Source: Fastidiosipila sp. | Lineage (GTDB): Bacteria > Bacillota > Clostridia > Saccharofermentanales > DTU023 | Assembly: GCA_012511175.1 (NCBI GenBank) | Contig: JAAZGO010000026.1 | Coordinates: forward strand, 9,073 to 73,072 | Reading direction: 5' to 3' | Length of the DNA: 64,000 nucleotides | Part shown: piece after piece, positions 1 to 64,000 of the stretch | Layout of the letters: every line of letters starts with the position of its first letter | Position numbering within the stretch: position 1 is the first letter of the stretch | Translations under genes and position numbers: made by a program | The notes under the pieces: generated by a model | What the model was told of the DNA's origin: nothing | Databases searched by the model: none | What the model saw: the letters and a program-made list of their open reading frames with translations, nothing else

Positions 1-1258
1 CCCGGTCGGTCAGCTGACGGGCGCTGATCTGGATCATGTAGGTTCCAAGCCGGTCTTCGTACTGGTCGACCAGATCTTCCATGGCACGGCCATCGCGGTA
101 TTTTTGATTGTCAAAACGTTCAATCAGGTTGACACAGACGGCGTATTGCCGGTGGACCAAGGCAGCCATCTGGTTGACCAGCTGACGGCTTTGGCTGACG
201 GCAAATCCCGGGGTTTCCAGAAAACGGCTGTCAAGGGCTCCGAAGACACCGGCTTCCTCGATGGGATCGAAGGCTTCCCCGGCTTTGGCAGGCGTAATCC
301 AGGTAACGAATTTGACCAACAGATTTCTGAAAGGCAGGAAAAGCGCTGTCGCCCCGATCTTGTACGCCGAATTCAGGATGGCGATGTCGACGGGGTTGGG
401 ATTATGTGAGAGAAACTGGAAGGGACGCAGGTAATCGGTCAGATAAAAGGCTGACATGAAGACCACCGTTCCCATGACGTTGAAAAAGAGGTGGATCAGG
501 GCAGCCCGCTTGGCATTTTTCGACGTGTTGATACTGCTGATCAGTGCCGTTACACAGGTGCCGATGTTCTGACCCATAATAATGGGAACGGCTGCGCCGT
601 AGGTAACGGCCCCGGTCAGGGAAAAGGCCTGGAGAATCCCGATCGACGCCGAAGAGCTCTGAATGACTGCCGTCAAAACCGCGCCGACGATCAAGCCGAT
701 CCAGGGGTTGGAAAAGGCAATGAACATGCGCTGGAATGAAGGATGCTCCGAGAGGGGCATCAGGGCATTGCTCATGGTCATCATTCCGAACATGAGTATG
801 GAAAAACCAACCAGGATCCTGCCGATGTTGCGCTTCTTCTCATCCTTGAAAAACATGACCGCCATGACGGCAAAAAGAGCGATAAGGGGAACAAAAAAGG
901 AGGGATTCAGAATTCTGACATAGGAATTGGCAGTGCTGATGGCACCCAGACTCAGTATCCAGGCTGTCACGGTCGTCCCTATGTTGGCACCCATGATCAG
1001 ACCTACTGTCTGTGACAAAGGCAGCAAGCCCGCATTGACCAGACCCACCACCATAACTGTCGTGGCCGCCGATGACTGGATGACGGCAGTGACCCCCGTT
1101 CCAAGGAGGACTGCCTTCACCGGATTTGATGTCATGCGTTCCAGCATGACTTTGAGGCGGGAGCCCGATACCAGCATCAGGCTGTCGCTCATCTCCTTCA
1201 TTCCGTAAAGGAAGAGAGCCACTCCCCCGAAAAGAGCTACGACTGCAAAGATATCCAT
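1..1258 (-). CDS. Na/Pi cotransporter II-related family protein with C-terminal PhoU-like region (3' end runs off the left edge)
   Basis: Absent from the ORF track because it is open at the window edge. My reverse-strand translation from ATG 1258-1256 reads MDIFAVVALFGGVALFLYGMKEMSDSLMLVSGSRLKVML... It runs without a stop to position 1 (...AMEDLVDQYEDRLGTYMIQISARQLTDR). The LFLYGMKxMS start and polytopic hydrophobic body are typical of NptA/YjbB-type transporters. The + strand ORFs 104-1208 are antisense artefacts. Confidence 0.8.
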   Translation of the reverse strand, partial: MDIFAVVALFGGVALFLYGMKEMSDSLMLVSGSRLKVMLERMTSNPVKAVLLGTGVTAVIQSSAATTVMVVGLVNAGLLPLSQTVGLIMGANIGTTVTAWILSLGAISTANSYVRILNPSFFVPLIALFAVMAVMFFKDEKKRNIGRILVGFSILMFGMMTMSNALMPLSEHPSFQRMFIAFSNPWIGLIVGAVLTAVIQSSSASIGILQAFSLTGAVTYGAAVPIIMGQNIGTCVTALISSINTSKNAKRAALIHLFFNVMGTVVFMSAFYLTDYLRPFQFLSHNPNPVDIAILNSAYKIGATALFLPFRNLLVKFVTWITPAKAGEAFDPIEEAGVFGALDSRFLETPGFAVSQSRQLVNQMAALVHRQYAVCVNLIERFDNQKYRDGRAMEDLVDQYEDRLGTYMIQISARQLTDR

Positions 1259-1406
1259 GATCACCCGGCGGGTACTAATTCCCAAAAAACCCAACCTTCG
1301 TCATTATACTCAAAAACACGGGCCCTGCGTAAAGATCCCCCGCACCAGCCCGAAATCTCCCTGATGCTATACTGGACAAGAGCTTTGACAGGAAGGAACT
1401 GCACCC

Positions 1407-2378
1407 ATGGTGACCATTATCGGCAGTTTGAATATGGATCTTGTTGTCACGGCCGACCGGGCCCCCCAAGAGGGTGAAACAGTTCAAGGCAGCAGTTTTT
1501 CCCAGTTTCCGGGCGGCAAAGGAGCCAATCAGGCAGTCGCGGCTGCAAGGAGCGGCGCAAAAACCGTCCTGGCAGGAAGAATCGGAGACGACAGCTTCGG
1601 TGAAGCCCTGGTCCGTTCTCTGGCTCGGGATCCCATCGATACCTCTGCGATTGAAAGAATCGCCGGTGTTCCGACGGGAACAGCGGCCATCACGGTCGAC
1701 AGCCGGGGTCATAACCGCATCGTGGTCGTCCCGGGGGCCAACGGTGCCTGGACGGCTTCCCATGTGGAAGCAATCCGCTCCCTGATCGCCCAATCCAATG
1801 TTCTGCTTCTCCAGCTTGAAATTCCGCTTGAAGCCGTTGCGAGGGCTGTCACAATCGCCCGGGAGGAAAATGTTTTTTGCATGGTCAATCCTGCACCTGC
1901 CTTGCCGCTGCCAGCGGATTTTTACCCTTCCATCGACCTGCTGACCCCCAATGAAAATGAACTGGGCCTTCTGTCAGGAATTACCCTGGGCGGGCCCCGT
2001 GGCTGGCGCAACGCAGCCAGGGTTTTGCTCAACCGCGGGCTCCCCGCCATTGTCGTCACACTGGGGGAAGAGGGCTCCCTTGCCATGGACGACAAAAGTG
2101 ACATGCACCTGCCCGCCTACCCGGTTAAAATGGTTGATTCCACCGCGGCAGGCGACTGCTTCAACGGCACCTTGGCCGCGGAAATCGATGTCATGCTGGA
2201 GGCAAGGGGAAAAACCTGTTCGCGCACGGCCTTCACAGTCATGGAACTGGCGCCTGCCATTGACCGGGCCACCCGGGCCGCTACCATATCAGTCACGCGC
2301 CGGGGGGCACAGCCTTCGATCCCCTGGCGGGAGGAAATCGACCGCTTCGAGACGTGGTTTGAAGAACACCGCCTATGA
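1407..2378 (+). CDS. rbsK: ribokinase (PfkB family)
   Basis: 323 aa. Motifs: IGSLNMDL, GGKGANQAVAAAR, TPNENE and DSTAAGDCFNG (PfkB signatures). Confidence 0.85.
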   Translation: MVTIIGSLNMDLVVTADRAPQEGETVQGSSFSQFPGGKGANQAVAAARSGAKTVLAGRIGDDSFGEALVRSLARDPIDTSAIERIAGVPTGTAAITVDSRGHNRIVVVPGANGAWTASHVEAIRSLIAQSNVLLLQLEIPLEAVARAVTIAREENVFCMVNPAPALPLPADFYPSIDLLTPNENELGLLSGITLGGPRGWRNAARVLLNRGLPAIVVTLGEEGSLAMDDKSDMHLPAYPVKMVDSTAAGDCFNGTLAAEIDVMLEARGKTCSRTAFTVMELAPAIDRATRAATISVTRRGAQPSIPWREEIDRFETWFEEHRL

Positions 2379-3181
2379 ACCAAAGAAGACCGATTATTCT
2401 TTCCTGTTCGAAAGACGGTCTGCTCATCGACTGCCTTTTCACCTACAACCGGCGGGCCTGCCGACCGCCGAAAAAAGAGACGGCAAAGAGAGAGCCGCTC
2501 TGCGATGTCATCGAGCGCGGTATCCGTGACAACTGGTCGGGCCGGTATGCCATCGACTTGCAACTGGGAGCTGCTCTGGCGGCCTTCTGCAGACAGGCAG
2601 GTACGGCCAACCCTTTCGAAGGAGCGGATTTCCTGCCCGTTGAAGTTCAGATCAAGCGGTTTGGTGAGGGTGCGCTTGTCCCTGCTCTGCTCACTTTCAA
2701 GCAATTTATCACCCGTAAAAGATCTCCTGCCCGAATCTACGTCAGGCACAGCGCTATCCTTCCCTCCCATGCGGCAAGTCCGCTCCACCGGCGGATCTGG
2801 GGAGTCTTTAAGACCGGCCAGCTCGAGAGTATAGGCTTTAATTGGAGTCCATCCCACCCCGGCTACATCACGATTACCAGCAATACAGCGCCAAGCCGTT
2901 TGCCGCAGGTCGCCGCCCACGAAGCCGGTCATCTCTTCGGCCTGGGTGATGCCTATGCTGCCTGGTACCGTTTCTTTGCCGCCGCTCCAAATACCCAAGG
3001 CTACATGATGCGGGACACCTCGCGGGTCCAGCCGGCCGAGATCGCCATGCTGCTTATGGCTCACACGACGGGCCGGATGCAATACTTCCCCCGGGTTTTT
3101 CACCTCCGGAACATCGCAAGGGGGCTTTACAGGACATTCATTCTTTCGATAGTTAAACCTTTCAGAAAACATACCGGTTAG
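2375..3181 (+). CDS. putative zinc metallopeptidase (HExxHxxGxxD, snapalysin/metzincin-like motif)
   Basis: 268 aa. The ATG overlaps the rbsK stop (ATGA). Third codon positions are G/C-rich in this frame. AAHEAGHLFGLGDAY is followed by GYMM, a possible Met-turn. The competing antisense ORF 2117-3172 has no recognisable motif. Confidence 0.5.
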   Translation: MNQRRPIILSCSKDGLLIDCLFTYNRRACRPPKKETAKREPLCDVIERGIRDNWSGRYAIDLQLGAALAAFCRQAGTANPFEGADFLPVEVQIKRFGEGALVPALLTFKQFITRKRSPARIYVRHSAILPSHAASPLHRRIWGVFKTGQLESIGFNWSPSHPGYITITSNTAPSRLPQVAAHEAGHLFGLGDAYAAWYRFFAAAPNTQGYMMRDTSRVQPAEIAMLLMAHTTGRMQYFPRVFHLRNIARGLYRTFILSIVKPFRKHTG

Positions 3182-3318
3182 TCAGATGAGGCGCAAGGAT
3201 CCGCTGCGGACCCATGAGTTATTCGTCTGCAGCCAACCGGGGTAGTCCAAAGTGGTTTTGTCCTTCAACCGCTGTGTTATGATGGGTTATCGAACAGTTC
3301 TGAATCGGAATAATCAAG

Positions 3319-4029
3319 GTGAAAAAAACTGTCCTGATCATCGGCGCAAATGGGGAAATCGGAGTCGCTCTGCAGGAGCACCTTGCCCGGGATTACCGGA
3401 TCATATCCTCGGATATAAATGAGAATATTCATCATTTCCCCGATTACCACCGGATAGATGCCGCAAATCGTGACGAAGTAGTTTCTTTGTTTCAGAAAGA
3501 GAAAATTGATGCCGTGGTTAACCTGGCAGGGCTCCCCGAAATGGAAGATATCCCTGGCGACGAAATGGTCGAACAGATGATCAACTGCTATTTCAAAATC
3601 CCCTATACCTTGTTAGCCGCCATGGAAAAATTTGGAGTCACCAAGTTTGTCCTTGCGAGCAGCAATCATGTGACCGGGTTTTACGAGAAAAATGGATACA
3701 GTTCCTTGGATCGGGAAATAAGAAGCGACGACTACCCGATCAGCATAAGTGTTTACGGTACCTTGAAACTGGCTGCTGAAAACCTATGCAGGAACTTTTA
3801 CATCAATTGCGGCATTAACACGATCTGCCTGAGAATTGGTTCCTATCGAAGGTCAGAGGAAATTATGACTGAACGCTGGACCCGGACGATTCTCTATACC
3901 AAAGACATGGTGAGTTATTTCCGGGGAGCAATCGAGACCGATATTGGATTCGGCATCTATTATGCAGTGTCGGAGAATCCTGATAAACCGTGGTACACGG
4001 AAGACGCAAAGAGAGACCTCAAGATCTGA
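3319..4029 (+). CDS. NAD-dependent epimerase/dehydratase-type SDR
   Basis: 236 aa, GTG start. Rossmann motif GANGEIG and catalytic YGTLK (YxxxK). Visibly lower G+C than the flanks. Confidence 0.7.
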   Translation: MKKTVLIIGANGEIGVALQEHLARDYRIISSDINENIHHFPDYHRIDAANRDEVVSLFQKEKIDAVVNLAGLPEMEDIPGDEMVEQMINCYFKIPYTLLAAMEKFGVTKFVLASSNHVTGFYEKNGYSSLDREIRSDDYPISISVYGTLKLAAENLCRNFYINCGINTICLRIGSYRRSEEIMTERWTRTILYTKDMVSYFRGAIETDIGFGIYYAVSENPDKPWYTEDAKRDLKI

Positions 4030-4048
4030 ACAAAAAGGAGATGCTCTT

Positions 4049-4486
4049 ATGTCATTTTACGAATGGGTTGGAAATATTGCCGCTGTCATTTCCTTTTTTT
4101 CATTAATCGGTAACGTTCTCCAGTACACGAGAAGACGGGAAACGGATAAAGATTTGCGTAAACTGGTGCAAGAGCAATACAACAACTACTATTATATCGC
4201 CAGAAGCCTGACCCGATCCCGCAATGACTCACAGGAGGCGGATTTAAACGAAGCAATTGAATTGTACAAAAATGAATGCAATTACATCCGGGGAATCGCC
4301 GATTCTGCCCGTGAAAGTCTTATCTGTTTTGGCAGGGAACAGCTGAATTACGAAGTCTATTTTGAACACCCGGCTTACCCGGGCAAGTCAGAGTACTGCG
4401 ATGAGGTGTTGATGGGTCTCCCTCCCGAGCTGTCGGCCAGTCAGCTGGTTCAGCGTGAAGCGAGCGATGACCAGACTGTTTCGTAA
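4049..4486 (+). CDS. hypothetical membrane-anchored protein
   Basis: The track ORF 3944-4486 overlaps the SDR gene. The internal ATG at 4049 has AAAAGGAG 8 nt upstream. The 145-aa product has one N-terminal TM helix (WVGNIAAVISFFSLIGNVLQY). I recognise no family. Confidence 0.45.
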   Translation: MSFYEWVGNIAAVISFFSLIGNVLQYTRRRETDKDLRKLVQEQYNNYYYIARSLTRSRNDSQEADLNEAIELYKNECNYIRGIADSARESLICFGREQLNYEVYFEHPAYPGKSEYCDEVLMGLPPELSASQLVQREASDDQTVS

Positions 4487-4707
4487 TCCACCTTTCACGG
4501 TGTGGAACTGCACAACCTGGTCCGTGATTAATTCCAAACCTGCATTGTCATCCCTTTTACGCCAACCTGTCTCTTCTGCGCGGCCACGCGCCCGATACCT
4601 TGGCCGGCACTGGATAAAGGCTGTCTATATTGCCATCACTCACTTTGTAGTCTATGCTGTTCTTTAGCCTTCTGTGAAGGCAAATACATCTATAAGGAGG
4701 AACTGGT

Positions 4708-6513
4708 ATGCCAAATCAAGAACAAGGCAAGGATCTGCCCCTGGCAGATAAGATGAAGGAACAGGTTCAGATGACAACGGCCGCGCCGGATACCGGCGAC
4801 AAACTGGACATGCATGCTTTCTGGCACAGCAGTTCCCACCTTCTGGCCCATGCGGTGAAAAGGCTGTGGCCCGAGACCAAGCTTGCCATCGGTCCGGCCA
4901 TTGAAAATGGTTTTTATTACGACTTCGACCGGGAGGGGGGCTTCTCCGAGGAAGACCTCGAAACCATCGAGCAGGAAATGAAAGAAATCGTCAAGGCCAA
5001 TTACAGGATCGAGCGCTTCACCCTGCCGCGCGATGAGGCGATCGCCTTTGTCAAGTCCCAGGATGAACCCTACAAGCTGGAGATGGTCGAAGCCCTGCCG
5101 GAGGACCAGGAGATTTCCTTCTACCGCCAGGGTGACTTCACCGACCTTTGCGCGGGACCTCATGTCCGTTACACCAAGCAGATCAAGGCATTCAAATTGA
5201 CCAGCCTTTCCGGTGCCTACTGGCACGGTGATGAGCACAATAAGATGCTGTCCCGGATTTATGGCATCTCCTTTCCCAAAAAAGAGGAGCTGGACAACTA
5301 CCTGGCCATGCTGGAAGAAGCCAGGGCCCGCGACCACCGGAAGCTGGGGCGTGAACTTGATCTCTTCATGCTGTCGGAGGCGGGACCGGGATTCCCCTTC
5401 ATGCTGCCCAAGGGCATGATCCTGAAAGACCTGCTGGTCGACTACTGGAAAAAACTGCACGACCGGGCCGGCTACATCCTGATCCAGACCCCCATGATCC
5501 TGTCCCGGACCCTTTGGGAAGAGTCGGGACACTGGGACCATTACAAGGACCATATGTATACCGTCAAGATCGATGATGAGGACTATGCCGTCAAGCCCAT
5601 GAACTGCCCCGGCGCCATGCTGGTCTACAAGAACAAGCCTCACTCCTACCGGGATCTGCCCATCCGTATGGCTGAGCTCGGACTGGTCCACCGCCATGAA
5701 AAATCCGGCACCCTGCATGGCATGATGCGGGTTCGCGCCTTCACCCAGGACGATGCCCATCTTTTTATGACGCCCGATCAGATGAAGGATGAGATCAGCG
5801 GCATTGTCCGCCTGATCGATGATCTTTACCGCAGCTTTGGCTTCCAGTACCGGGTCGAGCTGTCCACCCGGCCGGAAAATGCCATGGGCGCCATCGAGGA
5901 TTGGGACCGTGCCGAAGCGGTGCTCAAGGATGTACTCGACGAACTCGAATCTGACTACAGCATCAACGAGGGTGACGGTGCCTTCTACGGACCCAAGATC
6001 GACTTTCATATCCGCGACGCTATCGGCCGCGGCTGGCAGTGCGGGACCATCCAGTTGGATTTCCAGATGCCCCAGCGCTTCGAGCTCGAATACACCGGCT
6101 CTGACGGGGACAAGCACCGGCCCATCGTGGTCCACCGCGTGGCCTACGGGGCTCTGGAGCGTTTCATGGCCATCCTGATCGAGCACTACGCGGGGAAGTT
6201 TCCTTTCTGGCTGGCGCCTGATCAGGTACGGGTCCTGACTATCTCACAGGACCATGCGGATTACGGGGAAAAGGCCGTTTCGGAATTGAAGAATCGTGGC
6301 CTGCGGGCGGAACTTGACGCGCGTGATGAGAAGATCGGCTACAAAATCCGTCAGGCTCAGCTGGACAAGGTGCCCTATATGCTGGTAGTCGGCGACAAGG
6401 AAATCGAAGGCGGAACCGTTTCAGTCCGCAGTCGGGATCAGGGCAGCCTTGGATCCCTTCCGCTGGACGCTTTCATTGAGAGAGCGGTGGCAGAAAACCA
6501 ATCAGCCTTATAG
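4708..6513 (+). CDS. thrS: threonine--tRNA ligase (lacks N-terminal TGS domain)
   Basis: 601 aa with a strong RBS (AAGGAGG). Editing-domain motif HSSSHLLAHAV sits near residue 41. Class II core HRKLGRELDLF ... RVRAFTQDDAH is present, with a C-terminal anticodon-binding domain. Confidence 0.95.
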   Translation: MPNQEQGKDLPLADKMKEQVQMTTAAPDTGDKLDMHAFWHSSSHLLAHAVKRLWPETKLAIGPAIENGFYYDFDREGGFSEEDLETIEQEMKEIVKANYRIERFTLPRDEAIAFVKSQDEPYKLEMVEALPEDQEISFYRQGDFTDLCAGPHVRYTKQIKAFKLTSLSGAYWHGDEHNKMLSRIYGISFPKKEELDNYLAMLEEARARDHRKLGRELDLFMLSEAGPGFPFMLPKGMILKDLLVDYWKKLHDRAGYILIQTPMILSRTLWEESGHWDHYKDHMYTVKIDDEDYAVKPMNCPGAMLVYKNKPHSYRDLPIRMAELGLVHRHEKSGTLHGMMRVRAFTQDDAHLFMTPDQMKDEISGIVRLIDDLYRSFGFQYRVELSTRPENAMGAIEDWDRAEAVLKDVLDELESDYSINEGDGAFYGPKIDFHIRDAIGRGWQCGTIQLDFQMPQRFELEYTGSDGDKHRPIVVHRVAYGALERFMAILIEHYAGKFPFWLAPDQVRVLTISQDHADYGEKAVSELKNRGLRAELDARDEKIGYKIRQAQLDKVPYMLVVGDKEIEGGTVSVRSRDQGSLGSLPLDAFIERAVAENQSAL

Positions 6514-6537
6514 GACCGGACGTATCAATGGCAAAGG

Positions 6538-6570
6538 GTGCCGGCCGCGCTCAGCGGCCGGCACTTTTTA
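6538..6570. terminator. GC-rich hairpin + T-run between convergent thrS and deoD
   Basis: GTGCCGGCCGC-gctca-GCGGCCGGCAC followed by TTTTTA. Confidence 0.7.
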
Positions 6571-7287
6571 CGCGGGCGCAATTTCCAGCGCCAGTTCCAT
6601 CATCTGACGGTAACCTTCCTGCCGGGCCTCCGGTGTATCGGATTCCCCGGTCAGAATGTGATCGCTGACTGTAAACATACCCAGGGCGCGCTTGCCGAAT
6701 TGCCGGGCCTTCATGTAGAGTCCGGCTGATTCCATTTCAGCGCACAGGGCCCCATATTGCATCAGATTTTTGAAAACTTCGTCCGAAAAGTTGGTGTAAA
6801 ACTGATCGGAGCTCAGGACGGTGCCGGCATGCACCCGGATACCCATCTCGCGTGCCTTGGCATAGGCTTGAACCAGCAGGTCAAAATCAGGGGTCGGGCA
6901 AAATTCGTAAGGACCGAATAAACCGTGGTTGATTTTTGAGTCGGTGTTTGCCGCGGTGGCCAGAACCAGGTCATGGAGCTGGATAGCCTTCTGCATGGCA
7001 CCGGTGCTCCCGATACGGATGATGGTATCGACTTCATAAAATGCATAGAGTTCATGGATATAGATCAGGGAAGAAGGAATGCCCATTCCTGATCCCATGA
7101 CGGACAGGCGCTTTCCCTTGTAAGTGCCCGTGTAACCCAGCATACCGCGCACCTGGTTGAAAAGGACGGGGTGCTCAAAATAGGTTTCAGCGACAAATTT
7201 GGCCCGGAGCGGGTCACCGGGCATGAGGACGGTATTGGCAATTTCATCGGGGCTTTTCGCCTCAATGTGAGGGGTTGGAATGCTCAT
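6568..7287 (-). CDS. deoD: purine-nucleoside phosphorylase, DeoD type
   Basis: MSIPTPHIEA...VLMPGDPLRAKFVAE...RGMLGYTGTYKGKRLSVMGSGMGIPS. The ATG at 7287 is preferred because GAAAGGAG lies 5 nt upstream. The track's GTG at 7302 would translate that RBS. Confidence 0.9.
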   Translation of the reverse strand: MSIPTPHIEAKSPDEIANTVLMPGDPLRAKFVAETYFEHPVLFNQVRGMLGYTGTYKGKRLSVMGSGMGIPSSLIYIHELYAFYEVDTIIRIGSTGAMQKAIQLHDLVLATAANTDSKINHGLFGPYEFCPTPDFDLLVQAYAKAREMGIRVHAGTVLSSDQFYTNFSDEVFKNLMQYGALCAEMESAGLYMKARQFGKRALGMFTVSDHILTGESDTPEARQEGYRQMMELALEIAPA

Positions 7288-7417
7288 CTTGGCTCCTTTC
7301 ACTTGTCAGCGGCCGGCTGGCATCTTTACAACTATCCTGGTCCAATCATAACAGAGACACACTTTCTGATACCCTGTTGATGAAAGGCAAAAAAAAAAGC
7401 CGCACGGAGGTACACAG

Positions 7418-8587
7418 ATGACGAGGGAAACTCAGCCGGACAAGATGGTCAGAACCCGCCCCCGCCTCGGCGGCGCCCTGATTTTTTTGTCTGCATCGGC
7501 CCTGACTCTCCTGATCCTGATCATATTTCGCGAAATCGCTTTCCGGCGGCCGGCCCTGGCGGACGCTTACGCGACCCGGATCTTTTCACCTCTTGCGGCC
7601 ATCTGGGCCTGGCCATCCAGCCAGTTTTCCTTTTCCCTGACCGAATTTTTCGCGCTTGTCGGCACACCGGTCCTCTTCCTCCTTCTCATCCTGGGGATCA
7701 TCCGCCTCTTCAGGAAGCGGGCTCACCGCCTCCGCCGTTTATTGAAACCGGCTTTGGTGATCCTGGGCATTGCCTGCCTCCTGCTCTCCCTTTTCCTGGT
7801 TTTTCACGGTTTGAATTACGCCCGCCCGCCCCTGGCCGGTAAGCTGGGTCTTGACCTCAGGGAGCATTCAGCCGATGAACTGGAAGCGGCCGTGCGCCGC
7901 CTGGCTAGGGCAGCTGTCCGGGCACGCCGGGATCTTGCCGAATCGGATGACGGCACCGTCGCGATCGGCCCGCTGAATACCGTTTGGAAGGCTGCTTTTG
8001 ACGGCTGGGAGCAGGCGGCCTTGCGATGGCCCGCCCTGGAAAGCCCGGTCCGTGCCCGCCCCAAGGGCGTGCTTCTGTCCCATTACTGGTCCTATACCAA
8101 TATCGTGGGCCTCTACATGCCTTTTTTTATCGAACCCAATATCAATATCGATCAGCCTGCCTTCATGATCCCGTCAACCACGGCACACGAAATATCACAC
8201 ACGCGCGGTTTCGCCAGGGAGGGCGACAGCGATTTCGCAGCCTTTCTAAGCTGTGCCTGCCACCCCGACCCCCTCTGGCGTTACTCAGGCCTGATCAGCG
8301 CCTGGAAAAGTGCCGGAAACAGGCTGTGGGAGGAGGACCGTCAGCGCTGGGAGGCAGCTTACAGGGAGGAGCTTTCACCTGCTGTCATCCGGGATCTCGA
8401 AGCCGAATCGCTTTACTGGGAAGCTTTTGAAACACCGGTGGCTGATTTTTCGGAAAAGGTCAACGATGCCTACCTCAAGGCCAACAGGGAAGAAGAAGGT
8501 GTAAAAAGCTATGGCGCCGTGGTCGATCTTTTGCTGACCTGGCTTGACACCGCCGAAGCGGAGCGGATCCTTTTCCCCGAGCCGTGA
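7418..8587 (+). CDS. DUF3810-type membrane protein (HExxH)
   Basis: 389 aa with N-terminal TM helices. TTAHEISHTRGFAREGDSDF is typical of the DUF3810 family. Confidence 0.7.
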   Translation: MTRETQPDKMVRTRPRLGGALIFLSASALTLLILIIFREIAFRRPALADAYATRIFSPLAAIWAWPSSQFSFSLTEFFALVGTPVLFLLLILGIIRLFRKRAHRLRRLLKPALVILGIACLLLSLFLVFHGLNYARPPLAGKLGLDLREHSADELEAAVRRLARAAVRARRDLAESDDGTVAIGPLNTVWKAAFDGWEQAALRWPALESPVRARPKGVLLSHYWSYTNIVGLYMPFFIEPNINIDQPAFMIPSTTAHEISHTRGFAREGDSDFAAFLSCACHPDPLWRYSGLISAWKSAGNRLWEEDRQRWEAAYREELSPAVIRDLEAESLYWEAFETPVADFSEKVNDAYLKANREEEGVKSYGAVVDLLLTWLDTAEAERILFPEP

Positions 8588-8590
8588 GAA

Positions 8591-8599
8591 GATGGTTTC
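8591..8599. repeat. left copy of 9-bp direct repeat GATGGTTTC (target-site duplication)
   Basis: Identical 9-mer at 17044-17052. Both copies lie immediately outside the terminal inverted repeats. Confidence 0.8.
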
Positions 8600-8600
8600 T

Positions 8601-8624
8601 ATATATTCCAATTAGAGGGTGATG
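8601..8624. repeat. left terminal inverted repeat
   Basis: ATATATTCCAATTAGAGGGTGATG versus the reverse complement of 17018-17041, ATATATTCCAACCATCGGGTGATG. That is 20/24 identical, with an 11-bp outer block and an 8-bp inner block perfect. Confidence 0.75.
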
Positions 8625-8664
8625 GCTAGTCTCCCGCGTCATATAGAGCCTAGAATTAAAGGGT

Positions 8665-8704
8665 AAGCACATATTGTGGTATTTTCACGCAATATGTGCT
8701 TTTT
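8665..8704 (+). terminator. 12-bp perfect hairpin + T-run just inside the left end
   Basis: AAGCACATATTG-13 nt-CAATATGTGCTT followed by TTTT. It is positioned to stop read-through from the DUF3810 gene into the element. Confidence 0.5.
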
Positions 8705-8798
8705 ATGACAAATTTTAGGTCTTTCAGGTGGAGAAAATCAACTCAAAATAATCTTAAAGATAGTCATTTCTAAACCGTTAAAGTTTCTCAAAATGCTC

Positions 8799-8821
8799 TA
8801 TAATGATATTCAGCTTATAAG
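8799..8821 (+). promoter_or_regulatory. candidate -10 (TATAAT 8799-8804) and downstream palindrome CTTATAAG (8814-8821) ahead of the wHTH gene
   Basis: Perfect -10 hexamer but only a weak -35. An 8-bp perfect palindrome lies about 10 nt downstream. Assignment is speculative. Confidence 0.3.
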
Positions 8822-8846
8822 ACATTTTATTTTAGGAGTGATTTTC

Positions 8847-9122
8847 ATGGAATTTACCTTAGAGTTCTTTATGAACGACAGATACCAGCTTCTAAAACTT
8901 CTTCACGACAATCAGGTTAAAATCAAAGATGACTTCTATGTTCCGCTGTCTCAGCAGGAGATGGCAGATATGGCAAGAATGTCAAAATTGAAAACCAACC
9001 GAATTATCAACGAATTGATTGAAGAAGGATTTTTAGAAAGCTACAAAAACAAACGTGGCAAATACGAAATAACTGAAAAGGGTATGAAAGCCCTGTTCTT
9101 AATTCAAAAGACTAACGCCTGA
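8847..9122 (+). CDS. small winged-helix DNA-binding protein (possible controller of the R-M operon or element)
   Basis: The ATG at 8847 follows TAGGAGTG by 6 nt. The track start 8793 overlaps the TATAAT box. The 91-aa product contains LSQQEMADMARMSKLKTNRIINELIEEGFLE...KRGKYEITEKG (HTH plus wing). Confidence 0.6.
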   Translation: MEFTLEFFMNDRYQLLKLLHDNQVKIKDDFYVPLSQQEMADMARMSKLKTNRIINELIEEGFLESYKNKRGKYEITEKGMKALFLIQKTNA

Positions 9123-9141
9123 GTAAAGGAGGGCTATAACT

Positions 9142-10923
9142 TTGAATGAAATACAAAGAAACCATCAAACAACAATCAACGTGACTCAAAAGGCCAACCT
9201 TATTTGGGCAATAGCAGACATCATTGGGCAGGGTCTTTATAAACCCCACGAATACGGCAAGATTATTTTGCCTATGACCGTCATCAAGCGATTCAATGAC
9301 GCTCTTCTTCCGACCAAAGCAGAGGTCATGAGGGAATATGAAAAGACGAAACACCTGCAGGTTGCTGACATTCTTTTAGAGAGGGCTTCGGGGTATCTCT
9401 TTTACAACATCAGCCCTTTCACTTTTGAAAATCTTGTTCAAGACCCTGACCACATCGAAGCAAACTTTAGAGCCTTCTTGGGTGGCTTCTCTGAAAATGT
9501 AAAAGATGTCTTGGATAACTTTGAGTTTGAAAAAGAGATATCAAAGCTGGCAAATAACGGAATGCTCTTTTTGATTATCCAGGAGTTTAATAAACCGAGT
9601 GCTTACATGGGTCCTGACCTTATTTCCAGCACGGACATGGGCTACGTCTTCGAGGAATTGGTCAGACGCTTTTCTGAGTCCTACAACGAACAAGCAGGAG
9701 CTCACTTCACAAGCCGAGACATTATCTACCTCATGACAGACCTTCTTATCTCAGAAGACAGGGAAGTTTTGACTCAGGAGACGGTTGGGAAAACAGTTTA
9801 TGACCAAACCATGGGAACCAGCCAAATGCTGGCTTGTATGGAAGAAAGGATCAAAGACCTAAACAAAGAAGCTGGCGTAATTTTGTTCGGACAAGAATTA
9901 AATCCCGAAACTTATGCTATAGCCAAAGCGGATATGCTCATCAAGGGTGGCAACGCTGAAAACATGAAACTTGGGAATACGCTCACCAATGATCAGTTCC
10001 CTGGCTATACCTTCGACTACTGTATTTCCAATCCTCCCTTTGGGATTGACTGGAAGGTAGAAAAATCCTTTGTTGAGGCAGAAGCTAAAAAAGGGAATGC
10101 AGGACGTTTTGGTGTAGGACTTCCCCGAATTAGTGACGGGCAGCAGCTCTTTGACCTGAATGGACTTGCTAAGCTTAAGGATACGGGGAGAATGGCGATT
10201 GTCCATAATGGCTCTCCCTTGTTTGTGGGGGACGCAGGGTCAGGTTCCAGCGAAATCAGACGCTACATCATAGAGAACGACTGGCTGGAAGCAATCGTTC
10301 AATTACCCAATGACAGCTTTTACAACACGGGGATTACAACCTATGTCTGGATTATGTCAAAGAATAAAGCCCCTCACAGAAGAGGGCGAGTTCAGTTGAT
10401 TGATGCGTCCAAGATGTTTGACAAGAGGCGTAAATCCATCGGACATAAAAGAAACGATATATCAGAAGCTTGCAGGGAAGTTATCATTCAGGCTTACGGA
10501 GAGTTCGAAGACAAAGAATACGAGCTTGGTGACCGTGTTTGTGAGTCCAAGATTTTTGAGAATATTGAGTTTGGTTTTAATCGAATCGTGATTGAAACGC
10601 CTGAATATGATGAGAACGGACAGGCTGTAAAAAATAGGGGCAAAAAGGTTGCGGATACCAAGAAGCGTGACTATGAGAATGTTCCCCTCACCGAAGACAT
10701 TGACAGTTATTTTGAAAGAGAGGTAAAACCTTACAATCCTGACGCTTGGATTGATAAGAACAAAATATCTGTTGGATATGAGATTCCCTTCACTCGTTAT
10801 TTCTACAAGTTCCAGCCGCCTGAGAAGTCTGAAGATATTGCTGACCGGATTATGGCGATGGAAAAAGACCTCATGGTTTCTCTTCATGAATTGTTTTCTG
10901 ACGGAGGTGAGGCAGTTGAGTAG
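9142..10923 (+). CDS. hsdM: type I restriction-modification system, methyltransferase subunit
   Basis: 593 aa, TTG start 8 nt after AAAGGAGGG. HsdM N-terminal motif ANLIWAIADII..YKPHEYGKIILPMTVIKRF. SAM-binding region DQTMGTSQML and catalytic NPPFG (CISNPPFGIDW). Confidence 0.9.
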   Translation: MNEIQRNHQTTINVTQKANLIWAIADIIGQGLYKPHEYGKIILPMTVIKRFNDALLPTKAEVMREYEKTKHLQVADILLERASGYLFYNISPFTFENLVQDPDHIEANFRAFLGGFSENVKDVLDNFEFEKEISKLANNGMLFLIIQEFNKPSAYMGPDLISSTDMGYVFEELVRRFSESYNEQAGAHFTSRDIIYLMTDLLISEDREVLTQETVGKTVYDQTMGTSQMLACMEERIKDLNKEAGVILFGQELNPETYAIAKADMLIKGGNAENMKLGNTLTNDQFPGYTFDYCISNPPFGIDWKVEKSFVEAEAKKGNAGRFGVGLPRISDGQQLFDLNGLAKLKDTGRMAIVHNGSPLFVGDAGSGSSEIRRYIIENDWLEAIVQLPNDSFYNTGITTYVWIMSKNKAPHRRGRVQLIDASKMFDKRRKSIGHKRNDISEACREVIIQAYGEFEDKEYELGDRVCESKIFENIEFGFNRIVIETPEYDENGQAVKNRGKKVADTKKRDYENVPLTEDIDSYFEREVKPYNPDAWIDKNKISVGYEIPFTRYFYKFQPPEKSEDIADRIMAMEKDLMVSLHELFSDGGEAVE

Positions 10924-12172
10924 ACGAATGAAAGATTCAGGTGTTGAGTGGATAGGGGAGATACCAGAAGACTGGGGAATGTCCTTATTAGGTAATCACT
11001 TTAGAGAGCGAACAGAGAGAGTTTCTGACTTTGATTATGAGCCACTATCCGTGACAAAAAGAGGGATACTCAGGCAACTTGAAACTGTTGCTAAAACGTC
11101 GAATAGAGACGACAGGAAGAAAGTCTGCATCAATGATTTTGTTATAAACTCACGCTCGGATAGAAAGCAATCGTGCGGTTTATCGTCACTAAACGGGTCG
11201 GTCTCTGTAATAAACACTGTGCTTGCGATAAGAGATATTGACCCAGAATACGCAAAGTATCTATTAGACAATTACGGTTTCGCTGAAGAGTTTTATAGGT
11301 GGGGAACAGGAATAGTCGATGATCTTTGGTCCACAAGATACAGCTCAATGAAGAAGATTCGAATTCCTATTCCTCCTCAACAGGTTCAGTCGAGAATCGC
11401 CACCTACCTCGACCAAAAAACCGCAACCATCGACCACATTATTGAGAAGACAAAAGAATCCATTGAAGACTACAAGCTATACAAACAATCCCTGATAAGT
11501 GAAGCCGTCACCAAGGGGCTTAGCCCTGATATGAAACTCAAAGATAGCGGTGTTGAGTGGATTGGGGAGATGCCTGAGCATTGGGCTATAAGCAAAATAA
11601 AGCACGTTGCGGATTTTGCTCCAAATCTGAACTTGGAGTTTGATGAGGAACAACCTATCGGCTACGTTCCTATGGATCGAGTGAAAAGCGGCTACCTGTT
11701 GCCCGGAGAAAGCTTGTTCCAAAATCTGAGCACCGGACTTGTTCCTTTCCAAGAGGGTGATATCGTCATGGCAAAGGTGACGCCATGTTTTGAAAATGGA
11801 AATATTGCGGTTGCGAAGAATTTATCACAACGAGTTGCTTACGGAAGTTCAGAGCTGTTTGTTTTTAGGAGTCATGGGGTAGATACTGACTATCTATATT
11901 ATTTTCTTCAAACAAATCTCTTTAAAGATGCTTCTGTTGCAACAATGACGGGGACGGGGGGGCTAAAACGCGTATCATCTTCTTTCGTAAGGAACGCCTA
12001 TCTTCCCATGCCTTCAGTTGTAGAGCAAAAAGAAATCTCTTCCCATCTGGGTAGAGAAATAAGGAAGATGGAAGAAACGATTATTCAAAAAGAACAACTC
12101 ATTGAAGACTTAGAAGCTTACAAAAAATCCCTCATCTACGAAGTTGTCACAGGCAAAAGGGAGGTTCAGTAA
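10916..12172 (+). CDS. hsdS: type I restriction-modification system, specificity subunit
   Basis: Two-TRD architecture. The conserved segment is repeated (MKDSGVEWIGEIPEDW at the N-terminus and LKDSGVEWIGEMPEHW mid-protein; DNA about 10931-10977 versus 11540-11586). Coiled-coil spacers are present (EDYKLYKQSLISEAVTKG / EDLEAYKKSLIYEVVTGK). TTG 10916 (GGAGG 8 nt upstream, overlapping the hsdM end) is preferred. ATG 10928 is an alternative. Confidence 0.85.
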   Translation: MSRRMKDSGVEWIGEIPEDWGMSLLGNHFRERTERVSDFDYEPLSVTKRGILRQLETVAKTSNRDDRKKVCINDFVINSRSDRKQSCGLSSLNGSVSVINTVLAIRDIDPEYAKYLLDNYGFAEEFYRWGTGIVDDLWSTRYSSMKKIRIPIPPQQVQSRIATYLDQKTATIDHIIEKTKESIEDYKLYKQSLISEAVTKGLSPDMKLKDSGVEWIGEMPEHWAISKIKHVADFAPNLNLEFDEEQPIGYVPMDRVKSGYLLPGESLFQNLSTGLVPFQEGDIVMAKVTPCFENGNIAVAKNLSQRVAYGSSELFVFRSHGVDTDYLYYFLQTNLFKDASVATMTGTGGLKRVSSSFVRNAYLPMPSVVEQKEISSHLGREIRKMEETIIQKEQLIEDLEAYKKSLIYEVVTGKREVQ

Positions 12173-12174
12173 TC

Positions 12175-15100
12175 ATGGACTACAAAGAAAAACGCTTTGA
12201 AGAGGACATCGAACAATGGCTTCTGATCTATGGCGGTTATACCAAAGGCGACCAAAAAACCTATGACAGAAAAAAAGCCCTTGACCTCCCCAAGCTGGTT
12301 GAGTTCATTCAAGCAACCCAACCCAAAGCATGGGAACGCTACGTCTATACCTACAAAGCGGACGCAGAAAACAAGCTATTCAAACGGTTTACTGAGGAAG
12401 TTGAATTAAACGGACTTCTCCATGTTCTAAGGCGAGGGATAACCGACCACGGGATCAGACTCCGTGTCGCAGCCTTCCCTCAAGAGTCAACCCTCAATCC
12501 GGAGGTCGTAAAGAACTATGAAGCCAATATCCTGACAGTCACCCGGCAATTCAAGTATTCCACAGCCAATGAAAATTCGATTGATATGGTGTTGTCATTA
12601 AATGGCATACCTATTGTTGCTTTGGAGCTGAAAGACCAATTTACAGGTCAGAATGTTGATAACGCCAAAAAGCAATTCATGTATAACCGTGACCCAAGAG
12701 AACTCTGCTTCCAATTCAATAAACGCTTCCTGGTTTGTTTTGCGGTTGACTTAGATGAAGTTGAGATGACAACAAAGCTCGAAAGGGGCAACACCGTCTT
12801 CTTACCTTTCAATCAGGGAAGTAGTGGTTCGGGGAAAGTAGGAGGGGCAGGGAACCCCAAAAACGTTGAGGGCTATCCAGTTTCATATTTATGGGAACAG
12901 GTTTTGAAAAAAGACTCTCTCATGGATCTTTTGAGGCGTTATCTCCATTTAGATCAAAAGGTTGAGAAAGTCGTAAAGAACGGCAAGGAGACCCGAAAGA
13001 GAGAAGAGAAACTCATTTTCCCCCGCTACCATCAGCTCGATTCTGTCCGGTATCTTTTAGGGGACGCAAGAGCAAATGGCAGCGGTCAAAACTACCTTAT
13101 TCAACACAGTGCCGGTTCAGGAAAGTCAAACTCCATCGCTTGGCTTTCTTATGGATTGGCAAGCCTCCATGATGAGAATAACCAACATATCTTTAATTCG
13201 GTTATCGTGGTGACTGACCGGAAGGTATTGGACAATCAGCTCCAAAGAACCATCTCTTCTTTTGACCATACCAAGGGGCTTATTGAAATAATAGACGACA
13301 AAAAGACCTCTCAGGATTTGAGGAAAGCCATCAATGACGGGAAGCGGATTATTGTCACGACCCTTCAAAAGTTCCCCTTCATCTACGAAGAAATTGATGA
13401 AGTGAAAGGCAAACGCTTTGCTGTCATCGTTGACGAAGCCCATTCAAGCCAGACGGGAAAGAGTGCGGCAAAGCTACGGGAAGGTCTGACGGATACGGAA
13501 GAAGCTCTCAGGGAATACGAGAGGATTGAGTCAGCCGAAGAAAGGGAAGCAGAAGACTACGAAGATAAGATTGTAAATGAGCTTTTGGCTCACGGCCGCC
13601 AGGAGAATCTTTCTTTCTTTGCCTTTACCGCAACCCCCAAACAAAAGACGTTAGAAGTATTCGGCAAGAAGACACCCGAAGGCTCTTTTATTGCTCACCA
13701 TATTTACAGCATGAGACAAGCCATTGAAGAGGGCTTTATCCTGGATGTCTTGAAAAACTACATGACTTACAAAACCTGCTACAAGATTGCCAAAGAAACA
13801 GAAGATAACCCAGCATTACCGTCTTCCCTTGCGACAAGAACCATCAAAAACTACCAGTCGCTTCACCCTTATAACCTCCAACAAAAAACGGCCATCATTA
13901 TTGAACAGTTCCGAGAGGTCACAAAAAAGAAAATCGGAGGAAGAGCCAAAGCTATGGTGGTCACGTCTTCCCGTCTTCATGCGGTGAGATATTACCATGA
14001 GTTCAAACACTACATTGAACGAAAAGGTTATGAGGATGTCGATATTCTGGTTGCCTTTTCGGGGATTGTGAAAGACCATTCCATTGATTACACCGAAGAG
14101 GGGATCAATAAGAGAAGAGACGGCAGCACCATCAAGGAAGACCAGCTCAGAGACGATTTTCACGGAGATGATTTCAATGTTCTGATTGTTGCTGAAAAAT
14201 ACCAGACTGGATTTGACGAACCACTCCTTCACAGTATGTTTGTCGATAAAAAGCTGGAAGGTGTGAAGGCAGTCCAAACTTTATCAAGGTTGAACCGTAT
14301 TTACCAAGGAAAAGAAGACACCTTCGTTTTGGATTTTGTGAATACGGGTGATGACATTCAAGAAGCCTTCAAGCCTTACTATGAGGCAACCATTCTTGAT
14401 GAAGAAATAAACATCAACTTGATTTACGATACGAGGTCAGCCCTTCAGCAATACGGTCTTTACAATAACGAGGACATAGAAGAATTCGTCAAGATTTACT
14501 ACAAGAAGGGGAAACAGACGGAGACTGATTTGGGGCGTATGACTTCCGCATTAAAACCCGCTGTCAAACGCTACGAGGATCTGGACGAGGATGAGCGTTT
14601 TGGTTTCAAGCGTATCGCAAGAAACTTCGTCAGGTGGTATGCCTATATCACTCAGATTGCCAGAATGTTTGATAAAGAACTTCACAAGGAATATGTCTTT
14701 GTTTCCTACCTTGAAAAGCTTCTTCCCAAAGTCAGTCCGGATCCCGTTGATTTAGAGGGAAAGCTGAAACTTGAATTCTACAAATTACAGCAGACCTTCA
14801 AGGGCGACATTAGTTTCTCACCCATCGGGGAAGAACAGGTCATATATAACCCTGAGAACATCAACCCTGAATCCAGTCCGGAACCGGACGAGCTCTTGGA
14901 AACTATCATCAAGCGTATCAACGATCGTTATACGGGAACGTTTTCTGAAAGCGATAGGGTAATTGTTGAGACAATTTACAACCGAGGAATCAAGAACAAC
15001 AAAGAAGTTGAAAAATATGTCAAAAGCAACGACATGGAAGTTTTCATAAACAGTATTTTCCCCCAAGTTTTCAAGGCAATAGCTCAGAGCCTTTATGCTG

Positions 15101-15198
15101 AATCAATCGAGTCATACACGAAGCTTTTTGAGGACAGAGAACTCTACGCTTCGGTCATGGAAGAGATGGCACGACAAGCCTATAAAGAGCTTGGATAA
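12175..15198 (+). CDS. hsdR: type I restriction endonuclease, R subunit
   Basis: 1007 aa. N-terminal PD-(D/E)xK-like nuclease region (IDMVLSLNGIPIVALELKDQ). SF2 motor with Walker A-like QHSAGSGKS and DEAH box (VIVDEAHSSQTG), then helicase C motifs (AEKYQTGFDEP, QTLSRLNR). Confidence 0.9.
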   Translation: MDYKEKRFEEDIEQWLLIYGGYTKGDQKTYDRKKALDLPKLVEFIQATQPKAWERYVYTYKADAENKLFKRFTEEVELNGLLHVLRRGITDHGIRLRVAAFPQESTLNPEVVKNYEANILTVTRQFKYSTANENSIDMVLSLNGIPIVALELKDQFTGQNVDNAKKQFMYNRDPRELCFQFNKRFLVCFAVDLDEVEMTTKLERGNTVFLPFNQGSSGSGKVGGAGNPKNVEGYPVSYLWEQVLKKDSLMDLLRRYLHLDQKVEKVVKNGKETRKREEKLIFPRYHQLDSVRYLLGDARANGSGQNYLIQHSAGSGKSNSIAWLSYGLASLHDENNQHIFNSVIVVTDRKVLDNQLQRTISSFDHTKGLIEIIDDKKTSQDLRKAINDGKRIIVTTLQKFPFIYEEIDEVKGKRFAVIVDEAHSSQTGKSAAKLREGLTDTEEALREYERIESAEEREAEDYEDKIVNELLAHGRQENLSFFAFTATPKQKTLEVFGKKTPEGSFIAHHIYSMRQAIEEGFILDVLKNYMTYKTCYKIAKETEDNPALPSSLATRTIKNYQSLHPYNLQQKTAIIIEQFREVTKKKIGGRAKAMVVTSSRLHAVRYYHEFKHYIERKGYEDVDILVAFSGIVKDHSIDYTEEGINKRRDGSTIKEDQLRDDFHGDDFNVLIVAEKYQTGFDEPLLHSMFVDKKLEGVKAVQTLSRLNRIYQGKEDTFVLDFVNTGDDIQEAFKPYYEATILDEEININLIYDTRSALQQYGLYNNEDIEEFVKIYYKKGKQTETDLGRMTSALKPAVKRYEDLDEDERFGFKRIARNFVRWYAYITQIARMFDKELHKEYVFVSYLEKLLPKVSPDPVDLEGKLKLEFYKLQQTFKGDISFSPIGEEQVIYNPENINPESSPEPDELLETIIKRINDRYTGTFSESDRVIVETIYNRGIKNNKEVEKYVKSNDMEVFINSIFPQVFKAIAQSLYAESIESYTKLFEDRELYASVMEEMARQAYKELG

Positions 15199-15202
15199 AG
15201 AA

Positions 15203-15262
15203 GGGGGTATATAATTTCCCCCAATGATTACACGAAGCCGTCAGAGAGCGTCTGGCGGCTTC
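15203..15262. terminator. two hairpins between convergent hsdR and the transposase gene
   Basis: GGGGG-10 nt-CCCCC (15203-15222), T-rich on the minus-strand side. GAAGCCG-15 nt-CGGCTTC (15234-15262). Confidence 0.4.
15222..15234. repeat. inner inverted repeat, left copy (CAATGATTACACG)
   Basis: 12/13 match to the reverse complement of 16987-16999 (CATTGATTACACG). The pair closely brackets the transposase gene. Confidence 0.5.
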
Positions 15263-15265
15263 CTG

Positions 15266-16879
15266 CTACATGAAACGACTGGCACGAATCGCTTCTAAAT
15301 CTTCCTCTGAAATCTTCATGGGTTGGTTCTCGGAAATCAACCGATAAAGAATATTTTCAATGTCAGGGTGCTTCAAAATCATAGAGATAAGAACCCATTT
15401 GTTCATTTTTCTGTAGCCCCTAATTCCACACTCTTTAGAGATTTCATAGAGCCTGGAATTAGGCAAGTCGAACAGATATTCACGCCTGTTGAAACTTCTA
15501 ACACCATCTTCTTCATTAAACTTGAAGTATTTATTGTTGGTGGCTTCCCTTGCTCTCTTGGTATTCTCACGAAGGAGGGTAGTATATCGAGAGCTTGGCA
15601 TAGGAAGGTTGATTTCTTGTTGCATGACTTCGGGAAGAGTGTAATTCGCCATTCCTTTCAAAATTTCAACAAAAATCATTTCAGCGTCTTTTTCCGATGA
15701 GGGATACTTGCCATGCGTCACTCTCCAATTTCGGATGTAATTGAAAAAGCCAACATAGTATTCAAGATACTTCGTTGAAACATTCGTCATGTTCTTAACG
15801 ATATAGAGCTTAATGTCCTTATGAAGCTCATTGACACGGGCGAGATTTAACCCTTTTTCTTTTCGAAGTTTCAAAAAATCTTCATAGAGCAGTCCACCCA
15901 CGTTATTGATGTGATCGATTTCTTCTCTTCGGTAAAGTCTATTCATAATGACAGCATTTTCCCGTCTTGCTTCTTTTACTCCAAAGACATCCGCAAGGTC
16001 TGCATCCACAACTCCGTTGCTTTTCAAAATCTCGTCATAGTTAGACGGCCGAACATAATGAGGATAATTGAATATTCCACACACTTCCTTATAGACGGTG
16101 TTGGCGTCCGAGCAAACATAAGCAGGATGGTCAAGGTGTTCTACAAAAAAGTCTGTAATCAGTTCTTTGGTGACCCGACCCATCGCTGTCACTTTGCAAA
16201 CACAATAGCCCCTGTTATCAATGGCTGTGACTACCGTGGCAAATTCAGGACCCATGACTCCCACTATTGAGGGCTTACGACCATAACGGGGTTTCCTCTT
16301 TGTGTCTTTTGAAAGATAGGAAACAAGCCCCCTGCTTCCCTTTTGACTTTCTCGAATAAAGGTTTCATCTACTTGGACAACCCCACTCAGAAGAGGCGTA
16401 TTCATTTTCGAGAGGGCATGGATTAGTTTCATACGCCAGAACCAGACCGTCTTGATATTGATTCCCTCATAGCCATAATCTCTTTCCAAAACATTCTGCA
16501 TGGATTTGAGAGAAAGATTGTTGATTGTCATTTGGAGCATTTTGACCCACGCATCCCAATGCCAGTTGTTCTTTTCAAGGATGGTTCCCGTGAAGCGTGT
16601 AAATCTCTTATGACAAACCTTACACAGATAACGCTGCGAGCCATCAGACCGCTTACCATTCTTGACGACATCCTTGGACTGACAGCTCGGGCAGACACTA
16701 TTGATGTCATGCTTTTCGAGTTGAGATTGAAGGCTGTTTGTGATGGCTTGTTTGACTTCATTATCAAAGCTGACCCCCGACTCTTTTGAGTAGCCGTCCA
16801 CCAGCTTCTTCATGGCGTGAAAGGGGAGCTGTGAGAAGATTTCTTGTAATTCTTGTTCTGAATAAGTCTTCTGGTTCAT
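15266..16879 (-). CDS. IS1595-family (ISXO2-like DDE) transposase with long C-terminal extension
   Basis: ATG 16879 follows GAGAGGAGG; the track's upstream start is less likely. Zinc ribbon CPSCQS...YLCKVCHKRF, then FTGTILEKNNWHWDAWVKML. DDE_Tnp_IS1595-like VVQVDETFI ... VCSDANTVY ... NELHKDIKLYIVKNMTNVSTKYLEYYVGFFNYIRN. The 537 aa compare with roughly 300 aa for typical family members. The C-terminus carries a Rho_N/SAP-like motif (LYEISKECGIRGYRKMNKWVLISMIL). Confidence 0.8.
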   Translation of the reverse strand: MNQKTYSEQELQEIFSQLPFHAMKKLVDGYSKESGVSFDNEVKQAITNSLQSQLEKHDINSVCPSCQSKDVVKNGKRSDGSQRYLCKVCHKRFTRFTGTILEKNNWHWDAWVKMLQMTINNLSLKSMQNVLERDYGYEGINIKTVWFWRMKLIHALSKMNTPLLSGVVQVDETFIRESQKGSRGLVSYLSKDTKRKPRYGRKPSIVGVMGPEFATVVTAIDNRGYCVCKVTAMGRVTKELITDFFVEHLDHPAYVCSDANTVYKEVCGIFNYPHYVRPSNYDEILKSNGVVDADLADVFGVKEARRENAVIMNRLYRREEIDHINNVGGLLYEDFLKLRKEKGLNLARVNELHKDIKLYIVKNMTNVSTKYLEYYVGFFNYIRNWRVTHGKYPSSEKDAEMIFVEILKGMANYTLPEVMQQEINLPMPSSRYTTLLRENTKRAREATNNKYFKFNEEDGVRSFNRREYLFDLPNSRLYEISKECGIRGYRKMNKWVLISMILKHPDIENILYRLISENQPMKISEEDLEAIRASRFM

Positions 16880-16986
16880 CGGAAACCTCCTCTCAATCAA
16901 GGTGCGGTTCATTTCCTTACACCATAAGGCTATCATAATCTCTCGAAAATATCAAGCAGAAAATGGGCATATTTGCATTCTGAAGC

Positions 16987-16999
16987 CGTGTAATCAATG
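16987..16999. repeat. inner inverted repeat, right copy
   Basis: CGTGTAATCAATG. A second TGATTACA-type motif lies at 17012-17021 (reverse strand), adjacent to the outer IR. Confidence 0.5.
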
Positions 17000-17017
17000 T
17001 ATATTGGTGTTTGTAAT

Positions 17018-17041
17018 CATCACCCGATGGTTGGAATATAT
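17018..17041. repeat. right terminal inverted repeat
   Basis: See the left IR entry; 20/24 identity. Confidence 0.75.
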
Positions 17042-17043
17042 GT

Positions 17044-17052
17044 GATGGTTTC
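17044..17052. repeat. right copy of 9-bp direct repeat GATGGTTTC
   Basis: Perfect match to 8591-8599. Confidence 0.8.
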
Positions 17053-17059
17053 GGGCATC

Positions 17060-17087
17060 TTGACATCTTCCGCCGGGAGCTTAGAAT
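17060..17087 (+). promoter_or_regulatory. sigma-A-type promoter of the MBOAT operon
   Basis: TTGACA (17060-17065), 16-nt spacer, TAGAAT (17082-17087), about 20 nt before the ATG at 17107. Confidence 0.5.
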
Positions 17088-17106
17088 GGGGCAATAGGAA
17101 TAAACT

Positions 17107-18522
17107 ATGGTATTTTCATCCTTGGTCTTTTTATATGTCTTCCTGCCCGCCTGTCTGGTCGCTTCCTGGCTGACAAGCCGTACGCGCGCGCAAAACGTTT
17201 TCCTCCTCCTGGCTTCTCTCTTTTTCTACGCCTGGGGCGAACCAATTTATGTGATCCTGCTTCTCCTTACCTGCTTTGTGATCTGGCTGTGCGGGATTCT
17301 CCTGGGACGGGCGCGTTCGCGCCGTGCGCGCAGGGGCTGGCTTGTGGCAGCCATTATTTTTGCCCTGGCAAGCCTTGTCTATTTCAAATACACGGGCTTT
17401 ATGGTGGAGATTCTGAACACGCTGCCCTTTTTCAATTTTCAGGTACCTCAGATAACACTGCCGATCGGCATCTCCTTCTATACCTTCCAGGCCCTGACCT
17501 ACATCATTGATCTTTACCGGGGTGAAATCAGGATCCAACGTTCCTACGCCCGTTTTCTGCTCTATGTCTCCCTCTTTCCCCAGTTGATCGCGGGCCCCAT
17601 CGTCCGCTATGCCGACATTGAGCGGGAACTCCACCGCCGGGAAATCACTCTGGATGGGATGGCTGCAGGGATCCTGCGCTTTCTCGGGGGTCTGGCCAAG
17701 AAGGTCCTGATCGCCAACTACGCCAGTGAGATCGTCGAACTCTGCCTGGAGTCCGGGCACTTCTCCCAAATCAGTGCCGCGACTGCTATTTTGGGAATCA
17801 TGGCCTTTGCCATCCAGATCTATTTTGACTTCTCGGGCTACTCTGACATGGCCATCGGCCTGGGGCTCATGTTCGGATTTCATTTCCTTGAAAACTTTAA
17901 GCATCCTTACATCTCATCCACCATTACGGAATTCTGGCGGCGCTGGCACATCTCCCTCAGCACCTTTTTCCGGGACTATGTCTACATCCCCCTGGGCGGC
18001 AACAAACGCCACCGTTTTCGCAATACCCTGATTGTCTGGTTTTTGACCGGTCTTTGGCATGGGGCCAACCTCAACTTCGTGGTCTGGGGCCTTTATTATT
18101 TCCTGCTCCTCATGCTGGAAAGGATCCTGATCCTGCCGCACAGGGATAAGATCCCCCGCCTGATCCGTCATCTGTGGACCATGCTGGCCGTGCTGGTGGG
18201 ATGGACCTTGTTTTATTTCACAGAAACTGCCCGCTTCCTGACATTCTGGGGCAGAATCTTCGCTCCGGGGCTGGCCGGTTTTGCTGACATCGAGGCCAAG
18301 ATCCTCTGGAAACAGCACATCCTGTTCATCCTTCTTGCCGCTGTGTTTTCAACGCCACTTCTTCCCTGGATCCGCAAGCGATTCAAAGATCCGCTCCACC
18401 GGCTGGAGTACTCCCGCATGGGGGGCTTCTTGAGAACAGCCGGTGCTCTCTTTCTTCTTTTTGTATCGACGGCCTCACTGGTCGCCTCAAGCTACAATCC
18501 ATTTTTATATTTCCGATTCTAA
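17107..18522 (+). CDS. MBOAT family O-acyltransferase (AlgI/DltB-like)
   Basis: 471-aa polytopic membrane protein. FWRRWHISLSTFFRDYVYIPLGGNKR carries the conserved MBOAT His. Confidence 0.9.
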   Translation: MVFSSLVFLYVFLPACLVASWLTSRTRAQNVFLLLASLFFYAWGEPIYVILLLLTCFVIWLCGILLGRARSRRARRGWLVAAIIFALASLVYFKYTGFMVEILNTLPFFNFQVPQITLPIGISFYTFQALTYIIDLYRGEIRIQRSYARFLLYVSLFPQLIAGPIVRYADIERELHRREITLDGMAAGILRFLGGLAKKVLIANYASEIVELCLESGHFSQISAATAILGIMAFAIQIYFDFSGYSDMAIGLGLMFGFHFLENFKHPYISSTITEFWRRWHISLSTFFRDYVYIPLGGNKRHRFRNTLIVWFLTGLWHGANLNFVVWGLYYFLLLMLERILILPHRDKIPRLIRHLWTMLAVLVGWTLFYFTETARFLTFWGRIFAPGLAGFADIEAKILWKQHILFILLAAVFSTPLLPWIRKRFKDPLHRLEYSRMGGFLRTAGALFLLFVSTASLVASSYNPFLYFRF

Positions 18523-18539
18523 GGTCGTAAGGTGAACCG

Positions 18540-19883
18540 ATGCGCACACGTCAAACAAATCAGTCCATCCTGGTCATAGGCTTTCTGGTCACCCTCCTTG
18601 TCATCGGGGTCCTGCACCTGATCCTTCCCGAGCAGGCTGTTTCCGAAGATGAGGGGCGAGCCCTGGCTCACTTCCCCAAGCTTTCCTACGCTGATGCCCT
18701 GACGGGGGAACAGGCGGTCAAGATTGAAAAATGGTACAACGATCAATTCCCCTTCCGGGAGAACTTCATCCAGGCAGGCAAGGGCTGGCGCAGCCTGGCC
18801 TACCCCAACCTGAACACAGATGGCATGGCGATTTACCTGATTCCGGATGAAGAGGGAACTTTCGCCCCCGACCCAACCGAACCCCCGCCCACGGCTCCCC
18901 CTCCCACAAGCGAACCGGCAGAGGAAACGCCGGCGACAACGGAAACCCTGCTGCCAACCGAAGCCCCTGAACCGCCGCCCCTTGACCCTTTCGGAGAAGT
19001 GACCACCACCAAGGGACTGATCATCATCAACAACCGGGCCATGGAACGCTACTACGGGAACGAAGAAAGACTCAAGGCCTATGGGGAACGCCTCAACCGG
19101 TTGAATGAAAAGCTGGGCAGCGGCACGCAGCTTTACAGCCTGATCGCGCCCACGGCCATCGAACTCTACGCGCCCGATGAGCATCATTCCGGTTACTCAT
19201 CTCAGAAACTTTGCATCGGCATTGTCAATGACACGCTGGATCCGGATATCCGCGCTGTCCAGGCTTATGACAAATTGCTCTTTCACCGCGATCAGTATAT
19301 CTATTACCGGACCGACCATCACTGGACAGGGTTGGGCGCCTATTACGCCTACGCCGCATTTTGCGAGTCAGCCGGCTTTGAGGCGGCAGGCCTGGAGGAG
19401 ATGGAGCATTACCAGATTGAAGGCACTTACCTGGGCTCCCTCTACCGTGTTTCGAAGAACGCTGTCCTGAAGGACAAGCCTGATACCACCGAGGGCTGGA
19501 AACCCAATGCCGAGTACACGGCGACCGCCTGGGACAACAGCGAGATGACGGTCACCTACAAAATCCGGCTGAATGACGAAAGAGTCAAGGGCGGCAACAG
19601 CTACCTCAATTTTTCCGGCGGTGACCGGGCCCTTTTGAAAATTGAAACCAATCACCAATCCGGCCGCAAGATCCTTCTGGTCAAAGATTCTTTCGGGAAT
19701 GCCTTCGTCCCTTATCTTGCCAATCATTTTGACGAGATCTATGTGATCGATCCCCGCTATTACGTCCGCAGCATGACTGACCTGATCCGGCGCGAGGGAA
19801 TTACCGATGTGCTCATCCTCAATTACATGTTCGGCACTTCCAATCAGACCTGGCTCTCAGGCTTTGACCTGATCGCAAAATAG
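18540..19883 (+). CDS. DHHW family protein (AlgX/AlgJ-like partner of MBOAT)
   Basis: 447 aa. N-terminal TM anchor, a Pro/Thr/Glu-rich linker, and the YRTDHHWTGLGAYYAY motif. Confidence 0.8.
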   Translation: MRTRQTNQSILVIGFLVTLLVIGVLHLILPEQAVSEDEGRALAHFPKLSYADALTGEQAVKIEKWYNDQFPFRENFIQAGKGWRSLAYPNLNTDGMAIYLIPDEEGTFAPDPTEPPPTAPPPTSEPAEETPATTETLLPTEAPEPPPLDPFGEVTTTKGLIIINNRAMERYYGNEERLKAYGERLNRLNEKLGSGTQLYSLIAPTAIELYAPDEHHSGYSSQKLCIGIVNDTLDPDIRAVQAYDKLLFHRDQYIYYRTDHHWTGLGAYYAYAAFCESAGFEAAGLEEMEHYQIEGTYLGSLYRVSKNAVLKDKPDTTEGWKPNAEYTATAWDNSEMTVTYKIRLNDERVKGGNSYLNFSGGDRALLKIETNHQSGRKILLVKDSFGNAFVPYLANHFDEIYVIDPRYYVRSMTDLIRREGITDVLILNYMFGTSNQTWLSGFDLIAK

Positions 19884-19930
19884 GACCGCTTCCGTGTTAA
19901 ACTGTCCGAAACAACAAAAGGAGTTTTGAT

Positions 19931-20422
19931 ATGACCCTTACGATTCCATCGTTTCCCTTGTCTTTCGACGACTTTGTGACCCTGGCGCAAGACATGATGA
20001 AAAACCCCCAGGGCACCGCGGCCCTCCTGATCATCGCGCTCAAAACCTACATTGATGACAGGGAAAAGGGCCTTGAAATTTTGAATTACCTTCACGGACC
20101 AAGGCCCCTGTCTGTCCGTGATCAGCAGTTTATCCGCGACCGCATGATGGACAAGCCCTATCTGCCCGACTCCTACCTGGCAGGTGCCAGGCCGAAAAAC
20201 AACTACACCCCGGATCAACCCCTGTCCATCCAGGTGCTGCCCGATCCGATCCCCGCTGAAAGCGATGAATTCGCCAGGGTCCGCCTTATGTCATCGGGGG
20301 CTGACAGCCCTCGTATTGTCACGCTCAGGCGCCAGGCTTCCGGAGATGTGTGGTTCCTGTGGGACTACCCTGCCGTTGTGACCGGTATCCGGCTCCCAGC
20401 CAAAGAAGATCCCTGGTCATAG
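19931..20422 (+). CDS. hypothetical protein (third gene of the MBOAT/DHHW cluster)
   Basis: 163-aa ORF with coding-like G/C third positions. No motif recognised. Confidence 0.5.
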   Translation: MTLTIPSFPLSFDDFVTLAQDMMKNPQGTAALLIIALKTYIDDREKGLEILNYLHGPRPLSVRDQQFIRDRMMDKPYLPDSYLAGARPKNNYTPDQPLSIQVLPDPIPAESDEFARVRLMSSGADSPRIVTLRRQASGDVWFLWDYPAVVTGIRLPAKEDPWS

Positions 20423-20431
20423 ACCGGTCCA

Positions 20432-21616
20432 TTATTTGATCCGCGCGACACCCGTCGCGACAGCCGCTTCATAGACGGCCCGCGCGACCGTTTCCCTGAG
20501 GCGCGGATCTGCCGGTTCCGGCAGAATCCGGTCCCTGTGAAGCCCCTCCTCACCGGCCAGCCTGGCCAAAGCCATGGCCGCCGCCCGCTTCATGGCATCG
20601 TTGATGTCGGAGGCCCTGGCATCAAAGACACCCCGGAAAATGGCGGGAAAGGCCAGCACATTGTTGATCTGGTTGGGGTAGTCGGACCGGCCCGTGGCAA
20701 CGATGAATGCGCCGGCCTTTTTTGCCTCCGCCGGATCAATCTCGGGATCCGGATTGGCGCAGGCAAAGACAACCGGATCGGGAGCCATGGCTCTGATCAT
20801 GTCACCGGTGACCAGGCCAGGTCCAGAAAGCCCGATCAGGACGTCGGCGCCTCTGAGCGCATCAGCCAGACTTCCATGTAGACCTCTTTTATTGGTGAGT
20901 ACTGCCAGCTCATTTTTCTCGTCATTCATGCCAGGCCGCCCCGTCCGGAGTATTCCCCCGCGGTCGCAGATAAGAAGATCTTTTGCGCCGAACTCCATCA
21001 GGAGGCGGGCAACGGCTGAGGAGGCGGCGCCCGCCCCGCTGAATACAATCCGCGCCTCGTTCATGGTCCTGCCCGTCAATTTCAAGGCGTTGATCAGGGC
21101 GGCCAGCACCACCACGGCCGTGCCGTGCTGATCGTCATGAAAGACGGGAATGTCGCAGACTGCCTTCAGCCTTCTTTCAATTTCAAAACAGCGCGGGGCC
21201 GAGATGTCCTCCAGATTGATCCCCCCAAAACTCCCCGACAGCAGCTGGATGGTCCGGACGATTTCATCGGTGTCTTTTGACCGGATGCAGAGAGGGAAAG
21301 CATCCACGTCGCCGAATGCCTTGAAGAGGACACACTTGCCCTCCATGACCGGCATGGCAGCCTCAGGCCCGATGTCGCCCAGGCCAAGAACGGCCGACCC
21401 GTCGGTCACAACCAGGCACAGATTCCAGCGCCGGGTCAGGTCATAGGATTTCGCGGGATCCCCGGCGATGGCCAGGCAGGGGGCCGCTACCCCCGGTGTA
21501 TAGGCGATGGCAAGATCTTCCTTTGAACTCACGCTGACCCGGGGGATCACCTCAATTTTCCCCCGCCAGCGCGCGTGTGCTTCCATGGCTCTGGCTTCAT
21601 AACAGTGTTCCGGCAT
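20432..21616 (-). CDS. NAD(P)-dependent malic enzyme
   Basis: Motifs YTPGVA, DGSAVLGLGDIGPEAAMPVMEGK and GAGAASSAV. ATG 21616 (GAGGG 7 nt upstream) is preferred over the track's GTG at 21643. Confidence 0.9.
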   Translation of the reverse strand: MPEHCYEARAMEAHARWRGKIEVIPRVSVSSKEDLAIAYTPGVAAPCLAIAGDPAKSYDLTRRWNLCLVVTDGSAVLGLGDIGPEAAMPVMEGKCVLFKAFGDVDAFPLCIRSKDTDEIVRTIQLLSGSFGGINLEDISAPRCFEIERRLKAVCDIPVFHDDQHGTAVVVLAALINALKLTGRTMNEARIVFSGAGAASSAVARLLMEFGAKDLLICDRGGILRTGRPGMNDEKNELAVLTNKRGLHGSLADALRGADVLIGLSGPGLVTGDMIRAMAPDPVVFACANPDPEIDPAEAKKAGAFIVATGRSDYPNQINNVLAFPAIFRGVFDARASDINDAMKRAAAMALARLAGEEGLHRDRILPEPADPRLRETVARAVYEAAVATGVARIK

Positions 21617-21695
21617 CATTAATCCCTCGCTTTTCGTCCTCACTCGGGTCTTTTATCTTGCGCAAAAAGACATCCTCATGGTAGCATGTGCACAG

Positions 21696-21710
21696 TTATA
21701 ATAATTATGA
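21696..21710. promoter_or_regulatory. PerR/Fur-type box 1
   Basis: TTATAATAATTATGA versus the Bacillus PerR box TTATAATNATTATAA; one mismatch. Confidence 0.6.
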
Positions 21711-21712
21711 CT

Positions 21713-21727
21713 TTGTAATCATTATAA
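21713..21727. promoter_or_regulatory. PerR/Fur-type box 2 (inside the palindrome ATGACTTT-11 nt-AAAGTCAT, 21707-21733)
   Basis: TTGTAATCATTATAA; one mismatch to the PerR box consensus. Its centre is 17 bp from box 1. Confidence 0.6.
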
Positions 21728-21792
21728 AGTCATAAAGGAAGACTGCCCCCTCGGGGATCAGGCAGAACAGACACAGAAAGGAATCGTGAAAA

Positions 21793-22401
21793 ATGCCAAT
21801 GGTCGGAAAACAGGCCCCCTTGTTCGAAGCAGGCGCCTACTACAAGGGGAAGTTCACCAAGGTGAAACTGGAGGACTACAAAGGTCAATGGGTGATGCTC
21901 TGCTTCTATCCCGGCGACTTTACCTTTGTCTGAGGGACAGAGGTGTCTGCAGTTGCAGCCAAGTATGAAGAATTTGAGAAACTGGGCGTACAGGTCCTGT
22001 CGATCTCGGTTGACAGCGAATTCGTCCACAAGATCTGGAATGACGTCGAGCTGTCGAGAATTGCCGGCAGGGATGTTCCCTTCCCCATGCTGTCCGACTC
22101 CTCGGGCGCCATCGGTGAACTCTATGGCGTCTATGACCGGGAGGCGGGCGTCAATGTCCGCGGCCGTTTCATCATCGATCCCGATGGCAAGATCCAGGCC
22201 ATGGAGGTCCTGACGCCTCCGGTCGGAAGAAACGTCTCAGAAGCCATCCGCCAGATCAAGGCCTACCAGCTGGTACGCAAGACAGGCGGCAAGGAAGTTA
22301 CGCCTTCAGGCTGGCAGGAGGGCGGCAAAACACTTAAACCCGGTATCGGCCTGGTCGGGAAAATCGCTGATCACTGGACGGTCGCCGACTCCTACAAGTG
22401 A
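21793..22401 (+). CDS. prxU: selenocysteine-containing peroxiredoxin (in-frame UGA at codon 47)
   Basis: Read by hand from ATG 21793: [77 protein letters not shown]... The stretch upstream of TGA and the track ORF 21943-22401 are in the same frame. Together they form a full-length 2-Cys-type Prx fold, with TGA exactly at the peroxidatic Cys of FYPxDFTFVCPTE. Confidence 0.8.
21931..21933 (+). other. in-frame TGA read as selenocysteine
   Basis: It replaces the peroxidatic Cys codon. Sequence on both sides is conserved Prx. Confidence 0.75.
21936..21961 (+). promoter_or_regulatory. candidate SECIS region (small hairpins just 3' of the UGA)
   Basis: GACA-GAGG-TGTC (21936-21947) and CTGC-AGTT-GCAG (21947-21958, extendable by 2 bp past a mismatch). 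The stems are short and the fold was not computed. Confidence 0.3.
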
Positions 22402-22431
22402 GTTGAGCCGAAAGAGGAAAGAAGCCGCAAC

Positions 22432-22857
22432 ATGGGCTCAAAGACGGTCGATCTGCTGAAAGAGCACGGAATTAATCCTTCCAGCCAAAGGGTGCATATT
22501 TACCATTACCTGGCGGCCTCCAAGGAACATCCGACGGTTGATGACATTTACGCAGAACTGCAAAAGGACGGCCATCTCTTCTCGCGGGCCACCGTCTACA
22601 ACACGGTCAACCTTTTTCTTGAAAAAGGCTTGATCCGCCCGGTCAAGGTGGAGGCCCACGAAATGCGCTTTGACGCCACCCCGGGTTTTCACGCTCATTT
22701 CAAATGCGAATCCTGCGGCCTTATTTTGGATATTCCCATGAAGGAACCGCTGCCAGATGACACAGGCGGGCTTGAGATCCGCCGGACCAGTGTAATTTTC
22801 AGCGGTCTATGCGGCCAATGCCTAGAGAGTCAAGGCGGCAGGCAAAGCGGGCTTTGA
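22432..22857 (+). CDS. perR: Fur-family transcriptional regulator, PerR-like
   Basis: 141 aa. N-terminal wHTH (SQRVHIYHYLAASKEHPTVDDIY), HAHFKCESCG and a second CxxC (LCGQC). It sits downstream of prxU, behind PerR boxes. Confidence 0.75.
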   Translation: MGSKTVDLLKEHGINPSSQRVHIYHYLAASKEHPTVDDIYAELQKDGHLFSRATVYNTVNLFLEKGLIRPVKVEAHEMRFDATPGFHAHFKCESCGLILDIPMKEPLPDDTGGLEIRRTSVIFSGLCGQCLESQGGRQSGL

Positions 22858-22869
22858 TCTTCCGCTGAT

Positions 22870-22902
22870 CCCCGGCCGCAATAAGCGGCCGGGGAGTTTT
22901 TT
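22870..22902. terminator. hairpin + T-run after perR
   Basis: CCCCGGCCGC-aataa-GCGGCCGGGG followed by AGTTTTTT. Confidence 0.75.
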
Positions 22903-24377
22903 CAGCGGTCTGTCAGGGGGATTTCCAGCTGAATCCTGCCATCACGCCGGACACGGGGAATCTTATTTTTCCGGAAGTACTCAATCACATTATCCTGGGC
23001 CGAGGTGCTGACTACCCGCACGCGGCCCTTTTCCGCCAACTCTTCCTGGCTGATCCCGAATGTATCGGCGATGATGCCAAAATGATAGTCCTGCATGGCA
23101 ATCCGGTAATCCGCTTCTGGGTCAAGCGGATTGCCTTTCATCAGGATTTCCCCGATCTCCCCGTCCCCGCCGACCCGGACCCGGAGTTCCGCGTTCCATT
23201 GGTAAAATTCACGCGATCCCTCCCTGTGCAAGGTCCGCATCAGATGCGCCAGCATGTCTTCCAGTACCCGGCCGGTGACAGAGAAGCTGATCATGGCCTC
23301 ATCGTAGGGGTAAAGCTCCATCAAGTCGGACCGGGTCACCAGGCGCGACAGTTTGGGCTTGCGGATGGAACCCGAGGCAATAAATACAATATCGACCCCC
23401 AGCTGGAAACGGAGAATATCCGAAAATAAATTGCCGAGTTCTGTTTCGCGGAAGCGGTCCGCGTGTTCCATCTCGTGCGGCAGCCGGCAGATCACCGTAT
23501 TATACTTGCCATCCACCTCTTCCTGGTACTTGGACAGGAGCTCTTCCATGACGGGGTCAGCCGGACAATGCGTGTCATCGATGGGGACCGCCTGCCAGGA
23601 AAATTCGTGGACCGAATTGGTATCCATGTTGATGACAAGATCGAAACGGCCGATAAAATCGGTTCCCGACCCCACCTGGGCGATCAGGATATCATTGACG
23701 CGCTCGGGCGTTTCCAGCATGGTGTGGCTGTGTCCGCCGATGATGAGATCCACACCGATTTCAGGCGGCAGGAGCGCGGCCAGTTTCTTATCCTGCTCGA
23801 AGCCGATATGTGTTAAGAGAACAGTCAGGTCGATGTCGACGTCCTTGTAGCTGTTGCAGATGTACTCAACTTCTTCCGCGGCGTCCTCGATGCTGATAAA
23901 AGTACCGACCAGGGGCTCGCTCTTGCTTTTGGCGATTACTTCCTCGGTGACAATCCCGATGAAAAGTATCCTGATTCCGTCTGTTTCAATGATGTGGTAG
24001 GGCTTGAAGAGGTTGGCGCCCGTCGGCTTGATATAAAGGTTGGCGTTGACGATGGGAAAGTTGGCACAGCGTTCCAGGAACATGAGGTGTGAGAAGCCAT
24101 AGTCAGTCTCATGGTTGCCCAGTGTCACCACATCGGGCTCCAGCATGTTCATGACCAAGATGGTTGAAATCCCCCGGTATTCCTGATCGATGATGGATCC
24201 CTGGAGCATGTCTCCCGAGATGACGTAGAGAACCGGATCAGTCTCCTCTTCCCTGACCTTGTGAACATAGCCTGAGAGCCGGCTCATGCCGCCGACCATC
24301 TTGTCGTGGGTTTCCTTGGCGAAAAAATCGCCGTGCATGTCATTGGAATGAAGCAATACCAGCTTTCTCAGATCCAT
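22902..24377 (-). CDS. bifunctional metallophosphatase/5'-nucleotidase family protein
   Basis: 491 aa. Motifs HSNDMHGDF, GDMLQG, GNHETDYG and GGHSH, plus a C-terminal nucleotidase domain. No signal peptide. Confidence 0.85.
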   Translation of the reverse strand: MDLRKLVLLHSNDMHGDFFAKETHDKMVGGMSRLSGYVHKVREEETDPVLYVISGDMLQGSIIDQEYRGISTILVMNMLEPDVVTLGNHETDYGFSHLMFLERCANFPIVNANLYIKPTGANLFKPYHIIETDGIRILFIGIVTEEVIAKSKSEPLVGTFISIEDAAEEVEYICNSYKDVDIDLTVLLTHIGFEQDKKLAALLPPEIGVDLIIGGHSHTMLETPERVNDILIAQVGSGTDFIGRFDLVINMDTNSVHEFSWQAVPIDDTHCPADPVMEELLSKYQEEVDGKYNTVICRLPHEMEHADRFRETELGNLFSDILRFQLGVDIVFIASGSIRKPKLSRLVTRSDLMELYPYDEAMISFSVTGRVLEDMLAHLMRTLHREGSREFYQWNAELRVRVGGDGEIGEILMKGNPLDPEADYRIAMQDYHFGIIADTFGISQEELAEKGRVRVVSTSAQDNVIEYFRKNKIPRVRRDGRIQLEIPLTDR

Positions 24378-24522
24378 TCACCAACCTCCGCAAAGTGGCG
24401 GGCGGGCGTTTCCCGCCCTCTCTTTTTCCCCCAAAATATAGCACAGGAAAGGCTCTGCGGACCTTCTTTTTCCCACTCCCGGTATATGATAATTTTTAAT
24501 CGATAATTTAAGACTGAATGGA

Positions 24523-24550
24523 TTGACATTCGCGATTCCTTATTTATAAT
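24523..24550 (+). promoter_or_regulatory. near-consensus sigma-A promoter of the lipoprotein/apbE genes
   Basis: TTGACA, 16-nt spacer, TATAAT. A GGAGGAGG RBS precedes ATG 24595. Confidence 0.6.
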
Positions 24551-24594
24551 GGATACGTGGCAAAAATTGTCATAATTTTGGAGGAGGAAATCCT

Positions 24595-25605
24595 ATGAAA
24601 AAAATAATCGTTTTAATCCTCGTTGCCGTCCTGGCTCTTGGATTGGTTGCCTGCAGCAAGAAGCCCGCCAAGGTTGAAGGCGCGGTCAAAACCGGTTTCG
24701 GAGTCGGCTTCAGCAACTACAATTCAAAAGACTTTGATGAAGACGTGGGAAAAGGCACCGTCGACTCGCAGGCCTATGCGGCAGCCGTCATGGTCGATAA
24801 GGACGGCAAGGTGGTCAAGTGCACCATTGACGCCATGATGTCCCAATTCGCATTCAATGAGGAAGAGATCCTGACCGGGCCTGAAACGGTTTTCAAGACC
24901 AAAAATGAACTCGGTGACGACTATGGCATGAGAAAAGCTTCACCGATCGGCAAAGAGTGGTTTGAACAGGCAGCGGCCTTCGCGGAATACTGCGTCGGCA
25001 AGACGGCCGATGAGATCAAAAATATCGCTGTTTCCGATGACGGCAAGGCGACCGACAAGGATCTGACCTCTTCTGTCACCGTTCCGGTCAAGGGCTACCA
25101 GGATCCCGTCCTCATGGCCATCGCCAATGCCCAGGACCTGGGCGCGCAGGCCACCGACAAGCTGGGGCTGGGCATTGTGGGAACCGGCGAGCAAACCGTT
25201 GTCAAAGAAGATGACGGCGCGCCCGCGACAGCTGTCGCTTACAACCATTATTGCGTGCTGACCCTGGACGCCGACGGCAAGATCACCTCCTGCATCTTTG
25301 ATGCCTCCCAGGGCAAGTTCAAGGTCGAGGACGGCAAGATCACGACCGACCTGATGGCGGAAATCAAGACCAAGAACGCCTTGGGTGATGATTACGGGAT
25401 GAGAAAAGCATCTCCCATCAAGAAAGAGTGGAATGAACAGGCTGAGGCCTTTGCCAAGTACGTTACCGGCAAAAAGGTTGATGAAGTCGGCGGCATGAGC
25501 CTGAAAGAAGGAGCTCCTGACGTGGCGGACCTCTCCTCCTCCTGCACCATGCACGTGGTCGACCTGATCGGCGCGGTCAACAAGGCTGCCGCTTCCGCCA
25601 AGTAA
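24595..25605 (+). CDS. lipoprotein with two tandem FMN_bind-like domains
   Basis: Signal peptide plus lipobox (LGLVAC). Internal duplication: KTKNELGDDYGMRKASPIGKEWFEQAAAFAEYCVGKTADEI...DLTSSVTV versus KTKNALGDDYGMRKASPIKKEWNEQAEAFAKYVTGKKVDEV...DLSSSCTM. Confidence 0.75.
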   Translation: MKKIIVLILVAVLALGLVACSKKPAKVEGAVKTGFGVGFSNYNSKDFDEDVGKGTVDSQAYAAAVMVDKDGKVVKCTIDAMMSQFAFNEEEILTGPETVFKTKNELGDDYGMRKASPIGKEWFEQAAAFAEYCVGKTADEIKNIAVSDDGKATDKDLTSSVTVPVKGYQDPVLMAIANAQDLGAQATDKLGLGIVGTGEQTVVKEDDGAPATAVAYNHYCVLTLDADGKITSCIFDASQGKFKVEDGKITTDLMAEIKTKNALGDDYGMRKASPIKKEWNEQAEAFAKYVTGKKVDEVGGMSLKEGAPDVADLSSSCTMHVVDLIGAVNKAAASAK

Positions 25606-25627
25606 TTATTGAGGCGCAAAAGTTTTC

Positions 25628-25662
25628 AAACAGGCTGTTTCCAAAGAAGAAACAGCCTGTTT
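25628..25662 (+). terminator. 14-bp hairpin between the lipoprotein gene and apbE (possible attenuating terminator)
   Basis: AAACAGGCTGTTTC-7 nt-GAAACAGCCTGTTT, with only a weak T-tract after it. Confidence 0.4.
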
Positions 25663-25691
25663 CCTTGTCTCGCAAAACAGGCGGAGCAGCT

Positions 25692-26750
25692 ATGAAACGT
25701 AAGGGACTTTTCCTTTTTTTGATATTTTTCCTTTGTTCCCTGATAGCCGCCTGCACCGGGCCGGGGAAGGAGGACAAGGGACCCCAAAAATATGAAGCCG
25801 AATTCGTCGGCCTTTTCGATACCCTGACCCGGGTCATGGGCTACGCCGACAGCCAGGATGCATTCAAGTCGACCGTCCAGGCCTTGAAGGACGATCTTGA
25901 AGTCTACCACCAGCTTTATGACATTTATCATGCCTACCCCGGCCGGGTCAACATCAGGACCCTGAATGAGAAAGCCGGCCAGGGCCCGGTCGAGGTTGAT
26001 CCGAAAATCATCGGCCTGCTCCTGTTTTCCAGGGAGGCTTATGACCAAACGGACGGCCGTGTCAACATCGCCTTGGGCGCGGTGACCGGGATCTGGCACC
26101 GCTACCGCCAGGAGGGCATCGATGATCCCCAGGCAGCCCGGCTGCCCGGCAGGGATCTCCTGGAGGAGGCGGCGCGGCATAGCTCCATTGATGACCTGAT
26201 CATTGATCAGGTCCGCTCCACGGTGGAACTGAAAGATCCCCGGATGAGCCTGGATGTGGGGGCGGTGGCCAAGGGCTATGCGGTGGAGCAGGCAGCCCTG
26301 GCGGCTGAGGCCCGCGGCGTCAAGCACCTTCTGATCTCCGTCGGCGGCAACGTTCGGGCCATCGGAGCCCGCAATGACCGGGGCGAACCCTGGCGGGTCG
26401 GCATCGAGAATCCCGATTATGCCGTGGATGATTACCTGGCCATCGTCAAGGCCGATTCCCTGTCTGTGGTAACAAGCGGCGTCTACGAGCGCTTTTACCT
26501 GGTGGATGGTAAATCCTACCATCACATCATTGACCCTGATACCCTTTTCCCGGAAAACAGGTACCTGTCTGTCTCCGTCATCACCCCGGATTCCGGCCTG
26601 GCCGACGTCCTTTCGACAGCCCTTTTCAACCTGGATTTGGAGGAAGGGAAAAAACTGATCGAGAGTCTGGACCGGACCGAAGCGCTCTGGTGCATGCCGG
26701 ACGGCAGCCTGATCGAAAGCAGCGGATTTTCAGCCTTTATAGAAGAATAA
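25692..26750 (+). CDS. apbE: FAD:protein FMN transferase (ApbE family) lipoprotein
   Basis: ATG 25692 (GGAG 6 nt upstream). Lipobox LIAAC. ApbE-like blocks LDVGAVAKGYAV, ISVGGNVRAIG and HHIIDPDT. Confidence 0.85.
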   Translation: MKRKGLFLFLIFFLCSLIAACTGPGKEDKGPQKYEAEFVGLFDTLTRVMGYADSQDAFKSTVQALKDDLEVYHQLYDIYHAYPGRVNIRTLNEKAGQGPVEVDPKIIGLLLFSREAYDQTDGRVNIALGAVTGIWHRYRQEGIDDPQAARLPGRDLLEEAARHSSIDDLIIDQVRSTVELKDPRMSLDVGAVAKGYAVEQAALAAEARGVKHLLISVGGNVRAIGARNDRGEPWRVGIENPDYAVDDYLAIVKADSLSVVTSGVYERFYLVDGKSYHHIIDPDTLFPENRYLSVSVITPDSGLADVLSTALFNLDLEEGKKLIESLDRTEALWCMPDGSLIESSGFSAFIEE

Positions 26751-26751
26751 G

Positions 26752-27306
26752 TTAGCTGGCTTCTTCCTTATGCTGCGGCAGGGGAAGTGCTGTCAGATTG
26801 CGGATAACCGGACCCGCGGCAGCACCGGTCAGGACTCCTGTCAGCAGGCCCGTGATCAGCAGGGGCGGCAAATAGGTCACAAGGAGCAGGGGTTCTGCCA
26901 GAACCAGGCTTGCGACACCTACCTGGCCGATATTGTGGGCCGCGGCCCCGGCCATGCTCATGCCGATGACCGAAAGCGACCTGCCCTCCAGAAAACTCAG
27001 AAGCCACATGACCACAAGGGCCAGCAGGCCTCCTCCCAAGGAAAAAAGCATGGTGGTAATCCCTGTGATGGCGCTCATAATCATGATCCGAACCAGCAGG
27101 ATGGCAAGGGCGTCTGTCACATGCAGCCGCATCAGGGCAACCAGGGTGACGATGTTGGCCAGACCCAGCTTCAAACCGGGAACCGGGACGATCAATTCCA
27201 GCGGAATCCAACGTTCAACCAGGGCCAGGACCAGGGCCAGGGATACCAACATGGCATCCAGGGTCAGGCGGCGCAGCCGCCTCCGTTGTGCCCCCTTGGT
27301 CTTCAC
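26752..27306 (-). CDS. Gx transporter family protein (Hpre_diP_synt_I-type membrane protein)
   Basis: 184 aa, about 5 TM. ERWIPLELIVPVPGLKLGLANIVTLVAL. The GTG start overlaps the upstream stop (GTGA). Confidence 0.7.
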   Translation of the reverse strand: MKTKGAQRRRLRRLTLDAMLVSLALVLALVERWIPLELIVPVPGLKLGLANIVTLVALMRLHVTDALAILLVRIMIMSAITGITTMLFSLGGGLLALVVMWLLSFLEGRSLSVIGMSMAGAAAHNIGQVGVASLVLAEPLLLVTYLPPLLITGLLTGVLTGAAAGPVIRNLTALPLPQHKEEAS

Positions 27307-27719
27307 CGGATCACCACATCAACATCGTCGCCGTCAGCCTGCGGGCCGCCCACTGCTTTCAGGATGACACCCCCGGGCACACAGGCGGCGATTGACCCTC
27401 TTTTCCCCACCCAGCCGGACTGGACACAGACCTTGTCGGGGCAGTCCGCCTCGGCAAAGCGGATCTTCCCCCCGCCCCATTCCAGCCGGTAGTGAAAACC
27501 GCCGAGCGAAATCTCTTCCTCCCCGTTTTTTTGTAAATCACCGGCCCCCCAGGTCCGGACCAGCCGGCCCTCTTGGGTCAGGACCACTGCACCGGCCTCC
27601 GGCCGGCCGGAAAAGACTGGCAAGATGAAAAGTCCGGCAGCCACAAGCAGAATGGCAGCCGCGACTACCAGATCCCCCCAGCGAAAAGCGTGGTACCAGC
27701 GCGGGTGATGTCGGGTCAT
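27303..27719 (-). CDS. NusG domain II-containing protein (DUF1312)
   Basis: TM anchor followed by CPDKVCVQSGWV...GSIAACVPGGVIL. ATG 27719 follows AAGGAG. The track's TTG at 27761 is possible. Confidence 0.7.
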   Translation of the reverse strand: MTRHHPRWYHAFRWGDLVVAAAILLVAAGLFILPVFSGRPEAGAVVLTQEGRLVRTWGAGDLQKNGEEEISLGGFHYRLEWGGGKIRFAEADCPDKVCVQSGWVGKRGSIAACVPGGVILKAVGGPQADGDDVDVVIR

Positions 27720-27803
27720 GCAACTCCTTGAATCAGTCTTTACTCCCGCCATTATAACCAATTTCAGGCAGGCAATCGGCTATAATCAGCTGAAGGAGAT
27801 TTT

Positions 27804-28700
27804 GTGTTTCATCTGATTTCTTTTCTGACAGGCGCCCTGCTGTCCGTCATGATCCTGATCAACGGCCGTTTAACCGAGCGGATCGGCTTGTATCAGGCAA
27901 CGGCCGTCATTCATCTGGCAGGGGTCCTCTTCTCCTTATTTGCCTCCTGGCTCCGAAAAGAGAAACCGCTCCCGCGCTCGCGGTCACCATGGTGGTTTTA
28001 CCTGGGCGGCGTCATCGGTGTTTACACCGCTCTGGCCAACAACTTTGCCTTTGGCAAAATCACCCTGACCAGTATCGTGGCCCTGGGCCTGCTCGGCCAG
28101 ACCATGGCCTCGCTCGTTATCGACACGACAGGCTGGCTGGGAATGACCCGGCGGCCCTTTCGCAAATCGACCCTGATCGGCCTTGTCTTTTGTTTCGCCG
28201 GCATCGGGATCATGCTGGACCACTCCGTCCTGGAAGCTGTTTTGGCCGTCTGGATGTCTTTCGGCACCGGGATCTCCATCGTCATCTCCCGATCCATCAA
28301 CGCCCGCCTGGCAGAACGGATCGGTCCGCTTCCCGGATCCTTTGTCAACCACCTGACAGGACTTCCAGTCGCTTACGCCCTGGTTCTTCTGACCGCAAAA
28401 AACCAGCCGCCTGTCTCTTATCCGGGAGGCCCGCAATCCTGGGTATATCTGGGAGGGGTGCTGGGTGTTGTTGCCGTCATGCTCTTCAATATCCTGGTCC
28501 CCAGAATTTCGCAGTTTCACCTGACGGTTCTGTCTTTCGTGGGGCAGGTTTTCACCGGCTTTTTCATTGATCTTTTCGTGGGCGGCTTTGCAGCCGATGC
28601 CTCCTTCTGGGGTGGCCTCCTGATTGCGGCCGGAATTGCCCTCAATCTGGGTCTCGAATACAAAGCCTCCCGTAAAGCGGGGCCGTCCCCCTCTAGTTGA
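27804..28700 (+). CDS. DMT-superfamily transporter, duplicated DUF606 (YdcZ-like)
   Basis: 298 aa, about 10 TM, two homologous halves. GTG start after AAGGAG. Confidence 0.65.
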   Translation: MFHLISFLTGALLSVMILINGRLTERIGLYQATAVIHLAGVLFSLFASWLRKEKPLPRSRSPWWFYLGGVIGVYTALANNFAFGKITLTSIVALGLLGQTMASLVIDTTGWLGMTRRPFRKSTLIGLVFCFAGIGIMLDHSVLEAVLAVWMSFGTGISIVISRSINARLAERIGPLPGSFVNHLTGLPVAYALVLLTAKNQPPVSYPGGPQSWVYLGGVLGVVAVMLFNILVPRISQFHLTVLSFVGQVFTGFFIDLFVGGFAADASFWGGLLIAAGIALNLGLEYKASRKAGPSPSS

Positions 28701-30024
28701 GGGTTACGATCAGCTCCCTGTAGAAGGACATCATTTTGCCCAGCTTATCAATGGCCAGATGCTCGTCCGTCCCGTGCATCAGGGCCAGCTCCGCCTCCGA
28801 CAGGCGGAGAGGCTGGAAGCGGTAAACATTGTCCGCCAGGTCTTCGTAATAGCGGCTGTCGGTCCCCCCCGCCATCAGATAAGGGATAACAACTGCGTCG
28901 GGGAACACCCGGCCGATGACCCCGACCAGATGGCTGTAGGCAGCTGAGTCGACCGATGCCGCCCTGGAGGGTTCCTCGACTGCGATGGGCCGCACCTGGC
29001 ACGGCACACCCGTTGTCTTTTCCAGGTGTTGCAACACGTCAGCCGTTGTCTCACCCTGCAAAACCCGGAGATTGGCCGTGCAAACCGCTTCTTTGGGAAG
29101 CACATTGGGGGCGGAGCCGCTGGAGCTCATGGTAAAGGCAAAAGTGGAGCGCAGGAGCGCAGCTGTCTGCTTGTTTTTCAGAAGGATGCCCTTGAGAAGA
29201 GGGAAAAAGAACCTGGGTTTTTTCAGGATCCAGCCCTGGATGCCCGGCATGTAGGGCGCAATACTTTTGAGCATCTTTTCAACGGTCTCTGTCAGCCGGG
29301 CCGGCATGGGATGACGTTCCGCCTTATAGATGAACTCCGCCATGTAGCCCAGGCTGGTGTGGGCTGGAGGGGTGGAGGAGTGCCCTTCCTCGCCGGTGAA
29401 AACAAACTCATAGCTGGCGCTGGCTTTCTCTGCCAGGCCAATGACAGCAACCGGTTCCTTGATGCCGATCATGGATCCGTCTGAGACGGCGCCCCCCTCA
29501 TCGAGGACACATTCAAAGCAGATTCCTTTTTCTTCAAACCAGCTGACGATCTTCTGGGCACCGTGGCGTCCGTTGACCTCTTCGTCAAAACCCAGCGCCA
29601 GCCACAGGTCACGCGGCGGCTGGAAACCTTCCTCCAGCAGCAGCTCAAAAGTTTCCATCAGGCCGATGACCGAACTCTTGTCGTCGATTGATCCGCGGCC
29701 CCAGACCCTGCCGTCGGCGATCACGCCCGAAAAAGGCCCCTCGTGGGTCCATCCCTCCTCAAGGGCCGGGACAACGTCATAGTGGGCCAGAAAAAGTATG
29801 GGCTGCCGGCTGCTGTCCTTGCCGGGCCAGCGGTAAACCGGGCTGTAGCCGTTGATCAGGGTGCGCTCCAGTTTCTGGTGCAACAGGGGGTAGGTTTTTT
29901 CAAGGAAACTTAGAAAAGACGAGAATACATCCAGATCCATCTCATCCAGGCTGAAATGTGAAACGGTCGGAAAGCGCACGGCTTGCGCCAGACGCTCCGC
30001 CGCCTGTTCAATTCTTTTTTCCAT
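28693..30024 (-). CDS. M20 family metallopeptidase
   Basis: AHYDVVPA, GRGSIDDKSSV and LGFDEEVNGRHGA. ATG 30024 (AAGGAG 7 nt upstream) is preferred. The track's extension overlaps the upstream gene. Confidence 0.85.
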   Translation of the reverse strand: MEKRIEQAAERLAQAVRFPTVSHFSLDEMDLDVFSSFLSFLEKTYPLLHQKLERTLINGYSPVYRWPGKDSSRQPILFLAHYDVVPALEEGWTHEGPFSGVIADGRVWGRGSIDDKSSVIGLMETFELLLEEGFQPPRDLWLALGFDEEVNGRHGAQKIVSWFEEKGICFECVLDEGGAVSDGSMIGIKEPVAVIGLAEKASASYEFVFTGEEGHSSTPPAHTSLGYMAEFIYKAERHPMPARLTETVEKMLKSIAPYMPGIQGWILKKPRFFFPLLKGILLKNKQTAALLRSTFAFTMSSSGSAPNVLPKEAVCTANLRVLQGETTADVLQHLEKTTGVPCQVRPIAVEEPSRAASVDSAAYSHLVGVIGRVFPDAVVIPYLMAGGTDSRYYEDLADNVYRFQPLRLSEAELALMHGTDEHLAIDKLGKMMSFYRELIVTLN

Positions 30025-30052
30025 GTGATTGCTCCTTATCCATTTGGATGGG

Positions 30053-31474
30053 TCAAAGTCCGATGAAATAGCCCAGATAGAGCCAGGCCAGACTGAGCAG
30101 GGCCAGACCCAGCTGCAGTAAAATTTCCCAGCGGAACCACTTGGTGTAGCCAACAGGGGAAAATCCCAGGCCAATCATCAGGGCCGCATTGGTCGGGTAG
30201 AGCAGATTTGAAAAGCCGTCGCCGAAGATGAAGGCCTGGACAGCCAGCTGCCGTGACAGGCCGGTCACATCAACGATGGGCAAGAGGATAGGCAGAACCA
30301 GGAAGGCCTTGGCTGAGCCCGATCCGATAAAGAAATTGAGAGCCAGGATAAGCAGCCAGACCCAGACAATGGCCATGACAGGACTCATTCCCCCAAGTTC
30401 GCTGACAGCGGCAAAGAGAATGGTATCCATGACACCGCCCCGGACAACAATCTGTTTGATGCTCATCGCCATCAGGATCAGGGCGATGGCCGGCGCCACT
30501 CCCAGAAGTCCGGCCAGCAGCGCCCTCCCCATTTCCTTGACCGGCATGATCCGGGCGGCCAGGACGCTGATCACTGATCCGGCCAGAAAAAGAACCGCAA
30601 TCAGCGGGAAACTGATATCTGACAGGAAGCTGATGAAAAATGAGGCGACCAGGACAGCAGCGATCAGGAGAAGGAAGACCGAAAAGATCTTCAGGGCCCG
30701 GTTGACTCCTTCCGGGTATGTCAAGTTTTCTTCCGCTTTCAGTTGCCCGTCTTCACGGTAAACAAGGGACCGGGCAGGATCCTTCTCGATGCGTTTGGCG
30801 TACCACCTAAGGAATAACTGGACCAGAAGGAAGGAGGTGACAAAAATGGCAATCCGGAAGGGGGTAGCCGAATAAAGGGGCAAGCCGGCAAGTTTTTGTG
30901 CCACGCCCAGGGTGAAGGGGTTGAAGACGGCCGCCCCGAAGCCAATCCCGGCGGAAAGGAGGCTCATGCCCAAGCCAATCAGGGAGTCCCAGCCCATTTT
31001 TCTGGCCAGGATCAAACAGAAGGGAACCAGGACAATCAGTTCTTCAAAAACACCGAAACAGGCCCCGAACAGCATAAAGAACAGGCTGACAGCAGACAGG
31101 AGCATGTATTTCCTTGAGGCGTAGCGGGTCATCAGCCGATCCATCAGCCGCTCTACCATGCCGCCCCGTAAAAGGAGGGTGAAACTTGCCCCCAAAAAAA
31201 GAAGAAAAATCAAAATGACCCAGACCACTTCGGCACCGGGGCCAATCAGGACCTCAAAAGGAGCAGTCAACCAGAGATAAGGCGGATAAAAGGGTTTATC
31301 CGTGTAGCGGAAAGATCCCTCCACAATCATCTCCCGCCCGTCAAGCACCATCCGGTCGTAGGAGCCCGCGGGGAGAATCAGGGTGAGCAGACCCGCCACG
31401 ATCATGAGGACAAGCAGGGTGCCCAGCGAGATCAGATAGGAACGCTTTCCGATACGGAGTGACTGACGATTCAT
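30053..31474 (-). CDS. YfcC family (DcuC-like) membrane transporter
   Basis: 473-aa polytopic protein. N-terminus KRSYLISLGTLLVLMIVAGLLTLILPAGSYDR. AGGAGG RBS. In an operon with the M20 peptidase. Confidence 0.75.
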   Translation of the reverse strand: MNRQSLRIGKRSYLISLGTLLVLMIVAGLLTLILPAGSYDRMVLDGREMIVEGSFRYTDKPFYPPYLWLTAPFEVLIGPGAEVVWVILIFLLFLGASFTLLLRGGMVERLMDRLMTRYASRKYMLLSAVSLFFMLFGACFGVFEELIVLVPFCLILARKMGWDSLIGLGMSLLSAGIGFGAAVFNPFTLGVAQKLAGLPLYSATPFRIAIFVTSFLLVQLFLRWYAKRIEKDPARSLVYREDGQLKAEENLTYPEGVNRALKIFSVFLLLIAAVLVASFFISFLSDISFPLIAVLFLAGSVISVLAARIMPVKEMGRALLAGLLGVAPAIALILMAMSIKQIVVRGGVMDTILFAAVSELGGMSPVMAIVWVWLLILALNFFIGSGSAKAFLVLPILLPIVDVTGLSRQLAVQAFIFGDGFSNLLYPTNAALMIGLGFSPVGYTKWFRWEILLQLGLALLSLAWLYLGYFIGL

Positions 31475-31498
31475 GACTGACCTCCTGCCAACCGCCTC

Positions 31499-31765
31499 CT
31501 AATCGCGGCCCGTGGCTCGTTTGTAGAGCAATAAAACCCAAAAGGCGATGATGGAGGCCAAAATCGCAATCCCCGTCAGGAGAAGGAACAAGCTGAGATC
31601 GCCACCCGCGGCAAGAGCCGCCAGCAAAACCACAAGAACCATGGACAAAAGAACAATCAGCAGTTTGCCAAACGCGGACGACAGGAAGCGTTTGAAAAAT
31701 CTCAGTTCATCGGGAGTGAATCCCTGTTTCCTGCCCTTGCCTGCTGATTTCTTTTTCCCGGCCAT
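31499..31765 (-). CDS. small basic membrane protein, hypothetical
   Basis: 88 aa. Lys-rich N-terminus followed by two TM helices. Confidence 0.4.
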   Translation of the reverse strand: MAGKKKSAGKGRKQGFTPDELRFFKRFLSSAFGKLLIVLLSMVLVVLLAALAAGGDLSLFLLLTGIAILASIIAFWVLLLYKRATGRD

Positions 31766-31832
31766 GACCTGTCCCCCATCTTTCTCATGATACTATGACT
31801 TTGGCTTTCATTAAAGAAAGATCAAAGACTCA

Positions 31833-33647
31833 ATGGATGGAATTACTGCACAAGCCATGGCACCCGAACTCGACAGGCTGCTGTCGGGCTCCCTTGTTGA
31901 CCGGATTTCCATGAGCGACCGCAACACCCTCCACCTGGCCCTTTTCACAGTCAGAAAAAGCAAATTCAACCTGACCCTCAGCGCGGCCGCCGCCCGGCCC
32001 ACCCTCATCCTTTCAACCGATTCCTCACCGCAAGGATTGAATCCGCCCCCATCCTTTGCCATGTTTCTGCGCAAGCACCTGCGGAGGGCGAGAATCGATT
32101 CCATCACCACCCCGCCCTGGGAGCGCATCTTCAACGTCAACTTTTCGGCTCTCGACGAACTGGGTGATCCCGTCAATCTGCGGCTCATTTTCGAATGCAT
32201 GCCCCGAACGGCCAATCTGGTACTGGTGAACAGCCAGGACGTGATCCTGGCAGTCCTGCGCCCTGTTGATCACAGTGTCAACCGTTTCAGGGAAATGCTT
32301 CCCGCCCATCCCTACATCCCCCCGCCTGTCCAGGACAGGCTGAATCCCACTGAATGTGCCAGTCTGGAAACAGACAGCCTGCTGGGGGAATTGACGGACA
32401 GTCAACTGTCCGGCCGGGCCCTGGCAGGCCGGGTAGCAGGATTTTCACCCATCCTGGGCCAGGAAGTGATCTCAAGGGCAGGCCCGGGCGCATCCCGTGA
32501 ACAAGTGGCTGAAGCCCTTCGCATCCTCTGCCTTGAAATCGCCGCAGGCCATTATTGCCCCGCCGTCTATTACGACGGGCCCTGGGGAAACCCCCTTGCA
32601 GCCCATGCAGTCAGGCTCTCCCATCTTCCCGTCCAGGTCCTTTATGACGACACCTACAAGGCTGTGGCAGACTACAGCCAGGCAGTTGCCGCCATCGACC
32701 GCTTCCGCCAAAGGCAACAGGCCATCACCAAAACCATGGAGGCGCATCTCAAGCGCACGCAGAAAAAGAGACAGCTCCACGAAGCCGATGTGGCAACCGG
32801 AAAAGAGGCCGCAAGCGACCGTCTCATGGGAGAACTGATCCTTGCCTGGATCCACACCATCCCCCCCGGCACCCAGGGTCTGACCCTGGACAACTACCGG
32901 GATCCGGGGAAGCAGGTATACTGTCCCCTGAATCCCCGCCTGTCGCCCGCTGAAAACGCCAACCTCTATTTTAGGAAAGCCAAGCGGAAAGAACGTAAAC
33001 TCGGGTCGGCCCGGCGTTTTCTCCAGGAAGACCTGGACGAACTGGCCTGGCTGGAATCCCTCCTGGCAGCTGCGGGCTATGCAGAAACCGGGGAGGATCT
33101 CCTGGCAGTCGAGCGCGAATACCATCAGCGTTCGGCAGCAGAGAAAACCAGCATCAGTGAAGCGCCACCGGCAGCTGGTATGCCCGGCAAACCAGCATCA
33201 AAAAAGAGACGGCAGCAACCGGGCGGACCAGCCGGCAGGAAAACCAAAAAGACCTTGGAAAAGCAAGAAAGCCTGCCCGGTCCCCGGCTCTTTCGATCCG
33301 CTGACGGTTTTCTCATTGCCAGCGGCCGCAACAACCTGCAAAACGATCAGCTCCTCAGGAAAGCCGGGCGCGATGATCTATGGTTTCACGTCAAAAACTT
33401 TGCCGGCTCACACGTCATCCTGTCAAAAGACGGCCGCCCATTGACTCCTCTGGCCATCGAAGAGGCCGCGGCTGTGGCCGCCTGGTATTCAGGAGCAGGG
33501 AGAGGAGGGGGTGCTGTGGAAGTCGACTATTGTCCCGTCCGGCAGGTCAAAAAGATCCCCGGCACCCGACCCGGCAAGGTCACCTACAGCGACTACAAGA
33601 CCCTTTACATCAAACCGGCTGACCCCTCACACCTGAAAATCACCTGA
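31833..33647 (+). CDS. rqcH: ribosome quality-control protein RqcH (NFACT/FbpA family)
   Basis: 604 aa. NFACT-N start (MDGITAQAMAPELDRLL), a coiled-coil middle, and C-terminal DDLWFHVKNFAGSHVIL. Confidence 0.85.
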   Translation: MDGITAQAMAPELDRLLSGSLVDRISMSDRNTLHLALFTVRKSKFNLTLSAAAARPTLILSTDSSPQGLNPPPSFAMFLRKHLRRARIDSITTPPWERIFNVNFSALDELGDPVNLRLIFECMPRTANLVLVNSQDVILAVLRPVDHSVNRFREMLPAHPYIPPPVQDRLNPTECASLETDSLLGELTDSQLSGRALAGRVAGFSPILGQEVISRAGPGASREQVAEALRILCLEIAAGHYCPAVYYDGPWGNPLAAHAVRLSHLPVQVLYDDTYKAVADYSQAVAAIDRFRQRQQAITKTMEAHLKRTQKKRQLHEADVATGKEAASDRLMGELILAWIHTIPPGTQGLTLDNYRDPGKQVYCPLNPRLSPAENANLYFRKAKRKERKLGSARRFLQEDLDELAWLESLLAAAGYAETGEDLLAVEREYHQRSAAEKTSISEAPPAAGMPGKPASKKRRQQPGGPAGRKTKKTLEKQESLPGPRLFRSADGFLIASGRNNLQNDQLLRKAGRDDLWFHVKNFAGSHVILSKDGRPLTPLAIEEAAAVAAWYSGAGRGGGAVEVDYCPVRQVKKIPGTRPGKVTYSDYKTLYIKPADPSHLKIT

Positions 33648-33652
33648 CCCGT

Positions 33653-34234
33653 TTAAGGGATCAAGCTTTGATGATCCTTCAGGATGGATTCGAGGTAGGT
33701 GGATTTCTCCAGTGAGACCACACAGCCACAGTATTTTTGCCTGTAAAGACCCAGGTCACGCGCCAGGGCCTGGCCCTTGCGGTACCCATCCCGCCAGTCA
33801 CAGGCAAGGAAGGTCATTCCGTGGCTGGCAGAAGCACGACGGCCCTCCTGCAGCATCTGTTCCCGATTCTGATAGGGGCTGACCAGCAGAGTCGAACTGA
33901 TGGCATCAAATCCCCGCGCTGCCGCCTCTTTCGCAAGCCCCGAGAATCTCACCCGATAGCAGTATCGGCAACGTTCCTGCCCGTCATTGGCCCGTTTTTG
34001 CCATTCCCCGGGCAGGGAGCAGCCCTGAGTGATCAGGGGAACCCCATAATGATCCGCCACTTTGAGCGCATTGTCCAAACGGCGCTCCCATTCAAGCTGC
34101 GGATGAATGTTGGGATTATAAAATAAAAGGGATACATCAGCGCCTCTTTCCAAAAGGCGCTCAAGCGGCCACATGGCGCAGGGACCGCAGCAGGCGTGAA
34201 GCAGGAGCTTTTTGAAATCAGGGACGTCAGTCAT
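33653..34234 (-). CDS. queH: epoxyqueuosine reductase QueH
   Basis: [26 protein letters not shown] and CRYCYRVRF (DUF208). ATG 34234 overlaps the ruvB stop by 8 nt. Confidence 0.85.
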
Positions 34235-35360
34235 CTGCCAGGGCTCCGTCTCTTTGTCCGGACTCCATGATTTCCTGCAATGAAACCTGTCCGGCATCGC
34301 CCAAATTTCTGGCATTCCGTTCGACGTAAGGGAGACCCAGATGATCGAAACCGCCCCGGGTCAAAATCCTGCCGCGCGGTGTTTTCGCGATGAAACCAAT
34401 TTGCATCAGGTAGGGCTCGTAGATGTCCTCAATGGTCACTGCGTCCTCTCCCGTTGATGCCGCCAGAGTATCCAGGCCGACCGGTCCTCCGTCATACATT
34501 TCGGCCATGACCCGCATGATCAGCCGGTCATTTCCGTCCAGGCCGATGGAGTCGATCTCCAGCGCTGACAGACCCATTTCACAGATGGCCCGGTTGACGA
34601 CGTTGTCACCCCTGACCTGAGCATAGTCGCGCATGCGGCGCAAGAGCCGGATGGCGACACGCGGAGTTCCGCGGCAGCGGCCGGACAGCTCACGCAGACC
34701 ATGATCGTCAATGCCCACTCCGAGCAGGGCGGCGTAGCGGTTGAGAATTTGTGAAATCTCGGAAGGCTGGTAGAGGTCGAGGCGTTGGATCAGGCCAAAG
34801 CGGTCGCGCAACGGCGACGTGAGCAGTCCCGCCCTTGTCGTCGCCCCGATCAGGGTAAAGCGGGGCAGGTCCAGCCTGATGGAACGGGCGGATGGCCCTT
34901 TGCCGATCAGGATGTCAAGGGCGTAGTCTTCCATAGCGGGGTAAAGGATTTCCTCCACCGTCCGGTTCAGCCGATGGATTTCATCGATGAAAAGAACATC
35001 GTGTTCCTGGAGATTGGTCAGAATGGCCGCCAGGTCGCCCTGGCGTTCGATGGCAGGCCCCGAGGTGATGCGCATCTCAACCCCGAGTTCATGGGCGATG
35101 ATACCCGCCAGGGTTGTCTTTCCCAGGCCGGGAGGGCCGTAAAGCAGGATGTGGTCCAGAGACTCCCCGCGCGCTTTCGCAGCCTCAATGGCGATGCCGA
35201 GATTGGCCTTGACCTTTTCCTGGCCGAAGTATTCGCCCCATCGGCGCGGCCTGAGCTGCGGCTCATCTGTTTCATCGCTCAGCGCTTTCCGTGATAAAAC
35301 GCGCTCTTCCTCAAAACAGCCGTCATCATCTTCCCTCATGGTGCTTTGGAATTCAAACAT
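34227..35360 (-). CDS. ruvB: Holliday junction branch migration helicase RuvB
   Basis: [16 protein letters not shown], Walker [10 protein letters not shown] and DEIHRL. Confidence 0.95.
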
Positions 35361-35410
35361 GGCCCGAACCTGCTTTCCCTTTCAGGATACCAAAGAAGAG
35401 GGCGGGACCG

Positions 35411-36025
35411 CTAGACCGCGGCCATCCGGGACAGGGCACGGCGCAGGAGGCTTTCAACCGTGTCGGATTCATCATGGCCCGCCCGCCGGACGGCATCCAG
35501 GGCTTCTGCATTGCTATAGCCCAGCACCATCAGGGCAGCCACTGTCTCGCCGGCAATCCCTCCTGCCTGAGAGGCGGGGGGCGCACCCGGAAGCTGCCTC
35601 GTTTCGGAAATTTCCACCCCCGTTTTTTTCAGTTTATCGGTCAATTCCAGAATCATTCGCGCCGCGCCTTTTTTCCCGATCCCCTTGACACGGGTCAGGC
35701 GGTCGGCGTCGCCCTGCAGAATGGCCAGGGCAAAAGCATCCGGGCTCAGGGTGCCTACCACTTGTAAAGCCAGTTTGGGGCCGACACCGCTGACCGTCTG
35801 AACCAGGATAAACAAATTCTTCTCTTCCTCATTGAAGAATCCAAACAGGCCCATCTCATTCTCGCGGACATGGAGATGGGTGTGGAGAGTCACTGTCTGG
35901 CCTGCCGGGGGCAGTGAAGCGATCAGGCCGGGCGCCATTTCTATCTGAAAACCGATCCCCCCCTGCTCAAGGATGATGAATTCCTCCGCTTTTTTGACAA
36001 TCCGGCCTGTAATGCTGGCAATCAT
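35411..36025 (-). CDS. ruvA: Holliday junction DNA-binding protein RuvA
   Basis: MIASITGRIVKK... and HhH motifs (VSGVGPKLAL, VKGIGKKGAARM). ATG 36025 follows GGGAG. Confidence 0.9.
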   Translation of the reverse strand: MIASITGRIVKKAEEFIILEQGGIGFQIEMAPGLIASLPPAGQTVTLHTHLHVRENEMGLFGFFNEEEKNLFILVQTVSGVGPKLALQVVGTLSPDAFALAILQGDADRLTRVKGIGKKGAARMILELTDKLKKTGVEISETRQLPGAPPASQAGGIAGETVAALMVLGYSNAEALDAVRRAGHDESDTVESLLRRALSRMAAV

Positions 36026-36038
36026 GGTGTACTCCCTG

Positions 36039-36542
36039 TTACTGGTATCCGCCGACCGCCAGGCTGCTGTCCCGGTTACCCGAGTGCGCGTGGCAGATGG
36101 CGACGGCAAGCGCGTCGGCCGCATCGTCCGGTCTTGGCATCTTTCTTAAGCCAAGCAGAACCCGGACCATCTCCTGGATCTGCTTCTTTTCTGCCCTGCC
36201 ATAACCGGTCACTGCCACCTTGACCTGGATCGGCGTGTATTCATAGACGGGAAGGCCGGCACGTGCCGCCGCGACAACGGCAACTCCCCGCGCCTGGGCT
36301 GTTCCCATGGCAGTCGTTGTATTGCGGCTGAAAAACAATTCCTCAACAGCGAAACAATCGGGCCTGTGGCGGTCACTCAGCTCAGCCAATGCCTGGTCGA
36401 TGGCCAGCAGTCTCTCAGGGAAGGAGGTGTGGGCGTCAGTTTTGATGACACCGTAATCGAGTGCCCGGAGCCGCTTATTTTCGCAGAGGATGACACCGAA
36501 CCCCGTGATGGCGTAGCCAGGGTCAATGCCCAGAATGATCAC
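36039..36542 (-). CDS. ruvC: crossover junction endodeoxyribonuclease RuvC
   Basis: MIILGIDPGYAITGFGVI, with C-terminal DAADALAVAICH. Confidence 0.9.
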   Translation of the reverse strand: MIILGIDPGYAITGFGVILCENKRLRALDYGVIKTDAHTSFPERLLAIDQALAELSDRHRPDCFAVEELFFSRNTTTAMGTAQARGVAVVAAARAGLPVYEYTPIQVKVAVTGYGRAEKKQIQEMVRVLLGLRKMPRPDDAADALAVAICHAHSGNRDSSLAVGGYQ

Positions 36543-36585
36543 CTCAACACCTCCGATGTTTCCTGCCGGCCCGGGCCGGCAAGGA

Positions 36586-37584
36586 CTAGCTCTCCATAAA
36601 CGCGTGCAGGGCCCTGATATTTTTCACCCAGTCGATGTCGTACATTTCCATGCCCCTGATGATCTTCTTGGCGTCATAAGTTTCGAGCGGCAGCATGAGC
36701 TGATCGAAAGAATAGGTGCTGTAGCTCCCGACGCCCAGAATCAGGTTCATCATCTCACCGTCGGTCAGATTGGTTTTGACCTCAGGCATCAGGGCCTCGA
36801 CCGTTTCGGTCAATTTCCCGACATCGCTGCCCTTCATCTTGTTGAAGAGCGCCATGATGACTTTGCGCTGACGCTCCATCCGCTTGAAATCGGAATCCAG
36901 TTTCCTGATTCTGGAATAGTCAAGAGCGGCTTTGCCATTCAGGAGCTGGGGCCCCGACTGAAATGACCCGGCACCGATACTGGTCAAATAGTTGGCCTCG
37001 CTTGACGTCAAATCGATGGTGACGCCGCCGACCTTGTCAATGGCCTTGACAAAACCGGAAAAATCGGTGGCGATATAACGCGAAACATCCACCCTGAAGT
37101 TGCGCTGAACTGTTTTCATCAAGAGCCTGGGACCTCCCCAGGTATGGGCTGCGTTCAGCATGTAGTTCGAAGAATAATTTTTTCTGTAGGCCGGATCCGG
37201 GTCGTTCGGGATACTGACATAAATGGCCCGCATCAGGGAGGTCAGGTGAAAAGACCGGGTCTTCCTGTTAATGGTCAAAAGCATCATGGCGTCTGAACGC
37301 CCGTGTGCGTTGGGGTCCCGGGTGTCCGATCCGATGATTAGAATACTGGTGATTTCTTTATTTTGTAAAACAGGAATCCTCATCCCCTCCTTCATGTTGG
37401 GAGGGGCATCGATCCCGGAAAGATCCGTCTCAATCTTGATATCGCCGATCCGGTCATAATCACGAAGACCGATAATAAAGTAGAGATAACCGAAGGCAGA
37501 GGCCGCTGCGGCCAAGACAAGCCCCGTGAGGATGCCCGCCACGGAAACCAAGAGTTTCCTATTCCCGGATTTTTCTTTTACCAT
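36586..37584 (-). CDS. LCP (LytR-CpsA-Psr) family protein
   Basis: TM anchor, then ILIIGSDTRD...GRSDAMMLLTINRKT. Confidence 0.85.
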   Translation of the reverse strand: MVKEKSGNRKLLVSVAGILTGLVLAAAASAFGYLYFIIGLRDYDRIGDIKIETDLSGIDAPPNMKEGMRIPVLQNKEITSILIIGSDTRDPNAHGRSDAMMLLTINRKTRSFHLTSLMRAIYVSIPNDPDPAYRKNYSSNYMLNAAHTWGGPRLLMKTVQRNFRVDVSRYIATDFSGFVKAIDKVGGVTIDLTSSEANYLTSIGAGSFQSGPQLLNGKAALDYSRIRKLDSDFKRMERQRKVIMALFNKMKGSDVGKLTETVEALMPEVKTNLTDGEMMNLILGVGSYSTYSFDQLMLPLETYDAKKIIRGMEMYDIDWVKNIRALHAFMES

Positions 37585-37659
37585 AGCTTGATTATATCCT
37601 ACTAACCTGAAAAAACGGCAGGATAACTGCCGTCCAAGGGATAGTCAGAGCAAAGACCC

Positions 37660-37920
37660 TCAAGCGTCGAGCGGCTTGACACGCGCGATGCGGGATTTTC
37701 TTCTGGCAGCTGTATTTTTGGCGATCAGTCCGTCCGCAACGGCCCGGTCCATTTTCGCCTGAACCGTACGAGCCAGCTCCTCCGCCTCTGGAAGGCCCTG
37801 TTCCCGTGCAGCAATCGCCTTCTTGACCAGGGTCCGAAGCTCACTGCGCCTGTTTTTATTGGCAGCAGCTTTCGCCTGAGACGACCGCACACGTTTCATG
37901 GATGATTTAATATTGGGCAC
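37660..37920 (-). CDS. rpsT: 30S ribosomal protein S20
   Basis: GTG 37920, 8 nt after AGGAGG. (M)PNIKSSMKRVRSSQAKAAANKNRRSELRT. Confidence 0.9.
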   Translation of the reverse strand: MPNIKSSMKRVRSSQAKAAANKNRRSELRTLVKKAIAAREQGLPEAEELARTVQAKMDRAVADGLIAKNTAARRKSRIARVKPLDA

Positions 37921-38076
37921 GCTTGTTTCCTCCTGCGTCACGATGGGTTCGATGAACAAGGCGTATTCTAACACGGCCGGCAAGAAAGGCGCAAGTCATG
38001 GAACCGGTGTGCCGACCGAAAGGTTCCTGGCCCCGACAAAAGAGACGGGTGAATCGGGCACAGAACTCCCTGCTCT

Positions 38077-38637
38077 TCACCGCTTCCTGTAGTCTTCCGC
38101 CAAAATGGCGTAATAGCAGGCATCCGGGAATTGACCGTCCGGCTTGTAGATGGACTGGCGGTGCAGGCCTTCATACTGCATGCCACATTTTTTCATGACA
38201 TCTCCCGAGTGGGTGTTTGCCGGTTCATGGCAGGACTCAATCCGGTTGACGCCCACCTCCTCGAAAAAGAAGCGGATCAGTTCGGCAAGAGCCTCCGATA
38301 CGTAGCCCTGATGCCACCAGGGCTTGCCGATGCAGTAGCCGATGTGGACCAGGCGGATATTCTCCCGGCCTTCCACCACCGCAATGCTGCCAATCAGAGT
38401 TTCGCTGTCCTTGATCTCGATGCCCCAGCTGTAGTAATTTTTGAAGTCATAGCTGTTGACCCAGGTTCTGAGAATTTCCCTGGTCTCTTCGATATTGACG
38501 TGTGGTTCCCACGACAGATATTTCGTCACTTCAGGGTCGCTGGCCCAATTCTTGAACATGGCCTCGGCGTCAGCGACAGTAAAACGGCGAAGGATCAGCC
38601 TTTCGGTTTCAAGCCTGACCGTTCCTTTGTGTACCAT
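38077..38637 (-). CDS. GNAT family N-acetyltransferase (RimJ/RimL-like)
   Basis: LETERLILRRFTVADAEAMFKNWASDPEVTKYL, with an acetyl-CoA motif region. Confidence 0.8.
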   Translation of the reverse strand: MVHKGTVRLETERLILRRFTVADAEAMFKNWASDPEVTKYLSWEPHVNIEETREILRTWVNSYDFKNYYSWGIEIKDSETLIGSIAVVEGRENIRLVHIGYCIGKPWWHQGYVSEALAELIRFFFEEVGVNRIESCHEPANTHSGDVMKKCGMQYEGLHRQSIYKPDGQFPDACYYAILAEDYRKR

Positions 38638-38739
38638 TAACCCTCATCTCCCCGCTTTTTATATCTCATGTTATCATTGATTGTTAATGCAATCGCGGTG
38701 ACTGATAGACTTCAGGCACCTTAACCATAGGAGTCATTG

Positions 38740-40455
38740 ATGAATCGTAAAAAAAAGGAAGAAACAGAAACCAGGACAAAAAAAGAAACTGAAGCAAAAC
38801 TGCGCGTGATTCCGCTGGGCGGCATGCGTGAAATAGGGAAAAACATGACCGTATTCGAATATGGTGACGATCTGATCGTCATTGACTGCGGCATGGCCTT
38901 CCCGGATACCCGGATGCCGGGAATTGACGTCATCATCCCCGATTTTACCTATCTGCGCAAGAATCGGGACAAATTCCGGGGGATTTTGATTACACACGGC
39001 CATGAAGATCATATCGGCGCCCTGCCCTGGCTGCTCAAGGAATTCGATGTCCCCGTCTACGCGACACCCATGTCCATGAAACTGATCGAGATCAAACTGG
39101 ACAACACCCGTCCCAAGGTGGAAAGCAAAAAACTTCAGACGGTGCGGGCCGGCGATACACTTGCGATTGGCGCCTTCGAGATTGAATTCATTCATGTCAA
39201 TCATTCGATCGCCGACGCCGTCTCCATTGCCCTGACAAGTCCTGTGGGGACTGTCTTCTTCACCGGAGATTTCAAGGTTGACTATACGCCGACCACGGTG
39301 GATCCCATCGACCTGGGAAAGATCGCAGAAATCGGCAACCGCGGCGTCCTTGCCCTGATCTCCGAGAGCACCAACGCTGAGCGGCCCGGCCACTCCTTGT
39401 CGGAGAGAGAGGTCGGGAAAGCCTTCAAGGAAATCTTTTCCGAGGCGGAGGGGCGGATCATTGTAGCCACCTTCTCCTCCAACGTCTTCCGCCTGCAGCA
39501 GGTTATCTCGAATGCCGAGTCAGCGGGCCGCAAGGTCCTCATTTTGGGCCGCAGCATGCTGAATGTCTTTGAGGCGGCCAAGAGCCTGGGCTATCTCACT
39601 TACAAACCGGCTACCATCATGGATATCCAGAGCATCGACAGTTTTCCGCCCCAGGAAATTGTCATCCTGGCAACGGGCAGCCAGGGTGAACCCATGTCGG
39701 CCCTGTCGCGTCTGGCTTATTCGGAACACCACAGCACTGAAATTATGGAGGGCGATACGGTCATCCTTTCCTCCAGCATGATCCCCGGCAATGAGGAGGC
39801 CATCTACCGTGTCGTCAACGAGCTTTTCATGAAAGGGGCCCAGGTTATCTATGAGTCACTGTCGGAGGTCCACGCCTCAGGCCACGCCTGCCAGGATGAG
39901 TTGAAACAGATCCTGACCCTGACCCGTCCACGGTATTTCATCCCGTCGCACGGTGAGTTCCGTATGCTCTACCGACACGCGGAATTGGCCAGCCGGATGG
40001 GCATTCCCAATGACAGGATCGCGCTCGCGAAAAATGGCGACATCCTGGAATTTTCAAAAGACGGCCGCCTGACTTTTGCCGGCTACACCGAAGGCGCCGG
40101 CGTCCTGATTGACGGGTCGGGCATGGGGGATGTCGACCAGTACGTACTGAACGACCGTCTCCGCCTGGCAGAGGAGGGAGTTGTGGCAGTCACCATCGTC
40201 ATCGATGCCCATGCCAACCGCCTTTACGGCGACCCCGTTGTCCAGGCCAAGGGTTTCATCTATGAGAGCGAAATGAAACACGTCGTCGAATTATGCCAGG
40301 AGCGGGTCAAGGAAATCGCCCATGACCTCTGGGAGAAGAAAAAGCCGCTTGGTGTTCATATGACGTCAGATGACGTGAGCGACAAGATTCAGAAGACCCT
40401 CTTTGAACTGACCCGGAGAAGGCCGGTCGTCATGGTCGCAGTCACCACCGTCTAG
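38740..40455 (+). CDS. rnj: ribonuclease J
   Basis: LRVIPLGGMREIGKNMTVFEY, ITHGHEDHIG and a beta-CASP region. ATG 38740 lies 6 nt after TAGGAG. Confidence 0.9.
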   Translation: MNRKKKEETETRTKKETEAKLRVIPLGGMREIGKNMTVFEYGDDLIVIDCGMAFPDTRMPGIDVIIPDFTYLRKNRDKFRGILITHGHEDHIGALPWLLKEFDVPVYATPMSMKLIEIKLDNTRPKVESKKLQTVRAGDTLAIGAFEIEFIHVNHSIADAVSIALTSPVGTVFFTGDFKVDYTPTTVDPIDLGKIAEIGNRGVLALISESTNAERPGHSLSEREVGKAFKEIFSEAEGRIIVATFSSNVFRLQQVISNAESAGRKVLILGRSMLNVFEAAKSLGYLTYKPATIMDIQSIDSFPPQEIVILATGSQGEPMSALSRLAYSEHHSTEIMEGDTVILSSSMIPGNEEAIYRVVNELFMKGAQVIYESLSEVHASGHACQDELKQILTLTRPRYFIPSHGEFRMLYRHAELASRMGIPNDRIALAKNGDILEFSKDGRLTFAGYTEGAGVLIDGSGMGDVDQYVLNDRLRLAEEGVVAVTIVIDAHANRLYGDPVVQAKGFIYESEMKHVVELCQERVKEIAHDLWEKKKPLGVHMTSDDVSDKIQKTLFELTRRRPVVMVAVTTV

Positions 40456-40456
40456 G

Positions 40457-42805
40457 TCAGTTGTGACCGCGTGAAACGCTGACGACACTGTCAATGGCCT
40501 TGATCCGGCCCACCAGTTTGTCATACTGTTCCTGGTTTTCGATTTCAACGGTGAGAAGAAGATTGGCGCTGATATCGCGGGCCGAGGATATTCGGGCCGA
40601 CTGGACCGAAATCTGTTCGTCAGCGATGGCAGCAGATATTTCCGCCAGCAGGTTGGTCCGGTCACGGGCAATAATCCGGATATCGACGGGGTAGACCCGG
40701 TGTGATTCTGACGACTGGGTAGTCCACTCGACATCAATCAACCGCGAGGCGCGTTCAGCATCCTCCGGTGACCGGTCGAAGGAGTTCAGGATATTGCGGA
40801 TATTGGGACAGTCAATCCGGTGGATGGCCACCCCCATGCCCCGCGTCACATAGCCGATGATCTGGTCCCCCGGCACCGGATTGCAGCACCGTGACATCTT
40901 GAGCAAGGCGTTGTCAAGGCCCCGGACTTTGACGGGGATCACGGGCTGCTTCCGGGGCTTCTTCTTAACTGCCTTCTTCGGGTCCTTGTCGAGGATCAGG
41001 GCCTCGCTCACCAGCAGATTGGGCGGGTTGTGAATGACCTGGCCCGACTTGGAAACACGGTAGCCCAGCTTGACTCTTTCATCTTCCGGCAGAGAAGTGA
41101 TGTAAGCATCCCGAAGCTTTGGAACGACACGTCCTGCGGGCAGGCCTCCGTAGCCGACTCCGGCCAGCAGGTCGTCGAGCGAATGGATGGAGTAGCGTTT
41201 CAGGATGGGCGTATAAAACTCTTTTTTAAGCAGGTCTGATGGGTGAAATCCAAGTTTTTGGACCTCGCGGTCCAGGAGTTCACGTCCCCTGGCAATATTC
41301 TCATCACGCCTTTCGCGCTTGAACCAGGAGGAAATTTTATTGCGGGCCGTTCCGCTCTTAACGATGTTGAGCCAGTCGCGCGAGGGTCCCCGGACCCGGT
41401 CTGAGGTCAGAATTTCGACAATATCCCCGTTTTTCAGCTCGTAGGTCAGGGAAACCATGCGGCCGTTGACTTTGGCCCCATACATGGAATTACCGATATC
41501 ACTGTGGATATGATAGGCAAAATCAACCGGCACAGCCCCGGACGGCAGCGAGATCACCTTGCCCATGGGAGTGAAGACAAAGACTTCCTCGGGAATCAAA
41601 CCTTCCTTCAAAGCGTCCATGTAATCATGGGCGTCACTCATGTCGCTTTGCCATTCGAGGAGCTGGCGGAGCCAGGAAAGGCGGATCTCAAAGACATCCT
41701 GCTTTTTCTCAGTCGAGCCTTCCTTGTAACGCCAGTGGGCTGCGATCCCGTATTCAGCTGTCCGGTGCATCTCCTCGGTCCGGATTTGAACCTCAAAAGG
41801 AATTCCCCGGTGGCCGATAACGGTCGTGTGAAGGGACTGGTAACCATTGCTCTTGGGCATGGCAATGTAATCCCGAAACCGCCCGGGAATAGGCTTGTAA
41901 AGCTCATGGACCAGGCCCAGGACAGCATAGCATTCGCTTACGGTGGGCACGACAATCCGGGTGGCAAACAGGTCGTAAATCTCATCGAGCTGCTTGACCT
42001 GGGTTTTCATCTTGCGGTAGATGCTGTAGAAGTGCTTGGGGCGGCCCTCGATTTCCGCCGCGATGCCCATGGCTGCGATCTTGACAGTCAGCTCTTCCGT
42101 GATTTCTTTCAGGTATTCTTCCCGGTCGGAGCGGCGCTGGGACAGCATGCCGACCAGTTCATAGTAGGCATCGGGGTCCAGATAACGCAGGCTCAGATCC
42201 TCCAGCTCCCACTTGACCCGATGAATGCCAAGGCGGGCGGCCAGCGGCGCGTAGATGTCCAGGGTTTCCCGCGCAGTCGCGATCTGTTTGTCAGGCTCCT
42301 TGAACTTCATGGTGCGCATGTTGTGCAACCGGTCGGCCAGCTTGATCAGGACGACCCGGATATCTTTGGCCATGGCCAGAAACATCTTGCGGAAGTTTTG
42401 CGCCTGCATCTCCTCTTTCGAAGAATAGGAGATCCGTGACAATTTGGTCACACCGTCGACCAGCTCGGCAACGTCGTTCCCCAAAACTTCCCTGATGTCT
42501 TCCAGGGTCACCGGCGTGTCTTCAACCGTATCATGGACCAGGGCTGAAGCCAGTGTATGGTCATCGACCAGGCCCAGATCGAATAGAATTTTCATGGCGG
42601 CGACCGGATGGATGATGTAGGGCTCCCCTGTCGCGCGAAACTGATGCCGGTGGGCTTCTTTCGCCAGTTTGTAAGCATCCCTGAGCAGAGTAGCCTCATC
42701 CTGGTGGGCCGCCTTTTTCCAGTCTTCGATGAAACGGTCCATCTCGGCATCCGTTTTTGCCAGCATTTCAAGCTGCTCGGCTGTATAGGCGATCGGCCCG
42801 GTCAT
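40457..42805 (-). CDS. relA: bifunctional (p)ppGpp synthetase/hydrolase (RelA/SpoT homolog)
   Basis: 782 aa. HD domain (HDTVEDT), a synthetase domain (YKPIPGRFRDYIAMPKSNGYQSLHT), and TGS and ACT domains. Confidence 0.95.
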   Translation of the reverse strand: MTGPIAYTAEQLEMLAKTDAEMDRFIEDWKKAAHQDEATLLRDAYKLAKEAHRHQFRATGEPYIIHPVAAMKILFDLGLVDDHTLASALVHDTVEDTPVTLEDIREVLGNDVAELVDGVTKLSRISYSSKEEMQAQNFRKMFLAMAKDIRVVLIKLADRLHNMRTMKFKEPDKQIATARETLDIYAPLAARLGIHRVKWELEDLSLRYLDPDAYYELVGMLSQRRSDREEYLKEITEELTVKIAAMGIAAEIEGRPKHFYSIYRKMKTQVKQLDEIYDLFATRIVVPTVSECYAVLGLVHELYKPIPGRFRDYIAMPKSNGYQSLHTTVIGHRGIPFEVQIRTEEMHRTAEYGIAAHWRYKEGSTEKKQDVFEIRLSWLRQLLEWQSDMSDAHDYMDALKEGLIPEEVFVFTPMGKVISLPSGAVPVDFAYHIHSDIGNSMYGAKVNGRMVSLTYELKNGDIVEILTSDRVRGPSRDWLNIVKSGTARNKISSWFKRERRDENIARGRELLDREVQKLGFHPSDLLKKEFYTPILKRYSIHSLDDLLAGVGYGGLPAGRVVPKLRDAYITSLPEDERVKLGYRVSKSGQVIHNPPNLLVSEALILDKDPKKAVKKKPRKQPVIPVKVRGLDNALLKMSRCCNPVPGDQIIGYVTRGMGVAIHRIDCPNIRNILNSFDRSPEDAERASRLIDVEWTTQSSESHRVYPVDIRIIARDRTNLLAEISAAIADEQISVQSARISSARDISANLLLTVEIENQEQYDKLVGRIKAIDSVVSVSRGHN

Positions 42806-44919
42806 TCAACAATTACCCCCAGCTCTTTCAATTTCCCCCAAAGATGTGAATCTGACAGAGCCGGCCTTTTTCCTCCCTGTTCCAGTTTTGTGCAGGTGAA
42901 GCTCCCGTCCCCGTTATCCTTCAGGAGGACAAGACCGGCTTCATCCAAGATGGCAAGTGCCAACAGAAGCTCAGGAGCTCTCACCCCTCTATTATAACGG
43001 TGTGATAAAAGCCATGCCAGACGGACGGGAAGAAAGGTGATCTGAGGGCACCGACCGCCGCAAAGCGCTTCCATTGTCTGCCAAAGGGGTCCGAACAGGG
43101 AAGAGGACAGGGACAGACTGCCTCCTTCCAACCTGCCCCTTTCTGTCCACTGGCGGTATTCCCTGACCGCCTGCTCATTGATTTGCTGGTGGCGGCCGGG
43201 CCGGATTTCAATCAACCTCATTTGGATCGTTTCCTTGTCACGCCAGCGGTTGATCTCGGGGATGGCCATGATTTCGACCCGGTCCCCGGGGGAATAGAAT
43301 ACCCCTTCATTGCTGCGGTTGAATAAAAGCGCATCGAAGACCCGGGCTGAGGGATCGCTTGTCCGCAAGCTGAATTTAAGGTGCCGGCCGTCGCTCACGA
43401 AAGTCATCTCATCAACAGTCAAATCTTCCATACAGATGAGAGGCCGTTCAAAACCGCTCCCTGTCGGCTCCAAGGCATCAAACTGGCGGACCAGGCCGAT
43501 CTCAAACTGATCACCTGTCAGGGCAATATCGGCCAGAAGCGGTTTTTGGCGGACAGACCGGGGGATCGCTTCGACGGCCTCCGTAATCTGTCTGCGGAAA
43601 GCCTGCAGGTTCTCGGCCCTGAGCGTCAGCCCGGCAGCACCTGCGTGGCCGCCGAATTTTTCCAGGAGAGGTGCGGCGGATCGGATGACCTCAAGCAGAT
43701 CGAGATTGCCGAAGGAACGCGCGGAACCGGTCAGGATCCCCTCCTCATCTTCATTCAGGGTGATGGCGGGAACACGCAGTTTTTCAGCCAGCCGTGAACT
43801 GACGATACCCATGACTCCTGCGTGCCAATTACGGCCAACGGCAAGGGCCACGGAAGCGGCTCCGCCGGCTGATTCAAGTGCTGCCTCGATTGCCTGTGAA
43901 AAAATTTCCTGCTCAACCAGCCGTCGCTGCTGATTCAGCCTGTCAAGTTCGCCGGCCAGGTAATCAGCTCTTTCCGGGTCGTCTTCCAGAAGAAGATCCA
44001 AGGCCAGCCTGACATCTCCCATCCTGCCGGCCGCGTTCAGGCGGGGTGCCAGCGAAAAGGCGATGTCACGGGCCATCAGCTCCCTGCCGGTCCGCACAAG
44101 ACGGTCAACGGCCTTCAAGCCCTGGGGCGCAAACTTTTCAAATTCCTTCAGCCCTTCCCGGACCAGGATCCGGTTGGCATCAACGAGCGGCATAACATCC
44201 GCGACCGTGCCGACTGAGGCCAGGACCAGCAAGCCTGGACGGGAATCCGCCACCCTGCCCAGTTTCCTGTCAAGGGCCAGTGTCAACATAAAGGCGACCC
44301 CGGCACCTGACAGATGGCGGAAAGGATAGGTTTCGCCGGCCAGTGCCGGGTTGATAAGGGGCACCCCTGTCCAGCCGCCGCCACTCGTTTCCAGATGGTG
44401 GTCAGTCACAATGACGTCGATGCCCCTCCCCTTGAGGTCCCTGATCAATTCCGGGGAGGAGGTGCCCGTGTCGACTGTGATGACCAGACCGGGCCGGTGC
44501 AGCTCTATCTCGTCCACCAGCGCTTCCGAGAGGCCGTAGCCATCATCAAAGCGGTCAGGGATCAGGATGTCCGGCTGATGGCCCAGCTCGGCAAAATACC
44601 TTGCCAGCAGGGCGGCGGCCGTCAGTCCATCAGCATCGTAATCACCGAAAATGAGAAAGCGGGGCTGCTGCTTTTCCAGATGTGTCCCGATTAAATCACA
44701 GGCATCCGCCATGGAACGGAAGAGAAAAGGGTCCGGCAGATCTTTCAAGGCAGCGTGAAAGAGCTGGTTGCGTTTCTCCTCGGTATCAAATCCCCTGGCT
44801 TCCAAAATCCGCTGCAGAACCGTCCGGTCCCCGCCGGATGAAACAGTGCTCTCCGCCACTTTCCAGGGAACCGGCATCAGCCAGTTCAACAACTCCTGCT
44901 TGCTAATCTCCTGCTGCAT
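42802..44919 (-). CDS. recJ: single-stranded-DNA-specific exonuclease RecJ
   Basis: FGDYDADGLTA, VTDHH and GGHAGAAG (DHH/DHHA1). 705 aa with a C-terminal extension. Confidence 0.9.
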   Translation of the reverse strand: MQQEISKQELLNWLMPVPWKVAESTVSSGGDRTVLQRILEARGFDTEEKRNQLFHAALKDLPDPFLFRSMADACDLIGTHLEKQQPRFLIFGDYDADGLTAAALLARYFAELGHQPDILIPDRFDDGYGLSEALVDEIELHRPGLVITVDTGTSSPELIRDLKGRGIDVIVTDHHLETSGGGWTGVPLINPALAGETYPFRHLSGAGVAFMLTLALDRKLGRVADSRPGLLVLASVGTVADVMPLVDANRILVREGLKEFEKFAPQGLKAVDRLVRTGRELMARDIAFSLAPRLNAAGRMGDVRLALDLLLEDDPERADYLAGELDRLNQQRRLVEQEIFSQAIEAALESAGGAASVALAVGRNWHAGVMGIVSSRLAEKLRVPAITLNEDEEGILTGSARSFGNLDLLEVIRSAAPLLEKFGGHAGAAGLTLRAENLQAFRRQITEAVEAIPRSVRQKPLLADIALTGDQFEIGLVRQFDALEPTGSGFERPLICMEDLTVDEMTFVSDGRHLKFSLRTSDPSARVFDALLFNRSNEGVFYSPGDRVEIMAIPEINRWRDKETIQMRLIEIRPGRHQQINEQAVREYRQWTERGRLEGGSLSLSSSLFGPLWQTMEALCGGRCPQITFLPVRLAWLLSHRYNRGVRAPELLLALAILDEAGLVLLKDNGDGSFTCTKLEQGGKRPALSDSHLWGKLKELGVIVE

Positions 44920-45003
44920 GGAATCTTTGTCCTGCTTTCTCTTCCATAGAAAAGAGGCCCGCTGTCAGGCACAACGAACCTCTTACTTGTCTTCCTTGAA
45001 AAA

Positions 45004-45177
45004 TCAGCGCTTGCGCTTTCTGGCGGCTTCGGCTTTTTTCTTGCGTTTAACACTGGGTTTTTCATAGTGTTCGCGTTTGCGCACTTCAGCCAGCACACCG
45101 GAACGGGCGCAGGAACGCTTGAAACGTCTCAGCGCACTGTCCAGGGATTCATTTTCCTTTACACGAATCTCCGTCAA
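45004..45177 (-). CDS. rpsU: 30S ribosomal protein S21
   Basis: TTG 45177 after GGAGGG. (M)[26 protein letters not shown]. Confidence 0.9.
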
Positions 45178-45301
45178 CCTTATCCCTCCCCTCACAGTGG
45201 ACTCTGAGCAACCCAACAGGATTCACAGTTCCCGAGTAGTATACAATGAAGGTGACTCGAACGTCAAATAAAGGGCGCTGGGAAAGCGCAATCGGAGGAG
45301 C

Positions 45302-47152
45302 TTGCAAGCCATCATGCCAGGACCGCGATCCAGGGGAAAAAACAAATCCGGCGGGGCCTCTGTCCGGCACGCTGCCTTTGTGCCTGCGCTGACTGCCTGC
45401 CTCTTGTGCCTGGCACTTATTCCTGCAGCCAGGGTTCAGGCCGCAACCGATCAAGCAGGTACTTTCGTTGAAAAAGCCGAAGCAGACATCCGGATCAATC
45501 TGGACGGAACCGTCGACATCGTTGAATCCATTACTTTCCATTTTCAACATAAGAAGACTGCACTTCCCTTCGATCTGATTTTCCCACTGGAAGGCGAGCC
45601 TCACCTTGAAATGCTTGAACTGGCCAGGGAAGAGGGCGCGGATCAGGGCAAGTACATCCCCATCCCCCGCCAAGACAAGCTAAGGCCACAGCCCCTGTCC
45701 TATTCAACTGTCAGGAAAAGGGACCGGATCCGGGCGGTAGTCGATTCAACTGGACTGCAAGGCCGCTGCACCTTTCGAATCACCTATCAGTGGAACCGCG
45801 GCGTCATTTTGAAAGAAGGCAGGGCAATCGTCTCAGGGCCGTTGCTTGCCGTCCGCCCTGATACACGTATCGAGACCATGAAATGGACGCTCCATTTCCC
45901 AGAAGGAATCCGGATGGATCTCAGCCAGATCACACCCGTTTCCATCCGGGCCATGACCATGAAAAAAACCTCGGAGCGAACGATTTCCTACATCGACAAT
46001 CAGACCTTTTACAAAATCGACGGAATCGCCCTGATCATCAGTATGCCCGGAAACAGTTTCCCCCTGATTTTTCCCGCTTCCGACAAGACGTCTTTGTCCT
46101 CCCTCTTTGAGAAGGCCGACAGGCAATCCTGGCAGCTGTCCAGGCTTGGCATGCTTCGCCTCTCCCTGATCCGCGTGGTTGTGCCTTTGGCGGCGGCAGG
46201 CCTTTTGATCTATGTGACGCTTTATCTGATACAGATCATGGGACTGGGACTGCCAGGGAGGAATTTCGCCCGCTGGCCTGTATCGGAGGCGCCGGCCTTG
46301 GTGGCCAAGCTGGCCAGGATACATCCCCGTGACTCCCTCCTGCTCCTGGGCACCCTCCTCCAGCTCATCAATCGCAAAGAGGTCCTTTGGCGCGATGAGA
46401 TCTTCAGCTGGAGGAAACCGGGCCGTAATGATTTCTCAGGATTCACGGCCTGGGAAATAGTCCTTTTGCAGTGGCTCTTTGCCGGCCATGAAAGCTACGA
46501 TCATACCTTGGCCCCTGAGCGCCTCCGGCTGGCGGCCCGTGATCCCGATTTCCGTGAACTGGCAACCCGCTTCCGGGCTCAGATTGACAAGGAATTCAAT
46601 CACAGCGGCCTGAAAAACCTGAAATTGACCTCCTCGTTCAGGTTATTCTTTATCGTCTTCGCCGCTTTGTTTTTTGTCCTGTCGGGCCTGCTTTTCCTGA
46701 TCACCCACGCAGCAACCGCCTTTTTGCTCCTTATTCCAGCCCTCTTCTTTGCCTTGGGAGGGATCACTTTTCGTTTTTTGACAGGCAAAGGGGTCAGACG
46801 CTACCTCGAAACACGCCGTTTCATGCGGAAGCTGGCCAGCCCCCAAATGATCATCGATTCATGCGCCGGAAGGCTCAACGAGGCCGAAACGGTGATCAGC
46901 ACCCTCCCGGCCGCCATTGCCCTGAAGAAAAGAAAGGCTTTCTTCAAGGGACTTCGTGCACTCCCCCGTCCCCTGTTCATGCGGGCATCTTACGCCCTCC
47001 TCCATGTTTACCGGCAGCTGCCCGTACCGGGAGAGGACAAGCTGGCCACAATCTCTTCCGATGACGAATTTGAACGGCTGCGACTCAAAATTGAAGAGAT
47101 GGAACGGATCTTGTCTGCCTGGGAGGAGTTTTTTGACTCCTGCTTTATTTAG
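45302..47152 (+). CDS. DUF2207-type membrane protein
   Basis: Signal-like N-terminus, an extracytoplasmic domain (ADIRINLDGTVDIVESITFHF), then several TM helices. The start is uncertain (TTG 45302 or ATG 45314). Confidence 0.6.
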   Translation: MQAIMPGPRSRGKNKSGGASVRHAAFVPALTACLLCLALIPAARVQAATDQAGTFVEKAEADIRINLDGTVDIVESITFHFQHKKTALPFDLIFPLEGEPHLEMLELAREEGADQGKYIPIPRQDKLRPQPLSYSTVRKRDRIRAVVDSTGLQGRCTFRITYQWNRGVILKEGRAIVSGPLLAVRPDTRIETMKWTLHFPEGIRMDLSQITPVSIRAMTMKKTSERTISYIDNQTFYKIDGIALIISMPGNSFPLIFPASDKTSLSSLFEKADRQSWQLSRLGMLRLSLIRVVVPLAAAGLLIYVTLYLIQIMGLGLPGRNFARWPVSEAPALVAKLARIHPRDSLLLLGTLLQLINRKEVLWRDEIFSWRKPGRNDFSGFTAWEIVLLQWLFAGHESYDHTLAPERLRLAARDPDFRELATRFRAQIDKEFNHSGLKNLKLTSSFRLFFIVFAALFFVLSGLLFLITHAATAFLLLIPALFFALGGITFRFLTGKGVRRYLETRRFMRKLASPQMIIDSCAGRLNEAETVISTLPAAIALKKRKAFFKGLRALPRPLFMRASYALLHVYRQLPVPGEDKLATISSDDEFERLRLKIEEMERILSAWEEFFDSCFI

Positions 47153-47648
47153 ACAAGGACGGAAGAAGGGCCGAGGCAACACAGAAACAGGAAATTCCCT
47201 GGCCGCGCCCGAAGGAGGTCAAGTCTTCGCCGGTCGTGGCTGTGATGGCAACCCTGGAAACGGGAAGCTTCACGAGGTCAGCAATTTCCTGGCGCATCCG
47301 GTCGATGACAGCGGAAAGATCGGGTCTTTTGGCTTCAATTGAAAAGGATAGATGGGTCAGGCGGATGTCTCCAAGGAAAGAAAGGGCCTGGCTGACGTAA
47401 GCGCGGCTGTCGACGATTCCTTGGCGGCACATGGCGTCTGCGACTTGGCCCAGTACCTGTTGGCCGCAGAGTCCTGAGATGGCGTTGGTCAGGGCGTGCA
47501 GGACCACGTCGGCATCGCTGTTCCCATCAAGCGGCGGGCAGCCTTCAATCACCAAACCGCCCAGCACCAGCGGTCTGTCTTGGGCCGCTGAATCCCCTTC
47601 GGGCAAAAAACGATGGCTGTCCTGTCCGATTGAGCTGATGGCAATCAT
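47145..47648 (-). CDS. ispF: 2-C-methyl-D-erythritol 2,4-cyclodiphosphate synthase
   Basis: GQDSHRF and GNSDADVVLHALTNAISG. Confidence 0.85.
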   Translation of the reverse strand: MIAISSIGQDSHRFLPEGDSAAQDRPLVLGGLVIEGCPPLDGNSDADVVLHALTNAISGLCGQQVLGQVADAMCRQGIVDSRAYVSQALSFLGDIRLTHLSFSIEAKRPDLSAVIDRMRQEIADLVKLPVSRVAITATTGEDLTSFGRGQGISCFCVASALLPSLSK

Positions 47649-48292
47649 CTTTTATCCCCGCGCTTCATCAATCCTGCTGCTGCCTCCGATGCCCTGAGCA
47701 CATGATACCCCTTGGAACGGGCAAGTGTCTCGACCTTGCCAAAATAGTTTTCAAGTTCGCGCCTGGCAGAGGCTGCCCCCTGCTTGACCCGGATCACCAC
47801 ATAGAGGCTGCCGTCCGGCGAAAGGGCCCTGGCCGACTCCCGGAAGAGACGATAGACCACTTCCTTGCCCGCGCGGATTGGCGGATTGGTCAGGATAAGA
47901 TCGTAGACACCATCCGGAACGCCGTCACACTCCACCAAAGTGACACGCTTGTCAAGCCCCGCCCTGGCAATATTGCCGGCTGCCAGCTGAAGCGCGCGAC
48001 GGTTGACGTCACTGGCAATAACCGTCACCCGGGGGCGAAGCCTGGCAAGGGCAATGGCTGCGACCCCTACGCCCGTTCCAAGGTCGAGGACTCTTGAAGG
48101 CCTGTCCGGAAACACACCCAGAACGGTCTTAACCAATAAATCGGTGCCAGGATCCAGGCGATGGCGTGAAAAAACCCCGCTGTCAGTTTGGAATTGAAAG
48201 GCAAGCTGCTCCCAAGAAGCCCGGACCATGGCATAGTCGTGCCCGGTGTCCGGGTCGGAATCGAAATAATGTGACTGTCTCTGCGGCATCAC
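47645..48292 (-). CDS. class I SAM-dependent methyltransferase (RsmC-like small-domain MTase)
   Basis: VLDLGTGVGVAAIALA and ILTNPPIRAGK. Confidence 0.8.
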   Translation of the reverse strand: MMPQRQSHYFDSDPDTGHDYAMVRASWEQLAFQFQTDSGVFSRHRLDPGTDLLVKTVLGVFPDRPSRVLDLGTGVGVAAIALARLRPRVTVIASDVNRRALQLAAGNIARAGLDKRVTLVECDGVPDGVYDLILTNPPIRAGKEVVYRLFRESARALSPDGSLYVVIRVKQGAASARRELENYFGKVETLARSKGYHVLRASEAAAGLMKRGDKR

Positions 48293-48945
48293 TTGCCTCC
48301 CCGGCTTCGCCTGACTTCCCGTTCTCTTTCCGGCAGATAAACCCTCTGCGCCCAGGGCGTTCGTTTCAGGGCTGACAGGAGGGGCAGTCCGATGCCGAAC
48401 ACGACCAGGGACTGGGAGAGAAAAAGGGCACCGACACTGCCTGCCACCAGGGCCGCTGTGACACGGCCGGGCCTGATCAGGAAGGGCAGATAACCGCCGA
48501 CGACCATGGCATTGAGCAGAACAGGGGGAAGGAGCGGGACAAGCCTGGCGGTCAAATCCTTCCGGGAAAAAACCCTGCTGACTACCGCCTCTCCCCCAAT
48601 TTCATCCGCCAGCCTGCGGCGCCAGGGTCTTGCCAGCCACCAGGTTAAAAGAGCAGCTGCCAAAGTAACCGCACTGCCCCCCAGGATATCGACCAGGCCC
48701 AATGGGGCGGGATTGAGCAGGTTGGAAAGCAGGCAGCCGGCGAACACACCCATGACGGCAGAGGGGAAAAGCGCCGGAAGCGCGGTCAGTGCCTCTGCCA
48801 GCCGCAGCTGAATAAAGGAGAAACTCATAAAAGAAGTGACCAGGGTCAGCGCCAGATAGAGGGCGGCAATCAGGGCACTTTGAGTCAACGCGGCGAGCGC
48901 GGCCGACGGTCGCCGGCGGCCCTGCTTTGACCCGGAGCCATCCAT
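48289..48945 (-). CDS. queT: QueT transporter family protein (queuosine-precursor S component)
   Basis: IAALYLALTLV...IQLRLAEALTALPALFP. ATG 48945 lies just downstream of the ileS stop. Confidence 0.7.
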   Translation of the reverse strand: MDGSGSKQGRRRPSAALAALTQSALIAALYLALTLVTSFMSFSFIQLRLAEALTALPALFPSAVMGVFAGCLLSNLLNPAPLGLVDILGGSAVTLAAALLTWWLARPWRRRLADEIGGEAVVSRVFSRKDLTARLVPLLPPVLLNAMVVGGYLPFLIRPGRVTAALVAGSVGALFLSQSLVVFGIGLPLLSALKRTPWAQRVYLPEREREVRRSRGGK

Positions 48946-48952
48946 GGTCCGG

Positions 48953-51900
48953 TCAGCTTTGCCCTGCCGGGACCCTAACGGCAAAAACCATGGAGTGCCC
49001 GTTGATGTCCCACGCCTGCCCCTTGATACCGCCAGGGAGCTCATCCTCCCCGTCAAAGTAGATCAATTGGTCGGCCAGGACATCGGACATGATGGCGTCG
49101 GCATAGCGGTCGATCAGGGGGGTCTGTTCACTGCGGCCTACATAAAGATGAATGCGGTCAGTCACCTCAAAACCGCTGGAACGGCGCATGGTCTGGATCT
49201 TGCTGACCATCTCGCGGACAAAACCCTCCTCGATCAGGGCCTCTGACAGAACCGTGGACAGGGCGACTTTGATCCCGCCGGCGCTTTCGATGGCGTAGCC
49301 CGCCGCCGGGATCTCCTCAACCAGCAGGTCTTCAAGTGACAGGTCGTAGATTTTGTCTCCCACAGCCAGTTGGATGCTTTCCCCCTCCTCCAGCTGCTCC
49401 ATGGTGGCCCTGCCCGGCAGGCCTTCAATCAGTGAGCGGGCCTGCTGCAGATCACCGCCCATCCGCCTTCCCAGAGTCCGCAATTGCGGCTTGAAGGAAT
49501 AATCGATCAGCTTTCTGTCATCGGTATCAAATCTCAGATCCTTGATGTTGAGTTCATCGCGGACCAGGGCAGAGAGTTCTTCGGACAGCGGCTCCATACC
49601 GACAACCACCATCTCAGCCAGGGGCTGACGGATTTTGAGCTGGGCATTGTTCCTGGCAGCCCGCCCCAGTGAAACGAGCTCCAGCACACGCTCCATCTCG
49701 GCTTCAAGCGCCTTATCGATCCTGTCTTCATCCGCAGCCGGGTAATCACACATATGGACACTTTCCGGGGCATGGGGCGAACGGTCCGCAACCAGGTTCA
49801 GATAAACCGTTTCCGCCATAAAGGGTGTAAAGGGAGCAATTACGTAGGCCATGGTGGAGAGGACATGGTGGAGAACCAGGTAGGCGGTGATTTTGTCTGT
49901 ATCCATGTCCGGCCCCCAGTAGCGCTCCCGCGAACGTCTGACGTACCAGTTGGACAGGTCTTCGACAAAGCTTTCCAGAGCCCGGGCCGCCGTCGTGACG
50001 TCACAGACCTCCAGCCTGTGGTCCACCTCCCTGATCAGGGAATGCAGCCTGCTTTCAATCCAGCGGTCCATGACTGTCTTGAATTCATCCAAGGGAAAGT
50101 CCTGGTAATCAGCCGGATCGAAGCGGTCAATATTGGCGTAGAGAATAAAGAAGGCATACGTATTCCAGAAGGTCCCCATGAAACGCCGCTTGGCTTCGTT
50201 GACCGCGTCTTCAGAAAAACGGGCGGAAAGCCAGGGCTGGCTCCCCGAATAAAACATCCATCGCATGGCGTCGGCCCCTTCGAGGTCCAGGATATGTCCC
50301 GGTTCGACGATGTTGCCCAGATGCTTGGACATCTTGATGCCGTCCTTGTCAAGGACATGGCCCAGAACCAGGCAGGTCCTGTAGGCTTCTTCATCAAAGA
50401 GGGCCGTGCTGATGGCGTGCAGGCTGTAGAACCACCCCCTTGTCTGGTCAATGGCTTCTGAGATAAAGTCAGCAGGCATGCGCTCCAGTGTCAGCTCCTC
50501 GTTCTCAAAGGGGTAGTGGTACTGCGCGTAGGGCATGGCGCCGGAATCATACCAGCCGTCAATCACTTCGGGAACCCGGGACATGGTTTTGGAACAGGCC
50601 GGGCAGGTCAGGTGAACCTGGTCAATCATGGGTTTATGCAGCTCAATGTCTTCCGGGCAGCCGGGCGACATGGCCTTCATCTCTGCAATGGACCCGACCA
50701 TGTGCAGATGCCCGCAGGATTCGCACTGCCAGACGGGCAGCGGGGTCCCCCAGTATCGTTCGCGCGAGATGCACCAGTCAATGACACTCTCCAGAAAATG
50801 GCCGAAACGGCCGGGCCCGATATGGGCCGGGATCCAGTTAATCTTGTCGTTGTTCTCCAGGAGCTGGCCGCGCAGCTTGGTCATCTCGATGAACCAGGCG
50901 GTCCGGGCATAATAAATGAGCGGGGTGTCACAGCGCCAGCAGAAGGGATAGGTATGCTCGGTCATCTCCTCGGACAAGAGGAGGTTGTTGCGGCGCAGGA
51001 GTTCCACCAGGCCGTCATCGGCATCCTTGACGAAGACGCCGGCAAAACCCTCGACTTCTTCGGTCATGGTGCCGTCTTCGGCGACAAGCTGAATCATGGG
51101 CAGATCGTTGGCGCGGCCGATCCGGGCGTCATCCTCGCCGAAAGCCGGCGCGATGTGGACGATGCCGGTTCCGTCCGTCAGGGTGACGTAGGGGTCGCTG
51201 ACCAGGAAGTAGGCCTTTCTCCCCGATTTTTCGACCCCTTCGAGCCCGAAGGTGTAAAGCGGTTCATATTCACGGCCCAGCAGGTCGCTGCCCAGATAGG
51301 TTTCAAGGATCCGGGCGTCCTGGCCGAATACCCTGTGACAGAGCTCCCGGGCAATGATGTAGCGGGGCCTGCCCGGTGAACCGTCCGGCTCCCCGTCGAC
51401 CTCACAGAGCACATAATATTCGTTGGCATTGACGCAGAGGGCCACGTTGGAAGGCAGGGTCCAGGGTGTGGTCGTCCAGACGGCGTAGTAGGTGTCCGGC
51501 TGATCCTTGGCCCGGAAACGCACGTAGACCGAACGCTCCGAAATATCCCGGTAGCCCTGGGCTACCTCATGGCTGGAAAGCGAGGTCCCGCAGCGGGGGC
51601 AGTAGGGAACCACCTTGTGGCCTTGATAAATCAGGCCCTTGTCCCAAATTTGTTTAAGCGACCACCAGACGGATTCGATGTAATCGTTCTCGTAGGTGAT
51701 GTAGGGATGCTCCATATCCGCCCAGAAGCCAATACGTTCGGACATCTCCTCCCATTCGCCCTTGTATTTCCAAACTGATTTTTTGCATTCCCTGATAAAG
51801 GCTTCAACGCCATAGGCCTCGATCTGGTCTTTGCCGTCCAGACCCAGTCTTCTCTCGACTTCCAGCTCAACGGGCAAACCATGGGTATCCCAGCCAGCCT

Positions 51901-52144
51901 TGCGGGGCACATAAAAACCTTTCATGGTCCGGTAGCGCGGTATCAAATCCTTAATGACACGTGTCAGCACATGGCCGGCGTGAGGCATGCCATTGGCAGT
52001 CGGCGGGCCGTCGTAGAAGGAGTAAATCGGCGCACCCTGACGATTTTCCATGGACTTTTTGAAAATATCATGCTCTTTCCAAAAAGCCAGGATCTTTTTT
52101 TCGCGCGGAACAAAATCGAGACTGCTGTCCACTTTTTCGTACAT
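48953..52144 (-). CDS. ileS: isoleucine--tRNA ligase
   Basis: 1063 aa. PPTANGMPHAGHV (HIGH), KMSKHLGN (KMSKS) and CP1 editing-domain blocks. Confidence 0.95.
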   Translation of the reverse strand: MYEKVDSSLDFVPREKKILAFWKEHDIFKKSMENRQGAPIYSFYDGPPTANGMPHAGHVLTRVIKDLIPRYRTMKGFYVPRKAGWDTHGLPVELEVERRLGLDGKDQIEAYGVEAFIRECKKSVWKYKGEWEEMSERIGFWADMEHPYITYENDYIESVWWSLKQIWDKGLIYQGHKVVPYCPRCGTSLSSHEVAQGYRDISERSVYVRFRAKDQPDTYYAVWTTTPWTLPSNVALCVNANEYYVLCEVDGEPDGSPGRPRYIIARELCHRVFGQDARILETYLGSDLLGREYEPLYTFGLEGVEKSGRKAYFLVSDPYVTLTDGTGIVHIAPAFGEDDARIGRANDLPMIQLVAEDGTMTEEVEGFAGVFVKDADDGLVELLRRNNLLLSEEMTEHTYPFCWRCDTPLIYYARTAWFIEMTKLRGQLLENNDKINWIPAHIGPGRFGHFLESVIDWCISRERYWGTPLPVWQCESCGHLHMVGSIAEMKAMSPGCPEDIELHKPMIDQVHLTCPACSKTMSRVPEVIDGWYDSGAMPYAQYHYPFENEELTLERMPADFISEAIDQTRGWFYSLHAISTALFDEEAYRTCLVLGHVLDKDGIKMSKHLGNIVEPGHILDLEGADAMRWMFYSGSQPWLSARFSEDAVNEAKRRFMGTFWNTYAFFILYANIDRFDPADYQDFPLDEFKTVMDRWIESRLHSLIREVDHRLEVCDVTTAARALESFVEDLSNWYVRRSRERYWGPDMDTDKITAYLVLHHVLSTMAYVIAPFTPFMAETVYLNLVADRSPHAPESVHMCDYPAADEDRIDKALEAEMERVLELVSLGRAARNNAQLKIRQPLAEMVVVGMEPLSEELSALVRDELNIKDLRFDTDDRKLIDYSFKPQLRTLGRRMGGDLQQARSLIEGLPGRATMEQLEEGESIQLAVGDKIYDLSLEDLLVEEIPAAGYAIESAGGIKVALSTVLSEALIEEGFVREMVSKIQTMRRSSGFEVTDRIHLYVGRSEQTPLIDRYADAIMSDVLADQLIYFDGEDELPGGIKGQAWDINGHSMVFAVRVPAGQS

Positions 52145-52226
52145 GAATCGTTTTCTCCTTGCCGATCGCCTTTCAGTGCGGACCGCAGGCTGGTCCAGGC
52201 ATAATGGCCCTGCCGATATCCAAATG

Positions 52227-52256
52227 ATTATAGTGTCAGCCGCCTCTTTGTGTCAA
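52227..52256 (-). promoter_or_regulatory. sigma-A-type promoter of ileS
   Basis: On the minus strand: TTGACA (52256-52251), 18-nt spacer, TATAAT (52232-52227). It leaves a leader of about 80 nt. Confidence 0.55.
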
Positions 52257-52483
52257 ACAAAAGGGCTGGGCGCCTCTTTAGGCAAAATGTCCCCCCCCTA
52301 TTGCCCGGTTCGGTCAAGCGCCACAATTGAATCCGCCGGCCGCATGTCCTGGGAAGTCAGCCCCGCAGGCCTGTCAGCTTGATAATGGCTTTCCCAAATG
52401 TGGCGGTGTTAATGGTATGTTCATAATTCAATGCTAGTTTGGAGACGGAGATTTCTCCACAGAGGATTTTTGAGGAGGTATTT

Positions 52484-53848
52484 ATGTTTGAAAAATCGTT
52501 TAAGCTCAAAGAACGCGGCGTGACCGTGAAGGGTGAGCTTGCGGCCGGTTTGACCACGTTTATGACGATGGCCTATATCCTGGCCGTCAACCCCGATATT
52601 TTGAGTGTGACGGGCATGAATGCGGGCGGTGTTCTGATCGCGACGGCGTTATCATCCGCCATCGCCTGCGTCTGCATGGCCTTCATGGCCAACCTGCCCT
52701 TCGCCCTGGCGCCGGGCATGGGGCTTAACGCCTACTTCGCCTTTTCGGTCGTGCTCGGCATGGGGTATTCCTGGCAGTTCGCGCTTTTTGCTGTCTTTGT
52801 CGAGGGACTGATCTTCATTGTCCTGTCACTGACCAATGTCCGCGAGGCCATCTTCAACGCCATCCCGCTCACACTTAAGCACGCAGTCGGAGCAGGCATC
52901 GGGCTCTTCATCGCCTTCATCGGCCTGCAGAACTCGGGCCTGGTCCAGCAGAATCCGGCAACAGCGGTTGAGCTGATTCCATTCAAGGACCTGATGAACG
53001 GTGCCGGACTTCTAGCCCTGCTGACCCTGGTAGGCGTACTCATCATCGGCGTCCTGGCCTACAAGAATGTCAAAGGCGCCCTCCTGATCGGCATGTTTGC
53101 CGTCTGGATCATCGGTATCATTCTCCAGGCCGTGGGACTCTACGTCCCCAACCCCGAGGCCGGGCTCTTCTCGCTCTATCCGCATTGGGGGCTGCCTGAC
53201 TTTGCCGGCTTCGGCCAGATTGCCGGTCAGGCCTTTTCGTCGACCGCCTTTGCCAACTTCAATATCGCTGACTTCCTGGTCATCATGTTCTCCTTCCTCT
53301 TTGTCGATATTTTCGATACCCTGGGGACCCTGATCGGTGTCGCTGACAAGGCGGGCATGCTGGACGAAGAAGGCAAGCTGCCCCAGATCCGGGGCGCCCT
53401 CATGGCTGACGCGGTCGGCACGGTGGTCGGCGCAGTTGCCGGCACCTCGACCGTCACGACCTACGTTGAAAGCGCTGCGGGCGTCGCTGAGGGCGGCCGC
53501 ACGGGATTGACCGCACTGACAACAGGAATTCTCTTCCTGCTCGCCATCATCCTGTCGCCCATCTTCATTTCGATTCCGTCCTTCGCGACCTCAGCCGCTT
53601 TGATTTACGTCGGTTTCCTGATGCTTTCGTCCATCCTGAAGGTTGACTTCTCGGATATTTCCGAAGCCCTGCCCGCTTATGTTGCCCTCTTCGCAATGCC
53701 CTTCTTCTACAGCATTTCGCACGGCATCATGTTCGGCATCATCTTCTACGTTCTGGTCAACATGATCAGCGGGAAATTCAAGAAGATCAGCCCGCTTATG
53801 TACATCCTGGCCATTGCGTTCATCCTGAAATTCGCCCTGCTCGGATAG
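52484..53848 (+). CDS. NCS2 family purine permease (AzgA/PbuG-like)
   Basis: ATG 52484 lies 5 nt after GAGGAGG. MFEKSFKLKERGVTVKGELAAGLTTFMTMAYILAVNP. Confidence 0.9.
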   Translation: MFEKSFKLKERGVTVKGELAAGLTTFMTMAYILAVNPDILSVTGMNAGGVLIATALSSAIACVCMAFMANLPFALAPGMGLNAYFAFSVVLGMGYSWQFALFAVFVEGLIFIVLSLTNVREAIFNAIPLTLKHAVGAGIGLFIAFIGLQNSGLVQQNPATAVELIPFKDLMNGAGLLALLTLVGVLIIGVLAYKNVKGALLIGMFAVWIIGIILQAVGLYVPNPEAGLFSLYPHWGLPDFAGFGQIAGQAFSSTAFANFNIADFLVIMFSFLFVDIFDTLGTLIGVADKAGMLDEEGKLPQIRGALMADAVGTVVGAVAGTSTVTTYVESAAGVAEGGRTGLTALTTGILFLLAIILSPIFISIPSFATSAALIYVGFLMLSSILKVDFSDISEALPAYVALFAMPFFYSISHGIMFGIIFYVLVNMISGKFKKISPLMYILAIAFILKFALLG

Positions 53849-53888
53849 AACGCCGCTGCAAAACACATCAACATATCCTCTGTTTCGA

Positions 53889-53915
53889 AAAGCCCGGGCC
53901 TGCCGCCCGGGCTTT
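53889..53915 (+). terminator. hairpin after the permease gene
   Basis: AAAGCCCGGGC-ctgcc-GCCCGGGCTTT. Confidence 0.6.
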
Positions 53916-53965
53916 CCACATCAATCTCTTGCAGGCCCGGCTCCCTTTCGTGTAGGCTGGTCTCC

Positions 53966-54805
53966 ATGAACCCCATTCTTCTCTTCTTCCTGGTGTTGAT
54001 GGCTGCCGGAGCGGCCTGTCTGTTTTACGGTTTTTTCCTCGAGCCGCGCTGGATCCGGGTCAGGGAAGTCTTCATTCGAGCCGGCCATCAGGAAATCCGG
54101 GGTAAAACCTTCCTTTACTTTTCCGACCTCCACACCGGAACTTCCACGACTAAAAGGAAACTGGACCGGCAGATGCGTGCCATCATGAAAATAAAACCGG
54201 ATGCCATCTTCTTCGGCGGTGATCTGGTCGAGGAGAAGACGCCACTCCCTGACTCCAACTTCCAAAATATGGTGATCCATGCCCTGTCATCCCTTGAGGC
54301 CCCGCTTGGCAAATGGGCCATCTACGGCAACCACGACGTGGAAGCACCCCGCTTTCGCACCTGGGTGACCGGTGTCCTGGAGTCATCAGGTTTCACTCTT
54401 CTGGAAAACGAGGGGATCCGGCTGGCCGGCCTGCCTGTCTGGGGTTTCGCCAACACCCATCACGGAGAACCCTGCCTGGATCTTCAAGCCTTCAGCCAGC
54501 TTCTGGATCAATCAGGAGAGAATCCTTGCCCGCTTTTCCTGGTCCATGAATCCGACTGGTTCCCCCGGGCCATGCCCTGGAAGGGAAAAGGTCTGGTTAT
54601 TGCCGGCCATTCCCACTATGGACAGGTAACGCTTTTCGGCCTCCCGCTCATCCGGCCGGCCGGCGCCAAAAAATACTGGCGCGGCCGCTATCAACTGGGC
54701 CAAAACCTGACCATGCTGGTGAGCGCAGGCCTGGGAACCGTCCACATTCATGCCCGCTTTTTTGCCAGGCCCGATCTTCTACTTTTGCGGTTCGGAAAGG
54801 AATAG
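53966..54805 (+). CDS. membrane-anchored metallophosphoesterase (YkuE-like)
   Basis: TM start, then YFSDLHTG, GGDLV, YGNHD and GHSHYGQ. Confidence 0.8.
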   Translation: MNPILLFFLVLMAAGAACLFYGFFLEPRWIRVREVFIRAGHQEIRGKTFLYFSDLHTGTSTTKRKLDRQMRAIMKIKPDAIFFGGDLVEEKTPLPDSNFQNMVIHALSSLEAPLGKWAIYGNHDVEAPRFRTWVTGVLESSGFTLLENEGIRLAGLPVWGFANTHHGEPCLDLQAFSQLLDQSGENPCPLFLVHESDWFPRAMPWKGKGLVIAGHSHYGQVTLFGLPLIRPAGAKKYWRGRYQLGQNLTMLVSAGLGTVHIHARFFARPDLLLLRFGKE

Positions 54806-56272
54806 GGATCTCTTTTTGCTGATCTGCTCATCGACGCGGTCCATGTAGACAAGCAAGTCCTTGGGGTTATGGATGCGCCGGGCCGTGAGCTCATGGACGG
54901 CCTTTGAGGTCGAACCGCTTCCCAGTCCCACGACCGGAACCCGGTCACTCATCATAGCCACATTGTAAAGTGAACCGCCGGTCCGTGTGAATCCGGTATT
55001 TTCCAGGCCGGACCGGCAATTTTTCTGCTTGTAGAGGTAATAAGGCCGGTAGCCCTCTTTCCGAAGCAAGTCATGTGACCGTTCAACCGCGTCCATCAAG
55101 GCAGGATCAGGCAGGAGAGCATCCCGGTCATCAAAGAGGCGGTCCAGATAAGATCCCCTTTTGATTGCCAGGGTGTGGAGGGTGATGCTCTCCGGCCCCA
55201 GAGCCATGACACGGGCAAGGGAATCGAGCAGGTCGTCCGCCCCTTCGCCGGGGAGGCCGGCGATCAAATCCATGTTGATATCAGAAAAACCCATGGAGCG
55301 GGCGAGCCGGAAGGCAACGGCTGTTTCTTCCGCTGTATGGCGGCGCCCGATCCGCCGCAGGGTCCCGTCCTTCATGGTCTGCGGATTGATGCAAAGCCTG
55401 TTGAAACCAGACGCCCGGATCAGCTCAAGCTTCTCCCGGTCAATGGTATCGGGCCGGCCCGCTTCCATGGTCAGCTCGGCCTTGTCCCCCAGGGGTGTGA
55501 CTGCCAGAACCTCCTTCAGGTAACGCTGGAAAAGAGGAGCCGGCAGGCTGGTCGGTGTTCCGCCGCCATAATAGACGGCAGCAATTTTGTGATAAAAACC
55601 ACTGTCGAACAGGCCCCGGGCCTCCTGAATGACCGTATCCACATAGCGGCCGAGGCTTTCCTGCTGCCTTTGTGCGTCCTGGGTGATAAAGCTGCAGTAA
55701 AGGCATCTGCCCGGACAAAAGGGCAGGCCCACATAAAGGAGTGCCTCCCCCTCTCCGATCCTATCAAGCAGCTTTTCTTCGGCAAGTGCTGTTTCGACGG
55801 CCAGTTCTGCCTTGGACCAATCAAGCAGCCAGTAATCAAAAAGGTCACTCACCGCCTGTTCAGGCGACGACCGGCCGATCAGCTGGAGCGCGATCTGGGT
55901 CGGCCGCACCCCTGTCAGGGCGCCCCAGGGAAAGGTCCTGCCTGTCGCTTGCGAAAGAATCAGGTAAAGCTGACGTTTCAGCACCCGCCTGATCTCGTGA
56001 AGTGGAATGGTTTCCGTCACCCCCGGCGGATTCTCTCCCTCAAGCTGTGTCGTCACGGTCACCCTTTTGTCTGAGCGGCCGCACCTTGAGGCGGCACGCG
56101 CCTCAGCAGGCTTGACGGCGGGATCAACCCGCGAACTGACGGTAAGCCTATCCGGGTGAGAGAGTGCCAGCAAGGCGGCCTCCTCCTCTTTGGCTGATCC
56201 AAAAAAAAGACGGACCACATCGGCCAGCGCGGCCATCTCCCTGTGCCCCTCTGCCTCGATCCGGGCTGCCAT
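54779..56272 (-). CDS. radical SAM coproporphyrinogen-dehydrogenase-like protein (HemZ/HemN family)
   Basis: 497 aa. GLPFCPGRCLYCSF (CxxxCxxC) and YYGGGTPT. Confidence 0.8.
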   Translation of the reverse strand: MAARIEAEGHREMAALADVVRLFFGSAKEEEAALLALSHPDRLTVSSRVDPAVKPAEARAASRCGRSDKRVTVTTQLEGENPPGVTETIPLHEIRRVLKRQLYLILSQATGRTFPWGALTGVRPTQIALQLIGRSSPEQAVSDLFDYWLLDWSKAELAVETALAEEKLLDRIGEGEALLYVGLPFCPGRCLYCSFITQDAQRQQESLGRYVDTVIQEARGLFDSGFYHKIAAVYYGGGTPTSLPAPLFQRYLKEVLAVTPLGDKAELTMEAGRPDTIDREKLELIRASGFNRLCINPQTMKDGTLRRIGRRHTAEETAVAFRLARSMGFSDINMDLIAGLPGEGADDLLDSLARVMALGPESITLHTLAIKRGSYLDRLFDDRDALLPDPALMDAVERSHDLLRKEGYRPYYLYKQKNCRSGLENTGFTRTGGSLYNVAMMSDRVPVVGLGSGSTSKAVHELTARRIHNPKDLLVYMDRVDEQISKKRSLFLSEPQK

Positions 56273-56282
56273 AGTCAGTTTC

Positions 56283-57137
56283 CTAGCCGAAAATTCCCGT
56301 TTTGTTCAAAAGGAAGAGGATGAAAAGGATAATTGGCTGGTGGACGAAGTAGACCCAGAGGGAATGGCGCCCCATGAAGCGGATGGGACGGGTCAGCCTG
56401 TAGAAGCGGCCATCGTACCGGGTGAAGGCCTCGCCCGTCGCATAAAGCGTATGCCCGACTGCAGCGCCTGACAGAAAAAAGCCAATCCAGGGGAAAATCG
56501 GCATGCGGTCGAGCAGGTGAACGCCTTTAGCGGGGGCTCCCAGCATGATCAGGAAGGGATTGGATGAATAGTCAGGAAGAATGGGTTCAATGAAGGTGGC
56601 GGCAAAAATGGCCAGCATGCCGATGATAATCAGGAGGCCGGGGAAAAGGTGGGGCCGGTAGGATTCTGTATCTTCACTTTCATGGCTTGCTTCCTCGCGG
56701 GGGTCAGGGATCCATTTCAGCCGGACGGCCAGCCTTTCGAGCAGAGCATAGGCGACCGTCGACAGGGCGACCACATGGATCACATTGAAGAGAAGAAGGC
56801 CGGTGCCGGCGAATCCATCGACAAAAATCGACAGGGCAGTCGCGGTGATGGCGAATAAAACCATGCGGAAACCGCGTTTCAGGCTGTTGCGGGAAAAGCG
56901 GGAGCTGGCGCCAGAAACTGAAAGGAAAACGACAAGCACCAGGGGGCGGCCGATTTCATAAAACCAGTAACTGTGCTGAAAAGCCACAAAGTCCTGATGG
57001 TAGATGTCGTAAAGGTCACCGATGGTGTGGTGGAACATCATGAGCGTGAGGGCGCAGCCTCTTAAAAAATCGAGTTCCGGAATCCGCCGCCTGACCACTT
57101 TCTCTTCAATCTCCACGCCCGCACCTCCGGATTTCAT
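56283..57137 (-). CDS. DUF1624 (heparan-alpha-glucosaminide N-acetyltransferase-like) membrane protein
   Basis: RIPELDFLRGCALTLMMFHH. Polytopic. Confidence 0.7.
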   Translation of the reverse strand: MKSGGAGVEIEEKVVRRRIPELDFLRGCALTLMMFHHTIGDLYDIYHQDFVAFQHSYWFYEIGRPLVLVVFLSVSGASSRFSRNSLKRGFRMVLFAITATALSIFVDGFAGTGLLLFNVIHVVALSTVAYALLERLAVRLKWIPDPREEASHESEDTESYRPHLFPGLLIIIGMLAIFAATFIEPILPDYSSNPFLIMLGAPAKGVHLLDRMPIFPWIGFFLSGAAVGHTLYATGEAFTRYDGRFYRLTRPIRFMGRHSLWVYFVHQPIILFILFLLNKTGIFG

Positions 57138-57180
57138 AAAAAAACGGCACTGGAGCTTTCATTGTAGACCTCCAGCGCCG
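57138..57180 (-). terminator. rho-independent terminator after ppdK
   Basis: On the minus strand: CGGCGCTGGAG-14 nt-CTCCAGTGCCG followed by TTTTTTT. Confidence 0.75.
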
Positions 57181-57201
57181 CTCTTATCAAGACTTGGCCT
57201 T

Positions 57202-59829
57202 CTATTTCCTGCGCGGATACCTCAATGCCGACTGGGCGGCCGAGAGCCGTGCGATCGGCACCCGGTAAGGCGAGCAGGACACGTAATCCAGTCCGACCAT
57301 CTGGCAAAATTCAACCGAATAGGGATCGCCGCCATGTTCGCCGCAGATACCCAGTTCCAGATCCGGTTTTGACTTGCGGCCCAGTTCGACGGCCATCCGC
57401 ATCAGCTGGCCCACTCCCTCGCGGTCCAGGTGGGCAGTCGGGTCCGTCTCAAAAATGCCGGCCTGGTAGTAGGCTTCCAGAATCTTCCCGGCATCGTCGC
57501 GTGACAGACCGTAGGTCATCTGGGTCAGGTCATTGGTGCCGAAACTGAAGAAATCCGCTTCCTCCGCCACCTTGTCTGCCGTCAGACAGGCGCGGGGAAT
57601 CTCGATCATGGTTCCGACCCAGTATTTCAATTCCCGGCCTGCTTCCTTGATCAGGCGGTCAGCGGTCGACTTAATGAAGCGGTTCAGGTATTCCAGTTCC
57701 TTGACCTCACTGACCAGGGGGACCATGATTTCCGGCATGACATTGATTCCTTCCTCGGCCGCCTGCAAGGCCGCACCGATGATAGCCTCCGTTTGCATCT
57801 CCGCGATCTCGGGGTAGCTGACCGCCAGCCGGCAGCCCCGATGGCCCAGCATGGGATTCAGCTCGTGGAGTTCCTCAATGATCTCACACAAGCGGTCGTA
57901 TCCGATGCCCAGCTCTTCGGCCAGTTGCTTGATTTCTCCTTCGTTTGTAGGCAAAAACTCGTGGAGAGGAGGATCCAGGAGACGGATGATGACAGGATAA
58001 CCGTCCATAACCCGGAAGAGCCCCAGGAAATCCTCCTGCTGCATGGGCTTGATTTTTGCCAGGGCCTTGCGTCTGTCCTCCTCGGTCCTGGCCACAATCA
58101 TCTGGCGGAAGAGGAAAACGCGCTCAGCTTCAAAGAACATATGCTCTGTGCGGGTCAGCCCGATTCCCTGGGCCCCCAGATCCAGAGCCACCCGGGAGTC
58201 GTGGGGGGTATCTGCGTTGGTGCGGACCTTCATGTCGGCTATCTCATCCGCCCATTCCATGATGGTCTGGAAGTTACCTGACATCTCGGCCTCCCTGGTC
58301 GCGATGCTGCCTTCATAGACCAGGCCGGTTGATCCGTCAAGCGAGATGAAGTCATCGCAGCCGTACACGCGGCCGTTGATGGTCATGGTCCGGTTTTTCT
58401 CATTGATCAGGGCTTCGGAGCAGCCCGAAACGCAACACTTGCCCATGCCGCGGGCAACGACCGCCGCGTGGGAGGTCATGCCGCCGCGCGTCGTCAGGAT
58501 CCCTTCAGCCGCGGCCATGCCCTGGATATCTTCAGGAGAGGTTTCTTCACGGACCAGAATGACGGACTGGCCGGCCTCCTTGGCGGCTGTCGCCTGTTCA
58601 GCTGTGAAGACGATCTGGCCCGTCGCCGCACCGGGCGAAGCGGGAAGACCCTTGGCAATGCGTTTGCCCGCTTCAAGGGCCTTGGGGTCAAAGGCCGGAT
58701 GCAAGAGGGCATCCAGCTGCTTGGGATCAATGCCCAAAAGGGCTTCCTCGCGCGAGATCAAGCCTTCGGCGACCAGGTCGACAGCAATCTGAAGAGCAGC
58801 CGTTGCGGTCCTTTTCCCGTTTCTTGTCTGGAGGATGAAGAGCTTGCCATTTTCAATGGTGAACTCCAGGTCCTGCATATCGCCGTAGTGACGCTCCAGT
58901 TGATGAGCAATGTCGGTAAACTGCTGATAGACTTCCGGCATCTGTTCAGCCAGGTGATCGATGGGGAAAGGAGTGCGCACCCCGGCCACCACATCTTCGC
59001 CCTGGGCATTCATCAGGTACTCGCCGTAAAGCTTGTTTTCTCCGGTGGCGGGATTTCGCGAGAAAGCGACACCGGTCCCCGAGCTTTCGCCCATATTGCC
59101 GTAGACCATCTCCTGGACATTGACTGCCGTGCCCCAGTGCGAGGGAATATTATGCATCTTGCGGTAATAGACGGCGCGTTCAGTGTTCCAGGAACGGAAA
59201 ACCGCTTCAATGGCAAGGATCAGCTGCCGCTTGACATCCTGCGGGAAGGCTTCCCCCTTTTCCCTGGCGTAGATGGCCTTGAACTCATTTTCGATCCGCT
59301 CAAGATCGTCGGCATCAAGGTCCAGGTCGGATTCAATGCTGCCTTCTTTCTTAACCGCTTCGAAGGCCTCTTCGAAATGGCTGCGTGAAATGCCCATGAC
59401 CACATCGGAAAACATCATGATGAAACGGCGGTAGCTGTCAAAGACGAAGCGGCGGTTGCCTGTTAGTCTGGCCAGCCCCTCGGCCACCTCATCATTGAGG
59501 CCCAGGTTCAGGACCGTGTCCATCATCCCCGGCATGGAGGCACGGGCCCCGGAGCGGACCGACAAAAGAAGGGGGCGCTCAGGATCACCGAAGACCTTGC
59601 CCGTAAGCTGCTCGGTTTCAGCCAGCCTCTCAAAGATCTGGCTGCGGATTTCGTCCGCGATCATCTGCTTGTCCGCGTAATAACGGTTGCAGGCTTCGGT
59701 TGTCACAATGAAGCCATTGGGCACGGGCAGGCCAAGGCCGGACATCTCTGCCAGGTTGGCTCCCTTGCCGCCAAGAAGGTCGCGCATGGAAGCGTCGCCT
59801 TCCGAAAACATATAGACGTATTTCGTCAT
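57202..59829 (-). CDS. ppdK: pyruvate, phosphate dikinase
   Basis: ATG 59829 follows GGGAGGA. MTKYVYMFSEGDASMRDLLGGKGANLAEM, with phospho-His region GGMTSHAAVVARG. Confidence 0.95.
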   Translation of the reverse strand: MTKYVYMFSEGDASMRDLLGGKGANLAEMSGLGLPVPNGFIVTTEACNRYYADKQMIADEIRSQIFERLAETEQLTGKVFGDPERPLLLSVRSGARASMPGMMDTVLNLGLNDEVAEGLARLTGNRRFVFDSYRRFIMMFSDVVMGISRSHFEEAFEAVKKEGSIESDLDLDADDLERIENEFKAIYAREKGEAFPQDVKRQLILAIEAVFRSWNTERAVYYRKMHNIPSHWGTAVNVQEMVYGNMGESSGTGVAFSRNPATGENKLYGEYLMNAQGEDVVAGVRTPFPIDHLAEQMPEVYQQFTDIAHQLERHYGDMQDLEFTIENGKLFILQTRNGKRTATAALQIAVDLVAEGLISREEALLGIDPKQLDALLHPAFDPKALEAGKRIAKGLPASPGAATGQIVFTAEQATAAKEAGQSVILVREETSPEDIQGMAAAEGILTTRGGMTSHAAVVARGMGKCCVSGCSEALINEKNRTMTINGRVYGCDDFISLDGSTGLVYEGSIATREAEMSGNFQTIMEWADEIADMKVRTNADTPHDSRVALDLGAQGIGLTRTEHMFFEAERVFLFRQMIVARTEEDRRKALAKIKPMQQEDFLGLFRVMDGYPVIIRLLDPPLHEFLPTNEGEIKQLAEELGIGYDRLCEIIEELHELNPMLGHRGCRLAVSYPEIAEMQTEAIIGAALQAAEEGINVMPEIMVPLVSEVKELEYLNRFIKSTADRLIKEAGRELKYWVGTMIEIPRACLTADKVAEEADFFSFGTNDLTQMTYGLSRDDAGKILEAYYQAGIFETDPTAHLDREGVGQLMRMAVELGRKSKPDLELGICGEHGGDPYSVEFCQMVGLDYVSCSPYRVPIARLSAAQSALRYPRRK

Positions 59830-59902
59830 TTCATATCCTCCCAAAGATAATCTATCCATCAGGCGCCGGGCTTTGCGACGGCGTCAATTAGAGCCAAAGC
59901 TG

Positions 59903-61297
59903 TCATGGCAGATCGAATTTTCCCTTGAAATACTCAACCAGCCGGTCCATCGGAAGCCTGATCTGCTTCATGCTATCCCGTTCCCGGATGGTTACCGCCT
60001 GATCCTCAAGCGATTCAAAGTCATAGGTTACGCAGTAAGGCGTGCCGATCTCGTCCTGGCGCCGGTAGCGGCGGCCGATAGACTGGCGGTCGTCGTACTC
60101 GCAGCGATAATGCCGGATCAGGTCGTGGTAGACCGCTTCCGCTCCCTGGCGCAATTTGCCCGACAGGGGCAGAACGGCGATCTGGACGGGTGCCAGCGCG
60201 GGCAGGAAACGCAGGACCGTGCGGACCTCCCCCCCCTCCAATTCTTCCTCGTCGTAGGCCTCCGACAAAATGGCCAAAAAGAGGCGGTCAGTCCCGAGCG
60301 AAGGCTCCACTACGTAGGGGATGTATTTTTCGTTTTTTTCAGGGTCGAAATACCGTAGGTCCTCCTTGGAGTATTCCATATGCTGTTTCAGGTCGTAATC
60401 GGTCCTGTCGGCAATCCCCCAAAGCTCGCCCCACCCAAAGGGGTAGAGGTATTCAATGTCGGTTGTGGCAGCCGAATAAAAAGACAGTTCTTCTTTCGAG
60501 TGATCCCGCAATCTCAGATGGTCCTCTGAAATCCCCAGATCCAGAAGCCACTGGTAGCAAAAAGACCGCCAGTAACCAAACCACTCGAGATCGGTTCCCG
60601 GTTCGCAGAAAAACTCCAGTTCCATCTGCTCAAACTCACGTGTTCTGAAAATGAAATTGCCAGGCGTAATCTCGTTGCGGAAAGATTTGCCCATCTGGGC
60701 GATGCCAAAAGGAATCTTGCGGCGTGAGGTCCGCTGGACATTGCGGAAATTGATAAAGATTCCCTGCGCCGTTTCTGGACGCAGGTAAAGCTGTGACTGG
60801 TTGTCTTCTGTCACGCCCAGAAAGGTCTTGAACATGAGGTTGAACTGGCGGACATCGGTAAAGTCATGTTCTCCGCAGGCAGGGCAGACGATGCCGTGTT
60901 CGCGGATGTAGGCTAAATATTCCTCATTGGTCCAGCCGTCGGCAGAAAGGGCAAAGCCTTGTTTTTTGTTCCAGTCATCAATCAGCTGATCGGCACGCCA
61001 GCGCGTCCTGCACTTGCGGCAATCGATCATGGGATCGGAAAATCCGCCCACATGACCCGAAGCAACCCAGACATCCGAATTCATCAGGATACTGGAATCG
61101 AGCCCCACATTCAGGGGACAGGTATCGACAAAACGCTTCCACCAGGCTTCTTTAATGCGATGTTTGAGGCTGGTGCCGTAGGGACCATAATCCCAGGAAT
61201 TGGCCAGGCCCCCGTAAATTTCAGAGCCCTGATAGACAAAACCTCGATTTCCTGCCAGGGCGACAATCTTTGCCAGGGCATGCTGTTTATTGGCCAT
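59903..61297 (-). CDS. glyQS: glycine--tRNA ligase (alpha2 type)
   Basis: [24 protein letters not shown] and [25 protein letters not shown]. Confidence 0.95.
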
Positions 61298-61336
61298 TCC
61301 TACACCCGTTTATCCTGCTCAAAACCAAGAAGAAGC

Positions 61337-61822
61337 TTATTCCTCAGTTTCCGTGTCTTCAAACGTTTCCGCCGGCTCTTCTTCCGCCTTCCGCTCTTCT
61401 TCCTCCAGCTGGGCCACGTGGCTGATCAGCTGCTCAGCGATTCGTGAAGCGTCTTCAGCGGAAATGCCCACCTGCTCGAAGACATCTTCGCCGGGCATAC
61501 GGTCGACTTGGCGCATCATGCGGCTTTGTTCTTCCAGACGTTCTTCTTCTTCCTTGGCGCGCGCCTCTCTCAGGGCAGCCTCACGGGCAGCGATAATCAA
61601 GGGATGTTCGGGGATGACCACGTCCCACTTCCCATACCGGTAAGCGACCGTTCCCGCCCCGATCTCCTCACTGGCCAAGGTGACCGGATTAGGTGTCTCC
61701 GTCTCGAGGGTCGGGCAGGCGCCGGACGTCAACTGGCGGGCCCGCCGCGCTGCAAGCATGGCCAGGACGTAGCGGTTTTCAGCAAGCGGCAGTAATGATT
61801 CAGTCGATGGTTGTGTCAACAT
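61337..61822 (-). CDS. rpoZ: DNA-directed RNA polymerase subunit omega with long acidic C-terminal extension
   Basis: NRYVLAMLAARRARQL core in the first ~70 aa, followed by ~90 aa rich in Glu/Ala/Arg. Sits in the conserved gmk-rpoZ position. Confidence 0.7.
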   Translation of the reverse strand: MLTQPSTESLLPLAENRYVLAMLAARRARQLTSGACPTLETETPNPVTLASEEIGAGTVAYRYGKWDVVIPEHPLIIAAREAALREARAKEEEERLEEQSRMMRQVDRMPGEDVFEQVGISAEDASRIAEQLISHVAQLEEEERKAEEEPAETFEDTETEE

Positions 61823-61902
61823 GGGTGACTCCTGTTCGAATAAGCTCTCGGTTTATTTTCAAATTCATCACGAAAAATCGATAACCTTATGGATTATACC
61901 GT

Positions 61903-62523
61903 TCAAAGGTCGCACTCGTCAACAAAAAAACGCAGGGTACGGCGTTTCTCCGCCTTCATGATGGCGCTGACATCGGCTGCGGCCTCCTCAATCACATCAT
62001 TGACCACCCAATAATCGAAGAGATTAATCCGGGAAAGTTCCTCCCGCGCCGTCACCAGCCGCCGGTCAATTTCCTCGGCTGACTCCGTTCCCCTTTTCAG
62101 CAGGCGCTGTCGCAGGGCATCCTCTGTCGACGCGGTGACGAAAATGAGAACGGCATGGGGGCAGTTGCGCTTGAGAGCAAGCGCGCCCTTGACAGTCAGG
62201 TCAAGCAGGATATCCGCCTTCTCCCTGATCATCCGGTCTACAGGGGCGCGGGGCGTCCCATAGTACTCCCCGCAATAGGTATCGTATTCCAGAATTTCAC
62301 CGCGGTTGATCAAATCCTCGAAGTGATCCCGTGTCGTGAAGTGATAGGCGATGCCGTCCTCTTCATCTTTGCGGGGCCTGCGGGTGGTCATGGATACTGA
62401 ATGATAGCGCCGCGGATCCTGTCTTCTGAGTTCGTCAATAATGGAGTTCTTGCCAACACCTGACGGCCCTGACAAGACGATGATCAGGCCCTCCTCCTCT
62501 AGGCTCCGTTCATACCTGATCAT
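61903..62523 (-). CDS. gmk: guanylate kinase
   Basis: ATG 62523 follows GGAGGA. LIIVLSGPSGVGKNS. The track's N-terminal extension overlaps remA. Confidence 0.9.
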   Translation of the reverse strand: MIRYERSLEEEGLIIVLSGPSGVGKNSIIDELRRQDPRRYHSVSMTTRRPRKDEEDGIAYHFTTRDHFEDLINRGEILEYDTYCGEYYGTPRAPVDRMIREKADILLDLTVKGALALKRNCPHAVLIFVTASTEDALRQRLLKRGTESAEEIDRRLVTAREELSRINLFDYWVVNDVIEEAAADVSAIMKAEKRRTLRFFVDECDL

Positions 62524-62776
62524 GGCATTCCTCCAAAGATTTCCCGCCGTCCGGCAAAAGTGCTTCCGTTTCCAGGGCAGACAGGACCACATGATCGCTG
62601 TCCATAACCAGAACCGAGCGGGTTCTCTTGCCTCCCGTCGCGTCAATCAGGGAAAATCGTTCGCGCGCATCCTGAACCAGACGGCGGGCAGGCGCAGATT
62701 CGTAGGTCACAAGCGCAATCAGGCGCGCCCTGGCGATGTAGTTGCCATCTCCGATTGGAATCATTTCATAGGCCAT
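62510..62776 (-). CDS. remA: DUF370 / RemA family regulator
   Basis: IPIGDGNYIARARLIALVTYESAPARRLVQDARERFSLIDATGGKRTRSVLVMDSDHVVLSAL. Confidence 0.85.
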   Translation of the reverse strand: MAYEMIPIGDGNYIARARLIALVTYESAPARRLVQDARERFSLIDATGGKRTRSVLVMDSDHVVLSALETEALLPDGGKSLEECHDQV

Positions 62777-62785
62777 GCGCCACCT

Positions 62786-63673
62786 CTATTCAATGTTCTG
62801 AACTTGTTCACGGATTTTTTCGAGCAAGGTTTTGGAGGCAACCACTACCTGGGTCAGTTCCAGGTCATTGGCTTTTGAGCCAATGGTATTAATTTCACGG
62901 AAAATCTCCTGGATCAAAAAATCAAGCTGACGGCCGACAGGAAGATCCGACTCGAGCGCCTGGCTCAGGGCATCCAGATGAGCATGCAGCCGGGTGACCT
63001 CCTCGTCGATGGAGGAGCGGTCGGCAAAGAGGGCTGTTTCGGCAAAGAGGCGTTGATCACTGTACCACTCGGGCCGCTGGTCCTCGAATAATTCCTCCGC
63101 CCGCTGGATCAGTTTCTCCCGGTAGATTTCCGGAATCAACGGGGCTCTCCGGGCCATGGATGCCACATGTTCCCGCAATTCATCCGTCTTGGCCAGCAGA
63201 TCAAGGGCCAAGCGCCCTCCTTCAAGCGTACGGGCTCTGTTCAATTCATCGAGCGCGGCCTCCAGCGCCTCTTCAATCTGACCGGCAAGAAGCGCCTCAT
63301 CTCCCCCGTTTTCATCAAGGGTCAGGATGCCGTCCAGGCCTGCCAGAATTTTCAGCTTATCGCCGGACTTTTCCCCGGTCAGGGCCTCAAGCTGGTCCAG
63401 GGCTCTCATGTAAGCCATGGCCAGCGGCTGATCGACCGCGACTTCGTATTCAGGCGATTCACCCGGCTCATCCGTCAGCCGGATCTCAACACGCCCGCGG
63501 TTCAGCTGCTTCTGTGAAATGGAACGGATGAGTGATTCATGGGCGGCATAGCGTGAAGGAAGGCGGATGGAAATATCCAGATAGCGGTGGTTGACCGAGC
63601 GGCACTCGATCCGGATGGAACACCCACCCCTCTTGGAGATCCCCTCCCCGTAACCGGTCATACTCCTGGGCAT
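62786..63673 (-). CDS. YicC/YloC family endoribonuclease
   Basis: MPRSMTGYG start. SVNHRYLDI, with a C-terminal DUF1732 block (GRQLDFLIQEIFREINTIGSKA). Confidence 0.85.
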   Translation of the reverse strand: MPRSMTGYGEGISKRGGCSIRIECRSVNHRYLDISIRLPSRYAAHESLIRSISQKQLNRGRVEIRLTDEPGESPEYEVAVDQPLAMAYMRALDQLEALTGEKSGDKLKILAGLDGILTLDENGGDEALLAGQIEEALEAALDELNRARTLEGGRLALDLLAKTDELREHVASMARRAPLIPEIYREKLIQRAEELFEDQRPEWYSDQRLFAETALFADRSSIDEEVTRLHAHLDALSQALESDLPVGRQLDFLIQEIFREINTIGSKANDLELTQVVVASKTLLEKIREQVQNIE

Positions 63674-63674
63674 T

Positions 63675-64000
63675 TTATCCCTGCCTTTCAACAGCTGTGG
63701 CAAACCGTCCGTCCTCTCCCACCAGCAAAGGGCGGAAGCCGATTTGATCGGATGCAACCATTATATAACGGACGCCTTCGATCTGCGGCTGGCTGTCGTA
63801 AAAGGGAACGTCGTGATGGATGTGACCGAAAAGGCAGACATGGATACCTGCCTCTTTGAGGAGATCGCTGAAAGCGGAGCCGGTCCCCTGTTCAGAAATC
63901 GGCGGATAATGCATCAAGGCGACTCTGCCGGGCTCCCGGCCTTCCTCCTCCTGCAGCCGTTTCAGTGCCTGGATGGAGAGTTCCAGCCGGGCAATTTCCC
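63675..64000 (-). CDS. metallophosphoesterase family protein (5' end beyond the right edge)
   Basis: The frame stays open from 64000 (..EIARLELSIQALKRLQEEEGREPGRVALMHYPP...CLFGHIHHD). Confidence 0.6.
   Translation of the reverse strand, partial: EIARLELSIQALKRLQEEEGREPGRVALMHYPPISEQGTGSAFSDLLKEAGIHVCLFGHIHHDVPFYDSQPQIEGVRYIMVASDQIGFRPLLVGEDGRFATAVERQG

Follow-up and report, generated by a model that had tools for sequence, protein, structure and literature searches.

An IS1595-family transporter insertion sequence with a complete type I restriction-modification system in a Fastidiosipila genome

The window analysed here, a stretch of 64,000 nucleotides from a Fastidiosipila sp. contig, contains one insertion at positions 8599-17043 that, taken as a whole, is very probably a transporter insertion sequence (tIS) of the IS1595 family carrying a complete type I restriction-modification (R-M) operon (Table 1). 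The evidence comprises its ends, a target-site duplication, an empty site in a sister species, its gene content, copies in other flanks, cargo exchange among relatives and purifying selection. Mechanistically, we propose that a 537-aa zinc-ribbon/DDE transposase would recognise the two imperfect 26-nt terminal repeats and insert the whole 8.4-kb unit through target cuts staggered by 8 bp. At the end far from the transposase, the terminal repeat, a terminator-like hairpin, a promoter and the 91-aa winged-helix gene would together form an expression head insulated from its surroundings, which would drive a single operon, winged-helix gene-hsdM-hsdS-hsdR, convergent to the transposase gene.

Table 1. 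Features of the insertion and its borders (positions in the window; features without orientation are given strand ".")
Feature	Position	Strand	Basis or remark
Left target-site duplication copy, 8 bp, GATGGTTT	8591..8598	.	identical to 17044-17051; register from relatives
Whole element (IS1595-family tIS, unit transposon), 8,445 bp	8599..17043	.	composition; absence from sister species' syntenic site
Distal (transposase-far) terminal inverted repeat, CTATATATTCCAATTAGAGGGTGATG	8599..8624	+	20/24 arm match; 26/26 in L110 and L109
Inward-facing hairpin with T run, terminator-like	8665..8701	+	RNA fold -19.3 kcal/mol, z = -4.6
TATAAT, -10-like box of presumed winged-helix/hsd operon promoter	8799..8804	+	conserved in relatives
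Stand-alone winged-helix DNA-binding protein, 91 aa, first cargo-operon gene	8847..9122	+	Pfam; AF2 model
hsdM, type I methyltransferase, 593 aa	9142..10923	+	Pfam HsdM_N, N6_Mtase; PADLOC MTase_I, 751 bits
hsdS, specificity subunit, 418 aa, two target-recognition domains	10916..12172	+	Pfam Methylase_S, two stretches; PADLOC Specificity_I, 352 bits
hsdR, type I restriction/translocase subunit, 1007 aa	12175..15198	+	Pfam HSDR_N, ResIII/SWI2_SNF2, T1R_D3; PADLOC REase_I
Two hairpins between convergent hsdR and transposase stops, candidate bidirectional terminator	15203..15265	.	fold energies
Transposase, 537 aa	15266..16879	-	NCBIfam IS1595; zinc ribbon; 330 full-length homologues; AF2 model
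Proximal (transposase-near) terminal inverted repeat, ACATATATTCCAACCATCGGGTGATG on the minus strand	17018..17043	-	repeat search; same end in L105/L106
Right target-site duplication copy, 8 bp, GATGGTTT	17044..17051	.	identical to left copy

No other block of the window deviates as much in composition as the element: its G+C content is 42.5% versus 56.3% for the rest, and in 300-bp windows the values are 0.57-0.58 up to about position 8550, 0.32-0.48 inside, and 0.53 or higher again beyond 17100. The sequence-only reading had correctly placed a shift at both borders, although its figures (58-60% and 40%) were slightly too extreme. Its coordinates for all features of the segment were correct, and its inverted repeat, 8601-8624 against 17018-17041, was reproduced with 20 of 24 positions matching; a degenerate pattern spanning both arms occurs only at these two places in the window (0.00 expected from shuffles). 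The distal end fits the family consensus TTATAT(T/A)ATCCAATTAGAG.

A direct repeat of 9 nt, GATGGTTTC, lies at 8591-8599 and 17044-17052, with gaps to the inverted repeat of 1 nt (left) and 2 nt (right). Because this 9-mer is not rare in the window (4 occurrences versus 0.92 expected), the evidence lies in its position adjoining the inverted repeats. We took the register of the duplication from about 20 related elements, whose ends read two bases and then ATAT..., and by this register the element spans 8599-17043, the duplication is 8 bp and the C in ninth place of the match already belongs to the element, as its first base; L105 and L110, which have terminal bases in common with the window element in other flanks, back the 8-bp register. 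Thus, the perfect 9-bp repeat first described is present, but the duplication is most likely 8 bp, with the element starting at 8599. Among the relatives, at least 17 independent insertions combine the family consensus end with an 8-bp duplication and 3 have one of 9 bp, with no target preference evident among 20 duplications of the family, and the combination of short terminal inverted repeats and an 8-bp duplication is that of the IS1595 family.

The target lies 3 nt past the DUF3810 stop codon and 8 nt ahead of the -35 box of the MBOAT/DHHW operon. The empty site reconstructed in the earlier reading, with a TTGACA-16-TAGAAT promoter, was confirmed (17060-17087), and an uninterrupted allele was located via protein homologues of the flanking gene in a sister species (DUF3810 78% identical), where a 64-bp spacer without an AT-rich block retains the same TTGACA promoter. 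Synteny is kept there across ThrRS, PNP_UDP, DUF3810, MBOAT, DHHW, DUF6935 and malic enzyme. In JGI metagenomes, no hit was obtained with an exact 21-mer spanning the reconstructed junction.

Profiles and gene content bear out the proposal that an IS1595-type DDE transposase at the right end is the only mobility gene. The protein scores 88.4 bits against NCBIfam NF033547 (transpos_IS1595; cut-off 75), and its N-terminal zinc-binding domain is recognised by NF050000 (IS1_IS1595_Zn; 50.5 bits, cut-off 28) and Pfam Zn_ribbon_InsA (37.2, cut-off 26.1); Pfam PF12762 (IS1595) reaches 17.6, below its cut-off of 27, and is on record for several 50-60% identical homologues. The architecture comprises N-terminal helices, the IS1/IS1595 zinc ribbon, a helix-turn-helix and a DDE/RNase-H core, followed at the C-terminus by an extension of about 155 aa that is specific to the clade, and canonical IS1595 transposases align to residues ~60-380 only, at 24-35% identity. 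The AF2 model has a DDE-transposase fold, with the ISCth4 transposase as best fold match. There are 330 full-length homologues. Cysteines C63, C66, C86 and C89 and residues D171, D258, N350/E351 and K357 are invariant in the family, and this conservation suggests a catalytic motif of the DDN(E)K type. Clade members bear only generic source names at NCBI ("IS1 family transposase" or "zinc-binding domain-containing protein"), and plasmid and phage collections held only distant IS1595 transposases (24-35% identity), with no carrier found. With four passenger genes inside its ends, one transposase gene and two end copies in the window, the element has the make-up of a tIS; a composite transposon would have two IS copies flanking the cargo, but only one transposase gene and one end pair are present.

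Copies of the element occur in other flanks. L105/L106 are 95.8% identical over 4,981 bp (transposase, hsdR and part of hsdS) and end as the window's proximal end does, outermost AC included (AC-ATATATTCC), beside an unrelated flank; further copies of the type I element lie in further flanks at 91% (L108) and 80% (L107) identity, so that the copies overall are 96%, 91% and 80% identical. The transposase therefore co-occurs with these inverted repeats and hsdMSR elsewhere. Together with the block-free locus of the sister species, this leaves the sequence-only reading standing on both counts that it had named as refuting it. Purifying selection is seen in dN/dS values of 0.04-0.06, namely 0.05 for the transposase versus a copy at another site, 0.04 for hsdR versus L105, 0.05 for hsdM versus L108 and 0.06 for the winged-helix gene. 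In L110 and L109, 26 of 26 nt of the distal end terminate an unrelated insertion, in which the element's ends and fused arms enclose no transposase, hold an unrelated lipoprotein gene and are flanked by an 8-bp duplication; L110, from another organism, is about 1.6 kb long with its own duplication TCAACTTA. These resemble mobile insertion cassettes/MITEs, which are non-autonomous IS derivatives (PMC3129680), whereas the window element encodes its own transposase. A non-autonomous derivative comes from the same digester metagenome project, LSQX01.

We consider it plausible that the element is still mobile. The sequence-only reading called it probably so, and in favour stand the intact 537-codon frame with all family-invariant residues present, the dN/dS of 0.05, the perfect duplication and the LSQX01 derivative, whose identical distal end and own duplication indicate that a cognate transposase was active in trans not long ago. 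Against this, every contig of this species has the element at one site with zero differences: all 20 contigs read with the exact transposase and all 23 with the exact DUF3810 protein carry it there, six other contigs are 100.000% identical over 8,540 bp, and no transposition event in this species was seen among the contigs examined. The element might thus have arrived by transposition and since become an immobilised relic, a fixed and domesticated defence locus whose transposase is kept for another reason or has not yet decayed, which we regard as a real possibility, if a somewhat improbable one. Consistent with a relic, the terminal dinucleotide is CT at one end and AC at the other, where relatives have the same dinucleotide at both, which could hamper recognition of the ends, and related elements have retained R-M genes beside a transposase decayed by IS3 insertion (L098), truncation (L099), internal deletion (L102) or frameshift (L056), or reduced to a remnant (L114). 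The intact, selectively constrained transposase, the perfect duplication and the recent derivative argue the other way.

Much less probable, indeed very unlikely, are two separate events, in which a plain IS of roughly 2 kb inserted next to an R-M island that was already there and the left repeat and direct repeat arose by chance or from a solo end. Many relatives of the transposase do lie on contigs of 1.8-2.7 kb, and cargo-less members of about 2.3 kb exist. However, a search beside the transposase stop, in the gap to hsdR, found no third end copy: the end has two matches in 64 kb, and the repeat pairs ranking second, at 15-17/22, are noise. In addition, the duplication brackets the 8.4-kb unit and not the transposase alone, the whole block is missing from the sister species, L105 has transposase and hsdR contiguous in another flank, and at least 10 other elements have conserved, next to this end, a distal arm with the winged-helix gene. 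A genomic island placed by site-specific recombination, with the direct repeat as att core, would likewise leave a compositionally foreign block between short direct repeats, but its probability is close to nil, since such islands have a recombinase, a constant att core and often a tRNA, and here there is no integrase or recombinase domain in or beside the block, no tRNA in the window, and flanking repeats that vary in sequence at every family insertion, as target duplications would and att sites would not.

For a single IS1595-family insertion, the cargo is a complete type I system as passenger of one transposase, as had been proposed: all three subunits were recognised by Pfam and PADLOC, and hsdM, a two-domain hsdS and hsdR with nuclease and helicase domains are all intact, with gene lengths conserved in 91-96% identical copies. 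The genes are closely packed, with 19 nt between the winged-helix gene and hsdM, an 8-nt overlap of the hsdM stop with hsdS and 2 nt between hsdS and hsdR, and hsdS has an internal 46-nt repeat at 10931 and 11540. The hsdMSR product is predicted to methylate a two-part recognition site and to cut incoming DNA that lacks the modification. Two lengths of HsdS product, 414 and 418 aa, were considered as specificity alleles, but the DNA is identical and they differ in start-codon calling. The two hairpins behind hsdR fold at -32.3 kcal/mol on the plus strand and -30.6 on the minus strand (z = -5.4 and -4.5) and may act as a bidirectional terminator.

The distal hairpin likely insulates the element from read-through of the DUF3810 gene, and relatives' distal arms have a hairpin and T run of different sequence at the same position. 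With its 9-nt loop it was missed by a simple terminator scan limited to 3-8 nt; RNA folding supports it. All aligned distal arms have TATAAT 25-45 nt 5' of the ribosome-binding site. The winged-helix protein matches Pfam HTH_Crp_2 and HTH_45, and its AF2 model (pLDDT 89.7) has as best folds the RbkR N-terminal domain, the Crp/CooA DNA-binding domains and MarR. Homologues 57-97% identical stand at the head of R-M operons in other elements, and this gene is tied to four types of R-M operon and to mobile elements of three kinds; as it also heads R-M operons without transposase or terminal repeats, it is not strictly a transposon backbone gene. The cargo order wHTH-hsdM-hsdS-hsdR was described correctly; its first gene is not incidental, and we infer that the protein may regulate the R-M operon. 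When the sequences ahead of 15 winged-helix genes were searched for a common 10-mer as operator, none stood out above shuffled controls; together with the winged-helix fold, this differs from C-protein-controlled R-M systems, which have an XRE-type controller and C-box operators. The subterminal motif TTTCTCGTTG(A/T)GAA, present in both arms of Streptococcus elements, was tried as an operator and rejected: relatives lacking the winged-helix gene have it too, part of it coincides with the transposase -35 region, and in the window it is degenerate.

By sequence comparison across the clade, the slot that runs from the transposase stop codon to the winged-helix gene changes its contents: some elements have type I systems there, and relatives from Streptococcus, Erysipelotrichaceae, Fusobacterium and Clostridia have systems of type II, IIG+S or III. 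L018 and L035 are 99.6% identical over 6.3 kb in unrelated flanks with different duplications, the arms of L018 and L019, 99.3% and 98.6% identical, enclose unrelated cargo, L017, L028 and L056 differ in cargo between arms 92-96% identical, and arm homology stops exactly at the transposase stop codon. The swap most likely proceeds by homologous recombination between conserved arms of different elements, and near-identical arms with unrelated systems point to a simple route to rapid turnover of a cell's restriction repertoire. R-M carriage is the norm in this transposase clade and no oddity, with type I the largest cargo seen; a quick NJ tree did not resolve the R-M-carrying elements as one clade.

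The tIS concept is illustrated by MTnSag1/tISSag10 of Streptococcus agalactiae and tISCpe8 of Clostridium perfringens, which are described with one IS1595-type DDE transposase, ~25-bp terminal inverted repeats, an 8-bp duplication and passengers inside the repeats, in their case a lincomycin-resistance gene (Siguier et al. 2009, via PMC5704250 and PMC11891212). The window element shares this plan of one IS1595-type transposase, terminal repeats, 8-bp duplication and internal passengers. Those tIS measure about 1.7-2 kb, whereas the window element has 8.4 kb, a three-gene type I system under a winged-helix gene and a 537-aa transposase. Tn7-like and other multi-gene unit transposons carry defence systems, including type I R-M, as variable cargo between conserved arms, which is the likeness to the window element; Tn7-like transposons use several transposition proteins and dedicated attachment-site targeting, unlike the single IS-type transposase here, with no evident target preference. 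In R-M systems regulated by controller (C) proteins, a small DNA-binding protein gene heads a mobile R-M operon and is found with unrelated enzyme genes; these proteins belong to type II systems and have an XRE-type helix-turn-helix. The winged-helix gene is likewise small, encodes a DNA-binding protein and heads mobile R-M operons with unrelated enzyme genes, but its product is a winged helix, precedes type I, II, IIG and III systems, and has a putative regulatory role.

Also close are the transposon-like R-M units of Furuta, Abe and Kobayashi 2010, above all a Neisseria gonorrhoeae NCCP11945 unit that has R-M genes between 26-bp inverted repeats, duplicates 8 bp of its target and is missing from the corresponding site of a relative, and whose type IIG gene, S-subunit gene and gene with the IS1-type transposase motif COG3677 were described with the mover left open (PMC2853133). 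By its published description this layout equals that of the Streptococcus members found here; its type IIG gene is truncated and its transposase remnant probably inactive, and, unlike the present clade, no type I system, winged-helix gene or element family was described for those units (PMC2853133). Our literature search found the tIS concept and isolated transposon-like R-M units, with no description of this clade. The element is a tIS, a known kind, and the R-M-carrying group headed by a winged-helix gene appears undescribed.

For this genome, the insertion accounts for the only strongly foreign block in 64 kb, and it sets a new terminator-like hairpin behind one host gene and a transposon end 8 nt from the next operon's promoter. 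R-M systems are known to move mostly on plasmids, phages and islands, and reports of compact transposon forms have been limited to isolated cases. In the present elements, one IS-type transposase demonstrably carries whole R-M systems, the three-gene type I included, between unrelated genomes. The winged-helix protein is a candidate general R-M regulator outside the classical C-protein family. Tentatively, and with more doubt than confidence, these observations may be joined into one reading, in which a widespread, undescribed lineage of IS1595-type transposons would be a plug-and-play vehicle for R-M systems of every type, the 91-aa winged-helix gene and insulated promoter a universal head controlling any system in the slot, the arms a means of recombinational swap, and the head would also work in integrative and conjugative elements. 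If true, the universal winged-helix head would let R-M systems establish safely in a new host.

The G+C content of the window falls from 0.57–0.58 to 0.32–0.48 within about positions 8600–17050, and this block, in which the element has 42.5% G+C versus 56.3% in the remaining window, is the sole strongly deviant one across the 64 kb. Upstream of the element, positions 3001–5000 show a mild dip (48.6% vs about 56%). The segments 8601–8624 and 17018–17041 are complementary at 20 of 24 positions, and a pattern spanning both arms (the end regions around the cargo) has no further match anywhere in the window (0.00 expected). The 9-mer GATGGTTTC is present as a direct repeat beside each element end; because it occurs four times in the window, its evidential weight lies in its position and not in its rarity. 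The composition drop, inverted repeats, flanking repeat and gene content were all seen as the sequence-only reading had described them.

That reading had proposed a transposon insertion, to be checked by way of the reconstructed empty site. An exact search with the empty-site junction (CCGTGAGAAGATGGTTTCGGGCATC) gave no match, and every contig returned by exact look-ups with the transposase and DUF3810 has the element at the same site; the empty site was found via DUF3810 homologues in a sister species (L092–L095, 78% identity) and in a more distant species (L096 and L097, 61% identity). Both relatives keep the gene order ThrRS, PNP_UDP, DUF3810, MBOAT, DHHW, DUF6935 and malic enzyme, lack the block at the syntenic site, and have a DUF3810–MBOAT spacer of 62–64 bp, to which the window minus the element aligns, TTGACA −35 box of the MBOAT promoter included. 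The AT-rich block is therefore an insertion within the window's lineage, located 3 nt past the DUF3810 stop codon and 8 nt ahead of the promoter.

The exact boundaries were set by comparison with related elements, whose ends were sought at each locus by matching the sequence upstream of the transposase, in inverted orientation, against the 10 kb downstream of it. These elements are 2.3–9.5 kb long and share the end TTATAT(T/A)ATCCAAT...; at least 17 insertions are flanked by 8-bp duplications (e.g., TAAAACTG, TAAGTCTC, TTTCCTAC, ATGCAAGC, GCTAATTA, GCTAGTTT and GAATTTTC), and three by 9-bp duplications. Read in the family register, in which two bases precede ATAT..., the window element spans 8599–17043 and its target duplication is GATGGTTT. 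The outermost AC of the proximal, transposase-near end recurs in a second copy of the element in an unrelated flank (L105), and the outermost CT of the distal end recurs in L110, an unrelated insertion whose 8-bp duplication is exact. The ninth base of the direct repeat as first read, C at 8599, therefore belongs to the element and opens it; the duplication is most likely 8 bp long instead of 9, and the boundary first proposed shifts accordingly. The two outermost dinucleotides of the window element are unequal (CT vs AC), whereas those of its relatives are identical at both ends.

Two short motifs were observed near the ends. GATGGTT lies at 17026–17032, inside the right terminal repeat, and again at 17044–17050, where it opens the target duplication 18 nt after the first copy; L105 has GTTGGTT in its place and a different flank, and the recurrence is probably chance. 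TTTCT(C/T)GTTG(A/T)GAA is found in both arms of six related loci (L017, L018, L019, L024, L028 and L056), in inverted orientation, about 86 nt from the proximal and 118 nt from the distal end, with the proximal-arm motif overlapping the −35 region of the transposase promoter. This motif, which relatives without the winged-helix gene also have and which is degenerate in the window element, is a candidate subterminal binding site of the transposase.

Features of the element and its host flanks (window positions)
Feature	Position	Strand	Remark
DUF3810 gene (host)	7418–8587	+	
Hairpin then T run, distal arm	8665–8701		−19.3 kcal/mol, z = −4.6
Winged-helix gene	8847–9122	+	91 aa
hsdM	9142–10923	+	
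hsdS	10916–12172	+	
hsdR	12175–15198	+	
Transposase gene	15266–16879	−	537 aa
MBOAT gene (host)	17107–18522	+	

The gene spacings within the cargo (19 nt, an 8-nt overlap and 2 nt) suggest that the winged-helix gene and hsdMSR form a single operon. A TATAAT box stands between the strong hairpin with its T run in the distal arm and the winged-helix gene, and hairpin, T run and box recur at the matching position in the distal arms of relatives. The stretch between the convergent hsdR and transposase genes contains two hairpins.

The transposase passes the NCBI IS1595 model (88.4 bits, cut-off 75) and has a zinc ribbon of the IS1/IS1595 type; with Pfam's IS1595 model it scores under the cut-off. 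Its predicted structure comprises the zinc ribbon, a helix-turn-helix, an RNase-H-like core and a helical C-terminal part, with the IS256-family ISCth4 transposase as the top fold match, and canonical IS1595 transposases on plasmids align over residues ~60–380 only, at 24–35% identity. Full-length homologues of about 537 aa number 330, and the databases give proteins of this clade generic names only. Scanning one genome per species yielded 78 transposase loci, hosted by Streptococcus, many Clostridia, Erysipelotrichaceae, Fusobacterium/Streptobacillus and one Cloacimonetes bin.

The view that a type I system travels as passenger of this transposase was borne out by recurrence of the same element in other flanks. 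Window 12069–17047, covering the transposase, hsdR and part of hsdS, recurs at 95.8% identity in L105 and L106, which come from two sequencing runs and whose flank is different and AT-rich. Over the promoter, winged-helix gene and hsdM, L108 is 91% identical to the window; it adjoins HNH and AbiJ-like genes and differs in its hsdS recognition domains. For L107, which adjoins a GAPDH gene, identity across the winged-helix gene and hsdM is 80%. The dN/dS ratios between these copies are 0.039 (hsdR), 0.051 (hsdM), 0.052 (transposase) and 0.059 (winged-helix gene); all four genes have stayed functional through the changes in the element's location.

Within the species itself, window 8561–17100 shows zero differences (100.000% identity over 8,540 bp) from L001–L003, L005, L007 and L008, six separate records from NCBI, JGI, ENA and Logan, which suggests one clonal population in many anaerobic digesters. 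In another contig of this species (L004, Logan ERR12510701), the element lacks 4,977 bp (window 9052–14028), cleanly deleted between winged-helix codon 69 and a point within hsdR; this takes away hsdM, hsdS and most of hsdR and leaves the transposase and both ends in place. No obvious microhomology was seen at the breakpoints, and either genuine variation or misassembly could account for the deletion.

Eleven loci of the family scan have a winged-helix gene, 57–70% identical to that of the window, immediately within the distal end; it is encoded on the other strand from the transposase, and diverse cargo follows it.

Cargo of related elements with a winged-helix gene
Locus	Host	Cargo
L017	Streptococcus	HindIII-like nuclease + N6/N4 methylase
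L018, L035, L019, L024, L028	Streptococcus	Fused nuclease-methylase, 818–893 aa, + S subunit (BcgI-like type IIG)
L056	Streptococcus	Methylase + short S subunit
L020	Streptococcus	Dam-class methylase + NOV_C protein
L054	Erysipelotrichaceae	Type III mod + res
L032	Fusobacterium	Type III mod + res
L044	Cloacimonetes	Only a 133-aa ORF, no Pfam match, between winged-helix gene and transposase

A 6.3-kb stretch shared by L018 and L035 at 99.6% identity lies between unrelated flanks and different duplications in the two, which indicates that the whole unit moved recently. The arms of L018 and L019 are 99.3% and 98.6% identical around unrelated cargo, and those of L017, L028 and L056 are 92–96% identical around three different cargos; one boundary of arm homology coincides precisely with the transposase stop codon, and the other lies about 160 nt past the winged-helix gene. 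Among more distant relatives of the transposase that lack the winged-helix gene, the cargo is an IceA/methylase pair, an ECF sigma factor pair, BspA-type surface proteins or GrpB; some have small unknown genes or an empty slot.

The winged-helix protein is predicted to be a stand-alone winged helix (AF2 model, pLDDT 89.7), with the DNA-binding domains of RbkR, Crp/CooA and MarR proteins as top structural matches. Its close family comprises 45 clusters, all of about 91 aa, and a profile search returned 343 representatives, nearly all of 85–100 aa. The sequence-only reading had listed its gene simply with this element's cargo, a role that needs correction: it heads many restriction-modification operons, including ones without transposase or terminal repeat, and therefore travels with the restriction-modification genes and not with the transposase. 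We consider a role as operon regulator more likely than one in transposition; a common operator was sought and none was found. In a C. perfringens element downstream of guaA (L111–L113), it heads a methylase and S subunit followed by FtsK, Rep and integrase genes, and in a conjugative-element context (L116–L119) a Dam-class methylase and NOV_C. With the duplication length, boundary and winged-helix role corrected, the original observation is confirmed and its interpretation supported.

Passenger-carrying IS of the IS1595 family are established, such as MTnSag1/tISSag10 and tISCpe8 with repeats of ~25 bp and duplications of 8 bp (PMC5704250, PMC11891212). Furuta et al. (2010) reported isolated transposon-like restriction-modification units with 8-bp duplications, including one in Neisseria gonorrhoeae that combines type IIG and S genes with the remnant of an IS1-type transposase (PMC2853133). 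None of the literature searched was found to report such an element carrying a type I system, the 537-aa clade, the winged-helix head, or conserved arms between which cargo is exchanged.

The window copy had been considered probably still mobile; we place its present-day mobility at roughly even odds. Its genes are intact and under selection, its target duplication is perfect, and the derivative L110 comes from the same digester metagenome project as the window species. However, it occupies a single site across all samples, the six contigs are fully identical, its terminal dinucleotides are unequal, and transposase decay is frequent among relatives. One and the same winged-helix protein, P0206, recurs in four or more contexts that between them carry two different cargos; in several, the transposase has decayed through an IS3 insertion, a truncation or an internal deletion. 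Such damage, frameshift included, was observed in L098, L099, L102, L114, L056 and L032, the last also holding nested fragments of other IS (TnpB-like and IS256-like), and the restriction-modification genes stay intact, a pattern of domestication after arrival.

An end-pattern scan of metagenome contigs found a transposase-less derivative, L110:187–1773 (LSQX01311374.1) and L109 (MTBK01021572.1). In L110, an outer distal end identical to the window's at 26 of 26 positions opens a low-G+C segment of about 1.6 kb, with a 281-aa lipoprotein gene, a second, degenerate distal arm with hairpin, and a fused proximal arm and end, bracketed by the 8-bp duplication TCAACTTA. This insertion adjoins a release-factor-like gene in a different organism (~52% G+C). 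As L110 has no transposase, its sequence suggests trans-mobilisation, and its additional outer end suggests a route by which such elements may capture cargo.

Follow-up and report, generated by a model that had tools for sequence, protein, structure and literature searches.

A selenocysteine peroxiredoxin, PrxU, is said to have been described from Eubacterium acidaminophilum by Sohling et al. in 2001 (Biol Chem 382:979), and this protein is reportedly 203 aa long with selenocysteine (Sec) as residue 47 (U47). Peroxiredoxins carrying the TxxU motif are listed among the experimentally verified prokaryotic selenoproteins (PMC13188914), and the genome of C. sticklandii encodes both a protein annotated as a seleno-peroxiredoxin, CLOST_2406, with Sec84 in a chain of 240 aa, and a PerR-like regulator (PMC3091704). 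The locus described in the present work lies at positions 21793-22401 of the forward strand of the window, by which we mean the whole 64-kb stretch of DNA that was analysed, and it very probably holds a genuine and ordinary selenocysteine peroxiredoxin of the PrxU family, with a UGA decoded through a SECIS element, a peroxidase centred on Sec47 and control of the PerR type.

Read in frame from the ATG at 21793, the gene (prxU; 21793-22401, +) begins with 46 codons of a peroxiredoxin N-terminus, runs into a TGA at 21931-21933 and continues for a further 155 codons ending in ...SYK, until a second TGA at 22399-22401, which is the ordinary stop of a CDS of 202 codons, Sec47 included. A mechanical list of open reading frames gives the same stretch as two separate pieces, 21793-21933 (46 aa) and 21943-22401 (152 aa, with a GTG start). 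The UGA at codon 47 (U47; 21931-21933, +) stands exactly at the peroxidatic position of the PxxxTxxU motif, which in the window protein reads P40-G-D-F-T44-F-V-U47, and in alignments with the nearest solved structures, AhpC of Amphibacillus xylanus (1WE0, E = 7e-46) and human Prx2, it falls on the peroxidatic Cys (FV*GTE against FVCPTE). These observations agree with the earlier note on this DNA, which had followed the same frame from the ATG through 46 codons and the TGA to 22401, and had placed the TGA on the catalytic Cys of FYPxDFTFVCPTE. They also agree with its claim that the resolving Cys is replaced by Thr (EVTPSGW) and that C37 is the only Cys, given that the EVCP motif reads EVTP, the resolving Cys typical of 2-Cys enzymes is absent, and the joined protein has no Cys other than C37. 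When the joined 202-residue protein, with Sec47 written as Cys, was used as a query against NCBIfam, it passed the equivalog model NF040737 (peroxi_PrxU), whose cutoff is 270, with 350.3 bits, while the next model, AhpC, gave 198.7 bits and remained under its own cutoff of 272; the Pfam domains recognised were AhpC-TSA, Redoxin and 1-cysPrx_C. The proposal that this is a Sec peroxiredoxin of the PrxU kind is thereby upheld by the family score, and equally by the conserved TGA, the purifying selection and the covarying SECIS described below.

The resemblance to the E. acidaminophilum protein, as represented by NF040737, extends beyond the equivalog cutoff to the replacement of the peroxidatic Cys by Sec in TxxU, the lack of a C-terminal resolving Cys, the short form of approximately 200 residues and an anaerobic Bacillota host. 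The differences are that the lineage is here one of Mageeibacillus/Saccharofermentanales-like MAGs, that the Sec is followed by Gly and not by Pro, and that none of the first 36 profile positions is matched, since the alignment begins at profile position 37 and leaves the N-terminal Cys-bearing arm without a counterpart. Because short forms account for 24 of the best 120 homologues, this N-terminal segment of about 36 residues was not counted as a defining feature of PrxU. CLOST_2406 belongs to the same selenoprotein family and likewise comes from a Clostridia genome but, unlike the window protein, it is a long form, and the position of its Sec, 37 residues further along, fits the presence of the N-terminal M-x-x-C-x-R-P arm that is found in 93 of the best 120 homologues; an in-frame stop two codons before the window ATG indicates that the window gene is without this arm. 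With the 2-Cys peroxiredoxins of the AhpC/Prx1 subfamily (1WE0; human Prx2, 1QMV/7KJ1) the window protein shares a near full-length alignment (E = 1e-44 to 1e-46), the PxxxTxx(C/U) motif, the Arg and a C-terminal segment resembling 1-cysPrx_C, whereas the PrxU family departs from them by having Sec for the peroxidatic Cys, Gly or Ala instead of Pro after the catalytic residue, a Cys of its own ten positions before it (C37, position -10) where AhpC and Prx2 have Phe or Val, and, in the window protein as in most of the family, Thr for the EVCP Cys. Since the protein passes a curated equivalog and Sec forms dominate its database neighbourhood, it is regarded as an orthologous member of an already known family, and it has no feature that departs in kind from the known Sec peroxiredoxins.

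Scanning a single genome for each species yielded 36 close loci, and the TGA is kept at codon 47 in 35 of them, far beyond what chance would give, the sole exception being that of Peptoniphilus mikwangii (L014), which has TGT. The loci with TGA span four phyla (Bacillota, Desulfobacterota, Chloroflexota and Coriobacteriia), those of the Bacillota being distributed over Mageeibacillus/Saccharofermentanales, Tissierellia, Syntrophomonadaceae and Pelotomaculum. The closest ones, with 82-97% identity, belong to uncultured Mageeibacillus/Saccharofermentanales MAGs, and the TGA is present in twelve distinct species of the window's own clade.

A candidate bacterial SECIS hairpin was delimited at 21944-21961 (+), just 3' of the UGA, by covariation, by folding of each sequence and by the published bSECIS criteria. 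Its core (21947-21958) is formed by the stem CUGC (21947-21950) and GCAG (21955-21958), which closes the loop AGUU (21951-21954); when the U of the UGA is taken as position 1, C17-U18-G19-C20 pair with G25-C26-A27-G28 around the loop A21-G22-U23-U24, and two lower pairs, G15-C30 and U14-A31, lie beneath a 1x1 mismatch of U16 and C29. A stem in the same register, in which an uninterrupted run of four or more pairs closes an AGUU or GGUC tetraloop, occurs in 29 of the 36 TGA sequences, and variant hairpins occur in seven, with an internal U/C mismatch in L020-L023, a C/A mismatch in L032, and a displacement of about 8 nt downstream in L025 and L028. The loop is AGUU in the window and GGUC in several relatives, the latter being what we take to be the loop of the E. 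coli fdhF SECIS. Like that element and the bacterial consensus, the hairpin is a stem-loop that follows the UGA closely on its 3' side within the coding region and has a small apical loop in which G is followed by U; unlike the fdhF element, the hairpin of the window's clade is much shorter and weaker (4 bp + 2 bp, -5.4 kcal/mol).

The strongest comparative signal comes from pair 18-27, which joins two synonymous third-codon positions (of a Ser/Ala/Thr codon and of an Ala codon) and is found as U-A in 14 sequences, G-C in 10 and A-U in 9, being unpaired in 2; several kinds of pair are likewise seen at 15-30 and 16-29, with weaker support. Covariation was scored at 0.294, compared with 0.091 in column shuffles (0/500 reach 0.294) and at most 0.150 in slid registers, a result that depends mainly on the single pair 18-27 and for which the shuffle test overstates independence, because the clades are related. 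When the eight Cys-codon loci of the family (L014 and L062-L068) were folded sequence by sequence, no more than two pairs and no RGUY loop were found. Two of these loci, L062 and L063, encode the identical peptides GTEVSAVAA and GTEVAAVAA and yet are without the hairpin, which therefore belongs to the UGA state and not to the peptide.

The bSECIS criteria ask for a loop of 3-9 nt, an upper stem no shorter than 4 bp, a distance of 16-37 nt from UGA to loop, a G as first or second loop nucleotide, with G or U usually coming next, and a minimum free energy (MFE) of -7.5 kcal/mol or lower (PMC13188914 Fig. 2), the consensus model being that of Zhang and Gladyshev (2005) to the extent that PMC13188914 summarises it. 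The window hairpin agrees with this geometry, having a 4-nt loop, a 4-bp stem, a G in second place followed by U, and 17 nt between UGA and loop, but at -5.4 kcal/mol it falls short of the energy limit, the range being -5.1 to -8.3 kcal/mol within the window's clade, and most of the remaining clades having values of -7.2 to -12.2. The single-sequence fold of the 60 nt at 21931-21990 was no better than shuffles (z = 0.46), RNAalifold predicted no consensus structure in a 48-nt alignment, and Rfam returned no relevant family at either gathering or permissive thresholds; since energy-based methods are blind to so short an element, explicit pair counting was used instead. The earlier note had itself called the SECIS weak, which these values confirm, and it had named the lack of any conserved structure after the TGA as grounds for giving up the selenoprotein reading; what was found is a conserved, covarying hairpin, and the element at 21944-21961 is best regarded as a SECIS that is energetically weak but real by comparative evidence. 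The two hairpins that the note had seen 3' of the TGA fared differently, for that at 21947-21958 is conserved, whereas that at 21936-21947 is not and was rejected as a SECIS component, with 56% of its cells pairing, the same as in the shuffled control, and no compensatory change. As a point of method, a sub-threshold SECIS such as this one (-5.4 kcal/mol) can be recognised by covariation at synonymous sites together with its absence from Cys-codon paralogues.

The genes selA, selB and selD and a tRNA-Sec were found neither in the 64-kb window nor in the 10-kb flanks of the relatives' loci, a slice of genome too small to be informative. The search for tRNA-Sec was negative in the window and in the 36 loci, the window containing no tRNA of any kind, and that for selA, selB and selD, by Pfam or NCBIfam comparison of 54 window ORFs, was negative too; this set includes a few antisense or overlapping frames that are not genes (e.g., 2117-3172(-) and 25626-26525(-)). 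A tblastn search with E. coli SelD matched only unrelated Microbulbifer loci, and an AIRS-domain gene beside the Desulfoferula homologue, considered as SelD, turned out to be PurM. Other selenoprotein genes were sought at every TGA of the window that is flanked on either side by 25 or more open codons, and none was found, the candidates being gene junctions or antisense frames. Among those rejected are 842(-), whose translation is low-complexity junk, and a TGA just upstream of an UshA-like 5'-nucleotidase, where no PCGU motif is present; the nucleotidase itself gave a weak match, 90 bits against a cutoff of 275, to a model named 'UshA-like (seleno)protein'. Otherwise the window consists of chromosomal housekeeping genes (thrS, ruvAB, RNase J, relA, recJ, ileS, PPDK and glyS), together with a type I R-M system, an IS1595 transposase and MBOAT/DHHW genes.

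Thirty nucleotides downstream of prxU, and co-oriented with it, lies a gene for a PerR-like regulator of the Fur family (22432-22857, +), which matches Pfam PF01475 (FUR) with 75 bits and has as its best NCBIfam match the Clostridia model of PerR, at 84.6 bits against a cutoff of 180 and with Irr models close behind. The unit would end at a strong intrinsic terminator with an 11-bp GC-rich stem and a T-run (22869-22905, +), and the order malic enzyme(-), prxU, perR-like gene and 5'-nucleotidase(-) is kept in 12 loci of the clade. Upstream of prxU stands a putative extended -10 element (TGgTAGCAT; 21679-21687, +), where the block CTCATGGTAGCAT is conserved in the upstream alignment of the closest relatives; a consensus promoter scan called no promoter on the + strand. 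Just downstream of it are two operator-like sites of the PerR/Fur type, a 7-1-7 site TTATAATAATTATGA (21696-21710, +) and a second site TTGTAATCATTATAA (21713-21727, +), each with one mismatch to TTATAATNATTATAA, which we take to be the consensus of the B. subtilis PerR box. These are the only matches to TTATAATNATTATAA with up to two mismatches in the 64 kb, where 0.07 would be expected, and both are conserved in the clade relatives. Between the operators and the ribosome-binding site there is a 5'-UTR stem-loop (CUGCC...GGCAG; 21743-21765, +), and a hairpin is present at the same place in 13/13 clade sequences although the sequences differ, as with the arms CUGCCC/GGGCAG and CGCGCUCCC/GGGAGCGCG. 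An out-of-frame '...EDCPLG...' upstream of the ATG was considered as a frameshifted remnant of the Cys arm and rejected, since in the relatives it corresponds to the GACUGCCC arm of this conserved hairpin and has no start codon. The ribosome-binding site itself, AAAGGAA (21777-21783, +), stands 9 nt ahead of the ATG, and AGAAAGGAA is invariant there in the clade. The PerR-like neighbour and the two PerR-box-like operators overlapping the promoter point to peroxide-inducible autoregulation, and prxU and the perR-like gene likely constitute a two-gene operon controlled in this way.

The possibility that prxU is a pseudogene, with a nonsense mutation at the catalytic codon of a peroxiredoxin and two non-functional ORF pieces, would be in keeping with an interrupting codon that is the commonest ordinary stop of the window and with the failure to see Sec machinery in the 64 kb. 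However, it would have to accommodate a TGA that recurs at codon 47 across four phyla, in 35 of 36 loci, the lack of a frameshift or extra stop in any of these loci, a hairpin tied to the TGA state, and the conservation of promoter, operators and ribosome-binding site. In comparisons with the twelve clade relatives, moreover, dN/dS is 0.06-0.17 over 44 codons upstream of the TGA and 0.02-0.08 over 150 codons downstream, well below 1 on both sides (dS in the same comparisons being 0.2 to above 1), which indicates that both halves are maintained as protein and excludes decay. A pseudogene is accordingly extremely improbable, and this reading can be taken as effectively refuted by the conservation data already. 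An error of sequencing or assembly over a true TGC or TGT has an even smaller, almost negligible probability. A single base change does turn TGA into a Cys codon, and there are homologues of the Cys form (L014, L062-L068), but a 3.4-kb stretch around the gene is 100% identical, TGA included, in three independent assemblies from different projects (NCBI GCA_050951905.1, contig JBMNJY010000003.1; JGI 3300053716, Ga0534105_00075; and ENA ERZ764730), which rules out a sequencing error, and the codon recurs in the twelve species of the clade. The earlier note had pointed to TGC or TGT at 21931-21933 as an observation that would count against selenocysteine; the codon is TGA in all three assemblies.

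Public annotation provides the grounds for two further readings. Where JGI and ENA have assembled the identical locus, ORFs of 46 aa and 152 aa are called, the NCBI assembly has no called gene listed at the locus in the index queried, and the closest relatives in the protein database are 152-aa fragments (P0054 and P0056), whereas Trp is recorded at the codon-47 position in 90 of the best 120 homologues; the expectation that automated annotation truncates or splits the gene is thus borne out. Taken at face value, the paired ORF calls would suggest two products, a 46-residue peptide and a 152-residue protein started at GTG 21943, but no ribosome-binding site precedes this GTG, which is embedded in the conserved frame and in the region of the SECIS, neither piece would form a whole thioredoxin fold or contain the catalytic residue, and not all relatives have a start codon at this place, P0054 beginning with V and P0056 with M at a different residue, so that independent translation of the two pieces is hardly credible. 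The Trp entries would speak for a UGA read as a standard residue (Trp, Cys or Gly), by a changed code or by suppression independent of SECIS, giving a protein without selenium, and Cys can be mis-inserted at Sec codons under selenium limitation. Where such an entry could be matched to a locus, however, the codon is TGA, as with P0011 and L018, and the 'W' is therefore a gene-calling artefact of translating TGA with a Trp-reading table. TGA is an ordinary stop in the window, ending 11 of its 24 confidently annotated genes, prxU included, and lying inside none of the other 23, and it is not reassigned in the source genome. Furthermore, a peroxidatic Trp or Gly would abolish catalysis in a protein whose active-site motif is strongly constrained, and the SECIS-like hairpin occurs specifically together with the TGA. 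Decoding as a standard residue is for these reasons very unlikely, and selenocysteine at codon 47 of a PrxU-family protein remains the preferred interpretation.

For such a selenoprotein, what is known of Sec decoding in bacteria and of peroxiredoxin chemistry suggests the following course of events. The UGA at 21931-21933 would not be read as a stop, because the hairpin at 21944-21961 would act as a bacterial SECIS and recruit SelB-GTP-Sec-tRNASec to the ribosome, so that Sec would become residue 47 in a chain of 202 residues. The gene would be co-transcribed with that of the PerR-like Fur-family repressor, from a promoter apparently overlapped by the two PerR-box-like operators. In the enzyme, the U47 selenolate would attack H2O2 or an organic hydroperoxide and be converted to selenenic acid, which a thiol would then reduce. 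In view of the missing C-terminal resolving Cys (EVTP), the reductant may be either thioredoxin directly, in a manner resembling 1-Cys peroxiredoxins, or the conserved C37 through a selenenylsulfide.

The label of a 1-Cys-type (Sec-only) enzyme, under which the protein had been placed, is plausible, and it is unproven given that C37 is conserved and could resolve. Among the best 120 homologues the EVCP-Cys position is occupied by Thr in 105, by Ala in 12 and by Cys in only 2, while C37, ten residues before the Sec, is nearly invariant, being present in 115 of 118 homologues. We envisage, as a tentative and on balance rather improbable alternative, that PrxU proteins might resolve the selenenic acid by a family-specific thiol, which would be C37 in the short forms and the Cys of the N-terminal arm in the long forms; no description of either feature was found in the literature reachable to search. 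If this were true, the flexible N-terminal Cys arm of the long forms would replace the C-terminal arm of the classical 2-Cys peroxiredoxins, and the clade of the window, which has lost the arm and kept C37, would offer a natural test case for resolution by C37.

As regards its scientific yield, the locus adds one more member to a family known since 2001, and the resolving chemistry of PrxU is the mildly novel thread. For the organisms themselves, it means that an abundant lineage of anaerobic digesters would carry an intact antioxidant selenoenzyme, which in public data is fragmented or translated with Trp, and because of these split and Trp-bearing annotations, inventories of the selenoproteome and of the oxidative-stress defences of such MAGs may be expected to undercount PrxU.

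The residue that follows the peroxidatic selenocysteine or cysteine (codon 48 of the window's prxU, 21934-21936, + strand) sets the PrxU family apart from the AhpC/Prx1 enzymes, in which this position is a near-universal proline (FVCPTE). In the alignment covering this codon it is mostly alanine or glycine (Ala 86, Gly 23, Pro 5 and Thr 4), a trait of the family that is common to its Sec and Cys forms.

Sec and Cys forms alike also carry an N-terminal extension of approximately 30-40 residues, present in 93 of the 120 closest database homologues (P0001-P0120) and seen as codons upstream of the peroxiredoxin domain in the related loci L011-L017, L024, L026, L030, L031, L034, L036 and L062-L068. 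Its first residues follow the conserved pattern M-x-x-C-[DEAS]-[RKT]-P, whose cysteine motif is kept in 82 of the 93 extended proteins, and a charged linker of low complexity comes next. The extension is part of the NCBIfam PrxU profile, and the position of the selenocysteine in the Clostridium sticklandii seleno-peroxiredoxin (Sec84 of 240 residues) is consistent with it; the PrxU of the window's clade is without it. We found no description of its role, and one possibility is that it provides a tethered resolving cysteine.

Two Sec-form homologues, L025 from Pelotomaculum sp. and L028 from a Clostridiaceae MAG, have no hairpin at the usual SECIS register in the regions L025:1961-2008 and L028:244-291, and hairpins lie about 8 nt downstream of it (AUAGCC-GUU-GGCUAU and AUAGC-AGUUG-GCUAU, respectively). 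It appears that the SECIS has changed its place in the gene in the course of PrxU family evolution.

A second RNA structure, a stem-loop in the 5'-UTR (21743-21765, + strand), lies between the operators and the ribosome-binding site of prxU. It was found in 13/13 clade sequences, at the same position in L001-L010, L019 and L035, and since the stems differ in sequence among the 13, it is the structure that is conserved. A terminator was considered and rejected because no T-run comes after the stem-loop, which may instead stabilise the mRNA 5' end or act as a regulatory element.

Neighbouring the prxU and Fur-family pair, the 5'-nucleotidase/UshA-like gene (22902-24377, - strand) weakly matches the NCBIfam model 'UshA-like (seleno)protein, PCGU' (90 bits, cutoff 275), and a TGA directly precedes its ATG. 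The PCGU motif was not found in frame upstream, and the gene is thus an ordinary non-seleno paralogue. Elsewhere, the type I restriction-modification genes hsdM (9142-10923), hsdS (10751-12172) and hsdR (12175-15198), with an IS1595-family transposase gene immediately after hsdR (15266-16936, - strand), may form a mobile or variable island (9142-16936) inside an otherwise housekeeping region.

A locus identical to the window's is carried by NCBI assembly GCA_050951905.1 (L069, JBMNJY010000003.1:678232-681657), in whose queried gene index the interval from the malic-enzyme gene to the Fur-family gene has no entry; for this interval, the assemblies from JGI and ENA give two gene fragments. Tryptophan occupies the Sec position in 90 of the 120 closest database proteins (P0010, P0011, P0014-P0016 and others) because the Logan and ENA gene calls translated TGA with a Trp-reading table, a mistranslation of selenoproteins that is systematic in large metagenome protein catalogues.

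Follow-up and report, generated by a model that had tools for sequence, protein, structure and literature searches.

We identified, in the window (the whole 64-kb stretch of DNA that was analysed), a tandem two-domain lipoprotein that, judging from sequence comparisons, most likely represents a very large family of Clostridia without Pfam or NCBIfam annotation and with a flavin-attachment motif unlike the textbook one. This protein of 336 aa is probably the PplA-equivalent of a clostridial module for flavin-based extracellular electron transfer (EET), flavinylated at T162 and T318. The first-pass annotation had offered a doubly flavinylated protein with a variant motif as one of two readings, and this is now the best supported, based on homology to FMN_bind proteins of the 2KZX type, the alignment of SSVT with SGAT, the conservation of the acceptor Thr/Ser, and adjacency to apbE.

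The lipoprotein gene and its surroundings

The lipoprotein has a signal peptide and an LVAC lipobox. Its internal duplication, noted in the first-pass annotation, is evident when the halves are compared: two repeats of ~155 aa are 38% identical over 149 aa (BLASTP, half against half, E 3e-29). Models generated with AF2 are confident both for the whole two-domain lipoprotein (pLDDT 93.7, pTM 0.88) and for one repeat alone (domain 1; pLDDT 94.7). A redox-active Cys in each repeat (C76 and C233) was considered and then dropped, as the column holds Cys in just 56% of domains.

The near-consensus promoter ahead of the gene pair, the 14-bp hairpin between the genes, and the assignment of the second gene to the ApbE family, with a lipobox of its own, had all been proposed previously and all hold (Table 1). 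Both promoter hexamers are invariant in the related loci L005 and L006. Folding of the intergenic region (25606-25691) gives -28.6 kcal/mol with a z of -3.3, and the hairpin is kept in four species, L005, L006, and L007 among them, with one compensatory change from T-A to C-G. It has no T-run and is thus not a classical terminator. An Rfam scan of 21700-27900 returned nothing relevant. The match of the ApbE protein to PF02424 is full-length (profile positions 13-266 of 266). Gene callers place its start at ATG 25692 (public contigs), as opposed to TTG 25665 in the ORF-tool list; from ATG 25692 the N-terminus reads MKRKGLFLFLIFFLCSLIAAC, lipobox included.

Downstream of the lipoprotein-apbE pair, and convergent to it, are eetB and eetA, an EET context that was absent from the first-pass annotation. 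EetB is described as PF07456, an ECF-S-type FAD export subunit, and Data Set S1 gives PF07009 the label EetA (PMC9973259). A neighbouring 5'-nucleotidase was evaluated as a UshA-like periplasmic FAD hydrolase and set aside: it is without a signal peptide and is a neighbour in close relatives only.

Table 1. Features of the lipoprotein locus (positions are those of the window).
Feature	Position	Strand	Basis
Sigma-70-type promoter, TTGACA-16 nt-TATAAT	24523..24550	+	12/12 positions
RBS GGAGGAGG, 7 nt 5' of ATG	24580..24587	+	Read from sequence, kept in related species
Tandem two-domain lipoprotein, 336 aa, candidate ApbE substrate, PplA position	24595..25605	+	ORF, BLASTP, AF2
Signal peptide and lipobox L-V-A-C (Cys20)	24595..24654	+	Cys20 invariant in 42 aligned relatives
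Repeat/domain 1, ~residues 30-186	24682..25152	+	Half-vs-half comparison, single-domain AF2
Acceptor-like motif 1, D156-L-T-S-S-V-T162, putative FMN-linked Thr162 (codon 25078-25080)	25060..25080	+	Family logo, 2KZX alignment
Repeat/domain 2, residues 187-336	25153..25602	+	Half-vs-half comparison
Acceptor-like motif 2, D312-L-S-S-S-C-T318, putative FMN-linked Thr318 (codon 25546-25548)	25528..25548	+	Family logo
Intercistronic hairpin, 14-bp perfect stem (25628-25641 / 25649-25662), 7-nt loop	25628..25662	+	Folding, conservation
Lipoprotein of the ApbE/FmnB type (FAD:protein FMN transferase) with lipobox IAAC at Cys21	25692..26750	+	PF02424, E 9e-67
EetB homologue, predicted ECF-S-type FAD export subunit	26752..27306	-	PF07456, E 2e-36
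EetA homologue (NusG_II)	27303..27719	-	PF07009, E 2e-16

Relationship to FMN_bind proteins

The family comprises 1870 representative clusters at E <= 1e-3. Among the best 150 of these 1870 representatives, proteins mostly have two domain copies, whereas several have four, two have six, and three have three. Both halves had been read in the first-pass annotation as having the layout of FMN-binding domains, and this did not carry over to a direct search: in HMMER at E up to 10, neither PF04205 (Pfam FMN_bind) nor any NCBIfam model matches the protein, its halves, or 41 relatives. Pfam and NCBIfam matches to SPASM, DUF5640, and lipoprotein signal-peptide models were regarded as noise.

Profile searches revealed an intermediate group. 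The domain profile matched 2KZX in the PDB at E 3e-4 to 6e-4, and a 240-sequence profile matched P0281 (E 4e-9), 2KZX (E 5e-6), and P0280 (E 1e-5) in HMMER. In hhalign, comparison of the repeat profile with 2KZX-type proteins gave 94%, whereas comparison with 120 canonical FMN_bind proteins (~130-aa subfamily) gave a probability of 0.8%, which is not significant; profile-profile comparison thus bore out the FMN_bind reading for the former group and not for the latter. In the 2KZX-type alignment DLxSSVT falls on DxISGAT (DAISGAT in 2KZX), and the canonical alignment has the same motif register. The 2KZX fragment scores above the Pfam FMN_bind cut-off (25.7 vs 22 bits), and the FMN domain of 8P2B gives a weaker match to the domain profile, also in register.

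On this profile evidence, 2KZX-type FMN_bind proteins are homologues of the lipoprotein family, which joins the FMN_bind superfamily by remote homology, via proteins that are themselves FMN_bind members. The homology spans the C-terminal ~70 residues of the domain only, and the bridging group is tiny: a search to widen it yielded three short proteins only. When the domain HMM was run against all ORFs of 84 loci, RnfG and other FMN_bind proteins encoded there were unmatched. Foldseek searches of the PDB with the whole and single-domain models returned nothing at E <= 0.001 and no FMN_bind protein among the 50 matches listed; weak whole-model matches to MHC-like proteins and apyrase, and single-domain matches to IscU (E 0.015, TM ~0.3), were taken as meaningless. 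The link to FMN_bind rests on one intermediate group, since the PF04205, canonical hhalign, and Foldseek comparisons were negative.

Gene neighbourhood across species

Many Gram-positive gut and digester bacteria use flavin-based EET to dump electrons on iron, electrodes, or flavin shuttles. The Listeria monocytogenes locus for this process was reportedly described by Light and colleagues in 2018. We compared the lipoprotein locus across 80 other species, with 75 loci informative for apbE and 57 for ndh2. The gene directly 3' on the same strand is apbE in 71 of the 75, and ndh2 is upstream in 48 of the 57, 44 of which also have dmkA and dmkB. The eetA-eetB genes are often present as well. Thus, the family sits in the slot of PplA in a Listeria-type flavin-based EET locus. 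As would be expected of an ApbE substrate, the lipoprotein, which like ApbE has a lipobox, is predicted to be extracytoplasmic, and its gene is associated with apbE in the genome.

The locus is reduced in the window, L005, and L006, where ndh2, dmkB, and dmkA are missing, while the next relatives (L007-L009) have all three directly upstream. None of the three genes is encoded within the 64-kb window, and electron input is therefore not evident there. The lipoprotein gene is still under purifying selection in this lineage (dN/dS ~0.12, range 0.11-0.15, among the three reduced-locus species). Together with genes for a Fur-family regulator and a peroxiredoxin 2 kb upstream, these observations favour an alternative that we consider unlikely, in which the protein is flavinylated but the four-gene remnant (lipoprotein, apbE, eetB, and eetA) serves another extracytoplasmic redox task after the loss of ndh2-dmkB-dmkA, and not NADH/quinone-driven EET. 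The electrons of the module would then come from another membrane donor or from free flavins in reduced form, and its task could be to reduce iron for uptake, or to act in detoxification together with the Fur-family regulator and peroxiredoxin. However, ndh2, dmkB, and dmkA may sit elsewhere in the genome, and neighbours outside the four-gene module are not conserved between species.

Conservation of the acceptor-like motif

The accepted recognition motif of ApbE is D-x-x-[S/T]-G-A-[S/T]. The sequences DLTSSVT and DLSSSCT reported in the first-pass annotation are both present; its coordinates for the first of them were ~5 nt off. They fit the accepted motif at the Asp, the position-4 Ser, and the terminal Thr, and depart from it at the Gly and Ala positions. 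Among 610 domain copies of the family, the acceptor column contains Thr in 564, Ser in 36, and another residue in one, so that Thr/Ser occupies this position in 600 of the 601 ungapped copies. The middle of the motif varies from SSVT to the canonical SGAT, and SGAT, AGAT, and SSAT all occur at the same place. This survey and the adjacency to apbE agree with the earlier suggestion of a variant motif. Ndh2 loops of the same loci, too, commonly have Ser in place of the Gly (DAVSSAT). We know of no trial of the combined G-to-S and A-to-V motif with any ApbE. A single G-to-A or A-to-V substitution in the motif retained ~50% flavinylation (PMC12052999).

The departure at two positions, the invisibility of the family to FMN_bind models, and the presence in many loci of Ndh2, which has canonical motifs of its own and might itself be what ApbE modifies, would all suit a non-flavinylated relative that kept the fold and operon position, with a non-covalently bound flavin and a structural role for the conserved Thr. 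Such a protein could, for example, act in FAD/FMN hand-off or storage between EetB and ApbE, or bind a flavin shuttle. We judge this explanation distinctly improbable, given that the acceptor Thr/Ser is retained while its neighbours drift, to SGAT among others, that family copies away from apbE still carry the motif, and that the window encodes no other protein with D-x-x-[S/T]-G-A-[S/T] as a candidate substrate for the co-transcribed ApbE. Chance resemblance or an ORF artefact, for which nothing speaks beyond the missing database annotation, is exceedingly improbable in view of the number of clusters, the synteny kept in 80 species, the confident structure model, and the low dN/dS.

Proposed function

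For the favoured reading, a flavinylated PplA-equivalent, we propose that the lipoprotein is exported and lipid-anchored via Cys20 on the outward side of the membrane. FAD would be exported by EetB with EetA and a general ECF module, and the co-transcribed lipoprotein ApbE/FmnB would transfer FMN from FAD to Thr162 and Thr318, so that each repeat would have one flavin site, set in the motif variant [D/E]-L-x-[S/A]-S-V-[T/S]. The two repeats are predicted to pack as one rigid pseudo-symmetric unit, and the protein would thus carry two covalent flavins. We infer that this two-flavin protein relays electrons to extracytoplasmic acceptors, the source in most species presumably being the products of the Ndh2 and demethylmenaquinone genes encoded directly upstream.

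Should this family provide the flavinylated terminal carrier in Clostridia, then a function can be assigned to a very common "hypothetical lipoprotein", ApbE recognises a wider motif than D-x-x-[S/T]-G-A-[S/T], and surveys that score EET by PplA or FMN_bind matches under-count Clostridia. A bolder version, possible but in our view doubtful, is that these proteins form an undescribed domain family of ApbE substrates, distinct from or loosely equal to "FMN-bind2", with ~1,900 clusters at 50% identity and only the Thr/Ser fixed in the acceptor motif. Flavinylome censuses that combine Pfam FMN_bind with an SGAT-like motif would then overlook the terminal flavoprotein in the majority of clostridial EET loci, the DAVSSAT-rich extracytoplasmic loops of the cognate Ndh2 would form part of an all-flavin relay leading from the membrane dehydrogenase to the surface of the cell, and the module would be workable uncoupled from Ndh2 and quinone in the lineage of the window.

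Comparison with known systems

Canonical FMN_bind proteins (RnfG, NqrC, 3O6U) and the window family share an order of beta-strands followed by helices, in which the acceptor Thr immediately precedes the final helix, and both are partners of ApbE (the window protein as a candidate), yet direct comparison by sequence, profile, or Foldseek showed nothing significant between them. Closer to the family is 2KZX (Clostridium thermocellum A3DHT5, an entry named "Uncharacterized protein"). Over the C-terminal ~70 residues, 2KZX, P0280, and P0281 share with it the pattern Y-x-M...E-W-x-E-Q-A...D-L/A-x-S-x-x-T-x-x-V-x-x-F, in a comparison that used the 131-residue 2KZX chain and fragments of 48-93 aa from its relatives. 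Unlike the window family, 2KZX-type proteins have the canonical SGAT and pass the PF04205 cut-off.

Judged by the published description, the window family is probably the FMN-bind2 subtype of Huang, Meheust, Barquera, and Light (2024; example NTW96865.1; PMC11334425). FMN-bind2 came from BLAST and not from Pfam, and its domain of ~160 aa, compared with repeats of ~155 aa here, likewise occurs in 2, 4, or 6 copies. For FMN-bind2 and the window protein alike, the prediction is that two domains are joined through extended beta-strands to form a pseudo-symmetric unit with two flavins. An acceptor motif, an EET-locus context, and experimental flavinylation are all unreported for FMN-bind2 in the accessible part of that paper (PMC11334425). 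A cluster look-up of multi-domain matches did not return the published FMN-bind2 accessions NTW96865.1 and WP_312031774.1, and the part of mBio Data Set S1 at hand contained no clear row for an un-annotated lipoprotein in a clostridial EET cluster.

PplA, the lipoprotein that Listeria monocytogenes encodes in its flavin-based EET locus, has flavinylation sites at T143 and T265, 122 aa apart (PMC9973259, PMC8906456). The sites in the window protein are 156 aa apart, so its domains are larger than those of PplA. The window family also differs in escaping the FMN_bind model and in having SSVT or SSCT instead of the usual SGAT type, and the window locus is without the ndh2, dmkA, dmkB, and fmnA of Listeria. 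The likeness between PplA and the family is one of operon slot and layout: both are encoded with fmnB (apbE), eetA, eetB, ndh2, dmkA, and dmkB, and PplA and the window protein alike are extracytoplasmic lipoproteins built of two repeats of a domain that has one Thr acceptor, predicted in the case of the window protein.

Anatomy of the Lipoprotein Gene and Its Surroundings

The 336-aa lipoprotein begins with a lipobox-bearing signal peptide, and all 42 aligned relatives share its Cys20. The internal duplication noticed in the first-pass annotation is real, because BLASTP aligned residues ~32-188 with residues 189-336 (E 3e-29), and 38% of the 149 aligned positions are identical. The two variant motifs described there were also located, one in each half, and the promoter seen ahead of the gene pair is a perfect match. 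Both of its hexamers are identical in two related species, and the remaining spacer has drifted.

The next gene does belong to the ApbE family, and its product carries a lipobox of its own, the lipoprotein signal ending in IAAC. Four species retain the hairpin separating the pair; its loop varies among them, and one T-A pair is replaced by C-G, a compensatory change. No T-run lies 3' of the stem, which would act as an intercistronic stabilizer or a partial stop and may tune how much substrate protein is made relative to enzyme. All the sequence features described in the first-pass annotation were confirmed.

Features of the lipoprotein-apbE region and of other genes mentioned in the text (window positions)
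Feature	Position	Strand or orientation	Details
Low-GC stretch	~8000-17000		41-45% vs ~56%; HsdM, HsdS, HsdR and a Zn_ribbon_InsA-domain protein
Peroxiredoxin (AhpC-TSA) gene	21793-22401	+	in-frame TGA in exact register with the peroxidatic cysteine
Interval between 5'-nucleotidase-like and lipoprotein genes	24378-24594	genes divergent	217 nt
Promoter	24523-24550		TTGACA-16-TATAAT
Ribosome-binding site			GGAGGAGG, 7 nt 5' of the lipoprotein ATG
Lipoprotein gene	24595-25605	+	N-terminus MKKIIVLILVAVLALGLVAC
Acceptor-like segment 1	25060-25080		D156-L-T-S-S-V-T162
Acceptor-like segment 2	25528-25548		D312-L-S-S-S-C-T318
Intergenic stretch	25606-25691		folding energy -28.6 kcal/mol, z -3.3
Hairpin	25628-25662		14-bp perfect stem
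apbE	start ATG 25692		PF02424, E 9e-67; start from gene calls on public contigs
eetB	26752-27306	convergent	3' of apbE
eetA	27303-27719	convergent	3' of apbE

An Unannotated Domain Family With a Conserved Putative Acceptor

Searches of Pfam and NCBIfam at E up to 10 gave no match for the lipoprotein, its halves, or 41 relatives scanned singly, and this includes the FMN_bind profile PF04205, against which a HMMER search had been suggested. Every relative is named "hypothetical protein" at its source. The family is large: its scored candidates fall into 1722 clusters at 90% identity, and the domain profile retrieved 1870 representatives at 50% identity (E <= 1e-3), 690 of them at E <= 1e-30. Among the best 150 of these 1870, most proteins have two domain copies, several have four, three have three, and two have six.

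Across 280 family proteins with 610 domain copies in all, the acceptor column holds Thr in 564, Ser in 36, and Asn in one, with nine gaps. The position tolerates Thr or Ser only, the two residues able to take a phosphoester. The preceding positions drift (SSVT 229, ASVT 145, AGCT 41, SSAT 8, SGAT 6, AGAT 3, and others). This fits published mutational work on the motif, in which the Thr was essential and the Asp hardly needed, and in which ~50% flavinylation persisted with either G-to-A or A-to-V made singly (PMC12052999).

The proposed profile similarity to FMN_bind was borne out for one intermediate group and failed for ordinary members. The family profile matched a single solved structure, 2KZX (E 3e-4; 6e-4 with the domain-level profile), an entry named only "Uncharacterized protein" (Clostridium thermocellum A3DHT5). 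With a profile of 240 half-sequences, 2KZX scored E 5e-6 and two relatives 4e-9 and 1e-5, assuming a database of PDB size. When hhalign was run against the 2KZX-type group, the probability was 94% over 67 columns, spanning Y-G-M...K-E-W-x-E-Q-A...Y and then D-L-x-S-S-V-T-V-H-V..F, with SSVT aligned exactly to the SGAT of D-A/L-I-S-G-A-T. Against Pfam FMN_bind, the 2KZX fragment scores 25.7 bits, above the cut-off of 22 bits, and the FMN domain 8P2B was matched weakly by the domain-level profile in identical register. On the other side, hhalign against 120 ordinary FMN_bind proteins was not significant (0.8%), the domain HMM did not match RnfG-type proteins in the fetched loci, and Foldseek found no FMN_bind structure with either AF2 model, both of which are confident (pLDDT 93.7 and 94.7). 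On balance the homology is real but remote; it is established only through this one group and only for the domain's C-terminal half.

Gene Neighborhood and the Reduced Locus

Neighbors were mapped by tblastn and clustering of all ORFs in 80 loci from different species. Where enough sequence was available, the lipoprotein gene is followed immediately, in the same direction, by apbE in 71 of 75 loci and preceded, again in the same direction, by an Ndh2-type NADH dehydrogenase gene in 48 of 57; polyprenyl synthase and UbiA prenyltransferase genes accompany 44 of these 48. The usual order, verified by Pfam on a Sinanaerobacter locus (L048), is ndh2, polyprenyl synthase, UbiA, NusG_II, PF07456, lipoprotein, apbE; the 80 loci show no further conserved neighbors. 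PF07456 is EetB, the ECF-S subunit that in Listeria exports FAD for extracytoplasmic flavinylation, and PF07009 (NusG_II) is labeled EetA in the data set of the same paper (PMC9973259).

Genes with D-x-x-[S/T]-G-A-[S/T] are absent near the lipoprotein gene in the fetched stretches, except for ndh2 and, in one locus, a gene just 3' of apbE for a second lipoprotein of FMN-binding type (L043:4713-5429), which has a canonical DAVSGAT and an internally repeated sequence. Several kb away, motif-bearing genes encode a small FMN_bind protein (L063) and rnfD/rnfG (L044 and L079). Ndh2 itself may be an ApbE substrate, since 36 of 51 full-length proteins carry one to four flavinylation-like motifs (L011:2876-4924, L012:2772-4871, L042:3816-5945, and 33 other loci). 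These are mostly DAVSSAT, with DGxSGAT too, and lie within the C-terminal membrane domain, around residues 480-540, in a loop rich in Ala, Ser, and Gly; we found no mention of this in the literature consulted.

The genes ndh2, dmkB, and dmkA are absent across the entire 64-kb window, and the loci of the closest species (L005 and L006; 82-84% identity) have the same layout without them; what is left is therefore a four-gene remnant. In L007-L009 (52-62% identity) the three genes stand immediately upstream of the lipoprotein gene, and in L009 the 5'-nucleotidase and Fur genes, found as in the window, lie past them. Loss or relocation in the window lineage is the simplest reading. Comparison of the three reduced-locus species still shows constraint on the lipoprotein gene (dN/dS 0.11-0.15).

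The remaining window holds housekeeping genes and a type I restriction island of low GC, probably acquired, and no alternative redox partner for the lipoprotein. Gene callers cut the peroxiredoxin gene into 46-aa and 152-aa products; it possibly encodes a PrxU-type selenocysteine peroxiredoxin, and the search for a SECIS gave no Rfam match and a weak hairpin 3' of the TGA.

Proposed Function and Comparison With Known Systems

The data establish the gene anatomy, the homology, the conservation of the motif, and the synteny; from them we infer flavinylation and electron transfer, and likewise an electron source in this genome. The lipoprotein would be lipid-anchored on the membrane exterior, FAD export would fall to EetB, working with EetA and a general ECF module, and ApbE would attach FMN at T162 and T318. 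The two repeats (AF2 model pTM 0.88) would form one rigid two-flavin unit relaying electrons outward. We regard this scheme as a whole as quite likely.

Nearest in function is PplA, the two-site flavoprotein of the Listeria locus for flavin-based extracellular electron transfer (EET). Its two sites, T143 and T265, lie 122 aa from each other, whereas the spacing in the lipoprotein is 156 aa and the domains differ. FMN-bind2, a ~160-aa domain found by BLAST, occurs in two or four copies, with six in one protein, and its extended beta-strands pair two domains into a two-flavin unit (PMC11334425). The portions of that report consulted mention neither an acceptor motif nor an EET-locus setting nor any experiment on the subtype. 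By description, FMN-bind2 fits our family well, and the two are probably the same. The EET system was already known; what departs from it here is an unannotated domain family, a non-canonical motif, and a truncated locus.
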